A DNA stretch of 24,477 bases, taken from positions 1-24,477 of the forward strand of contig APJZ01000006.1 of NCBI GenBank assembly GCA_000387965.1, given 5' to 3'. This document shows positions 1-24,477 of the stretch, one piece after another. The stretch is from Candidatus Nanobsidianus stetteri (GTDB taxonomy: Archaea > Nanobdellota > Nanobdellia > Nanobdellales > Nanobdellaceae). The notes below the pieces were generated by a model. That model was not told the origin of the DNA, ran no database searches, and saw only the letters and a program-made list of their open reading frames with translations. Both the position numbers and the translations under genes were made by a program. Each line of letters starts with the position of its first letter. The stretch's first letter is position 1.

Positions 1-3000
1 TCTGCATAATTATTTATTGATTGAATTTGTGTGTTACATAATGATCCTGCACACATGGATTGTTGATATTCAAAATCTGAATTACAATTTCTAGAGAATT
101 GCGCTCCATTAAATATTATATAACATGTTTGTGCATTCTTATCTACTATATTAAATGTTGTTAATGATTGTAATTGTGCTCCATTTGGTGGGGAAATTAC
201 ATAACTTATTGGTAATATTATTGAATAATTATATATGTATGTATTCCATCCATAAATTGTAAATGTTATATTATAATCTTGTGGAGAACAATATAGATTT
301 GTTATATTAATTTCTACATTAAAATATCCTATTTGATTTGGATTTAATGAATTTATTTGACCACTAGTACTTAATATTTGTATACAACTTGAATTATAGT
401 ATATATTTTGTATAGATATATTTTCAGCAGGTACCGGTCCTGTATTTTGTACTGCTATAGTTATATTTGAAGGTTGTCCATATGTTATTTGAGTTAATGA
501 TGGATTAGTATATATATTTAATGTATCCCAGTTTATATTTACATATCCATAATATGTTACAGGATTATATACGGTTAATCCATATGCATTTTGATATGTT
601 ACACTATAATTTATCGTACAATCTTGATGTTGACATAGATCTGTTGGGAAATAAATATATAATGGAGAATATTGCTGTTGCTGTAATAAGAAACTACTAT
701 TTGGATCATTTGGAAGAGTCCAATTTATATTTATTGTAAGATTTCCTACTCCAACATTTGTTATATTACCAATATAAATTGCATCGCCTGGATTTATATT
801 ATAAATATATGGATAGTATGTTAAATTTTGTAAATATACACTAGCATTTGGATTTATTACTAATAAATAATATCCTGGTTCTGGGTATATTGGTAACCAT
901 CCTTCTGCCTGTCCAGTTATATTACCAATATTACATAAAATTCCATCTGCATCACATATATAATCTGCCGGATTATTACATATAGTTTTTACATAATCTT
1001 GATATATTACATAATAACCTGCATTATTTACACTAAAATTATATAAAGTAAAGTAAGAACTTCCTGAAGGGAAACCTTTTGGAACTAATAATCCTTCGTT
1101 TGGATATATATTATAAACAGTATTTCTATCTATATTATATTGTGTAAAGTTGAATGGTAGATTTGATATACCTTGTACATATTGGAATGAATTTGTATTA
1201 TAATATTGATTTGAGCTATATAACCAAGCAGAAACAGAGGGTGGAGTACTTTTTGTAGCACCATCGCTGCATAAATCGTTATACCCACTACTTACATTAA
1301 ATCCTACAGAACTATTTTGTGCTAGAACATATATTCCGTCATAATATGTATAATATGATCCTGAATATGGTCCATAATATGAGAATTGTATAGATAGAGG
1401 ATTTGAATCTGAATAAGCACCAGATATTGTCCATCCATGAGAACATGATTGAGTAGTAAATTCTCCAGAACTTGCTACTAATACTTGTAATGGATTATTA
1501 ATAAATGCTTGATTAAATGAAATATTGTCATAATAATATTCTCCATAATATATATAATTTCCAGCATTGTTATCATAATTACTTATATTTAGATCACATA
1601 AGTTCTGACCCCAATCTGGATCTCCAGATCCTGGACAATTTGTTCTAGTAACTACACTTGTTCCATTTGGTAAAATTACTGTAAAGTTAAAGTATGTATT
1701 ATTTAATAAATTATTTGAAGAAGGACAACCTGGAATTATTTGTCCTGCATCATCTGCTCCTTGATATATTGGATTTGTATAATATTCAAAATAATATGGA
1801 TAATTTAAATATATGAATCCTGTATAATTATATTGATCACAAGATAACAATTGGAGATTTTTACCACTTACTGTACAATTTTGAACAGTTATATTATAAT
1901 CTATTATTGTAGAATTCATATTATTTGGCAAATTTAATGGTAAATTGTTGAAATACACTGTATAATTATAAATAGGTGTAATATTTCCTAAATAACTATA
2001 ATTACCAATTGCAAAAATTTGTGATGGATTTGATGAATTATAAAATTCATAAGAAACTGTTACAGTTCCATTAAATCCTTGTGTTGTTATATTTAAAGAA
2101 TCTGAAGGTGTACATATTTGATTTGAACTTAGATATAGTTCCTGAGAATGTATATTAAATAATAGTGGTAATAAGACTAATACAAAGATAAATAATTTTT
2201 TCTTTTTCAGTACCATAAATAATATTATTGCGATAAATATTATTAATATTACCAGATAATAGTTTGAATAATTATAATTATTTTGCACATTATTTATTGG
2301 CTGTGTTTGATTTGTAGTTATATTTTGAATCGTATTATTTATTATCCATAAATTAGAATATTGAGATGAATAGAAAGAAATATAATAAACTCCACTACCC
2401 AATGTGTAATTTAAACAATTATTATTTATGTTTGTAGTATATATTATGTTTGATTCTGAATTATATCCTATATTTAATATTCCAGAAATATTTGAACATA
2501 TATAGAAATAATTATTTGTATAATTTACATAAATTAAATTACTTATTGGAATACCATAAGTATTTGATTGATTTAAAATATAATATGTACAATATGCATA
2601 ATCTAAATTATTATTAGAATATAGATTTATACATAAATCAAAGCTAGTAGAATTTAATGGTAATTGTAAATTCACATAAGTAAATTGCGTACTATTCCAA
2701 CTTATATTTCCTAAATATATATTTTCTTTAAATCCTAATGTATTTGAATAAACTTCTGCTATTACATTTGGAGTAACTGGATATGTATAATGATCTGGAG
2801 ATGGGGCTACTATAAATGTTAAATTTCCGTTACCTTGTAAATAAACACCATCTAATCTTGTTGTTGGACCTAAAACAATAAATCTTAATCTATATATTGA
2901 TTCTGTTTGATTATTATATAATAAAGTTATTCTTAATGAATAAGCATTTGGATTCAATGTTGCAACATTTATATATGGAATATTTATTATATTATATCCT

Positions 3001-3755
3001 TCATTTAGTTGTATATTTTCAGTATAATTGTATACGGGATTATATAAAATATCATCCCATGGGGATATTAAAATATTTAATGTAGCATTTGTATTTATAC
3101 TTGAATATATACCAACTGTTAAATTAATATAATTTGAAACACCATATCCGGAAGGCCCACTTAATGAGGAATAATAATATCCTGATGAAGATAATACACT
3201 ACCCCATGTATATAAAGCAGGAGAACTTAAATATGTATCATTTTTAATAATATAAATTTCTGGAACATTATTTGGGTTATTTATATAAAATTCTTGATAT
3301 ACTCCTGGATAATATATAAATGGTAGACCATTTATTTCACTTAAAGGTGTATATAAATATGCAACAATATAATAATATCCGGAAGGTAAATTATCCGGAA
3401 TTGTATAATTTAATGGTATATTTAAAGATTCTCCTGGTTGCAAATATATATTTTTTATTACATATTCATATACTTCATTATCAGATGTAAATTGGAATGG
3501 ATAAATATTATTATTATCATTTTTTTGTATTATTTGTATTACTAATGATGCGTTTGATATATAATAAATATCTCTATAATTTATATAAACATTATAATAC
3601 AATGTTTGACCTACAGATAAATTATTATTCGATAAATTTATACTCAAAAATGTTACTGGTTGATATAAAGATGTTGAATGCCATATATTATACCCCTGAG
3701 AAAAAATTGAATATAGGGAAAATAAAAGAAATGATAATAAATATATCTTTTTCAT
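1..3755 (-). CDS. Very large secreted/surface glycoprotein-like ORF, partial (runs off the left edge, at least 1251 codons). It holds two complete 'signal peptide + ectodomain' modules in one reading frame
   Basis: Hand translation of the minus strand. ATG at 3755-3753 is preceded by an in-frame TGA (3764-3762). The stretches I translated by hand (both ends, the 2142-2291 junction, 1-62) contain no stop; for the rest I rely on the supplied track, which lists no minus-strand ORF here and appears to omit edge-truncated ORFs. N-terminus MKKIYLLSFLLFSLYSIFSQ/GYN looks like a signal peptide. Composition is N/Y/I/S/T-rich with dozens of N-x-S/T sequons. A hydrophobic anchor YYLVILIIFIAIILF (2261-2217) is followed directly by MVLKKKKLFIFVLVLLPLLFNIHSQ/ELY (2216-2142), then a Cys-rich ectodomain with a CARDB/Ig-like stretch GQPSNITIAVQNTGPVPAENI (about 416-478). 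Confidence 0.75.
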   Translation of the reverse strand, partial: MKKIYLLSFLLFSLYSIFSQGYNIWHSTSLYQPVTFLSINLSNNNLSVGQTLYYNVYINYRDIYYISNASLVIQIIQKNDNNNIYPFQFTSDNEVYEYVIKNIYLQPGESLNIPLNYTIPDNLPSGYYYIVAYLYTPLSEINGLPFIYYPGVYQEFYINNPNNVPEIYIIKNDTYLSSPALYTWGSVLSSSGYYYSSLSGPSGYGVSNYINLTVGIYSSINTNATLNILISPWDDILYNPVYNYTENIQLNEGYNIINIPYINVATLNPNAYSLRITLLYNNQTESIYRLRFIVLGPTTRLDGVYLQGNGNLTFIVAPSPDHYTYPVTPNVIAEVYSNTLGFKENIYLGNISWNSTQFTYVNLQLPLNSTSFDLCINLYSNNNLDYAYCTYYILNQSNTYGIPISNLIYVNYTNNYFYICSNISGILNIGYNSESNIIYTTNINNNCLNYTLGSGVYYISFYSSQYSNLWIINNTIQNITTNQTQPINNVQNNYNYSNYYLVILIIFIAIILFMVLKKKKLFIFVLVLLPLLFNIHSQELYLSSNQICTPSDSLNITTQGFNGTVTVSYEFYNSSNPSQIFAIGNYSYLGNITPIYNYTVYFNNLPLNLPNNMNSTIIDYNITVQNCTVSGKNLQLLSCDQYNYTGFIYLNYPYYFEYYTNPIYQGADDAGQIIPGCPSSNNLLNNTYFNFTVILPNGTSVVTRTNCPGSGDPDWGQNLCDLNISNYDNNAGNYIYYGEYYYDNISFNQAFINNPLQVLVASSGEFTTQSCSHGWTISGAYSDSNPLSIQFSYYGPYSGSYYTYYDGIYVLAQNSSVGFNVSSGYNDLCSDGATKSTPPSVSAWLYSSNQYYNTNSFQYVQGISNLPFNFTQYNIDRNTVYNIYPNEGLLVPKGFPSGSSYFTLYNFSVNNAGYYVIYQDYVKTICNNPADYICDADGILCNIGNITGQAEGWLPIYPEPGYYLLVINPNASVYLQNLTYYPYIYNINPGDAIYIGNITNVGVGNLTININWTLPNDPNSSFLLQQQQYSPLYIYFPTDLCQHQDCTINYSVTYQNAYGLTVYNPVTYYGYVNINWDTLNIYTNPSLTQITYGQPSNITIAVQNTGPVPAENISIQNIYYNSSCIQILSTSGQINSLNPNQIGYFNVEINITNLYCSPQDYNITFTIYGWNTYIYNYSIILPISYVISPPNGAQLQSLTTFNIVDKNAQTCYIIFNGAQFSRNCNSDFEYQQSMCAGSLCNTQIQSINNYA

Positions 3756-3780
3756 AAAAATTCATTCATAAAAAATTTTT

Positions 3781-5643
3781 TTAAATCTTCTTACCAGTTG
3801 CAATTTCTATAACTTCATCTATTGTTTTTACAGGTGTTATTTTTATCTTATCAAATAAATCTTCAGGTATATCATTATAATTACCCTCCGGTACTATAAC
3901 TTCTTTTAATTTAGATTCTATTGCAGCTTCTACTTTTGCTATTATACCGCCAACAGGTAATACCTCTCCCCTTATTGATAAAGAACCTGTCATTGCCAAA
4001 TCCTGTCTCACTGGCCAATTCTTTAATGCGGATATTATTGCAGTTGCAACAGTTATTGAAGCTGAATCTCCCTCTACACCTTCATATGTTTGTAAAAATT
4101 GAACATGAACTTTGTATTTCTTCAAATCTTCTCCAAATTTCTTTTTTACTACTGCAGATACATTTACTATTGCCTCTTTTGCAATCTTTCCTAAGTTTCC
4201 AGTAGCAGTAATTTCTCTACCACCCTTTCCAGGTACAACCTCTGCCTCAACAGGTAATACCAATCCTGAATAATATAACCTTGATCCAATTACTGCCAAT
4301 CCATTTACCCTTCCAATTTCATATCCATCAGTTTTTATTATTTGATATTCTTTCCTTCTTTCAATATAATATTTTGATATTTGCTCTTCAATTGTTAATG
4401 CTTTTTCCTTTGCTTCTATAACATCTTCAGGTTCGACATATTTTTTTCCTTTTGACTTTGCAATATCTCCAGCCAATCTTACCAATCCTCCCAAATCTCT
4501 TAATCTTAATGTTAAATAACTTTTTCTTCCAGATCTTCTTTGGGCTTCTCTAATAATTTCTATAACAGCCTCTTTTGTAAAATGTGGTATATTACCTGTC
4601 TTTTTAACTTCTTGCGCTACAAATTGTACAAATTTATTTGCACTTTCTTCTGTAAATAATATTTCAGAATTCATAAATACTTCATATCCATATCCTCTTA
4701 TTCTTGATCTAAATGCTGGATGTAATTTTTCCAATGTTTCCAAATTTCCAGCTGCTACTAATACAAAATCAGCGGGAGCTGGAGTAGTTCTTACCATTGC
4801 ACCAGCAGATCTTTCAGATCTTCCAAATATTGGATATTTCTTTTCTTGTAAAACAGATAATAATTCTATCTGAACCTCTGGTCTTAATGTTCCAATTTCA
4901 TCTATAAACAATACTCCTTTATTTGCCTTATGTATTGCACCAGCAATTACTCTTTGATGTGCTGGAGTTTCAAGACCTCCAGATTGAAATGGATCATGTA
5001 ATACATCTCCAAATAACATACCTTCAAATGCACCTGTAGCATCTACGAATGGTACAGAAGTTCTGTTTGAATTATCTACCAATAATTTTGGTATATTTTT
5101 CATTATTTGCTTTTGCATTACTTGGAAAGAAAATGATATGCTAGCCATTAAAATCATAAATCCGATAAATGTTGCACCGGCCATTATATAATTTCCTTCA
5201 TAGTAAAAGTACATTGGAGTAAATGCTGATATAAGTAATAATAAAATATAGAAATATTGGAAAATTTTTGTTTGTTCCAATACTTTTTTTCTCATTTCTT
5301 CTACAATTTTTTTACCAGTTCCCATTGGTACCGTTTTTATTATTGGTTGATATTCATCATTTGGATTTGGGAATACCAATATATCTTCTAAATTTTTAAC
5401 TTGTTCTTTATCTTCTGATAATATTTCTGCCAATGCTTGTGCTAGCATAGATTTACCAGTACCAGGATCTCCTATTAATAAAACATGCCTCCTCTGTTTA
5501 GCAGCTTTTTTAATTATATCCAATGCCTTATCTTGTCCAATAATTTGCTCTGATATCTTTTCAGGTACATTTATTTCTTCTGTAGTCTTAAATTTGAATA
5601 TACTATATAGATCCTTTATTGATATTATGTTATTTTCGGACAT
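3781..5643 (-). CDS. lonB: Archaeal membrane-bound Lon protease (LonB type)
   Basis: 620 aa. Walker A GDPGTGKS. Two hydrophobic helices are inserted in the AAA+ module ([19 protein letters not shown]..., [18 protein letters not shown]), which is typical of archaeal LonB. C-terminal Lon protease domain with Ser motif [20 protein letters not shown] and downstream Lys ([10 protein letters not shown]). Confidence 0.95.
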
Positions 5644-5681
5644 AATACATTTTATAAAATTAAAAAATATAAAGATGAAAT
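5644..5681. promoter_or_regulatory. 38-bp divergent spacer with two interdigitated TATA-like boxes (lonB / membrane protein)
   Basis: TTTTATAAAA (5650-5659) is centred 27.5 nt upstream of the + ATG (5682). ATATAAA (5667-5673, read as TTTATAT on the minus strand) is centred 27 nt upstream of the - ATG (5643). The AT-rich background makes such matches easy to find. Confidence 0.35.
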
Positions 5682-6647
5682 ATGTTTGAATATATAAAAA
5701 TAGATAGAAGGGTAATATATTATTTAATGATTATAGGTTTCTTCTTATCCTTTAATCATTGGGATAATTTATTTATTGGATTAGCCAATTTATTTTTCTC
5801 AATAATTTATACAATAATTTCATACTTTATATTATTATTTGTATTTAATTTAGTTTCATCATTTTATGGTTTATATATTTATTTAGATAATGTTATTGCA
5901 GAATTAAAAATATTGTTTTATAAAAGAGAATCTTATGCATTTTTTTATTATTTATTAATTATTTTAGAAATAATATTATTCTTTATATTTAGAGGTAACT
6001 TGTTTTTATATGTTATGATATCTCTTTTTGTAATATTATTCTTTTATAATTATATAAAACAATTAAAGATAAAGAGTTCAAAGAGCGAACAATTAAACTT
6101 TACATACATACATAGATATAATTTAAGTTATATAATTACAATTGTATTATCAATAGTTACACTGGGATTATTTGTTCCAATAATATTTTCTATGAAACCG
6201 ATAGTAATAGAATATAGAAGGCTTGGAAAAAGTAAAAATGTAGAAGTAAGAAACGATGAATTATTAAGGATATTTTTAATTTCTACAATAATATTATGGA
6301 TAATATATTCGTCAATAAAATATATATCATCTTATTCAACAATATTGTATGGTTTTACTTATTACTTCTTTAATTTCTTATTTTTCTTTACATATTCATC
6401 AATAATACCTATAGGAATATTATTATCTCCATATTTATCTATTAGAAGGGGATATGTATATTCAAATAAATTTATTGGAGATATATTAATATTATCAAAT
6501 ATACCATTTTATCTTGCATCTATTATAACTATTGCTCTATTGCCAATATTTTCAATAATATTTAACCCAATAGAAGTATTAATATTTTCTTTAGCTGTAT
6601 TTTCTATAATATGGATAAGAAAGCAATTTGACGTTCTAACAAAATGA
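5682..6647 (+). CDS. Polytopic integral membrane protein, function unknown
   Basis: 321 aa, F/I/L/Y-rich, with about 8 hydrophobic segments and short K/R loops. I recognise no family motif. Divergent from lonB across a 38-bp spacer. Confidence 0.6.
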
Positions 6648-6695
6648 TATAAAAGTTATTTAGGTCCATATTCATTGATTAATAGTAAAAAATTA

Positions 6696-6737
6696 ATAAT
6701 ATTTAAAAGGTTAACTTTATAAACATAATATTTAAAA
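6696..6737 (+). promoter_or_regulatory. tfb upstream region: TATA-like TTTATAAA flanked by a perfect 13-bp direct repeat
   Basis: ATAATATTTAAAA occurs at 6696-6708 and again at 6725-6737. TTTATAAA at 6716-6723 is centred 25.5 nt upstream of the tfb ATG (6745). Confidence 0.35.
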
Positions 6738-6744
6738 ATTTATT

Positions 6745-7671
6745 ATGGTTCAAAAGCTTATAAAAAATCCTGAATTGAAATGTCCAGTATGTGGAAGTAC
6801 AGAATTTATATACAATGAAAAGACAGCAGAGCTAGTATGTGCAAAATGTGGTTATGTAATTGAAGAAGTTCCATATCTAGGAAAGGAATATAGAACAATA
6901 AATTCAGAAGATGCAGAAAAGTTATCAAGAACTGGCAGTGCAATGAGATATACAAATATACCAAGTATGATATCAACAGAAATTGGAAAGGCAGAATCAA
7001 AAGATGAAGATGTAACATTATCAAGAAAATTAAAGAAATGGCAACAGAGATCTACAAGTTCTTATGAAAGAAACTTAAAATTAGCACAACAAGAATTAAG
7101 AAGAATTTCTTCATTCTTACAATTACCAAAACAAGTAGAAGAAACAGCATTGAAATTATATTTAGATGCTGTTGAAAAAGGATTAATTAGGGGAAGATCT
7201 GTAGAAACAGTTATTGCTGCATGTACATATATAGCATGTAGAATACATGATGTTGCAAGAACAATAGATGAAATAGTTAAAGCATCAAATATACATAAAA
7301 AAGAATTGGGAAGAACATATAAACACTTATTACAAGCATTAAAGATAAAAATACAACCAATAGATGTTACAGAATATGTACATAGATTTTCATCATTATT
7401 AGGTTTACCACCAGAAGTTATATCTACAGCAATAGAGATTGTTAATAAAGCAAAAGAATCTGATATAACTGCTGGTAGAGGCCCAGCAGGGGTTGCAGCA
7501 GCTGCAATATATTTAGCATGTGTAAAACATGGAATACAAAAGACACAAAAAGATATAGCAGAAGTTGCCGGAATAACTGAAGTTACAATAAGAAATAGAT
7601 ATAAGGAGATGTTAGAAAAATTAAATCTTAAAGATATTGAAGCAAAGATGAATAGCGCTGAGGAATGGTAA
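6745..7671 (+). CDS. tfb: Transcription initiation factor B (TFB/TFIIB)
   Basis: 308 aa. N-terminal Zn-ribbon CPVCGSTEFIYNEKTAELVCAKCG, followed by two cyclin-like repeats (RGRSVETVIAACTYIACR..., GRGPAGVAAAAIYLACV...) and the HTH-like tail QKDIAEVAGITEVTIRNRYKEM. Confidence 0.95.
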   Translation: MVQKLIKNPELKCPVCGSTEFIYNEKTAELVCAKCGYVIEEVPYLGKEYRTINSEDAEKLSRTGSAMRYTNIPSMISTEIGKAESKDEDVTLSRKLKKWQQRSTSSYERNLKLAQQELRRISSFLQLPKQVEETALKLYLDAVEKGLIRGRSVETVIAACTYIACRIHDVARTIDEIVKASNIHKKELGRTYKHLLQALKIKIQPIDVTEYVHRFSSLLGLPPEVISTAIEIVNKAKESDITAGRGPAGVAAAAIYLACVKHGIQKTQKDIAEVAGITEVTIRNRYKEMLEKLNLKDIEAKMNSAEEW

Positions 7672-7943
7672 TATTACCAAAGGCATTAAAAATCAAAAAT
7701 AGATATATTTTATTAGATTTTTTTGATGAAGAAAAATTAAAAAAGGATTTTATTAAATATTTTGGATATATAAATTATTATGATTTACATTTAAATAAAA
7801 TAGAAATAAATAAAAGAATAATTTTGGCAGTAAACAAAAAACATTTGTATAAAATTATCTTTTTATTATATTTACAAAATATAAAAAATTTTAAAATATT
7901 TAAAACATTAAAAGGTGCAAAATCTTTTTTAAATATATCTTAA
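7665..7943 (+). CDS. Short Pop5/Rpp14-like protein (candidate RNase P protein subunit)
   Basis: 92 aa. N-terminal ILPKALKIKNRYILLDFFDE resembles the archaeal Pop5 LPPTLR-x-K-x-RYIAF motif. C-terminal KIFKTLKGAKSFL resembles Pop5 IFRTLGVSGTIKRL. It lies immediately upstream of psmA, the conserved Pop5-PsmA-SBDS position in the archaeal exosome superoperon. Shorter than typical Pop5 (about 120 aa). Overlaps the tfb stop by 7 nt. Confidence 0.55.
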   Translation: MVILPKALKIKNRYILLDFFDEEKLKKDFIKYFGYINYYDLHLNKIEINKRIILAVNKKHLYKIIFLLYLQNIKNFKIFKTLKGAKSFLNIS

Positions 7944-7954
7944 ACTTTATCTTT

Positions 7955-8671
7955 ATGGAAACTGATATTGGACAATTTGGACCAATGGATAGGGGATGGG
8001 CAATATTCTCACCAGAAGGAAAATTAATATTAGTAGAATATGCAAAACAAGCTGCAAAAGCTGGATCAACAGCAATTGGGATATGTACAACAGATGGTGT
8101 ATTAATAATTGCAGATAAAAAAATTCCAAGCAAATTAATTATAACAGATTCTATTGAAAAGATTATGGAAATTGATGATCATATAATTGGAACATTCTCT
8201 GGATTTATACCAGATGGTAGGGTATTAATAGATTATGCAAGGGAAATTGCTCAACAACATAAATTACAATATGGAAAACAAATAGATATAGAATTATTAG
8301 TAAGAGAAATAAGTGATATAATGCAATCTTATACAAGATTTGGTGGAGTAAGGCCTTTTGCTGTATCATTAATAATTGGAGGAATAGATAAAGATGGTGA
8401 ACCAAAGTTATTTTCATTAGATCCATCCGGAATATTTTATAGATATAAAGCTGTTGTAATTGGGGAAGGTGAAGATAAAATTACACCAATATTAGAAGAA
8501 AGATATAAAGAAATGGATTTAAATGAGGCAATTAAATTTGGAATAGATGTATTAAAAGAATATTTGGGAAATAATTTCGCATATGAAAGATTAATATTAT
8601 CATATGTAAAGAAAGGTGAAAAAGTTAAAACAATTGAAAATCATGAAATAAGAGAACTATATGAAGGATAA
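7955..8671 (+). CDS. psmA: Proteasome subunit alpha
   Basis: 238 aa. N-terminal MDRGWAIFSPEGKLILVEYAKQAAKAGSTAIGI matches the alpha-subunit signature (YDR-x-ITVFSP-x-GRL-x-QVEYA). Typical length. Confidence 0.95.
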   Translation: METDIGQFGPMDRGWAIFSPEGKLILVEYAKQAAKAGSTAIGICTTDGVLIIADKKIPSKLIITDSIEKIMEIDDHIIGTFSGFIPDGRVLIDYAREIAQQHKLQYGKQIDIELLVREISDIMQSYTRFGGVRPFAVSLIIGGIDKDGEPKLFSLDPSGIFYRYKAVVIGEGEDKITPILEERYKEMDLNEAIKFGIDVLKEYLGNNFAYERLILSYVKKGEKVKTIENHEIRELYEG

Positions 8672-9350
8672 AGATACAGAAATAAGTATAAAATATAAAA
8701 AAGAAGGTTATAATTTTGAAATAATTGTATATTTGAGAAAGGCTTTTGAATACAAAGAAGGAAAAATAAAAGATATAAAGGAAGTATTGGCTGTAGAAGA
8801 AATTTTTAAAGATTCTAAAAAAGGGGAGAGGGCATCAACTGAATCTTTAAAGAAGGTTTTTGGAACTACGAATATTCTTGAAGTTGCTAAACAAATATTG
8901 GAAAATTCCGAAATTCCATTACCTACAGAATATAAAAGAGAATTAATCGAGGAAAAGAAAAAACAGATTATTGAATATATAAGAAAAATAGCATATGATA
9001 GTAAAAATAACATGCCATTAACATATGAAAGAGCAAAAGAATTATTTGAAATTGTAAGATATAATGTAGATATAAATAAACCAGTAGAAAAACAGGCTGA
9101 AGAGGTTTTAAAGGAAATAAGAAAGAAATATCCATTAAAGATAGAATATAAAAATATAAAACTTATAGTATATCCAAATAGATTCAGGATAATTGGAATA
9201 ATAAAAAATAAATATAAAATTATAAAAGAAAATTGGGGTGAAAATTATGAAGCAATATTGGAAATCCCAATCGGATTATTATCGGAATTTTATTCAGATA
9301 TAGGAAAATTATGTGGAGAAGATTGTATAGTTGAAGAAATAAAAAAATAA
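8661..9350 (+). CDS. SBDS/Sdo1-family ribosome maturation protein
   Basis: 229 aa. FEIIVYLRKAFEYKEGKIKDIKEVLAVEEIFKDSKKGERASTESLKKVFGTTNILEVAKQIL matches the SBDS N-terminal (FYSH) domain consensus. Overlaps the psmA end by 11 nt. Conserved position after psmA. Confidence 0.9.
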   Translation: MKDKDTEISIKYKKEGYNFEIIVYLRKAFEYKEGKIKDIKEVLAVEEIFKDSKKGERASTESLKKVFGTTNILEVAKQILENSEIPLPTEYKRELIEEKKKQIIEYIRKIAYDSKNNMPLTYERAKELFEIVRYNVDINKPVEKQAEEVLKEIRKKYPLKIEYKNIKLIVYPNRFRIIGIIKNKYKIIKENWGENYEAILEIPIGLLSEFYSDIGKLCGEDCIVEEIKK

Positions 9351-10019
9351 TTATTGAGATTTTCCCTTATCTCCACCCTGTTTTTCAGACCCTTTTCCAC
9401 CTTCAGAACCGACACCGGTACCGGAAAATATCAAAAATATTCCTATTAGAATAAAAAATATCATTGCAAACAGTATATAAGGATTAAAAGTTATTATATA
9501 ATTTTGTGCCTGTGGAGATGTACCAAAAGTTATTGATAAAAAATACTTTTGATATGCATAATACATAGATAGTAAAGCAAACAAAATAATAAATACTACT
9601 ATTATTATTGGTATATATCTAGCACTACTTGGTTTTCCTTCAGTTGAAAATAATCTTTTTTCTATTACTTCGAATATTTTACCATTCGTTAACAAAGCTC
9701 CTAAAAGTATGAAGAAAAAGAATACTAAAATCATTGATACTACAAAAGCTACAAAATATTGTGTATATGATACAAAACCAGTAAATGTTGTTAACAATAA
9801 TGATGCAGAGATGGATATAATAAATGCTAATGTGCTATTTATATCTTTCTTTGATCCCCCTTCATCTTTCTTTTCTCCTTTTTCACCTGCTTTTACCATA
9901 CTATCCATTAAAAATTTTAATAGAAAATATAATATTCCAAAATAGAATAAAAAAACAAATATTAAATTTATCCCTAATATATTTACTACATTTATTATAA
10001 AATCCGCAAATGATGTCAT
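9351..10019 (-). CDS. Integral membrane protein with G/K/E-rich loop and tail, function unknown
   Basis: 222 aa with about 5-6 hydrophobic segments. Charged loop KAGEKGEKKDEGGSKKD and tail GTGVGSEGGKGSEKQGGDKGKSQ. Lies 33 nt downstream of the glycogen synthase gene on the same strand. Its stop abuts the SBDS stop with 0 nt between them. Confidence 0.6.
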   Translation of the reverse strand: MTSFADFIINVVNILGINLIFVFLFYFGILYFLLKFLMDSMVKAGEKGEKKDEGGSKKDINSTLAFIISISASLLLTTFTGFVSYTQYFVAFVVSMILVFFFFILLGALLTNGKIFEVIEKRLFSTEGKPSSARYIPIIIVVFIILFALLSMYYAYQKYFLSITFGTSPQAQNYIITFNPYILFAMIFFILIGIFLIFSGTGVGSEGGKGSEKQGGDKGKSQ

Positions 10020-10052
10020 ATATAAAAATTTGCTTTTATTACTTTTAAATTA

Positions 10053-11672
10053 TTACATAGAATCGTAAATGTTTGTATATTCGTTTATATTATTTTTCCA
10101 ATCAAATTTCTTAGATATTTCATATATTTGCTTCTTTATTTCCATTTTACCATATAAATCCAAATTATAATATTGTAAAAATTTATTATATATAATTTCT
10201 TTATCCAAATTGTTTGGATCTACATTAATTATATATTCATGATTTATGTTTTTACTTATTAGATTTCTATAAAATCCAGTTTTATTAGATAAAACAATTG
10301 GAACAAAATTGTTCAATGCTTCTAATGGTGTATATCCGTAAGGTTCATATCTTGATAAAAATATCCCAAAATCGAATGCTGGTAATATATATTCTGGATC
10401 TAAGCTAAATAAAATATCATTTCCAAGATAAACTGGAACATATATAACTTTTACATAATTATTTTTATCATTATTTAAATTGTTTTCCCTTAATTTTTCA
10501 ATTATAATATTATTTTCTACATCATGAGTACATATTGGTGGATTTTTATTCTTTATCCTATCTAATTTATCCAATATATTTTTTCCATTATATAATGATC
10601 TAATAATTAAATGAATATTTTCTTCTATACTTTCTTTCAATTTTATATACTCTTTATAAGATCTAATTATATCATTATTTTGTCCTTTAATATTATAAGG
10701 AACAAAAATAAATGCAACAGTACTTAATTTCTTTTCATCTAAATATTTCAATAAATCAATAAATAGATCTAAACCCTTATTATATGGTTCGTATCTTCCA
10801 ATTGTATATATTAGCAAATATTTTTCTGGTAAATCATAATATGGATAAAAATACCATGTTAAAATTTCATCTATCCATTTCTTTGAAATTTTATAATAAT
10901 TAAATAATTCTTTTTCTTTTACATTTATGTAATTATAAGTTATATAATCTGGCTTTCTCTTATATATTTTATATGCTTCCTCTCCCAAATTATCAGATAC
11001 TACTGTAAAAATATCAGAATTTAATATTGCCTGTTTTTCCAATTGATATTTTGAATTTACTCCCAATCTATATGAATCCTTATCTGGATCTATTATATCA
11101 AATGCATTCTCTACATTTACATTTTTTTCAGATAATGTTCTTCCAATAACTGTTCCATGAATTGTTAATATTGTTTTATAATTTAGATTATTTTTCTTTA
11201 TATATAATATTGTACCTCCAGATAACCATTCATGCGCATGTAATATTTTTTTCTCATTAAAATATTTATCCAATTTTTCTAAAAATATACCAACAGCAAC
11301 AGACCATAATAATGGCTCATCAAAAGTAAAATCTGAATTTAAAGAATCTATTTTATACCATTCCCAATATTTATATTTCCATAAATTTCTTTCTTTATTA
11401 AAAAATTCATCAAATTCTATCAAAAATACATTTGGTTTTGATTCAATATTCCAATATCCATAATGTACTTTAATTCCATCCAATTGATAATTTATTTCTT
11501 TTATATAATCCGGAGAATCCAATTCTATAAATTCCGAATTATTTTTATAGGGACCAATTAAAAAATACTTATCCTTATATTTTTCCTTTATATATTTTGC
11601 TTTAGTAGATATTACAGTATATATTCCTCCTACTTTATTACATACTTCCCAAGATTGTTCAAACAATATCAT
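10053..11672 (-). CDS. Glycogen (starch) synthase, eukaryote-type GT3 family
   Basis: 539 aa. N-terminus [42 protein letters not shown] closely parallels the animal/fungal glycogen synthase N-terminus as I recall it ([24 protein letters not shown]...DNYFLVGPY). C-terminal [29 protein letters not shown] parallels PSYYEPWGYTPAEC...SGFG. Confidence 0.85.
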   Translation of the reverse strand: [539 protein letters not shown]

Positions 11673-12331
11673 CTAAATAAAATATCAAATATACTTCTTC
11701 TCCTTTTATTACCAGTTATACAATATGCCAGCTCATCTATATATTTTAATGCCTTTGATTTTTCATTATAAAATGCAATTGGTTGATATTGAAATTGATA
11801 TTTAATAAAATCTTTAATTACTGGAATAACTACATATACTTCTTTATTATATACATCCTCTATAAAATCTATTTCAATACTTTTATCATATTTATTTAAT
11901 ACTATCTTAACCTTATTTTTATCTAAAAGATCATATAATTTTTTATTTACATATAAAGAATAAAAGTCTGGATTTATTACTAAAAAATTTATATCTGATA
12001 TTTTCTCAATACTTAATATATAATTTATATTTGGAAGTACATCGAAAATAATTACATCATAATACCTTTTCAAATAATTTAGATCACTGATATTAAAATC
12101 TAAATTATCTATAATTTTTAAATGGAAGTAGGGTAATACTTTTATTCCTTCATATATTTTATTTCCAAATAATTTTTCATTATTTAGAAATATTAAATTT
12201 GAAGAATAAGTACCATTTGTATCTATTATTAATACCTTATAATTATATTCTTTTTTTAAATATGCTGCAAGATTATTAGTCAATGTTGTTTTTCCAACTC
12301 CGCCCTTTAATGATATAAAAGATACTATCAT
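11669..12331 (-). CDS. ParA/MinD-family P-loop ATPase with basic-amphipathic C-terminal tail
   Basis: 220 aa. Deviant Walker A with signature Lys (SLKGGVGKTTL). Walker A' VLIIDTN and Walker B DVIIFDV. C-terminus NKRRRSIFDILFR resembles a MinD-type membrane-targeting helix (compare KGFLKRLFG). ATGA 4-nt overlaps with both neighbours. Confidence 0.85.
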   Translation of the reverse strand: MIVSFISLKGGVGKTTLTNNLAAYLKKEYNYKVLIIDTNGTYSSNLIFLNNEKLFGNKIYEGIKVLPYFHLKIIDNLDFNISDLNYLKRYYDVIIFDVLPNINYILSIEKISDINFLVINPDFYSLYVNKKLYDLLDKNKVKIVLNKYDKSIEIDFIEDVYNKEVYVVIPVIKDFIKYQFQYQPIAFYNEKSKALKYIDELAYCITGNKRRRSIFDILFR

Positions 12332-12642
12332 AATCCTAATAATTTTGAAAATTTTACTTCAGCCTCTTCTTTTGAAAACTTTTTCTTTACATATATTTCA
12401 TGAGCTTTTAAGAAATTTCCTATAATTTTTATATATTCATCCTTATCTTTTGCTTCTTTTATTTTTTCATATAAACTTTCCTCCTTTAATGAATTTTTTA
12501 TCCATTCTGGAAAATGGTTTTTATGATAATTAAATTTATCTTGATCTGCATTGTATAACCAAATTAATAAATCTTGAAGACTATATAATTTTTGTCCATC
12601 AATAGTGATAAATGCTTGTTTTTCATCATCAACTTCAATCAT
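12328..12642 (-). CDS. Small soluble protein, unknown function, first gene of the ParA-GT3 operon
   Basis: 104 aa. Pattern FITIDGQKLYSLQDLLIWLYNADQDKFNYHKNHFPEWIKNSL followed by a K/E-rich helical tail. From memory it resembles a small domain found near GH57/glycosyltransferase genes in other archaea, but I cannot name the family with confidence. TGA stop overlaps the ParA ATG. Confidence 0.55.
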   Translation of the reverse strand: MIEVDDEKQAFITIDGQKLYSLQDLLIWLYNADQDKFNYHKNHFPEWIKNSLKEESLYEKIKEAKDKDEYIKIIGNFLKAHEIYVKKKFSKEEAEVKFSKLLGL

Positions 12643-12679
12643 ATTAAATTTTATATTGTTATATCTTTAAAAGATATTT
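12643..12679. promoter_or_regulatory. 37-bp divergent spacer with two interdigitated TATA-like boxes (ParA-GT3 operon / GH57)
   Basis: TTTTATAT (12649-12656) is centred 27.5 nt from the + ATG (12680). TTTAAAA (12666-12672) is centred 27 nt from the - ATG (12642). Confidence 0.35.
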
Positions 12680-13855
12680 ATGACAGGCATTGTATTTTAT
12701 TTCCATGCACATCAACCAAGAAGAATAAGATATTATTCCTTTTTTGATATTGGATCGAAAAATTATTTCAACGATGATCTAAATAAGAGAATATTAGATA
12801 GGGTTGTACATAAATGTTATAAACCGGCATTAGAAATGATATATGATAATATTATAAAATACGATATAAAAGTATCATTTTCAATTTCTGGAACATTAAT
12901 TGAGCAATTAGAACTATATCATCCAGAAATTTTAGAATTATGGAAAAAATTAGTAGATACTGGAAATGTAGAAATTGTATCAGAAACATACTATCATTCA
13001 TTGGCATATTTAATTGATAAAGATGAATTTATTAACCAAATAAAATTGCATAGAAAGAAAATAAAGGAAGTATTTAATTATAAATCTAAAAGCTTTAGAA
13101 ACTTTGAACTTGTATTTAACAATGAAATAGGAGAAATTGTATATTCTTTAGGATATAAAGTTGCATTAACTGAAGGAACTGAAAAAATTTTGGGAAATAG
13201 AAGTCCAAATTATGTATATAAATTAAAAATAAATAATTTAAGATTATTATTGAGAAATTATAGATTATCTGATGATATAGGATTTAGATTTACAAATAAA
13301 AATTGGTCAGAATATCCATTAACTGCAGATAAATATTATTTATGGTTAAAGAGCACTCCAGGAGATATAATAAATATATTCATGGACTTTGAAACAATTG
13401 GAGAACATATATGGAAAGAATCTGGAATATTTGAATTTTGGAATAAGTTATTTGAATATATTGGAAAAGAAAAATATTTTGAAACATACAATATAACCGA
13501 AGCTTCAGAAGAGTTAGATTATAAAGATGAATTAGATATTCCTGAATTAATATCATGGGCAGATATTGAGAGAGATCTATCTGCATGGATTGGAGATAGT
13601 ATACAAAGAGAAGCATTAGATTATTTGAGAGAATTATATAAAAAATATAAGAATGATGGAAAAATATTAAATATATTGAGATATTTATCAACTTCAGATA
13701 ACTTTTACTATATGAGTTTAAAATATAATAGCGATGGAGATGTACATAAATATTTTAGGGAAGAAGCTTTTGCAACTCCATATGATTCTTTTATATCCTA
13801 TATGAATATTTTAAAAGATTTAGAATTAAATGAGACTATTGAAAATAGAAATTAA
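12680..13855 (+). CDS. Glycoside hydrolase family 57 enzyme (alpha-amylase, 4-alpha-glucanotransferase or branching-enzyme class; specificity unresolved)
   Basis: 391 aa. GH57 conserved regions: FHAHQP (region I), GNVEIVSETYYH (II), an E-containing FELVFNNE (III, candidate nucleophile), FMDFETIGEH (IV, candidate acid/base Asp) and LSTSDNFYYM (V). Confidence 0.8.
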   Translation: MTGIVFYFHAHQPRRIRYYSFFDIGSKNYFNDDLNKRILDRVVHKCYKPALEMIYDNIIKYDIKVSFSISGTLIEQLELYHPEILELWKKLVDTGNVEIVSETYYHSLAYLIDKDEFINQIKLHRKKIKEVFNYKSKSFRNFELVFNNEIGEIVYSLGYKVALTEGTEKILGNRSPNYVYKLKINNLRLLLRNYRLSDDIGFRFTNKNWSEYPLTADKYYLWLKSTPGDIINIFMDFETIGEHIWKESGIFEFWNKLFEYIGKEKYFETYNITEASEELDYKDELDIPELISWADIERDLSAWIGDSIQREALDYLRELYKKYKNDGKILNILRYLSTSDNFYYMSLKYNSDGDVHKYFREEAFATPYDSFISYMNILKDLELNETIENRN

Positions 13856-15022
13856 TTTTTCTACAGAATTTTTCCAAGATAAATTTTTTATATCATCTAA
13901 ACATAATTTTATCTCATATTCTCCCAATTTTGGATAAGATAGCAATGCTAATATATAATCCGCCATTTTATTTACATCCCAAAAATCAACTGCCAATGCG
14001 TTTTTTAATACTTCATATACACCTGTTTGTTTTGATATTATAATAAAGTCTTTATATTTTAAAGCTTCAAATGGTGTTAAACCAAAAGGTTCTGATATGG
14101 ATGGCAAAACAAATATATCCGCTATTGAATATAAATATTCTGCTAGATCGTCATCAACCCATCCTGTAAATATTACATTTTTTGATATATTTAAATCTGC
14201 AGCCATTTTTATTAATTGTTCTAACATTTCTCCGGTTCCTGCAAATATAAATAATACATCCTTTCTTTTTTCTAAAACTCTTTTAGCCGCTCTTAATAAA
14301 TAATCTGGACCCTTATGCATTGTCATTCTCCCAAGATATAATACTATTTTATATTTTTCTTTTATTTTACTATTTATTTTTTCTTTTATACTAAAATCAT
14401 CATCCGGAGCATTATATATTACATCAATTTTATTTTCATCACAATTATAATATTTTACCAATATATCTTTCTCTCTTTTACTTACTACTACAATCTTATC
14501 TGCATATTTACAAGCTTCCAACTCTATTCCATAATCATAATCATATAAATATTTTAATACATCTGGATTTCCTCCAACTCTATCATATACCAAAGAATGA
14601 AAATGAATAACCAATGGTTTTTTGTATATTTTCTTTATTTCTATACCTGCTAAAGCAGTTAACCAATCATATGCATATATAATATCAAAATCTAATTTCA
14701 TTTTCTTTAATATATCTAATATTCTATCTTTATATTCAATTACTGCTTTTTTATAGTCTATAATTTTTCTTTTATATAATGTAAAAGATCCATATTTAAA
14801 ATAATCTATATATGATTGATATAATTTCATATTTAATCCGAAGATTTTTGAATTCTTTAATTTATTATTCCAAAAGGATTTTACATCATCGGTCAAGTTT
14901 AAAATAAATAAATAAACAACATTATTAAAATAATCAAGATATTTTAAATAATAATATGTTACTTTTTCCAATCCACCACCTTTTTGAGGAAATACTCCCC
15001 ATGATAAAAATAGTATTTTCAT
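13826..15022 (-). CDS. GT-B glycosyltransferase, GT4/GT5 (GlgA-like) family
   Basis: 398 aa. N-terminus MKILFLSWGVFPQKGGGLEKV resembles archaeal GlgA (E-x-PP-x-KVGGL). C-terminal nucleotide-sugar motif PSISEPFGLTPFEALKYK. The 3' end overlaps the convergent GH57 3' end by 30 nt. Confidence 0.8.
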   Translation of the reverse strand: MKILFLSWGVFPQKGGGLEKVTYYYLKYLDYFNNVVYLFILNLTDDVKSFWNNKLKNSKIFGLNMKLYQSYIDYFKYGSFTLYKRKIIDYKKAVIEYKDRILDILKKMKLDFDIIYAYDWLTALAGIEIKKIYKKPLVIHFHSLVYDRVGGNPDVLKYLYDYDYGIELEACKYADKIVVVSKREKDILVKYYNCDENKIDVIYNAPDDDFSIKEKINSKIKEKYKIVLYLGRMTMHKGPDYLLRAAKRVLEKRKDVLFIFAGTGEMLEQLIKMAADLNISKNVIFTGWVDDDLAEYLYSIADIFVLPSISEPFGLTPFEALKYKDFIIISKQTGVYEVLKNALAVDFWDVNKMADYILALLSYPKLGEYEIKLCLDDIKNLSWKNSVEKLISIFNSLI

Positions 15023-15073
15023 AATTAAAAGATAAATAAAAATGATTATAAATCTTTTAACAAAAATATTTGT
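15023..15073. promoter_or_regulatory. 51-bp divergent spacer with a central palindromic TTATAA (GT4/5 / debranching enzyme)
   Basis: TTATAA at 15046-15051 is 26.5 nt from the - ATG (15022) and 25.5 nt from the + ATG (15074). Confidence 0.3.
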
Positions 15074-16678
15074 ATGGAAAAGGAAATTGAATTAGAAAAT
15101 TTTGATTATGCTATTATAAATAATAAAGGATCCTTTTTGTTTTTACCTTTACTATATAACAGTAGATATTTTGGTTTATTACAATATTATAATAACAATT
15201 TTATCAAAATAATAGAAAAGATAGAAAATAGGGATATAAATTATAGTGAAATTGAAAAGATAATATTAAAGGATTATAATGATTTAAAAATAATTTATAA
15301 AAATGGATGGGAAGAATATAAATTAATAGATAATAAATTAATATATAAAACAAATAAATATTCTACTTTGAATGTTTATTTTGATATAAGATATTTATAT
15401 GATATAGATGAATGGGGAAGGATATATAATAATGAAAAAAATAAGGATTATGTAAAGATAAAATTTAATAAAGGCGATTTAAATTATGAAGTAATAATAA
15501 AGGGATTTGAGATTTATCAAGAATTAAATAAATGGATGAAGGTAAATTATAATTATGATTTATATAGAAAATCTCCCCCATTTGAAAGATATATATATTT
15601 ACCATTTTCTTTTTATGCAAAGGAATTGGAAATAATATATAAAAATGATAAGGAAAATTTAAATGGAAAGAATTTAATTGAAAATAGATTATTATCCTTT
15701 ATTTATGATAATAACATTTCTGCAGGTTTTCCATGGTATTTTCAGGAATGGAGTAGAGATTTGTTAATTTCATTAAAGGGATTATATTATATTAATAAAG
15801 ATATTGTAAAGAATAAGTTAATTGAATATTCAAATTATTTTTTACTAGATGGAAGATTAAAAAATATAAAAAATGAAAATGTTGGTAATTCTGATGGGAT
15901 TGGATTGTATATTTTTAGATTATTTCAATTTAAAGATTTGTTTGAAAAAGAAATATTTGACAAATTAATAAATAATATAATTGAAAAGTTAAAATTATTT
16001 GAAGAAAATTATTTAGATGAAAAATTATTTTTATTTAAAGCATATCAAAATGAAACATGGATGGATACATTAAATAGAATTTATCCAATAGAAATACAAT
16101 TCTTAATGGCAAATGCATATGATAATTTATATAATTATACAAAGAAAGATGAATATAAAGAAAAATTGGAAAAAATAAGAAATTCAATTAGAAAGAATTA
16201 TTTATCAGATTATTCTTTATATGATGATATAAAAAATAAAAAGATAAGATGCAATGTATTTTTATCCTATTATTTTTATCCAAAGATCTTTTCAAATTAT
16301 GAGTGGGAAAATATTTTTGATTATTCATTAACTCATTTATATCTAAAATGGGGAGGAATTAGTAGTTTATCTATATTTGATAAAGAATTTATTCCATATA
16401 GTAATGAAGATAATTATTTTAAAAATGAAGGAAAGTCAATGCATAATGGAGATTCATGGATTTTTATAAACAACATTGCTGCTATTGATTTATATAATTT
16501 AAATAAAGAAAAATATGGAAATATAATAAATAGTATTTTAAAATCTAATGAAAGATTGATAAAAATGATAGGAACATTACCAGAAAGATCTAGCGCATAT
16601 GAGTTAAAACCAGCAGGGGCTCTACATCAACTATGGTCAATATCAACTTATATAGAATTATTAAATAATATAAAATAA
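15074..16678 (+). CDS. Amylo-alpha-1,6-glucosidase / glycogen debranching enzyme (GDE C-terminal family)
   Basis: 534 aa. Motifs GFPWYFQEWSRDLLISLKGL (compare G-x-PWF-x-x-WGRDT), ETWMDT, HNGDSWIF and LPERSSAYELKPAGALHQLWSIS (compare GC-x-x-QAWS) fit the (alpha/alpha)6 GDE_C fold. Confidence 0.75.
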   Translation: MEKEIELENFDYAIINNKGSFLFLPLLYNSRYFGLLQYYNNNFIKIIEKIENRDINYSEIEKIILKDYNDLKIIYKNGWEEYKLIDNKLIYKTNKYSTLNVYFDIRYLYDIDEWGRIYNNEKNKDYVKIKFNKGDLNYEVIIKGFEIYQELNKWMKVNYNYDLYRKSPPFERYIYLPFSFYAKELEIIYKNDKENLNGKNLIENRLLSFIYDNNISAGFPWYFQEWSRDLLISLKGLYYINKDIVKNKLIEYSNYFLLDGRLKNIKNENVGNSDGIGLYIFRLFQFKDLFEKEIFDKLINNIIEKLKLFEENYLDEKLFLFKAYQNETWMDTLNRIYPIEIQFLMANAYDNLYNYTKKDEYKEKLEKIRNSIRKNYLSDYSLYDDIKNKKIRCNVFLSYYFYPKIFSNYEWENIFDYSLTHLYLKWGGISSLSIFDKEFIPYSNEDNYFKNEGKSMHNGDSWIFINNIAAIDLYNLNKEKYGNIINSILKSNERLIKMIGTLPERSSAYELKPAGALHQLWSISTYIELLNNIK

Positions 16679-16679
16679 G

Positions 16680-17594
16680 ATGTGGTGGAAAAAATATGGG
16701 TTCTTTAGGAATCCTTTAGATATAAGACCAAATGAAGATTTAGTAGGAGTAGATGATATAATAAAAAAGGTAAAGGATTCTATAATAAATGGTGAAATAT
16801 TTCTATTATATGGCCCAATTGGTTCTGGAAAAACTTCTTTAGCATTTAAAATTAAAAAAGATCTATCGGATGATTATAATATAATATATATAAATGGAGA
16901 ATATGAAAAAGATAAAGACATAAATTATATAATTGAAAAAAATAAGTATATTAAGTTTTTATTCTTTAAATTTGAAAATAAATTACCTATAGTATTAATA
17001 TTAGATGAATTTTATAATTTCCCAGAAGATATATCTAAAAAACTAAAATATTTATATGATAATAAAATTGTTCATTCAATAATGTTAATTCAACCATCTC
17101 CACAAATAATGAATGCTTCTTTATCTTTCTTAAATAGATTATATAGAAAGATTGAAATGAAATTTCCTCCAGAAGATGAAATATTAAAATTGATAAATAA
17201 AAAATTAAAGGGAAGAGTAAATATAGACGAAAAAATATTGAGAAATTTAATAAGAAAAAATAATAATAATGTTAGGCAGATATTTATTGAATTAAATAAT
17301 CTATTGGAAGAGGGAATAAATAATATAAATAAAGAATTAGAAGAAATAAAGAATCTGGGAGATGATATAAGATTGTCAAATACACAGATAAAGATTCTAG
17401 AAGTATTATATAAAAATAAGATGTCTTCAAGAGAAATATCGAAAATATTAAATCTTCCAAGGAATACTGTATCAAAATATTTGAATAAAATGTATAAAAA
17501 GGGTATATTAATAAGAGAAGTAAATAACAATGAATATATTTATAGTATAAATCCTCAATATATAAATATTATATCAAAGAAAATTGGAAAATAG
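16680..17594 (+). CDS. AAA+ (ExeA/AAA_22- or Orc1/Cdc6-like) ATPase with C-terminal winged helix-turn-helix
   Basis: 304 aa. N-terminus YGFFRNPLDIRPNEDLVG resembles the ExeA-type FGL-x-x-x-PF lead-in. Walker A GPIGSGKTS and Walker B VLILDEF. C-terminal wHTH LSNTQIKILEVLYKNKMSSREISKILNLPRNTVSKYLNKMYKKGILI. ATG lies 1 nt after the debranching-enzyme stop. The last G of its TAG stop is base 1 of tRNA-Thr. Confidence 0.7.
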   Translation: MWWKKYGFFRNPLDIRPNEDLVGVDDIIKKVKDSIINGEIFLLYGPIGSGKTSLAFKIKKDLSDDYNIIYINGEYEKDKDINYIIEKNKYIKFLFFKFENKLPIVLILDEFYNFPEDISKKLKYLYDNKIVHSIMLIQPSPQIMNASLSFLNRLYRKIEMKFPPEDEILKLINKKLKGRVNIDEKILRNLIRKNNNNVRQIFIELNNLLEEGINNINKELEEIKNLGDDIRLSNTQIKILEVLYKNKMSSREISKILNLPRNTVSKYLNKMYKKGILIREVNNNEYIYSINPQYINIISKKIGK

Positions 17595-17666
17595 CCACCG
17601 TAGCTCAGCTGGTAGAGCGCTACCCTGGTAAGGTAGAGGCCCCGGGTTCAAATCCCGGCGGTGGCA
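17594..17666 (+). tRNA. tRNA-Thr (anticodon GGU)
   Basis: Hand-folded cloverleaf: GCCACCG/TA/GCTC-AGCTGGTA-GAGC/G/CTACC-CTGGTAA-GGTAG/AGGCC/CCGGG-TTCAAAT-CCCGG/CGGTGGC/A. 73 nt, no intron, no encoded CCA, 47/73 G+C. Confidence 0.92.
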
Positions 17667-17727
17667 TCAGTTCTTCATTTAATTTTTCAAAAGATATACT
17701 TAAAATTTAATAAATTATAATTATTTA

Positions 17728-19095
17728 ATGTGGAATAGGATTATTATTAATAGTTATTTAAACCATAAGGATAATATTTTATCTGCTATTATTATTGATT
17801 TAGTTGATAATAAATACTTAATAAAAGAAAATTATTTACAAATAATTGCAGGAAACTTTAAGATTTTAATAAGCAAAATGTTCTTAAACATTAAAAAAAT
17901 AATTAGATCTTTAATAATTGTTTATACACGACATAGACATCATAGAAATCATAATAGATTTCATAGGCATAAGCACTGGTATGATGATGATTATTATTAT
18001 AATAATGTAAGTGGGAGCAAACCTAAGAGAAGTAGAATTATTAAAATTATTGCTCGTATCATAATAATTTCATTAATAATACTTATAGTCATTTATAATC
18101 CATCATATATAAAACAAATATTAAAAACTTTACAAACAAGCATTAACAATATTTCAACAACTATACAATCAGCAATCTTATCCACACAACCTACAATAAA
18201 TTCAACATGGGTTTTCCAATTCTTTAACATTGTAAATCAATATAGACAATCAACTGGTGCTCCACCATTGCAATATTGTCCTTGGCTAGATAATTATGCT
18301 CATATTAGATTCGAAACAATGATTCAGAACCCAGAAATAAGTCATTATGGTTTTGATCAAGACTTTAATGAATACTTTAGTCAATATCAAGATTTATTAG
18401 TCAGTGAGGAAGTATTATATCCAGATGGATATACACCAGATGAATATGTACAGGATATGCAATCAGAGGCCCCAATTCATTGGGAAGGTTTATTAGATTC
18501 TAATTACACATATTATGGATATTATATCGGTTATGGACCAACCTATGCAATTATTGGTTCATGTCCAGTAACTGAAATAGTGGGATCAGTAAATGTACCA
18601 CAATACTTCCAATCTTATGGATGTTCAGTGGAACTTGAAAATAGTACTTGGTTAGTAATTGAATTGAGTAACTGGTGCAGTGGACCTACAACAATTACAG
18701 TTTCAACGATTAATGAAGATCTTTCTCCTCAATATTATATATACTTACCAATACAATATAATTTACCAACAAATGAAGAATATGTAAAATTAGTCGTAAA
18801 TATTACATCAACAAGTCCTGTTGAATTATTTTTATTCACACCAGATCAATTTACTTACTTTGAAAGTTTATACCAACAAGAAGCATGGTCATTTACAGGA
18901 CCTGCATATTATTATGGTGGTATATCAACAACATTTAACACTGAGATTACATTAAATACATATCAATTAGCTAATGGTGGCTATTATTTAGTAATTAGCA
19001 ATGTACTTCCGGATGCTCAATATACATACGTAAATGGTAACATAACAATTGTATATACACCAACAACACCAAATATATTATCCAACAATAAATAA
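17728..19095 (+). CDS. Type-II membrane-anchored protein: His/Arg-rich cytoplasmic segment, one TM helix, extracellular CAP/SCP(YkwD)-like domain, C-terminal beta-rich domain
   Basis: 455 aa. YTRHRHHRNHNRFHRHKHWYDDDYYY (aa 66-91). TM IIKIIARIIIISLIILIVIY (aa 104-123). CAP-like pattern FFNIVNQYRQSTGAPPLQY...LDNYAHIRFETM...SHYGF...EEVLY...IHWEGLLDSNYTYYGYYIGYG. C-terminal module SPVELFLFTPDQF...GGYYLVISN...ITIVYTP. The true start Met is uncertain (an alternative is M51). Confidence 0.6.
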   Translation: MWNRIIINSYLNHKDNILSAIIIDLVDNKYLIKENYLQIIAGNFKILISKMFLNIKKIIRSLIIVYTRHRHHRNHNRFHRHKHWYDDDYYYNNVSGSKPKRSRIIKIIARIIIISLIILIVIYNPSYIKQILKTLQTSINNISTTIQSAILSTQPTINSTWVFQFFNIVNQYRQSTGAPPLQYCPWLDNYAHIRFETMIQNPEISHYGFDQDFNEYFSQYQDLLVSEEVLYPDGYTPDEYVQDMQSEAPIHWEGLLDSNYTYYGYYIGYGPTYAIIGSCPVTEIVGSVNVPQYFQSYGCSVELENSTWLVIELSNWCSGPTTITVSTINEDLSPQYYIYLPIQYNLPTNEEYVKLVVNITSTSPVELFLFTPDQFTYFESLYQQEAWSFTGPAYYYGGISTTFNTEITLNTYQLANGGYYLVISNVLPDAQYTYVNGNITIVYTPTTPNILSNNK

Positions 19096-19170
19096 ACATA
19101 GTAATAAAAACCAAAAGTAACATAACCTTAATAGTAACATTAAAAAATTCTTTTATTTGTATTATTTTAT

Positions 19171-20016
19171 ATGAAGGCCCAAAGATTATACCTAGTTGGA
19201 TTGATCATTTTAATTTTACTAGTTTCTATATCTATAGCAATATTTTTTATGAATTACACACAACAAACAGGTCTTGAACTTGCGAATCTTGAAATTACAA
19301 ACCTTAAAAATAATTATACAAATCTACAAAACCAATACAAAGCATTACAAATGCAATTCAGCATTATTGAATCTAATTATGAAAATCTAAAAACAAATTA
19401 TACAAACTTACAAAATATATATCAAAATTTACAATCTCAATATGAATCTTTACAAAACAATTACTCAATACTTCAAACCAACTATACAAATTTACAGGAT
19501 CAATATCAAGTATTACAATCTCAATATAATACACTTGAATCAAACTATCAAAATTTAGAAACAAATTATACAAATTTACAAAATATGTATCAAAATTTAC
19601 AATCTCAATATAAATCTTTACAAGAACAATACAGTAATTTAAATAATACTTATTGGAATATATTAACATTTTTAGGTAATGGAAACAATAGCGCTATATT
19701 ACAACCCAATCAATTTATATATAAAGAAATAGCTATACCAACTGGCTTCTCAGGAACAATAAACATAATGATATCTTCATCAAATCCCATAGAAGTGTTT
19801 GTATTTGATCTATATAATTTAATACAAGCTATTGAAGGTAACCCATATGGATACTATTTATATAACAATGGAACATATATAAATACAAGTGTTACTCTAG
19901 GACCTGGATTTTACATAGTATTTATCTATAACCCAAACAATACAACAGAAGCTACGTTATCATATGAAATAACAACAATATATACAACAGCTCCAAAATT
20001 ATTAACAAATAAATAG
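19171..20016 (+). CDS. Type-II anchored coiled-coil stalk protein (Tyr/Leu heptads) with C-terminal beta-rich head domain
   Basis: 281 aa. N-terminal anchor LYLVGLIILILLVSISIAIFFM. Aa 49-165 form 17 uninterrupted heptads with an aromatic residue (16 Y, 1 F) at one core position and L/I three residues later. C-terminal module SNPIEVFVFDLYN...GPGFYIVFIYNPNN...ITTIYTT is paralogous to the C-terminus of the upstream gene. Confidence 0.75.
   Translation: MKAQRLYLVGLIILILLVSISIAIFFMNYTQQTGLELANLEITNLKNNYTNLQNQYKALQMQFSIIESNYENLKTNYTNLQNIYQNLQSQYESLQNNYSILQTNYTNLQDQYQVLQSQYNTLESNYQNLETNYTNLQNMYQNLQSQYKSLQEQYSNLNNTYWNILTFLGNGNNSAILQPNQFIYKEIAIPTGFSGTINIMISSSNPIEVFVFDLYNLIQAIEGNPYGYYLYNNGTYINTSVTLGPGFYIVFIYNPNNTTEATLSYEITTIYTTAPKLLTNK
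19315..19665 (+). repeat. Coding 21-bp periodic repeat (heptad array) with 84-bp super-period; includes two about 91%-identical 87-bp copies at 19369-19455 and 19537-19623
   Basis: Direct reading gives recurring tay-nnn-nnn-tta-caa units. I aligned the two 87-bp segments by hand and found about 8 mismatches; they lie 168 bp (8 heptads) apart. The repeat is entirely inside the 19171-20016 CDS. Confidence 0.85.
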
Positions 20017-20155
20017 ACCTTGAAATTTTTAATATTTCAAATTAGTTTTGGATGAAAATATATCTTTATGATATCAAATTATAATAATATATCATTTTCA
20101 TAAATTAAATTTCTCAGTAGATAAATTTATATTTTAAAAACAATAAAATATTAAA

Positions 20156-20746
20156 ATGATAATAAACTATGGGATACAGGAATATTTGTTTCTTTTTATA
20201 ATATCGGAAATAATAGTTGGATTAGTATTGCCATTTATTATAATAAAAGAAGAAAGAGAGAAGATAATAGAATTAAAATTATATTCTTTGGTAGGTTTTA
20301 TATTATATGTACTTGTTGGAATGACATTTATAGTAATATTAGCATCAATAGATTATTATTATAATTTCTCGCTATTTAATTATAATTTAGGTTATTATAT
20401 TGGATTTATATTATTTATAATAGGAATAATATTACAAGGTATTGCTGAAGCAACCCTTGGAAAATATTATTTACCATCTATTGGAACTGTTGAAGGTCAA
20501 AAAATAGTTAAGGATGGTATATACAAATATATAAGACATCCAGGATATTTAGGAGAAATAATAATATTTTTTGGACTTGGATTTGTAACATATAGTCTAT
20601 TAGGAATATTGGGAGCCTTTATTGTATCATTAATGGTATATGTTGGAGAAGTAATTCCAGAAGAAAAATATATGTTGGAAAAGTTTGGAAAGGAATATGA
20701 AGAATATATGAAAGAAACTTTTAGATTTATTCCATATATATTTTAA
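20156..20746 (+). CDS. Isoprenylcysteine carboxyl methyltransferase (ICMT) / phospholipid methyltransferase family membrane protein
   Basis: 196 aa with about 5 TM segments. C-terminal signature GIYKYIRHPGYLGEIIIFFG...EEKYMLEKFGKEYEEYMKETFRFIPYIF matches the family pattern (RHP-x-Y, EE-x-x-L-x-x-FG-x-x-Y-x-x-Y). Confidence 0.85.
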   Translation: MIINYGIQEYLFLFIISEIIVGLVLPFIIIKEEREKIIELKLYSLVGFILYVLVGMTFIVILASIDYYYNFSLFNYNLGYYIGFILFIIGIILQGIAEATLGKYYLPSIGTVEGQKIVKDGIYKYIRHPGYLGEIIIFFGLGFVTYSLLGILGAFIVSLMVYVGEVIPEEKYMLEKFGKEYEEYMKETFRFIPYIF

Positions 20747-20766
20747 TTTTTCTATATATTTTATCT

Positions 20767-20840
20767 GGGACCGTAGTCCAGCCTGGAAGGATGTCGGTTT
20801 GGGGTACCGGTGGTCCCGGGTTCAAGTCCCGGCGGTCCCA
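20767..20840 (+). tRNA. tRNA-Pro (anticodon GGG)
   Basis: Hand-folded: GGGACCG/TA/GTCC-AGCCTGGAA-GGAT/G/TCGGT-TTGGGGT-ACCGG/TGGTC/CCGGG-TTCAAGT-CCCGG/CGGTCCC/A. 74 nt, no intron, no CCA. The 3' end directly abuts the stop codon of the convergent gene (20841). Confidence 0.92.
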
Positions 20841-22937
20841 TTAGTATAAAATAAGTAATATTGCCACCATTATTCCAATTACTCCTCCGACCAATAATCC
20901 AATATTTAAATAATTATATTGAACTATTTTATTGAATTGTATAACAATATTTAAAGGTTGATTTACAATATAATTATACCCATTTTCATAATAAATTGTG
21001 TTATAAAAGAATCCCGGATAAATATATTTTGATGGTAAAATATTTATTATAGTTCCATTATTTAGAAAGATAGAAGCATTTCCATAAGTATTTACAGAAT
21101 TATTTATAGAAACATTTACTAAGAATGGTGTATTAATATTTACTAGATATTGTAAATAGCAATAATCAGATATATTAATACTTTCTGATGTATTTATATT
21201 TAATGTTATATTATTTGGACAATAATATTGATAATTTCCGAAATTATATATTTGATTTAAGTAAATATTCAATAAATTATTTGCATAAAGGTAATATGTA
21301 TTATTATAGTATGTTTCATTTAGATAATTTCCAGAAATAGTAAAATCTATGCCAATGCTATCATTTATAGTAACTAGATAATATTCTGTATAGTTTGTAG
21401 AAATATTATAATTATTATTTACTGGCAAACTTATATTAACATAATGTTTAGAATAATCAATATTATAATTTTCTTCATTTATTGTTAAATTATTTAGTAG
21501 ATATAATGTATCGTTTTGGTAAATATATATTGGAATATTTATATTAAAAATTGTCCCAAATGGATATTGATAATTTATATATGAATTATTGTAAGAATAA
21601 TAAACTGATATATTATAATTTAAAGGGGTTGTACTTCCCAAATATTCTGGATAAAAGTTACCTGTAGATAAACTTACATATCCTTGAGATATTATATTTT
21701 CATTAATATTTGAAGAATCTTCTGCTGTGTTAATTCCATAATTAAATATTGAAGGATCTAAAGTAAGATATTGATTATTATATAAATAATATAAGCCTAA
21801 ATAACCACTAATATTGTTTATATCTATACAAGTTCCATATCCAGGCCCACCAACAACTAATTCTAAATCTTCTATATTATTAGAGTTTGTAACGTACGGG
21901 GAAATAACTATATTACCATGTGATGGAATTAATAATGTAACATTATCATACCAATATATATTTTGTCCATCAAAACTATACCCAAATTGTATTTCCGGAT
22001 AAGAATTATTTTGGGTAATATTAATTATTAAATATACATTTAATGGATATTGTAGAACAAAGTTATTTGTTTCGTATGAATAAAACGTGTCGAGACCATA
22101 ATTATTTACCATTCCATTACCATTAATTAAATCACCTGAAATATAAGAATTTGATAAAATAAGTATATTAGATGAATAAGAATTTTCTGAAGTAAAATTC
22201 CATATATTATCAACAAAATCAAAATATCCACCAGTATTATTTATTAATAAAACATTTTGTAACCAATAATATTGATCATTACTTAATTCTAAGACTGCAT
22301 TTAATTGTATAGAACCGGAATCTTCTCCTACAAAATTATTAGAACATGAAGGATCAACATATGAACTGAAATTATTTAAATAAACACCCCCAACAACTTC
22401 GTTTGTTATAATATAATATCCATAAATATTTCCATTATTAATATATATGCCATAATCAGAAATTCCTATTGGAGAATAAATAACATTTTCAGTTTGATTT
22501 GTTAAACTGTATGTAAAATAATAATATGCGTTTTGTACATTATTATTGTAAATTACTACATAATAATTTCCTGAAGGTAAATATATACTTTGGTTTATAT
22601 AATTTGTATATTCCTGATAACTTGCATTGAAGTTTCCAAAAAATTGAAGATTTAGATAATCTTGTTGGTCCATTATATAAAAAGATAAAGGAATTGATGA
22701 ATTAAAATATATGTTTAAATATTGATTTGATGAATATATTGGGTAAGAAAAATAATATGAAGGATATAAAATATAAAAATCTCCATAAGATCCTTGTCCA
22801 AGATTATATAGATTCAATTGACTTATATTTATAGAATTTATTGGAATATTAAACAATGTTGATGAATAATTTTGTGAGTATGTATTAAAAAAATTAAATA
22901 TTAGAGTTAATAATGCAAATAGTTTTAATTTATTCAT
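20841..22937 (-). CDS. Thermopsin-like (peptidase family A5) surface protein with signal peptide, extra N- and C-terminal domains and a C-terminal TM anchor
   Basis: 698 aa. Signal peptide MNKLKLFALLTLIFNFFNTYSQ/NYS. A series of motifs parallels Sulfolobus thermopsin as I recall it: PIGISDYGIY (PAGIASFGLY), SIQLNAVL (TLQFNIVL), YWLQNV (YWLQDV), FVDNIWNFT (FIDNVWNLT), LELVVGGPGYG (AELVWGGGGNG), LGLYYLYN (LGLYYISN), YGINTAEDS (FGADTAEAA). C-terminal anchor LLVGGVIGIMVAILLILY. Very high N-x-S/T density. Confidence 0.75.
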   Translation of the reverse strand: MNKLKLFALLTLIFNFFNTYSQNYSSTLFNIPINSINISQLNLYNLGQGSYGDFYILYPSYYFSYPIYSSNQYLNIYFNSSIPLSFYIMDQQDYLNLQFFGNFNASYQEYTNYINQSIYLPSGNYYVVIYNNNVQNAYYYFTYSLTNQTENVIYSPIGISDYGIYINNGNIYGYYIITNEVVGGVYLNNFSSYVDPSCSNNFVGEDSGSIQLNAVLELSNDQYYWLQNVLLINNTGGYFDFVDNIWNFTSENSYSSNILILSNSYISGDLINGNGMVNNYGLDTFYSYETNNFVLQYPLNVYLIINITQNNSYPEIQFGYSFDGQNIYWYDNVTLLIPSHGNIVISPYVTNSNNIEDLELVVGGPGYGTCIDINNISGYLGLYYLYNNQYLTLDPSIFNYGINTAEDSSNINENIISQGYVSLSTGNFYPEYLGSTTPLNYNISVYYSYNNSYINYQYPFGTIFNINIPIYIYQNDTLYLLNNLTINEENYNIDYSKHYVNISLPVNNNYNISTNYTEYYLVTINDSIGIDFTISGNYLNETYYNNTYYLYANNLLNIYLNQIYNFGNYQYYCPNNITLNINTSESINISDYCYLQYLVNINTPFLVNVSINNSVNTYGNASIFLNNGTIINILPSKYIYPGFFYNTIYYENGYNYIVNQPLNIVIQFNKIVQYNYLNIGLLVGGVIGIMVAILLILY

Positions 22938-22989
22938 AAGAGTTTATTATTATTTAATTTTTTATAAGATTTTATTTAAATATTTGATT
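22938..22989. promoter_or_regulatory. 52-bp divergent spacer with a central palindromic TTATAA (thermopsin-like / trmY)
   Basis: TTATAA at 22962-22967 is 27.5 nt from the - ATG (22937) and 25.5 nt from the + ATG (22990). Confidence 0.3.
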
Positions 22990-23607
22990 ATGAGAATATT
23001 TATTTTTTATTCAAATACCATAAGAACTGATGGAAATTTTAAAAACATATATTATTCTGGAAGATTGGATATAGCAATTAATTCAATTATACATGCTTTT
23101 TTTGTATCAAATGGATTAAGAAAAAATATCAGATTTGATTTATATTTAAATGGAAAACCAGTTCCTCCTAGATTAATAAGAATAGAATCGGATATAAATA
23201 CTCCATGGTCAAAAAAAGATATATCCACATTATTATCAATATCATTGAAAAAATATAATAAAAAGAATATCAAAAACCCATTCCCAGGTATATATGTTGA
23301 TAAAATTGATTTTTTCGATTTATTGGATGAATATAAAAATAATGGAAAAAATATATATTTATTGGATAAAGATGGGGAATTTATTGAAAATATAAAAATT
23401 GAAAATCCAGTATTTATTATTGGAGATTTTTTGGGAATACCAAAAGATATAAAGAAAAAAATAGATAGTGATGTAATAAAGATTTCTTTGGGAGATATTA
23501 ATTATTTTTCATCACAGGTTATTGTAATATTAAATTATTATTTAGATAAAATGAATTTTGAAAGGGATATATATGATACTTCATATAAATTTATTTATAG
23601 AGAATGA
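22990..23607 (+). CDS. trmY: tRNA (pseudouridine54-N1)-methyltransferase TrmY-like SPOUT protein
   Basis: MRIFIFYSNTIRTDGNF...SGRLDIAINSIIHAFFVSNGLRKNI...PPRLIRIE...NPVFIIGDFLGIP...KISLGDINYFSSQVIVILNYYLD follows the TrmY/DUF358 pattern as I recall it (GRIDL-x-CR, SHGIRKD, NPVFVLGDH-x-G, ISLGP). The track start at 22984 is a TTG codon, so I prefer the ATG at 22990. Confidence 0.7.
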   Translation: MRIFIFYSNTIRTDGNFKNIYYSGRLDIAINSIIHAFFVSNGLRKNIRFDLYLNGKPVPPRLIRIESDINTPWSKKDISTLLSISLKKYNKKNIKNPFPGIYVDKIDFFDLLDEYKNNGKNIYLLDKDGEFIENIKIENPVFIIGDFLGIPKDIKKKIDSDVIKISLGDINYFSSQVIVILNYYLDKMNFERDIYDTSYKFIYRE

Positions 23608-24089
23608 TACTTGGCTTAGATCTATCTGCAAAGGAAAATAATAAAACTGGATATTTTTACTTTAATAAAAAACCAATATTTGGGATATTAAATAAAAATG
23701 AAGAAATATTAAATTTAATAGAAAATGAAAAGTTTAAATATATATTTATTGATGCTCCTTTAAGTTATGAACATCCATATAGAATAGAAGAAAGATTATT
23801 ATATAAATATGGATTTAAACCATTACCTTTATCTTTAAAATCGATGAAATTATTATATGAAAGGGCTAATTTATTAAAAAATAAAATAATAGAGATTAAT
23901 AATAATATTGAAATATATGAAACATTTCCAAGAGCGGTAGAAAAAATATTAAAATTAAAATACCAATATTTTTCAAAAATATTTAAATATAAAGATATTT
24001 ATGACGCATATTTATCATATTTAGCAGGCTTATTTTTTAAATTGAATAGATATGAAAAATTTGGAAATTTAATACTACCAAAGATATAA
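23604..24089 (+). CDS. Predicted RNase H-fold protein (DUF429-like), function unknown
   Basis: 161 aa. ILGLDLSAKENNKTGYFYF ... IFIDAPLSY ... ETFPRAVEKIL resembles the acidic-residue pattern of RNase-H-fold/DUF429 proteins (IGIDLSG, ID-x-PL, E-x-x-P). ATGA overlap with trmY. Assignment is from memory only. Confidence 0.4.
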   Translation: MILGLDLSAKENNKTGYFYFNKKPIFGILNKNEEILNLIENEKFKYIFIDAPLSYEHPYRIEERLLYKYGFKPLPLSLKSMKLLYERANLLKNKIIEINNNIEIYETFPRAVEKILKLKYQYFSKIFKYKDIYDAYLSYLAGLFFKLNRYEKFGNLILPKI

Positions 24090-24097
24090 TATATATA

Positions 24098-24172
24098 GGA
24101 CCCGTAGTTCAGCATGGATAGAATTCTCGGTTGCGGTCCGAGAGGTCCGGGGTTCGAATCCCCGCGGGTCCA
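24098..24172 (+). tRNA. tRNA-Arg (anticodon GCG)
   Basis: Hand-folded: GGACCCG/TA/GTTC-AGCATGGATA-GAAT/T/CTCGG-TTGCGGT-CCGAG/AGGTC/CGGGG-TTCGAAT-CCCCG/CGGGTCC/A. 75 nt, no intron, no CCA. Starts 8 nt after the upstream stop codon. Confidence 0.92.
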
Positions 24173-24231
24173 TATATAAACTTTTATTACTAAAAGATAA
24201 CAATAAAAGTATTTTTCAATATTATAATAAA

Positions 24232-24477
24232 ATGTATAAAATATCTGATATAACCCTCGATACAATAGTCTATGAAATAAGAAAAGGAGAAAATAATTTG
24301 GATGAAATACTAGCATATCAAACAAATCCGAAAAAAGAATTTATATCTTATACTTTTCAAACAAATAGAGAGATACCAAAATTATTGGAAATTTATAGAG
24401 AGACTAGAGATCAATATTATCCTTTGGCATTTATAGTACCTTCACCATCACCTGAAATGAATAGACAACCTATTCCT
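24232..24477 (+). CDS. Hypothetical protein, partial (continues past the right edge)
   Basis: ATG at 24232, then 82 codons with no stop to the window end: MYKISDITLDTIVYEIRKGENNLDEILAYQTNPKKEFISYTFQTNREIPKLLEIYRETRDQYYPLAFIVPSPSPEMNRQPIP. The composition looks like a normal soluble protein. Family not recognised. Absent from the track because it is edge-truncated. Confidence 0.5.
   Translation, partial: MYKISDITLDTIVYEIRKGENNLDEILAYQTNPKKEFISYTFQTNREIPKLLEIYRETRDQYYPLAFIVPSPSPEMNRQPIP

Follow-up and report, generated by a model that had tools for sequence, protein, structure and literature searches.

An in-frame fusion of two archaeal surface-protein genes, conserved in Nanopusillaceae-type lineages and probably processed at an internal signal peptide

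The 24,477-nucleotide stretch of contig APJZ01000006.1 of Candidatus Nanobsidianus stetteri analyzed here, hereafter the window, carries on its minus strand a surface-glycoprotein ORF (1..3755) that encodes, in order, a signal peptide, an ectodomain, a transmembrane segment (TM1), the cluster KKKK, a signal-peptide-like segment and a second ectodomain, with no stop codon between them. This ORF is best explained as a functional fusion that has been conserved, its two parent genes having ancestrally been separate, translationally coupled neighbors. From the features of the junction we infer, as the best reading of its product, that signal peptidase probably cleaves the long protein into two anchored chains.

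As judged by stop-free translation and orthologue coverage, the frame begins at the ATG at 3755 and remains open for 1251 codons until it leaves the window at the left end, its 3' end lying beyond. In close orthologues the full protein is ~1415-1420 aa long, with a third hydrophobic anchor at its C-terminus, so that the window holds 1251 of ~1415-1420 codons. At ~22% GC stops make up ~9% of random codons, and base-composition arithmetic puts the chance of 1251 open codons at ~1e-53; the AAA and AAG codons of the basic loop are each one mutation from TAA or TAG. Minus-strand translation of the junction reads ...NYNYSN-YYLVILIIFIAIILFMVL-KKKK-LFIFVLVLLPLLFNIHS-QELYLSS..., positions 2261-2142 corresponding to aa 499-538 and an internal ATG to 2216-2214, and so agrees with an earlier note on this DNA that had described two modules joined in frame without a stop. 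The genes nearby are archaeal in character (TFB, proteasome alpha, SBDS, LonB). The TATA box of the fused gene, GATTTAAAAA (3778..3787, minus strand), overlaps the lonB stop codon and starts 32 nt upstream of the ATG, which implies a leaderless or near-leaderless mRNA; at the orthologous main starts the TATA score is 4.2-8.2 bits in ten Nanopusillaceae loci and 1.0-4.1 bits in three distant fused loci (L021-L023). Pfam, NCBIfam, and PDB sequence searches with the fused protein gave no match above threshold.

The same single ORF with the same junction cassette is found in 24 distinct sequences from independent assemblies of Nanopusillus, Nanobdella, YN1, and metagenomes, the fused form being universal in the Nanopusillaceae-type lineage. 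Orthologues of 1410-1461 aa cover 100% of the ORF; the closest, from Ca. Nanobsidianus/Nanopusillus, are 82-90% identical, and those at the lower limit of ~25-30% identity still lie between LonB and ThrRS. All full-length orthologues carry four hydrophobic segments in the expected order, with the ectodomain, TM, and internal signal in tandem, and both halves are conserved in amino acid sequence, with invariant Cys, Gly, and Pro columns. That the stop codon was lost through assembly or sequencing error, or that the gene is a decaying pseudogene, is therefore extremely improbable. The A-rich run AAAAAGAAAAAA at the junction is indel-prone, and one metagenome contig of coverage 6 (L012) has an in-frame TAA in module 1; however, the frame recurs in all 24 independent orthologues, three finished genomes among them (N. 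acidilobi 7A, Nanobdella MJ1, and YN1), which excludes a missed stop or indel, synteny is conserved together with the amino acid sequence, and the L012 stop lies 60 codons upstream of TM1, away from the junction. The possibility of a missed stop or indel in the assembly, for which the earlier note proposed a check, is thus dispelled, while that note's description of two genes joined by loss of a stop holds as an evolutionary event and fails as an error. A product of that L012 stop, P0013, was considered as a natural stand-alone module 2 and rejected: an in-frame change of TCA to TAA ~60 codons before TM1 made the gene caller begin again at the internal Met.

The evolutionary event is visible in more distant DPANN archaea. 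On five contigs of 29-49% GC, from Woesearchaeota-like or "Nanoarchaeota archaeon" MAGs, a module-1 gene (e.g., P0021, P0032, P0171) encoding a signal peptide, ectodomain, TM, and basic tail overlaps the next gene by 4, 8, 8, 14, and 8 nt, respectively, and in 5/5 this next gene has a signal peptide of its own. In four of the five it is a module-2 homologue (e.g., P0080, L019_g2), as indicated by profile E-values of 2.5e-106, 5e-55, and 7e-13 and phmmer E-values of 1e-10 to 1e-14; in L017 neither profile nor phmmer detected a relation of the downstream gene to module 2. These pairs resemble the window gene in their homologous ectodomains, order, signal peptides, TM, and basic tail, and differ from it in being two ORFs with an ATGA-type stop/start overlap of 4-14 nt; many module-2 relatives additionally carry Cys-rich or other N-terminal domains. 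The split pair has no name and no Pfam or NCBIfam family. That the split homologues are themselves frameshifted fused genes is made unlikely by their overlapping starts, their separate signal peptides, and their recurrence on five independent contigs. Among the 157 matches, ~100 are stand-alone module-1 proteins and more than 15 are stand-alone module-2 relatives. The halves are thus separate elsewhere, in adjacent, co-oriented genes of the same order, and their occurrence as separate overlapping genes in distant DPANN identifies the window ORF as a conserved "Rosetta stone" fusion. The comparison that the earlier note had proposed, one ORF or two in relatives, therefore gave an answer at each distance: one in the 24 orthologues, two in distant DPANN.

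The upstream half begins with a predicted Sec signal peptide (aa 1-20; 3696..3755, minus strand) composed of MKK, IYLLSFLLFSLY, and SIFS, followed by Q, and recognized from hydropathy and from a c-region, I/V-x-S|Q, that is kept across orthologues. The module 1 ectodomain (aa 21-497; 2265..3695, minus strand) consists of four predicted β-sandwich domains, with AF2 pLDDT >90 over aa 21-390, and an N-glycosylated stalk predicted at aa 476-497; it holds 21 sequons vs 12.2±3.0 in shuffles, and its ~100 stand-alone DPANN homologues start at ~520 aa in length. TM1, YYLVILIIFIAIILFMVL (aa 499-516; 2208..2261, minus strand), is the putative stop-transfer anchor: it is the hydropathy maximum of the protein (KD 3.74), AF2 models a helix over 498-516, and its counterpart is the C-terminal TM in 44/44 stand-alone module-1 proteins examined. 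The KKKK loop that follows (aa 517-520; 2196..2207, minus strand), predicted to be cytoplasmic, would have two roles, as TM1's tail and as n-region for the internal signal; every fused orthologue has a basic cluster there (KKKK, RKKK, KRWK, KKRK, RLFRRGAK), as do 41 of the 44 stand-alone proteins in their tails.

The downstream ectodomain (aa 538-1251; 1..2144, minus strand) is a predicted cysteine-rich β-sandwich array, incomplete in that its last ~170 aa, including the C-terminal TM, fall outside the window. Its AF2 model reaches pLDDT 89.5 and pTM 0.67, it contains 19 Cys and 33 sequons vs 15.7±3.4 in shuffles, and its homologues include the stand-alone proteins P0080, P0071, P0064, P0103, and P0109 as well as L014_g2 and L019_g2. 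Cytoplasmic proteins of the window hold 0-4 sequons each. The sequon enrichment of both ectodomains indicates that both face outward, which fits the topology given in the earlier note: out, TM1, KKKK inside, second segment, out. Its description of two genes of one architecture is apt for this topology and does not extend to the ectodomains, which are unrelated predicted β-sandwich arrays; paralogy of modules 1 and 2 was rejected at an hhalign probability of 0.1%. That note had also compared the junction with a 698-aa protein at 20841-22937, a comparison that requires the correction that this protein belongs to the thermopsin family of proteases (Pfam 1e-47). The pTM of the long AF2 model, 0.45, makes it uninformative as to contact between modules 1 and 2.

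Between the two ectodomains lies the putative internal signal (aa 521-537; 2145..2195, minus strand), with h-region LFIFVLVLLPLLF, c-region NIHS, and a predicted SPase I cut at S537|Q538. Several of its features are those of Sec signal peptides: it directly follows the positively charged KKKK, its h-region is short (13 residues including a Pro, vs 18 in TM1), and its basic cluster lies 17 residues from position -1, the corresponding distance being 16 in both N-terminal signals of the window. Across lineages the c-regions read IHS|Q, VNS|Q, IYG|Q, VYS|Y, VFS|S, SYS|L, and IKA|D, with S, G, or A at -1 and I, V, or S at -3, an agreement that carries no honest P-value because the cleavage positions were assigned by eye. 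In Nanopusillaceae orthologues the internal c-region mirrors the N-terminal one of the same protein, IFS|Q or IYS|Q. In location the segment differs from a Sec signal, since it occupies aa 514-537 of a long ORF and is N-terminal solely if translation begins at ATG 2216; its hydrophobicity is KD 2.9 vs 2.1 for the N-terminal signal. In the AF2 model the first β-strand of module 2 occupies aa 539-542 with no stalk before it, placing a folded domain 1-2 residues past the predicted cut, whereas both true anchors have low-confidence or glycosylated stalks ahead of them. Comparison with the split pairs shows that the internal segment descends from the signal at the N-terminus of a separate module-2 gene.

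Were the second segment instead a permanent TM helix, the product would be an uncleaved, double-headed protein of ~1420 aa held by a central hairpin and a C-terminal anchor, an outcome that we consider unlikely. Consistent with it, the segment is strongly hydrophobic (KD 2.9, as given above, vs 2.65 for the C-terminal TM), its 17-21 uncharged residues could span the membrane uncleaved, the four-residue basic loop is plausible as a tight hairpin, and AF2 models TM1 and the internal segment as a helix-turn-helix at low confidence. However, the small -1 and permitted -3 residues persist through complete sequence turnover, the ancestry of the segment leads to the real signal peptide of a separate gene, nearly every lineage has Pro/Gly or polar residues in the C-terminal third of the segment, the segment passes to the first folded domain without a stalk, and the uncleaved form would pin module 2 to the membrane at both ends. 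Of the three readings offered in the earlier note, the polyprotein cut by signal peptidase is the best supported, on indirect evidence, although the site placed there after HSQ is likelier to lie before the Q.

A different source of module 2 would be a nested, in-frame gene, in which a leaderless mRNA starting at ATG 2216 yields a module-2 pre-protein (MVLKKKK-h-c) as an extra or even the main supply; this has a modest chance of being correct. The candidate alternative start is the Met at aa 514 (2214..2216, minus strand), and a Met stands 0-3 residues ahead of the basic cluster in all fused lineages except for a close variant, P0005, in which Ile replaces it. Just 7 of 44 stand-alone module-1 proteins have such a Met, and it was accordingly rejected as a general trait of module 1. 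The candidate promoter is a TATA-like element, TATTAATAAT (2239..2248, minus strand), which lies within the TM1 coding sequence and starts 32 nt upstream of the internal ATG. At 14 real gene starts in the window a TATA box lies 30-34 nt before the ATG, with one outlier at -26, suggesting that leaderless mRNAs are the norm here. Scored with a PWM, TATTAATAAT reaches 3.81 bits, vs 1.3-7.3 for real promoters, and ranks in the top 6-10% of internal ATGs; in 8 of 9 lineages the score at -29 to -34 of the internal ATG is 3.2-6.2 (L011 scores only 1.5), and GCTTTAATAA, in L022 and L023, falls in the top 0.6-0.8% of positions in their CDS. Such scores are reached by merely 5-12% of positions even in TM-rich genes, so that TATA-likeness is not simply automatic in TM-coding DNA; yet synonymous resampling attributes most of it to the motif x-L-I-I written in AT-rich codons, with per-lineage P of 0.01-0.55 and a combined P of 0.025. 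The combined rank P of 3e-6 for these boxes is inflated because the lineages share ancestry, and synonymous diversity shows no dip before the internal ATG (0.178 vs a gene mean of 0.136). Nested genes alone, moreover, leave unexplained how a stretch of readily mutated AAA codons has stayed open, unless the long product is of importance too. Taken together, the conserved Met and the box at -32 lend some support to the internal initiation at 2216 raised in the earlier note; they suggest that module 2 could be made independently, and hence that there would be less need to cleave the long form. A combined scheme may be entertained, though it is doubtful, in which the x-L-I-I codons (TTAATAAT) double as a TATA box 32 nt before the Met, so that one dual-output nested gene would supply both a 1:1 polyprotein, resolved by signal peptidase, and extra module 2 from a leaderless internal mRNA. 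The module pair, conserved across DPANN and fused in Nanopusillaceae-type lineages, would on that scheme be a core host-contact glycoprotein complex with viral-envelope-like biogenesis.

Under the preferred reading, cleavage at the internal signal, the N-terminal signal peptide would begin Sec translocation of ectodomain 1, and TM1 would halt transfer and leave KKKK in the cytoplasm. The former signal peptide of gene 2 would then re-insert as a reverse hairpin and start translocation of ectodomain 2, and an archaeal type I signal peptidase would cut at S20|Q21 and S537|Q538. The expected products are two N-glycosylated, membrane-anchored chains made in an obligatory 1:1 ratio at one translocon, chain 1 ending in a TM1-KKKK-signal hairpin and chain 2 being anchored by the C-terminal TM encoded beyond the window. 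Both chains would probably join one heteromeric surface complex, for which a role at the cell surface or in host contact may be proposed, and a leaderless internal transcript from ATG 2216 may add module 2 alone.

The internal-signal polyprotein strategy is textbook knowledge in enveloped viruses and rare in prokaryotes. In flavivirus prM-E, alphavirus E2-6K-E1, and bunyavirus Gn-Gc, glycoprotein polyproteins are processed by host signal peptidase, and in viral structural polyproteins generally one ORF encodes successively an ectodomain, a stop-transfer TM, a short basic cytoplasmic loop, and an internal signal. The archaeal ORF would share with them a two-helix C-terminal hairpin on the upstream product and 1:1 products at one translocon; it differs in being cellular, and its cleavage is predicted from sequence. 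The likeness does not extend to the fold: no viral glycoprotein or class II fusogen fold was among the best 50 BFVD matches, and no E, E1, Gc, HAP2, or fusexin was among the best 50 PDB matches for each of two models, these matches being generic Ig, MG, or DUF11 arrays.

A cellular parallel is FbcH of Bradyrhizobium japonicum, in which leader peptidase cleaves an internal Sec signal and so releases two membrane proteins that belong to one complex, their genes being separate in other species. This split of the cytochrome b-c1 precursor at an internal signal peptide was reportedly described by Thöny-Meyer et al. around 1991. FbcH resembles the proposed archaeal product in being a polyprotein of a prokaryotic cell with an internal Sec signal in the downstream half; unlike it, FbcH is bacterial, belongs to the respiratory chain, has a polytopic upstream half, lacks glycosylated ectodomains, and shows no homology. 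A literature search found no cellular surface polyprotein of archaea that is split at an internal signal peptide, and the present case would, to our knowledge, be the first.

Hardly any surface proteins have been characterized in DPANN archaea, which live attached to host cells. The analysis defines a two-gene surface module conserved across DPANN lineages, neither half of which has a Pfam family, and its natural fusion indicates that the two proteins work together. Relatives available in co-culture are Nanobdella aerobiophila, YN1, and N. acidilobi. Where such ORFs are annotated, or their structures predicted, as one protein, the mature products would be misjudged.

Two further assignments were considered and rejected. 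The best Foldseek matches (E 1e-17 to 1e-12) are the MG-domain proteins α2-macroglobulin, complement C3-C5, and CD109, which share serial β-sandwich (MG-like) domains, and one of the stand-alone module-1 proteins shows a weak precomputed match to MG2; with TM-scores of 0.1-0.2 and rmsd >38 Å, however, it is the repeated domain type alone that matches. The thioester motif C[GL]E[QN] occurs in no fused orthologue, the fused protein has no A2M-family Pfam domain, and membership among the α2-macroglobulin or thioester proteins was therefore set aside. Nor does the protein qualify as an archaeal S-layer protein of the SlaA/SlaB or NEQ300/MJ1_0160 type, given the same lack of Pfam, NCBIfam, or PDB sequence matches and the expression of its Nanobdella aerobiophila orthologue MJ1_0095 (62% identity, 99% query coverage), which ranks below 100th (Kato et al., bioRxiv 10.1101/2023.10.27.564410); at that rank it is no major component of the envelope. 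In that study an S-layer role is given to MJ1_0160 and MJ1_0707, and MJ1_0095 is treated as a single protein, with no mention of an internal TM/signal cassette, fusion origin, or processing (Kato et al., bioRxiv 10.1101/2023.10.27.564410).

The same organism is reported to have a signal peptidase gene, MJ1_0412 (bioRxiv 10.1101/2023.10.27.564410). All three signals of the window have Gln at +1 of their predicted SPase I sites, as do most orthologues, and the position of this residue directly after the cut suggests an N-terminal pyroglutamate. Similarly, the "Q-rule" signal peptides of Bacteroidetes place Gln right after the SPase I site (PMC5837995), though that phylum is bacterial and has its own dedicated glutaminyl cyclase, and the archaeal likeness is drawn from the three window signals. 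The neo-N-terminal peptide predicted from cleavage at the internal site is QELYLSSNQICTPSDSLNITTQGF in the window protein and (pyro)QTITVSPTNLCSPSGSV... in MJ1_0095.

The fused surface-glycoprotein ORF, which lies on the minus strand, begins at an ATG at 3755, with the stop codon of the LonB protease gene 25 nt upstream, and runs for 1251 stop-free codons to the edge of the window. The window has a GC content of about 22%, and the archaeal housekeeping genes that it carries code for TFB, proteasome alpha, SBDS and LonB; among proteins, the fused ORF stands closest to those of 'Candidatus Nanobsidianus stetteri' and Nanopusillus (82-90% identity). These relationships mark the organism as a nanoarchaeon of the Nanopusillaceae type, living as an ectosymbiont on hosts of the Sulfolobales type. 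The earlier note described two surface modules (module 1 and module 2, the first and second ectodomain units) joined in frame around an internal ATG at 2216, and translation bears this out: aa 499-538 (nt 2261-2142, minus strand) read ...NYSN-YYLVILIIFIAIILFMVL-KKKK-LFIFVLVLLPLLFNIHS-QELYLSS..., with the ATG at the claimed position. Because stops would make up roughly 9% of random codons at this base composition, and because each of the basic loop codons (AAA/AAG) could become a stop by a single mutation, the frame is kept open by selection.

Among 5.8 billion proteins searched, 12 homologues were found, all of them single ORFs of 1173-1461 aa that span 90-100% of the query, that is, both halves. 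Orthologous loci were compared for one ORF versus two by scanning a single genome from each GTDB species; all 11 loci found have one continuous frame, among them those of three finished genomes (N. acidilobi 7A, Nanobdella aerobiophila MJ1 and strain YN1). Profile searching among 1.84 billion cluster representatives recovered three further fused forms of approximately 25-30% identity (P0014, P0015 and P0016); the genes for P0014 and P0016 are flanked by LonB and a convergent ThrRS, and this retained position identifies them as orthologues. In total, the arrangement is common to 24 distinct fused sequences, finished genomes among them, which rules out an assembly artefact as the source of the stop-free junction. 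All full-length fused sequences possess four hydrophobic segments in identical order: an N-terminal signal, the anchor closing module 1 (TM1), a second segment directly after the basic cluster, and a C-terminal anchor. Neighbouring the fused gene at locus L001 (reverse strand, 215-aa ORF), with equivalents at L002-L009, are conserved small proteins bearing class III (prepilin/archaellin-type) signal sequences of the form MK[EGN]QFS-hydrophobic.

The same profile search revealed approximately 100 proteins of 500-640 aa matching module 1 alone. All 44 examined possess a C-terminal TM helix, 41 carry a basic cytoplasmic tail, and their N-termini appear signal-peptide-like; proteins matching only module 2 (P0064, P0071, P0080, P0103, P0109) have N-terminal signal peptides of their own. 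On each of five independent contigs examined for this split arrangement (GC 29-49%; two from NCBI MAGs, one labelled Nanoarchaeota archaeon), the module-1 gene overlaps the next gene, by 4, 8, 8, 14 or 8 nt, and the overlapping downstream gene begins with its own signal peptide. That gene encodes a module-2 homologue on contigs L014 (profile E 2.5e-106), L019 (5e-55), L015 (7e-13, the gene being cut by the contig end) and L013 (phmmer E 1e-10 to 1e-14 when compared with known relatives of module 2), while profile and phmmer comparison detected no relation to module 2 on L017. Modules 1 and 2 are themselves without homology by hhalign (probability 0.1%). Together, the overlapping split genes and the unrelatedness of the modules identify the fused ORF as a Rosetta-stone fusion of two genes coupled in translation, in which the second signal peptide is the ancestral N-terminal signal of gene 2 and KKKK marks the meeting point of the protein-1 basic tail and the signal-2 n-region. 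The earlier suggestion of two genes joined with the stop missing is thus sound as to ancestry, given the split pairs in relatives, but not as an artefact, given the 24 fused sequences.

On L017, a gene (568-4995) whose 1475-aa product gives faint matches to bMG3, SpaA and CarboxypepD_reg ends 6 nt upstream of the module-1 gene, and the downstream gene (6703-9066) encodes a 787-aa secreted protein; the cluster may contain more than two partners, or interchangeable ones. P0013, a candidate stand-alone module 2, was rejected as a fused gene in a low-coverage contig (L012) in which an in-frame TAA (1176-1178) replaces the TCA of relatives within module 1, some 60 codons before TM1, and the gene caller resumes at the internal MMKKKK (1341-4679). 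Module 2 of this contig contains a tandem duplication of its first ~230 aa.

The topology claimed in the earlier note, with ectodomains outside and KKKK in the cytoplasm, fits the distribution of N-glycosylation sequons, of which the module 1 ectodomain contains 21 (12.2±3.0 in shuffled sequences) and the module 2 ectodomain 33 (15.7±3.4), while cytoplasmic proteins of the window contain 0-4 (0.3-4.5 when shuffled, within about one s.d. either way). From this enrichment, comparable to that of the window's secreted thermopsin, we conclude that both modules lie outside the cell, with the KKKK loop on the cytoplasmic side. Module 2 also contains 19 cysteines, many invariant. AlphaFold2 modelling of aa 1-1200 from an alignment of 77 sequences (pLDDT 84.7, pTM 0.45) yielded β-sandwich domains, a glycosylated stalk modelled at low confidence (aa 476-497), TM1 as a helix (498-516) and a short, low-confidence helix at 522-528, with the first strand of module 2 beginning as early as 539-542; module 2 modelled alone reached pLDDT 89.5 and pTM 0.67. 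Foldseek matched MG-domain arrays of α2-macroglobulin, complement and CD109 (E 1e-17 to 1e-12, TM-score only 0.1-0.2), a likeness confined to the serial arrangement of domains, and the thioester motif is absent from the fused sequences. Matches to viral models were generic Ig, DUF11 and Big arrays, and neither class II fusogens nor envelope proteins of viruses occur among the 50 best matches listed per library. Searches of Pfam, NCBIfam and PDB sequences returned no match, placing neither module in a curated Pfam or NCBIfam family.

Three Sec-type signals are found in the window, all on the minus strand: that of the fused ORF (3696-3755, ending IFS|Q), the internal signal-like segment (2145-2195, IHS|Q) and that of the thermopsin (22875-22937, TYS|Q). 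The internal segment measures 17 residues from basic cluster to position -1, as against 16 in each of the others, and with an h-region of 13 residues, Pro included, and a c-region that has I in position -3, S in -1 and Gln next to it, it shares the geometry of genuine signal peptides of the same genome. Placed by eye, the cut probably falls before the Gln, not after it (HSQ) as the earlier note had it. Across lineages the segment's sequence has fully turned over, yet -1 remains S, G or A and -3 remains I, V or S (IHS|Q, VNS|Q, IYG|Q, VYS|Y, VFS|S, SYS|L, IKA|D); in Nanopusillaceae orthologues the pattern parallels that of their own N-terminal signal (IFS|Q, IYS|Q), while in more distant lineages just the small residue at -1 is retained (VYG|L, VHG|E). 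In the AlphaFold2 model, the segment directly adjoins the first folded domain, whereas both true anchors are preceded by stalks. Taken together with the signal peptidase gene reported in Nanobdella (bioRxiv 10.1101/2023.10.27.564410), these features lead us to favour, with moderate confidence, co-translational processing at S20|Q21 and S537|Q538 over an uncleaved double-headed hairpin protein, which we regard as improbable. Such cuts would yield a pair of membrane-anchored glycoproteins at a fixed ratio of 1:1, of which the first would end in a TM1-KKKK-signal hairpin. The proposed logic is analogous to that of flavivirus prM-E and bunyavirus Gn-Gc biogenesis, and to that of FbcH, the cytochrome b-c1 precursor of Bradyrhizobium. 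In L011 (1-3954), a divergent orthologue from a Nanopusillus MAG, ~230 aa are missing from the start of module 2 but the TM1-KKRK-signal cassette (...NNIYG|QSS) is retained, showing that domain content right after the predicted cleavage site is plastic.

A productive internal start at ATG 2216, which would add to the polyprotein route rather than replace it, must also be weighed, and is in our estimation possible though doubtful. A strong TATA box (consensus GCTTTAAAAG) is present at 14 of the 21 listed gene starts, including 5643(-), 5682(+), 6745(+), 12642(-), 12680(+), 15022(-), 22937(-) and 3755(-); in 13 of these its start lies 30-34 nt before the ATG and in the other at -26, implying leaderless mRNAs for most genes of the window. 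Back-to-back promoters are common to several divergent gene pairs, and the fused gene's own box (3778-3787) overlaps the lonB stop codon. Upstream of the internal ATG, TATTAATAAT at -32 scores 3.81 bits, within the range of real promoters (1.3-7.3, leave-one-out) and in the top 6-10% of internal ATGs; scores of 3.2-6.2 occur at -29 to -34 in 8/9 lineages, and GCTTTAATAA in two orthologues of 25-30% identity ranks among the highest-scoring 0.6-0.8% of coding positions within those orthologues. The Met itself is present in all fused lineages but one close variant, and in just 7/44 stand-alone module-1 proteins. However, synonymous-codon resampling shows that the TATA-likeness follows mostly from a conserved amino-acid motif, x-L-I-I (per-lineage P 0.01-0.55, combined 0.025), the lineages are not independent of one another, no drop in synonymous diversity is seen ahead of the ATG, and an internal start alone leaves the kept-open frame unexplained.

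Biogenesis by internal signals is a principle already known from viruses and a few bacterial proteins; the literature that we searched held no account of such an internal signal peptide in archaea. New here are the protein family, the DPANN-wide split gene pair, the fusion and a possible nested promoter. Kato et al. place the Nanobdella orthologue, MJ1_0095, under 'other cell surface proteins', describing Ig-like folds, many N-glycosylation sites and a C-terminal TM without mention of the internal cassette, and rank its expression below 100th (bioRxiv 10.1101/2023.10.27.564410). So low a rank speaks against a principal role in the S-layer; the products are paired surface glycoproteins with a possible part in host contact.

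Gln follows the predicted cut in all three Sec-type signals of the window (...[I/T]-x-S, then Gln), a pattern kept in orthologues and reminiscent of the Bacteroidetes 'Q-rule', whereby an exposed +1 Gln is cyclised to pyroglutamate (PMC5837995). This suggests that secreted proteins of the lineage may carry N-terminal pyroglutamate.

The thermopsin (20841-22937, minus strand) is a 698-aa protein of the thermopsin acid-protease family (Pfam PF05317, 1.2e-47) with an N-terminal signal and 30 sequons; said earlier to end like module 1, it does have a C-terminal TM, but stops at the TM end without a basic tail. Two adjacent plus-strand genes (17728-19095 and 19171-20016) encode N-terminally anchored proteins, one with a CAP/SCP domain and the other with a long NYTNLQ-repeat coiled coil, whose C-terminal ~100-aa domains are weakly similar and whose tails are near-identical (...Y-T-x-x-P-x-[IL]-L-[ST]-N-(N)-K-stop; BLASTP E 0.027); this common region may be a sorting or interaction element. 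Lastly, reading of translations alone assigns 10053-16678 as a putative glycogen-metabolism cluster comprising a glycogen-synthase-like ORF (539 aa), a GH57-like ORF (391 aa), a glycosyltransferase-like ORF (398 aa) and a 534-aa ORF.

Follow-up and report, generated by a model that had tools for sequence, protein, structure and literature searches.

Several described systems combine an ATPase of the ParA/MinD superfamily with a small partner protein. The closest precedent for the locus considered here is the E. coli-type bcsRQABZC arrangement, in which BcsR (7 kDa) and BcsQ, a member of the MinD superfamily, are encoded upstream of cellulose synthase and form an R2Q2 complex that is essential for secretion (PMC7840130). 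The complex is ATP-bound, with BcsR at the MinE-equivalent interface, and in the P-loop of BcsQ a Thr replaces the cis-lysine (PMC7840130). Two-gene modules of an ATPase and a small adaptor located beside cargo genes are represented by ParAB and, for carboxysomes, McdAB, whereas SegA and SegB form an overlapping gene pair in an origin-proximal context. MinD proteins (bacterial MinCDE and archaeal paralogues) carry a deviant Walker A motif and a C-terminal membrane-targeting sequence.

In the locus studied, the gene order is the same as in the cellulose system, namely, a very small protein, a MinD-superfamily ATPase and a glucan synthase. The differences are that an intracellular alpha-glucan and a soluble GT3 synthase take the place of a secreted beta-glucan and a membrane GT2, that the small partner belongs to DUF5752 and has no relation to BcsR, and that the organism is an archaeon with no c-di-GMP components. 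The initial annotation stated that no ParA-type system was known for the synthesis of glycogen or alpha-glucan; this needs to be qualified, since BcsR-BcsQ is a close precedent, but for cellulose synthase (PMC7840130). By analogy with BcsRQ and cellulose synthase, the best reading of the locus is that the module may act as an ATP-switchable membrane tether or organizer for glycogen synthesis.

Organization of the Locus

The window, i.e., the whole stretch of DNA analyzed (24,477 nucleotides), originates from a tiny parasitic archaeon of the Nanopusillus type. The following features were identified:

9351..10019, minus strand: polytopic membrane protein, 222 aa, about 5-6 hydrophobic segments
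10053..11672, minus strand: GT3-family glycogen synthase, 539 aa (PF05693, 254 bits, E = 4e-75, residues 5-483)
11669..11672, minus strand: 4-nt ATGA start/stop overlap of the ATPase and GT3 genes (from sequence)
11669..12331, minus strand: divergent MinD-clade (ParA/MinD superfamily) ATPase, 220 aa (from Pfam, AF2, Foldseek and an NJ tree)
11672..11713, minus strand: ATPase tail G207-R220, a KRRR basic cluster followed by amphipathic SIFDILFR (sequence pattern)
12284..12307, minus strand: deviant Walker A motif K9-G-G-V-G-K14-T-T, retaining the signature and P-loop lysines
12328..12331, minus strand: 4-nt ATGA start/stop overlap of the DUF5752 and ATPase genes (from sequence)
12328..12642, minus strand: single-repeat OrfY/DUF5752-like protein, 104 aa (ORF, profile and fold match)
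12680..13855, plus strand: GH57 glycoside hydrolase of the branching-enzyme/amylase family (PF03065, E = 8.5e-73)
13826..15022, minus strand: GT4/GT5-type glycosyltransferase, 398 aa (Glycos_transf_1, Glyco_transf_4 and Glyco_transf_5 matches)
15074..16678, plus strand: glycogen debranching enzyme/amylo-alpha-1,6-glucosidase, GDE_C (PF06202, E = 1.6e-18)
16680..17594, plus strand: AAA+ ATPase with a fused winged helix of the ArsR/TrmB type (AAA_14, HTH_5 and TrmB matches)

The minus-strand ORFs at 12642..12328, 12331..11669, 11672..10053 and 10019..9351 encode 104, 220, 539 and 222 aa, respectively. The chaining of the first three by ATGA, reported in the initial annotation, was reproduced together with both overlaps, and the 33-nt gap between the GT3 gene and the membrane-protein gene was found on the sequence as described. 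However, the translational coupling reported for the trio turned out to be commonplace: overlaps of 4-11 nt are present at 5 of the 11 same-strand junctions of the window, functionally unrelated pairs among them, so the ATGA coupling is unremarkable and overlaps alone prove little. The same count counts in favor of pure operon packing, according to which co-transcribed neighbors were inherited together and neither the ATPase nor the small protein is related to glycogen synthesis. Synteny within the family also agrees with such packing, as the whole region is syntenic and the unrelated flanking housekeeping genes are equally so.

The trio sits within a larger glycogen cluster comprising GH57, the GT4/5 synthase, the debranching enzyme and the AAA+/wHTH regulator. 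The identification of the GT3 glycogen synthase was upheld by the PF05693 match; it should be noted that the enzyme activity of archaeal GT3 proteins has never been measured (PMC11046441). The GH57 gene is divergent from the DUF5752 gene, with a 37-nt spacer, and most of the 80 GT3 loci analyzed have GH57 in the same cluster. The 398-aa GT4/GT5-type glycosyltransferase is a putative second glycogen synthase. The GDE_C debranching enzyme is kept in all relatives, and the AAA+/wHTH gene, which begins 1 nt after it and is likewise conserved, probably encodes the regulator of the cluster. In the proteome of N. acidilobi, the orthologues of GT3 (Nps_00385) and of the GT4/GT5-type protein (Nps_00365) were detected, and neither the small protein nor the cluster ATPase was seen among the proteins detected (about a third of the total).

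The downstream membrane protein, noted initially as following the GT3 gene, is probably a family-specific neighbor outside the module. For its N. acidilobi orthologue, the annotation gives 5 TMDs. The protein is poorly conserved (28-47% identity to orthologues), two genes are inserted between it and the GT3 gene in loci L009 and L010, and its gene was absent from the other MinD-linked clusters.

OrfY/DUF5752 Domain of the Small Protein

Judging by sequence profiles and the predicted fold, the 104-aa protein consists of one OrfY/DUF5752 domain. Its N-terminal domain is conserved (F11, T13, D15-G16, K18-L19-Y20, D24-L25, W28, F37, H40, F44 and W47-I48), and its C-terminal helix is variable and rich in Lys and Glu. 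The window protein itself gave no match to PF19027 at E ≤ 10, the Pfam model having two repeats and the protein one, whereas the model was matched by 7 of 10 aligned orthologues (P0135, with 25.2 bits, exceeding the gathering score of 23) and by 57 of the 69 multi-domain relatives recovered by the profile of the protein. A broad DUF5752 domain HMM matched the 104-aa protein directly (82.5 bits, E = 1.4e-25). The AF2 model (pLDDT = 86.5) had as its top Foldseek match OrfY of Thermoproteus tenax (4CSO; probability 0.98, TM 0.51, rmsd 2.0 Å over 82 columns), which the broad DUF5752 profile (A5) also reaches by sequence (E = 4e-5). The two proteins share the signature H-x3-5-N-D-F-x-x-W-I...L-A and, by fold, profile and the Pfam matches of the orthologues, the same domain; OrfY differs in having two tandem repeats (216 aa). 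Thus, the protein described initially as unknown is not without a family, and the HMM search pointed to DUF5752 and to no unrelated housekeeping family. The contexts of DUF5752 are varied, with about 3,100 representative proteins carrying the domain.

The PDB deposit of OrfY reads 'ORFY PROTEIN, TRANSCRIPTION FACTOR', and this label favors a regulatory switch, in which a DUF5752 regulator and a MinD-type ATPase acting as its ATP-dependent partner or antagonist (cf. FleN-FleQ) would control the glycogen genes at the level of expression or activity. The structural neighbors of the ATPase include MinD-like FleN-FleQ complexes, and the detection of the enzymes but not of the pair in the proteome fits low-abundance regulators. 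However, no recognizable DNA-binding fold (HTH, RHH) is present in the model or in OrfY, which was its sole structural match; a literature search found no publication on the function of OrfY or behind the PDB label; and a probable AAA+/wHTH regulator is already encoded in the cluster. A regulatory switch is considered unlikely.

MinD-Clade ATPase

Sequence and model comparisons indicate that the 220-aa product is an archaeal ATPase of the MinD clade, shortened and divergent, and an additional paralogue. Its assignment to the ParA/MinD superfamily withstood examination: CbiA (46.4 bits, cut-off 25.4) and AAA_31 (48.1 bits, cut-off 27) were above the Pfam gathering scores, and the motifs and fold are intact. 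The signature lysine of KGGVGKT noted initially is K9, and the P-loop lysine K14 is present too; the deviant Walker A motif was invariant in an alignment of 29 relatives. Walker A' D37 (LIIDTN) and Walker B D97 (IIFDV) are conserved, and the second switch-I position is Asn, as throughout the DPANN MinD clade. In the AF2 model (pLDDT = 91.3), the MinD fold is intact, and in the Foldseek comparison MinDs rank first (TM 0.73-0.80), with a probability of 1.00 to many MinD/ParA structures. In the NJ tree (distance methods only), the ATPases of Nanopusillaceae form a monophyletic, long-branched clade that is sister to, and not inside, DPANN MinD.

Along with these similarities to MinD in Walker A and fold and the sister position in the tree, there are clear differences. 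The ATPase is ~40 residues shorter and lacks the conserved 'SAPNLGLHL' switch-I segment and about 13 residues after it, and the archaeal MinD model TIGR01969 matched residues 1-44 only (47.1 bits, cut-off 201.75). Neither MinC nor MinE accompanies it, and its gene lies in a glycogen cluster, apart from another MinD/ParA paralogue encoded at a different site. In N. acidilobi, the orthologue of the cluster ATPase belongs to arCOG00589, and a second arCOG00589 MinD/ParA, Nps_03280, is located elsewhere in a canonical-looking context; thus, the cluster ATPase is an additional paralogue retained in a ~0.6-Mb genome.

BcsQ was the structural neighbor of rank 14 (TM about 0.7). As a family assignment BcsQ was rejected: TIGR03371 gave 36.7 bits against a cut-off of 157.85 over residues 3-39 only, the Pfam BcsQ match spans the P-loop only, and both lysines are present, unlike in BcsQ, where one P-loop lysine is lost. 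In JGI automatic annotation, many orthologues of the ATPase are called 'BcsQ'.

The best PDB sequence match was SegA of S. solfataricus (7DUT), which is also 220 aa long and was aligned over nearly its full length (E = 1e-6); moreover, the hosts of these archaea are Crenarchaeota carrying segAB. These data favor a SegAB-like chromosome-segregation pair, with the ATPase as a SegA/ParA homologue and the small protein as its DNA-binding partner. Identity to SegA was only 24%, however, the grouping with SegA had a bootstrap of 6/100, and SegA was 17th among the structural neighbors, headed by MinDs. No segB-like gene was found, the gene order is reversed, and the upstream partner is a DUF5752 domain of glycogen clusters, which is a metabolic context, and not a protein of the SegB type. 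The assignment to SegA was accordingly rejected, and a segregation pair, already disfavored, is extremely improbable.

The C-terminal sequence RRRSIFDILFR noted in the initial annotation was found in the translation as described. The tail resembles the MinD membrane-targeting sequence in its basic and amphipathic character, a feature of MinD that ParA and SegA do not share. All orthologues preserve the pattern 'ITG + 3-5 basic residues + phi-phi-x-x-phi-phi' despite an overall identity of 45-48%, and a basic and amphipathic tail is also carried by the MinDs of L030 and L036. The tail was modeled as a short detached helix (214-219, low pLDDT), and its hydrophobic moment did not differ significantly from that of tail shuffles. 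On the basis of pattern and model, it is a candidate membrane-targeting sequence of the MinD type.

Linkage in Relatives and Other Archaeal Lineages

Every Nanopusillaceae/Nanobdella relative has the DUF5752-ATPase-GT3 linkage, even where the ATPases are only 48% identical. The DUF5752/ATPase overlap (1-4 nt) is preserved among the Nanopusillaceae relatives, the ATGA overlap of the ATPase and GT3 genes is preserved in L001, L003, L005, L009 and L011, and the triad is unbroken in L009/L010 although other genes are inserted beside it.

Linkage of this kind also recurs outside the family, where phylogenetically separate MinD-type ATPases are located between DUF5752 and GT3 or next to GT3 or GT4/5 synthase genes. 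In L030, L036, L093 and L094, the gene between DUF5752 and GT3 encodes a canonical DPANN MinD, and these MinDs grouped with the Nanopusillaceae ATPase clade in 0 of 100 bootstraps. A third MinD group is represented by L100 (order GT3-PGM-PAS/wHTH-DUF5752-MinD) and L120 (order PAS-GT4/5-DUF5752-MinD). An overlap of 4-11 nt joins the DUF5752 and MinD genes in L030, L036, L093, L094, L100, L120, L140, L143 and L147, and overlapping DUF5752-MinD pairs, in this order, belong to at least three separate MinD lineages. According to these sequence comparisons, the DUF5752-GT3 slot is occupied independently by non-orthologous MinDs.

The small protein is closely associated with glycogen genes. DUF5752 genes were present in 22 of the 80 GT3 loci, and many DPANN archaea carry them within GT4/5–GH57–GT3 glycogen clusters; all 37 DUF5752 ORFs of the non-Nanopusillaceae loci are located ≤730 nt from a GT3, GH57 or GT4 gene, and within 1.15 Mb of GT3 loci the domain is restricted to glycogen clusters. 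In an unbiased MinD scan, DUF5752 was upstream of MinD at 7 of 64 loci, compared with a single case in about 453 other gene slots (p = 2e-6), and glycogen-synthase genes were near MinD at 4 of 6 assessable metagenomic DUF5752-linked loci versus 0 of 57 unlinked loci (p = 3e-5); these p values count loci as independent, and there are about three or four independent MinD-linked lineages in all.

The view that the linkage is mere operon packing is disfavored by its recurrence in other families, where the flanks differ and the MinDs are not orthologous, as well as by the restriction of DUF5752 to glycogen clusters, by GH57-DUF5752 fusions and by the persistence of the triad through local rearrangement in L009/L010. 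Packing, already disfavored, is very unlikely.

The same comparisons bear on whether two unrelated functions are combined, i.e., whether DUF5752 is a glycogen accessory and the ATPase a general MinD-type positioning protein (division, archaellum or other cargo), present by chance or with DUF5752 as one of several adaptors. Archaeal MinDs can position cargo other than that of division. Canonical DPANN MinDs form the sister group of the ATPase clade and include the L030/L036 copies; moreover, most DUF5752-bearing glycogen clusters have no MinD, which means that the tie of the small protein to glycogen is independent of the ATPase. In L140 and L147, the DUF5752-MinD pair has no adjacent synthase gene and lies beside PAS/wHTH regulators. 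On the other hand, Nps_03280 leaves the cluster copy of N. acidilobi surplus to a general role, MinDs of three lineages occupy the same slot and always overlap the DUF5752 stop, glycogen genes are missing from all MinD loci without DUF5752 (0/57), and MinD and a tail anchor are mutually exclusive (see below). We give this explanation little credence.

The regulatory switch draws some support from the same loci, since PAS and/or wHTH genes immediately precede the pairs of L100, L140 and L147 and a PAS gene is located two genes upstream of the pair in L120; nevertheless, tail-anchored paralogues and GH57-DUF5752 fusions fit poorly with a DNA-binding regulator.

Tail-Anchored Paralogues and Possible Role of the Module

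A DUF5752 paralogue with a C-terminal membrane anchor was found in none of the 14 MinD-linked loci and in 10-11 of the 18 MinD-less loci (p = 0.001, loci again being counted as independent). The distributions of MinD and the tail anchor are complementary, each excluding the other. As the anchored paralogue is usual in MinD-less clusters, the idea of a membrane tether is favored, although indirectly. Neither MinD nor a tail anchor was present in the L013/14/16/21 subgroup and L032, so a membrane link is not obligatory. A further arrangement is seen in L044 and L059, where GH57 carries DUF5752 as a C-terminal fusion.

The pairing of MinD with DUF5752 in distant relatives suggests an undescribed system tying glycogen synthesis to the cell membrane. 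The explanation we tentatively prefer, while holding it at somewhat less than an even chance, is that the three overlapping genes form an accessory module of a DPANN-type glycogen cluster and that the module is an ATP-switchable membrane tether or organizer. In such a module, the DUF5752 protein would be an adaptor or scaffold associating with the enzymes of glycogen synthesis or with the nascent glucan; the ATPase would dimerize upon ATP binding, bind the DUF5752 protein and attach to the cytoplasmic membrane via its basic/amphipathic C-terminal tail. Together, the two proteins would serve as a switchable tether for GT3 and the growing glycogen particle, and in relatives without the ATPase the static equivalent would be the tail-anchored DUF5752 paralogue or the DUF5752-GH57 fusion. 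Counting against this explanation are the routine overlaps and family-wide synteny, the many DUF5752 clusters with no MinD, the L140 and L147 pairs, the breadth of DUF5752, the hydrophobic moment of the tail, the pair missing from the detected proteome and the PDB label of OrfY. We infer the binding of DUF5752 to MinD, membrane binding, the ligand of DUF5752 and a physiological benefit, whereas positioning or partitioning of granules by the pair is speculation.

A more far-reaching version, which we regard as doubtful, is that DUF5752 and a dedicated MinD paralogue constitute an unrecognized ATP-switchable anchor or organizer of GT3 and the granule at the DPANN membrane, evolutionarily interchangeable with tail-anchored DUF5752 and enzyme-DUF5752 fusions. 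If so, DUF5752/OrfY would be the first archaeal domain to be described as a scaffold of the glycogen machinery, and this might bear on the initiation or organization of the DPANN GT3 synthases, whose eukaryotic relatives need glycogenin.

In its linkage and motifs, the module resembles ParAB and McdAB as a pair of ATPase and small-adaptor genes beside cargo genes. It differs in that the adaptor gene is upstream, and not downstream, of the ATPase gene and in that the C-terminal tail and the complementarity with the tail anchor point to the membrane, whereas ParA and McdA use a nucleoid matrix and have no membrane tail. The long DUF5752 proteins next to MinD in L030 and L036 contain acidic, low-complexity linkers that are reminiscent of McdB-type adaptors.

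Organization of the Glycogen Gene Cluster

The G+C content of the window was about 23%, its proteins were 90-97% identical to entries of Ca. Nanopusillus and Ca. Nanobsidianus, and its gene order agreed with the gene table of N. acidilobi. The chain of three genes joined by ATGA overlaps and followed after 33 nt by a membrane-protein gene, described in the initial annotation, was recovered with both junctions and the gap:

12642..12328, minus strand, ORF of the 104-aa small protein
12331..11669, minus strand, 220-aa ATPase, passing Pfam CbiA and AAA_31
11672..10053, minus strand, 539-aa GT3 glycogen synthase (PF05693, 4e-75)
10019..9351, minus strand, ORF of the 222-aa membrane protein
16680-17594, plus strand, AAA+ (AAA_14) ATPase fused to an ArsR/TrmB-type winged helix, 1 nt past the debranching-enzyme gene

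Around this triad of small protein, ATPase and GT3, the cluster comprised a divergent GH57 gene and genes for a GT4/5-type synthase, a GDE_C debranching enzyme and the AAA+/wHTH regulator. The ATGA overlaps, earlier read as translational coupling, are present, but of the 11 same-strand junctions in the window, 5 have overlaps of 4-11 nt, and coupling of the triad therefore weighs little. Since the AAA_14/winged-helix gene is kept across the family and its product, Nps_00355, was detected in the N. acidilobi proteome, this protein is likely a sugar-responsive regulator of the glycogen cluster. Proteomics of N. acidilobi, which covered roughly one-third of the proteins, detected GT3, GT4/5, GDE and the regulator but neither the small protein nor the ATPase.

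It should be noted that the GH57 (+) and GT4/5 (-) genes are convergent and share 30 nt at their 3' ends (window 13826-13855), an overlap of about 10-40 nt also being found in the related loci L001, L003 and L005. A tRNA-Thr gene starts on the last base of the stop codon of the AAA_14/winged-helix gene (17594).

The Small Protein and the DUF5752 Family

The small protein, previously listed as unknown, could be placed through its orthologues. The 104-aa sequence alone gave no match in the Pfam/NCBIfam family search; PF19027 (DUF5752), a model that covers two repeats, was matched by 7 of 10 aligned orthologues, one of them above the gathering score, the small protein and its orthologues carrying a single repeat. 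An exhaustive profile search returned 3,105 DUF5752 representatives (E <= 1e-3), many with two tandem repeats, and PF19027 was matched by 57 of 69 multi-domain family members. The AF2 model of the 104-aa protein (pLDDT 86.5) had Thermoproteus tenax OrfY (4CSO) as its sole meaningful PDB match (probability 0.98, rmsd 2.0 Å, 82 columns). The same entry, with two repeats bearing an NDFxxW...LA signature, was on top when a broadened domain profile was compared with PDB sequences (E = 4e-5); the broadening was needed, as the narrow small-protein profile gave no PDB matches. The PDB deposit labels OrfY a 'transcription factor', and literature searches yielded no paper on either OrfY or DUF5752. A placement of OrfY in the T. 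tenax msc-gt-tpsp operon was ruled out by the published operon description.

The DUF5752 domain recurrently partners P-loop ATPases: its fusion partners are mostly of the KaiC/RecA and HerA/FtsK types, the cases recorded being P0160, P0211 and P0263 and 4 of the 69 members of alignment A4. In the giant proteins P0160 (1970 aa), P0211 (1347 aa) and P0263 (1227 aa), C-terminal DUF5752 repeats occur together with HerA/FtsK-type ATPase domains, and CarboxypepD_reg repeats are present in two of the three as well. The family is not confined to glycogen clusters, since at locus L008 (3258-3787) two tandem small DUF5752-like genes have ELP3 and a Ski2-type helicase as neighbours and lack any glycogen gene within 10 kb.

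The ATPase

The 220-aa ATPase retains the deviant Walker A lysines K9 and K14 as well as D37 and D97; K9 is the signature Lys of KGGVGKT noted initially. Its model has the MinD/ParA fold (pLDDT 91.3), and none of the NCBIfam subfamily cut-offs was passed. MinD proteins of Aquifex, Pyrococcus and Archaeoglobus led its structural neighbours, with BcsQ 14th and SegA 17th; the best PDB sequence match was SegA (7DUT), at only 24% identity, and a SegAB-like system is not supported. In NJ trees, the Nanopusillaceae ATPases formed a long-branched clade (100% support), sister to DPANN MinDs, and they lack the conserved switch-I segment 'SAPNLGLHL' and about 13 residues after it. The switch-I 'D-x-N', considered as a BcsQ-like catalytic substitution peculiar to the triad ATPase, is common to the whole DPANN MinD clade and thus not diagnostic.

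All ATPase orthologues share the ending 'ITG + 3-5 basic residues + phi-phi-x-x-phi-phi', and this tail was modelled as a short detached helix. The likeness to the MinD targeting helix proposed in the initial annotation stood as far as the pattern is concerned. The hydrophobic moment was in the top percentiles within most orthologues but did not differ significantly from that of shuffled tails (p = 0.09-0.9), so only pattern conservation counts. On sequence pattern and model, the tail is consistent with a candidate MinD-type membrane-targeting sequence.

A second MinD/ParA ATPase of arCOG00589, Nps_03280, is encoded next to ProRS and DPH2 in N. acidilobi. The cluster ATPase is thus an extra paralogue kept in a genome of ~0.6 Mb, which weakens the explanation that a general-purpose MinD was parked by chance in the glycogen cluster. 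In the region Nps_03270-Nps_03285 (PMC4935971, Supplementary Data 1), the uncharacterised Nps_03275 precedes Nps_03280, with prolyl-tRNA synthetase adjoining. The layout resembles that of the metagenomic locus L140 (ProRS, PAS/wHTH, DUF5752, MinD), and Nps_03275 might be another DUF5752 protein.

Conservation within the Family

Identity among the ATPase orthologues ran from 97% down to about 45%; the next sequences, generic MinDs, were set apart at about 32%. The order of small protein, ParA and GT3 held in relatives: the arrangement GDE_C / GT4-5 / GH57 / small / ATPase / GT3, with overlaps of 1-4 nt, was kept in Nanobdella aerobiophila (L001) and, at greater distance, in three further lineages of the Nanopusillaceae (L003, L005, L009/L010). 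Synteny held equally for the genes on either side (SBDS, proteasome, TFIIB and Lon), and family-level conservation alone therefore cannot separate function from inheritance.

The downstream membrane protein was rejected as a module member. Two unrelated genes are inserted between it and GT3 in L009/L010, where the triad is unbroken, and its identity to orthologues is only 28-47% (ATPase, 48-62%; small protein, 48-51%), which places it outside the unit. The inserted genes, directly downstream of GT3 (L009:12667-14357, same coordinates in L010), encode an AI-2E-family transporter and a KaiC-like ATPase; KaiC-like ATPases are DUF5752 fusion partners elsewhere.

Linkage outside the Family

A scan with the GT3 alignment as query, using one genome per GTDB species, gave 80 loci, the neighbourhoods of which were searched with local HMMs. 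The GT4/5-GH57-GT3 core was widespread among them (DPANN archaea, Bacteroidota, Planctomycetota and other bacteria). Of the 80 loci, 22 had DUF5752 genes, mostly as tandem pairs; nearly all of these loci were archaeal, and all 37 DUF5752 ORFs outside Nanopusillaceae lay within 730 nt of a glycogen gene. In loci L030 and L036, the gene for a 258-261-aa MinD follows the second DUF5752 gene with a 4-nt overlap and precedes GT3, the full operon being GT4-GH57-DUF5752-DUF5752-MinD-GT3-GalT-PGM-GDE. These are canonical DPANN MinDs, 47-49% identical to the generic P0097, and they grouped with the Nanopusillaceae clade in 0 of 100 bootstraps. P0097 and another generic DPANN MinD, P0107, were rejected as glycogen-linked, their contexts being unrelated to glycogen.

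A metagenome scan seeded by the L036/L030 MinDs gave 80 further MinD loci, 64 of them evaluable. A DUF5752 gene lay directly upstream of MinD, overlapping its start, in 7 of the 64 (p = 2e-6), and glycogen-synthase genes were found near MinD in 4 of 6 assessable DUF5752-linked loci versus 0 of 57 unlinked ones (p = 3e-5), p-values that overstate independence, the realistic number of independent MinD-linked lineages being three or four. Elsewhere in the 538 kb of the 64 loci, no DUF5752 was found except a tandem second copy in L093. Loci L093 and L094 have the same operon as L030; in a deeper MinD group, L100 reads GT3-PGM-PAS/wHTH-DUF5752-MinD and L120 reads PAS-GT4/5-DUF5752-MinD, while L140 and L147 read wHTH regulator-DUF5752-MinD with no synthase genes nearby. 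Pure operon packing, the alternative named at the outset, is weakened by this recurrence of the linkage outside the family.

Immediately ahead of the DUF5752-MinD pair, L100 (3786-4445), L140 (4038-4718) and L147 (5023-5634) carry a gene for a PAS and/or winged-helix regulator, and L120 (1317-1979) has a PAS gene two genes upstream, which hints at a three-gene unit of sensor-regulator, DUF5752 and MinD. These adjoining PAS/wHTH genes, together with the PDB label of OrfY, are the grounds for a less probable rival reading in which DUF5752 and the ATPase would act as a regulatory switch controlling the glycogen genes.

Other features of the GT3 loci were recorded. In four Aenigmatarchaeota species, a canonical Soj-type ParA (L043:4575-5330, L066:4631-5386, L070:3928-4683, L080:4638-5393) lies about 750 nt upstream of a GDE_C-GT3 / GH57-GT4 cluster; given this type, this distance and no DUF5752 nearby, it was rejected as a glycogen partner and is probably coincidental. 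Several GT3 loci that show DPANN-like cluster organisation and DPANN-type MinDs (L014, L017, L019, L022, L030, L031, L034 and L036) come from MAGs labelled 'uncultured Methanosarcinales archaeon'; either the labels are unreliable or the module reaches beyond DPANN. Among bacterial MAGs, those of Bacteroidota and a few others have the GT3 domain as the N-terminal part of a roughly 1,400-aa ORF, which usually follows GT4 and GH57 (L045, L054, L056-L058, L060-L064, L067-L069, L071-L076, L078, L081-L087, L089, L090), and no DUF5752 or MinD genes were found in these clusters.

Tail Anchors, Fusions and the Proposed Tether

Among 18 MinD-less loci, 10 had a longer DUF5752 paralogue with a hydrophobic C-terminal helix (tail anchor), versus 0 of 14 MinD-linked loci (Fisher p = 0.001). 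The count rises to 11 of 18 with L033, whose evident TM helix was discarded by the filter because of two charged residues. The long paralogue of L030/L036, with MinD adjoining, has an acidic linker and no TM helix. DUF5752 is also fused to the C-terminus of GH57 in a bacterial MAG (L044:6128-7636 (+)) and in an Aenigmatarchaeota MAG (L059:5103-6266 (-)), which is a Rosetta-stone-type link of DUF5752 to glycogen enzymes. The subgroup L013/14/16/21 has neither tail anchor nor MinD. Descent of MinD-adjacent DUF5752 from the tail-anchored class was weakly positive overall by class HMMs (tail-anchored versus short soluble), 9 of 13 proteins being nearer the former by a margin of just 0-13 bits, with no class call for the Nanopusillaceae proteins. 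The C-terminal peptide 'LL-x-LK-x-VY' was rejected as a MinD-binding motif; similar endings in unlinked short paralogues show that it is not specific.

On the most economical reading, DUF5752 would serve the archaeal glycogen machinery as a scaffold or adaptor domain. It would be held at the membrane through a tail anchor of its own, joined to an enzyme by fusion or, in the window, coupled to a dedicated MinD-type ATPase, whose ATP-dependent dimerisation and amphipathic tail would make attachment switchable. A functional tie between the module and glycogen metabolism is considered fairly probable; the specific membrane-tether mechanism is offered more tentatively, as a possibility somewhat short of probable.

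The many cargos that ParA/MinD ATPases position together with small adaptors include DNA, carboxysomes, chemoreceptor arrays and flagella; to our knowledge, no such ATPase has been linked to the synthesis of storage glycogen or has a DUF5752 partner. The initial remark that no ParA-type system is described for glycogen agrees with the literature, in which no link of ParA/MinD ATPases or DUF5752 to glycogen was found; BcsQ, a ParA/MinD ATPase, serves a secreted glucan synthase (PMC7840130). The closest described system, BcsR-BcsQ ahead of cellulose synthase (PMC7840130), has the same gene order and logic; however, the triad ATPase was not assigned to BcsQ in membership tests, and its DUF5752 partner is unrelated to BcsR. 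The cargo and the adaptor family are thus the new parts of a module type that is itself known. If the module works as proposed, the orphan DUF5752 family (about 3,100 representative proteins, with one solved structure, on which no publication was found) would gain a function, even ectosymbiotic archaea of ~0.6 Mb would arrange glycogen metabolism in space, and static tail anchor, enzyme fusion and ATP-switchable tether would form a natural experiment. The module also offers a concrete handle on archaeal GT3 synthases, which are biochemically uncharacterised and whose initiation is an open question in a recent alpha-glucan review (PMC11046441), and on the role of glycogen in detached Nanopusillus cells, to which it is thought to lend limited energetic independence (PMC4935971).

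Additional Observations in the Window

One frame (window 3-3761 (-)) stays open over at least 1,253 aa, runs past the left window end and has a signal-peptide-like N-terminus MKKIYLLSFLLFSLYSIFSQG; it is the positional counterpart of the N. acidilobi 'S-layer domain' protein Nps_00425. The adjacent LonB protease (window 3781-5643 (-)) has 620 aa and is longer in relatives (1,094 aa in Nanobdella, L001:14708-16666+; 1,070 aa in L003, L003:14300-16675+), which suggests either that the relatives gained a large insertion (an intein?) or that the window gene underwent a deletion.

Follow-up and report, generated by a model that had tools for sequence, protein, structure and literature searches.

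A Predicted Membrane-Anchored Tyr/Leu Coiled-Coil Stalk Paired with a CAP-Domain Protein in Candidatus Nanobsidianus stetteri

A gene of Candidatus Nanobsidianus stetteri (19171..20016, + strand, stop codon included) encodes a 281-residue protein that is, in the reading we hold with somewhat better than even confidence, a single-pass anchored, homo-oligomeric glyco-stalk displaying a β-sandwich binding module and belonging to a two-gene cassette, paired with a CAP-domain membrane protein, that probably came from a Thermoproteales family. The gene is supported by the list of open reading frames, by 111 homologues and by dN/dS values; it was analysed within a stretch of 24,477 nucleotides (the window), and all features below lie on the + strand of this window unless stated otherwise. 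Oligomerisation, glycosylation and a binding function are what we infer from these data. The new element, as far as sequence comparison can tell, is the conserved pairing with the upstream CAP-domain membrane protein and that protein's related C-terminal domain.

The stalk consists of nineteen heptads in a single register (aa 35–167; 19273..19674; sequence, dN/dS), with L168 as the next a position. A script confirmed the aromatic ladder described in the initial annotation: 17 consecutive aromatic residues at 7-residue spacing (16 Tyr at aa 49, 56, 70, 77 and on to 161; Phe at 63), each followed three residues later by Leu (15/17) or Ile (aa 66 and 164). The register extends two heptads N-terminally via L35 and I42, and the a positions thus read Leu, Ile, then 16 Tyr and 1 Phe, with Leu/Ile at d; position e is mainly Gln and position g mainly Gln/Asn, in a segment composed of 20% Asn, 16% Gln, 16% Leu and 12% Tyr. 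The pattern far exceeds chance: across 20,000 shuffles of aa 28–170, no aromatic run at period 7 was longer than 7, vs. 17 in the real sequence. The hydrophobic, unbroken a/d pattern of a canonical coiled coil is present through all 19 heptads (a = Tyr/Phe/Leu/Ile, d = Leu/Ile).

This pattern is conserved and under purifying selection. Across the 111 homologues, 89% of heptads have Tyr at a and 92% have Leu at d; loss of the register in homologues had been named at the outset as grounds for abandoning the stalk, and it is kept in all these relatives, including those on contigs of 47–59% GC, because of which the pattern cannot be put down to AT bias. Relative to orthologues the whole gene has dN/dS values of 0.14–0.46, which fall to 0.02–0.06 at a/d and are 0.19–0.39 at the remaining stalk positions and 0.21–0.46 in the head. 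Length polymorphism by whole heptads, a further expectation, is seen among close orthologues, which carry 6, 9, 10, 18 or 19 heptads, none with a stutter or stammer. A threefold range among close relatives speaks against a role as a spacer of fixed length; part of this range may stem from repeats collapsed during short-read assembly. The protein is not peculiar to an ectosymbiont: genomes of the Vulcanisaeta, Thermocladium, and Caldivirga types encode proteins with this architecture and this head. Neither of two homologues, P0042 (Vulcanisaeta sp. EB80) and P0159 (Vulcanisaeta JCM 14467), could be traced to a recorded contig by exact-sequence look-up, and a scan of a genome collection with a back-translated pattern, which was narrow, returned only four loci, those from Heimdallarchaeota and Bathyarchaeia matching in the heptads only.

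N-glycosylation sequons recur within the same register. The four N-Y-T sequons reported earlier are present in the reading frame, at N48 (19312..19320; Asn at g, Tyr at a and Thr at b, in agreement with the register statistics), N76 (19396..19404), N104 (19480..19488) and N132 (19564..19572). Further sequons, all read from the sequence, are N28 (NYT), N97 (NYS; 19459..19467), which shares the N-Y-T register, N158 (NNT; 19642..19650), N172, N233, N238, and N256. N158 has its Asn at e and lies within a stalk/head junction motif, L-N-N-T-Y-W-N-I-L-T-F-L-G, found in nearly all relatives that bear the same head. The exact 28-residue period of the N-Y-T sites is true of this gene; it is not a rule of the family, in which N-[YFH]-[ST] spacings of 7, 14, 21, 28 and 35 residues occur 28, 57, 51, 61 and 13 times, and it is a by-product of recent local 84/168-bp duplication. 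Tandem Repeats Finder detects a period of 84 (3.0–3.7 copies, 70% matches), and the two 87-bp copies in this array (19369..19455 and 19537..19623) are 90.8% identical in pairwise comparison, as had been noted, but offset by 168 bp (8 heptads) rather than by 84 bp. An antisense reading frame of 98 aa (19373..19669) is regarded as a by-product of the repeat, and a β-helix or amyloid-like fold for the 28-residue super-period was rejected in view of the single-heptad indels and the helix that AlphaFold2 predicts. Selection for N-Y-T sequons with Asn directly before the core Tyr is supported: in five subfamilies an Asn at g goes together with Ser/Thr at b (odds ratios 3.4–315), and sequons are about twofold over-represented across 74 distant stalk proteins. 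The N-X-S/T sequons thus appear to be under selection, as expected of an N-glycosylated archaeal surface protein. The cell surface of N. acidilobi is glycosylated, a general precedent from lectin staining (PMC4935971). A glycan on a g-position Asn, beside the core, could hinder tight packing.

The AlphaFold2 prediction (monomer, 29-sequence alignment) agrees with the earlier description, in which an uninterrupted helical stalk joins a membrane anchor at the N-terminus to a folded head at the C-terminus. The putative signal anchor (aa 1–27; 19171..19251; sequence, with a predicted helix at 2–25) has a hydrophobic run of about 21 residues preceded by K2 and R5, which suggests a topology with the N-terminus inside and the C-terminus outside; the run is too long for a cleaved Sec signal. 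Archaeal class III signals follow the FlaFind rule, [KR][GA][ALIFQMVED] and then a hydrophobic run. Comparison by eye shows no conserved cleavage motif of this class III (pilin) kind (M-K-A-Q-R-L-Y here; K-I-Y, K-A-Y or N-A-Y in homologues), and the type IV pilin-like identity suggested by the JGI name ‘PilE’ on two relatives was not borne out. The stalk is predicted as a single unbroken α-helix (aa 31–169; 19261..19677), about 20 nm long if coiled, with pLDDT by 10-residue block of 62 (aa 31–40), 78–94 (aa 41–150), 76 (aa 151–160), and 80 (aa 161–170); a helix predicted for a single chain is not in itself proof of a coiled coil. It leads into a predicted β-sandwich head (aa 170–275; 19678..19995; pLDDT 90.7, pTM 0.82), whose top Foldseek matches are GOLD, pre-peptidase C-terminal (PPC)/collagen-binding and carbohydrate-binding domains (TM 0.5–0.7); with E values of 1e-4 to 1e-3 and no more than 18% identity, these matches are weak and point to no ligand. 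Even with E relaxed to 1, the head matched no Pfam family, and a sequence search of solved structures found no Tyr/Leu zipper of comparable type. Whole-protein matches to Pfam, PHROGs and solved structures (HALZ, Spc7, ZapB, tape-measure and dozens more) were set aside as heptad cross-matches, as was a match to the RNA polymerase II CTD, which merely reflects a Tyr in each 7 residues.

Directly upstream lies a gene for a 455-residue membrane protein (17728..19095) with a CAP domain at aa 167–271 (Pfam CAP, 27.8 bits; cut-off 21.1). Its C-terminal domain (approximately aa 352–448; 18781..19071) is related to the stalk head: BLASTP gives E 0.025, and hhalign gives 81.6% probability (E 1.1e-5, 83 columns) vs. 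0.5% for a control with the CAP part. The same gene pair occurs on five further contigs (L010, L012, L013, L014, and L015). Two exceptions among the contigs, L001 (nanoarchaeal), on which the CAP gene is absent beside the stalk gene, and L006, on which its position holds two reading frames of 337 and 130 aa that possibly represent a split CAP gene, indicate that the partnership is not obligatory. All organism-named members among the 57 matches to the CAP family are Nanoarchaeota or Vulcanisaeta/Caldivirga/Thermocladium, and from these sequences the gene pair appears common only to terrestrial Nanoarchaeota and Vulcanisaeta, Caldivirga, and Thermocladium. In neighbour-joining trees, which carry no support values, the nanoarchaeal clades are nested among deeper Thermoproteales-like branches. 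On the Thermocladium contig (L015), a tRNA-Leu gene and an integrase gene precede the cassette by about 1.2 kb, a single unrelated gene intervening, and a second, Thermoproteales-like contig carries an integrase and a resolvase near the cassette. The cassette probably entered the nanoarchaeal lineage from the Vulcanisaeta/Caldivirga/Thermocladium family, the direction being judged from these trees and neighbourhoods, and it may correspond to unannotated transferred genes of Jarett et al. (2018, Table S9), in which gene identifiers alone gave no match.

The closest characterised precedents are the heptads of Helicobacter pylori fucosyltransferases and the sequon-bearing stalk of SlaB. The α-1,3/4-fucosyltransferases FutA/FutB (heptads DD/NLRV/INY) likewise have Tyr at a, Leu at d and Asn at g without interruption; they give the best solved-structure sequence match, in register (E 1.5e-7), and their copy number also varies by whole heptads (2–17, compared with 6–19 in the stalk orthologues). 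In these enzymes the 2–17 repeats are reported to dimerise the protein and to act as a molecular ruler (PMC2583950). They differ from the stalk in being bacterial and joined to a GT10 catalytic domain, and their heptads are charged (Asp, Arg), near-identical and without a sequon role; Pfam found no glycosyltransferase domain in the stalk protein. Crystallisation required deletion of the C-terminal 115 residues, and the heptads are unresolved in the crystal structures (PMC6785251); PDB 5ZOI, which lacks these residues, was rejected as a model since it holds no information on Tyr/Leu packing. SlaB, the S-layer anchor of the thermoacidophilic archaeon Sulfolobus acidocaldarius (PDB 8QOX chain B), has a C-terminal stalk that is trimeric and 132 residues long, with 6 predicted sequons on the helix (PMC10903991). 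Both proteins combine a membrane-anchored coiled-coil helix of roughly 130–140 residues with one or more β-sandwiches, an uncharged Asn/Gln/Ser/Thr surface and Leu at d, and their sequon registers match (N-I-T in SlaB and N-Y-T here, Asn at g; L-N-S-S and L-N-N-T, Asn at e). Position a, however, is Ile, Leu or Val in SlaB and Tyr here; SlaB, unlike the stalk protein, has a C-terminal anchor, three N-terminal Ig-like domains and SlaA as a partner; and its profile match over the stalk is weak (E 0.002) and could reflect convergence.

Two further comparisons concern the head and the modularity of the stalk. The best fold matches of the head are the GOLD domains of the p24/TMED cargo receptors (TM 0.58 by query length, 0.71 by target length), which share the same blocks (β-sandwich, coiled coil, one membrane helix) in inverted domain order; no Pfam family is matched, identity does not exceed about 12%, and p24 proteins are eukaryotic and act in the secretory pathway. 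GOLD domains as a group (p24/TMED, SEC14L) give Foldseek TM values of 0.55–0.71 at E of about 1e-4, and PPC and CBM4/6 domains match equally well. Transglutaminase-like proteins of Ignisphaera aggregans (A0A7C4FHD9) and Zestosphaera tikiterensis (PUA32860.1) also have an N-terminal anchor, 26–30 uninterrupted [Y/F/H]xxL heptads and in-register sequons but bear a transglutaminase-like head instead, and the stalk thus resembles an interchangeable module. The Tyr/Leu core had been called unusual, which is correct in relation to textbook coiled coils; it is not rare, however, being found as 8–31 heptads per protein in at least 74 mutually distant protein clusters, and the fucosyltransferase heptads (DDLRVNY) share its register. 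Among 20 sampled clusters, 2 carry an archaeal organism name and 1 has a crayfish source. A literature search for ‘tyrosine zipper’ together with ‘coiled’ gave no match.

Two alternative readings deny the stalk its role at the cell surface, and neither fares well. That the heptads are a drifting tandem repeat of a compositionally skewed genome, of no structural role, might be entertained for a very AT-rich genome (24% GC), given that the codons of Asn, Tyr, Ile, and Lys are AT-rich and recent 84/168-bp duplications exist; yet the identical a/d pattern in relatives from 47–59% GC genomes, the low a/d dN/dS (with dS of 0.5–1.2) and the restriction of every indel to whole heptads leave this reading hardly credible and, as judged from sequence conservation, effectively refuted. 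A cytoplasmic coiled-coil protein of the prefoldin, ZapB or FlaC type, a very improbable reading, would account for JGI homologue names (prefoldin, ZapB, FlaC, and PilE) and for a Pfam HALZ match of 35.2 bits (cut-off 28.1). All such matches, however, span the heptads only, as is typical of coiled-coil cross-matches, and HALZ alone exceeds its cut-off, in a protein without a homeobox, with ZapB and the others below theirs; the conserved hydrophobic anchor, the enrichment of in-register sequons and the attached β-sandwich head all speak against a cytoplasmic protein.

The two remaining alternatives accept a surface protein and differ over its purpose. We consider it unlikely that the protein is a nanoarchaeal counterpart of an S-layer anchor or pseudo-periplasmic spacer like SlaB, its stalk fixing the distance from membrane to S-layer and its head docking a lattice protein. 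Among solved structures, the SlaB coiled coil ranks second by sequence match, its heptads and sequons aligning in register; the helices are alike in length (132 aa in SlaB, 139 aa here), and in both cases a polar, sequon-rich stalk is attached to β-sandwich domains; but the anchor is N-terminal instead of C-terminal, the head is one small jelly roll where SlaB has three Ig-like domains, the window holds no SlaA-like gene, and close relatives range from 6 to 19 heptads. The position of the Thermocladium gene, about 3 kb downstream of the tRNA gene and integrase, likewise suits an accessory gene and not a core gene of the envelope. Such neighbours (integrase, resolvase, and toxin-antitoxin genes near the cassette on L010 and L015, with tRNA-Leu preceding the L015 integrase) fit a different origin, as cargo of a mobile element or virus, an envelope attachment spike or surface-exclusion protein, later fixed in nanoarchaeal chromosomes. 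The layout of anchor, stalk and head recalls type II viral attachment proteins, which have an N-terminal anchor, a coiled-coil stalk and a C-terminal head, and among viral folds the best match (TM 0.61) is to a protein of 196 aa from an uncultured archaeal virus. This origin is nonetheless quite unlikely in our estimate: 2.9 million IMG/VR viral contigs yielded no relative, PHROG matches are of the generic coiled-coil kind only, and the nanoarchaeal gene has a conserved, syntenic chromosomal neighbourhood (glycogen, methyltransferase, and thermopsin genes) that lacks an integrase. A viral origin was set aside on the IMG/VR result and on a viral fold search that returned weak, generic β-sandwiches save for the one archaeal-virus protein.

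The anchored glyco-stalk that we favour would operate as follows. The N-terminus of the single-pass protein would remain inside the cell, and the extracellular part would form a parallel, homo-oligomeric α-helical coiled coil of about 19 heptads (approximately 20 nm long), with Tyr at a and Leu at d in the core and an uncharged surface of Asn, Gln, Ser, and Thr. Sequons would recur at constant heptad positions, their Asn either at g, directly ahead of the core Tyr, or at e, where the archaeal oligosaccharyltransferase could glycosylate them as the chain emerges. The resulting rod would keep the putative binding module, a β-sandwich of about 105 residues, off the membrane at a height set by the heptad count, and the stalk protein would work with the CAP-domain membrane protein encoded directly upstream, which ends in a related β-sandwich. 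A bolder extension, which we regard as a long shot, makes this a surface-recognition cassette carried on Vulcanisaeta/Thermocladium/Caldivirga integrative elements and captured by terrestrial Nanoarchaeota as part of a symbiont–host tether or recognition system, in which the related β-sandwiches would either pair with one another or recognise the same glycan on the host surface, and heptad number would tune reach across two envelopes.

Natural stalks with Tyr at nearly every a position over 8–31 heptads appear to constitute a distinct, recurrent and apparently unnamed class, from hot and often acidic environments; they could account for stability in heat and at low pH and be of use as design scaffolds. 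The stalk module looks like a general archaeal means of displaying varied heads at a set height, the heads so far including β-sandwiches and transglutaminase-like domains. For Candidatus Nanobsidianus stetteri and its relatives, a cassette that seems to be shared almost exclusively with the implicated host family (Thermoproteales) is a testable candidate for host interaction or for host-derived surface mimicry.

The window comes from an archaeon and is very rich in AT (GC 0.20–0.28); among its genes are those for TFIIB, proteasome alpha, LonB and thermopsin, together with a glycogen gene cluster. Its stalk gene (19171..20016, plus strand) specifies a 281-aa protein in which, as the initial annotation had claimed and a script confirmed, 17 aromatic residues recur every seven residues (aa 49, 56 ... 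161; 16 Tyr, and Phe at 63), each followed three residues on by Leu or Ile; L35 and I42 carry the register on for two further heptads. The longest period-7 aromatic run was 17, against 7 in 20,000 shuffles of aa 28–170. The N-Y-T sequons (N-X-S/T) reported at N48, N76, N104 and N132 are present, and further sequons lie at N28, N97 (N-Y-S), N158, N172, N233, N238, and N256. The gene contains a period-84 DNA array, with 87-bp copies at 19369–19455 and 19537–19623 that are 90.8% identical and 168 bp apart. A 98-aa antisense ORF (19373–19669, minus strand) lies wholly within the heptad repeat and most likely exists because the reverse complement there is repetitive and has few stop codons.

A homologue search across 5.8 billion proteins recovered 111 relatives of the stalk protein. 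In their stalks, 89% of heptads have Tyr at position a, 92% have Leu at d and 52% have Gln at e, while Gln and Asn predominate at g. Relatives are also carried by contigs of 47–59% GC, including the chromosome of Pyrobaculum sp. WP30, a contig bearing PaREP1 and AFOR genes, and contig L010; the pattern therefore cannot be explained by AT-bias. Between the window gene and five nanoarchaeal orthologues (dS 0.5–1.2 or saturated), dN/dS was 0.02–0.06 at the a/d positions of the stalk, 0.19–0.39 at its other positions and 0.21–0.46 in the head. Judged by these sequence comparisons, the stalk protein is genuine and under constraint rather than an artefact of composition. Close orthologues carry 6, 9, 10, 18 or 19 heptads and always differ in length by whole heptads, so that the predicted length polymorphism in heptad multiples is indeed seen (6–19 heptads) with the register never broken, a variation that repeat collapse in short-read assemblies could exaggerate.

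AlphaFold2, run on an alignment of 29 sequences, places a membrane helix at aa 2–25 and one unbroken helix of ~20 nm at aa 31–169 (block-averaged pLDDT 62 for aa 31–40, 78–94 for aa 41–150, then 76 and 80 in the two final blocks), followed by a beta-sandwich head. K2 and R5 ahead of a hydrophobic run of ~21 residues suggest a signal anchor with the N-terminus inside. Modeled alone, the head reaches pLDDT 90.7 and pTM 0.82; no Pfam family was found for it, and its fold matches (TM 0.5–0.7, E 1e-4 to 1e-3, at most 18% identity) include p24/TMED and SEC14L GOLD domains, pre-peptidase C-terminal and collagen-binding domains, and the carbohydrate-binding modules CBM4 and CBM6. As modeled, the head is a generic binding-type jelly roll with a putative binding role. 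The best viral fold match (BFVD A0A1S5Y2Z2, 196 aa, uncultured archaeal virus, TM 0.61, 14% identity) is labeled 'Prefoldin' and may have a similar helix-plus-sandwich build.

In five subfamilies, a strong coupling links Asn at g with Ser/Thr at the next b (odds ratios 3.4–315; p from 3e-3 to 1e-13, the heptads being copied as units and the counts thus not independent events), and this coupling holds across very distant lineages; a second sequon site is the conserved junction motif L-N-N-T-Y-W. Across the family, sequons are spaced by 7, 14, 21, 28, and 35 residues (28, 57, 51, 61, and 13 times, respectively), and the exact 28-residue period of the window gene therefore reflects its own 4-heptad super-repeat. 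The proposal of a periodically glycosylated Tyr/Leu stalk is thus supported in part, its 28-residue period holding in the window gene and not family-wide. Surface glycosylation in this group is shown by the binding of wheat-germ agglutinin to N. acidilobi cells, for which gluconeogenesis and glycogen metabolism have been proposed to supply it (PMC4935971); a glycogen/sugar cluster adjoining the surface genes of the window (10053–16678; glycogen synthase, GH57, GT4 glycosyltransferase and a debranching-enzyme-like gene) recalls that proposal.

Two entries lead a profile search against all solved-structure sequences. The alpha-1,3-fucosyltransferase (FucT) of H. pylori (5ZOI; E 1.5e-7) has DDLRVNY heptads in the same register, with Tyr at a, Leu at d, and Asn at g; they are reported to mediate dimerization and to act as a molecular ruler of 2–17 copies (PMC2583950), and the FucT crystal structures are without them (PMC6785251). 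SlaB of S. acidocaldarius (8QOX chain B; E 0.002) forms a trimeric stalk whose 132-residue helix bears 6 of the protein's 14 predicted sequons (PMC10903991), and its coiled coil aligns N-I-T with N-Y-T and L-N-S-S with L-N-N-T. A sequon-studded polar coiled-coil stalk therefore has precedent in thermoacidophilic archaea, although the window protein differs in its Tyr at every a, its N-terminal anchor, and its small head.

A search with the stalk alone, run against 1.84 billion cluster representatives, yielded 1,511 matches at E ≤ 1e-3, of which 196 reached E ≤ 1e-10. Uninterrupted runs of [Y/F/H/W]xx[L/I/M/V] heptads were counted in the 145 best new representatives: 104 show 6 or more and 66 show 10 or more (longest 31). 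Stalks of 8–31 heptads occur in at least 74 mutually distant clusters (among proteins P0169–P0313; e.g., P0180, P0196, P0211), often right after an N-terminal hydrophobic segment (present in 44 of 74 diverse representatives), with His replacing Tyr at a in ~11% of heptads and with sequons in register (121 at g, 54 at e, 14 at c in the 74, about twice the expectation under position independence). Heads differ among these proteins. An archaeal organism name was attached to 2 of 20 sampled clusters; both are transglutaminase-like, one from Ignisphaera aggregans with 30 heptads and the other from Zestosphaera tikiterensis with 26, and transglutaminase-like Pfam domains were also among the matches of the 5.8-billion-protein search. 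The pipeline names prefoldin, FlaC, ZapB, SbcC and TOPRIM nuclease were rejected as coiled-coil cross-matches, and 'tyrosine zipper' combined with 'coiled' gave no literature hits. As far as these matches indicate, the Tyr/Leu stalk represents a module that is widespread but has no name. Heptad-only matches (29–51% identity) in a Heimdallarchaeota MAG (L008, 846–1256) and a Bathyarchaeia MAG (L009, 558–704) hint that it reaches beyond Thermoproteota and Nanoarchaeota.

The gene directly upstream of the stalk gene (17728..19095) encodes a CAP-domain membrane protein of 455 aa, and the adjacent pair, a two-gene cassette shared with Thermoproteales, is conserved in nanoarchaeal contigs L012 (1670–3903), L013 (1461–3290) and L014 and in L010 (4249–6696) and L015 (6001–8444), the pair-bearing contigs being of 24–27% GC if nanoarchaeal and 42–47% GC if Thermocladium/Vulcanisaeta-like. 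At their C-termini, both proteins carry beta-sandwiches that are related to each other (hhalign probability 81.6%, E 1.1e-5; control 0.5%). The CAP family has only 57 matches among 5.8 billion proteins, those named coming from Nanoarchaeota, Vulcanisaeta (including isolate JCM 14467), Caldivirga and Thermocladium. The N-terminal tail of the CAP protein, predicted to be cytoplasmic, contains a His/Arg-rich run, RHRHHRNHNRFHRHKH (~aa 68–84; 17929–17980), that could be a metal- or nucleic-acid-binding patch, and a 9-bp tandem repeat lies at 17932–17953 in the same gene. In nanoarchaeal contigs, a large thermopsin-family acid protease (698–761 aa) is conserved directly downstream of the cassette (window 20841–22937, minus strand; L006 5913–8198; L007 1764–4040; L013 4165–6441). 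Nanoarchaeal lineages differ in which comes first, the stalk gene or a PEMT/ICMT-like methyltransferase gene (window 19171–20746; L001 5348–6840; L006 2760–5810; L007 127–1638). No CAP gene lies between the AAA-HTH and PEMT genes of L001; in L006, two ORFs (337 and 130 aa) fill the CAP position and are possibly a split CAP gene.

The 419-kb Thermocladium contig L015 carries, in order, tRNA-Leu and an integrase (3283–4777), DUF996, CAP, a 96-aa ORF, the stalk gene, and a HEPN/nucleotidyltransferase pair; tRNA-Leu just before an integrase with the cassette nearby is the signature of a putative integrative mobile element. L010 (47% GC) also has an integrase (1–410) and a resolvase (8951–9613), and toxin-antitoxin genes too lie near the cassette in Thermoproteales-like contigs. 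Over 439 aa, the CAP protein of the window has 58% identity to its L010 counterpart, the extracellular part being far more similar, and the window and Thermocladium stalk proteins are 53% identical; identity of 53–58% or more across the GC divide suggests that the genes moved horizontally between putative hosts and symbionts. In crude midpoint-rooted neighbor-joining trees without support values, the AT-rich sequences of Nanoarchaeota group into shallow clades that sit within deeper, Thermoproteales-like branching, a placement that suggests transfer into Nanoarchaeota. Thermocladium, Caldivirga, and Vulcanisaeta are putative hosts, and two adjacent hypothetical genes of a Thermocladium host bin have 74–83% identity to clade 2 Nanoarchaeota (Jarett et al., 2018; PMC6142677); this pair of genes may correspond to the cassette. 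Nanopusillus sp. RSNP5 has stalk orthologues too, as does Nanobsidianus stetteri, whose known host, according to the literature, is a member of Sulfolobales, so a simple story in which the cassette matches the host is weakened.

These observations are probably best explained by an extracellular, anchored stalk that displays its head and works with the CAP protein. Held by its membrane anchor, it would form a parallel coiled coil with a Tyr/Leu core outside the cell and carry N-glycan sequons in heptad register, the heptad count would set the height of the displayed beta-sandwich binding module, and the protein would act jointly with its CAP partner; the precedents diverge on oligomeric state (FucT a dimer, SlaB a trimer). 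A SlaB-like S-layer anchor is unlikely, given the opposite topology, the variable stalk length and the accessory genomic context. Still less likely is a mobile-element or viral surface protein, against which stand the lack of relatives among 2.9 million IMG/VR viral contigs and the chromosomal synteny in Nanoarchaeota. That the protein is a cytoplasmic coiled coil is very improbable in view of its conserved anchor, enriched sequons, and beta-sandwich head, and a compositional artefact is hardly credible at all, the pattern being kept in GC-richer genomes and the a/d positions having the dN/dS they do.

What appears distinctive about the favored extracellular stalk is the combination of a membrane-anchored coiled coil with predicted glycosylation, an all-tyrosine a-layer, and an uncharacterized head family. 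The Tyr/Leu motif is less singular than at first sight, yet its class is undescribed, and the shared cassette is a concrete target for symbiosis research.
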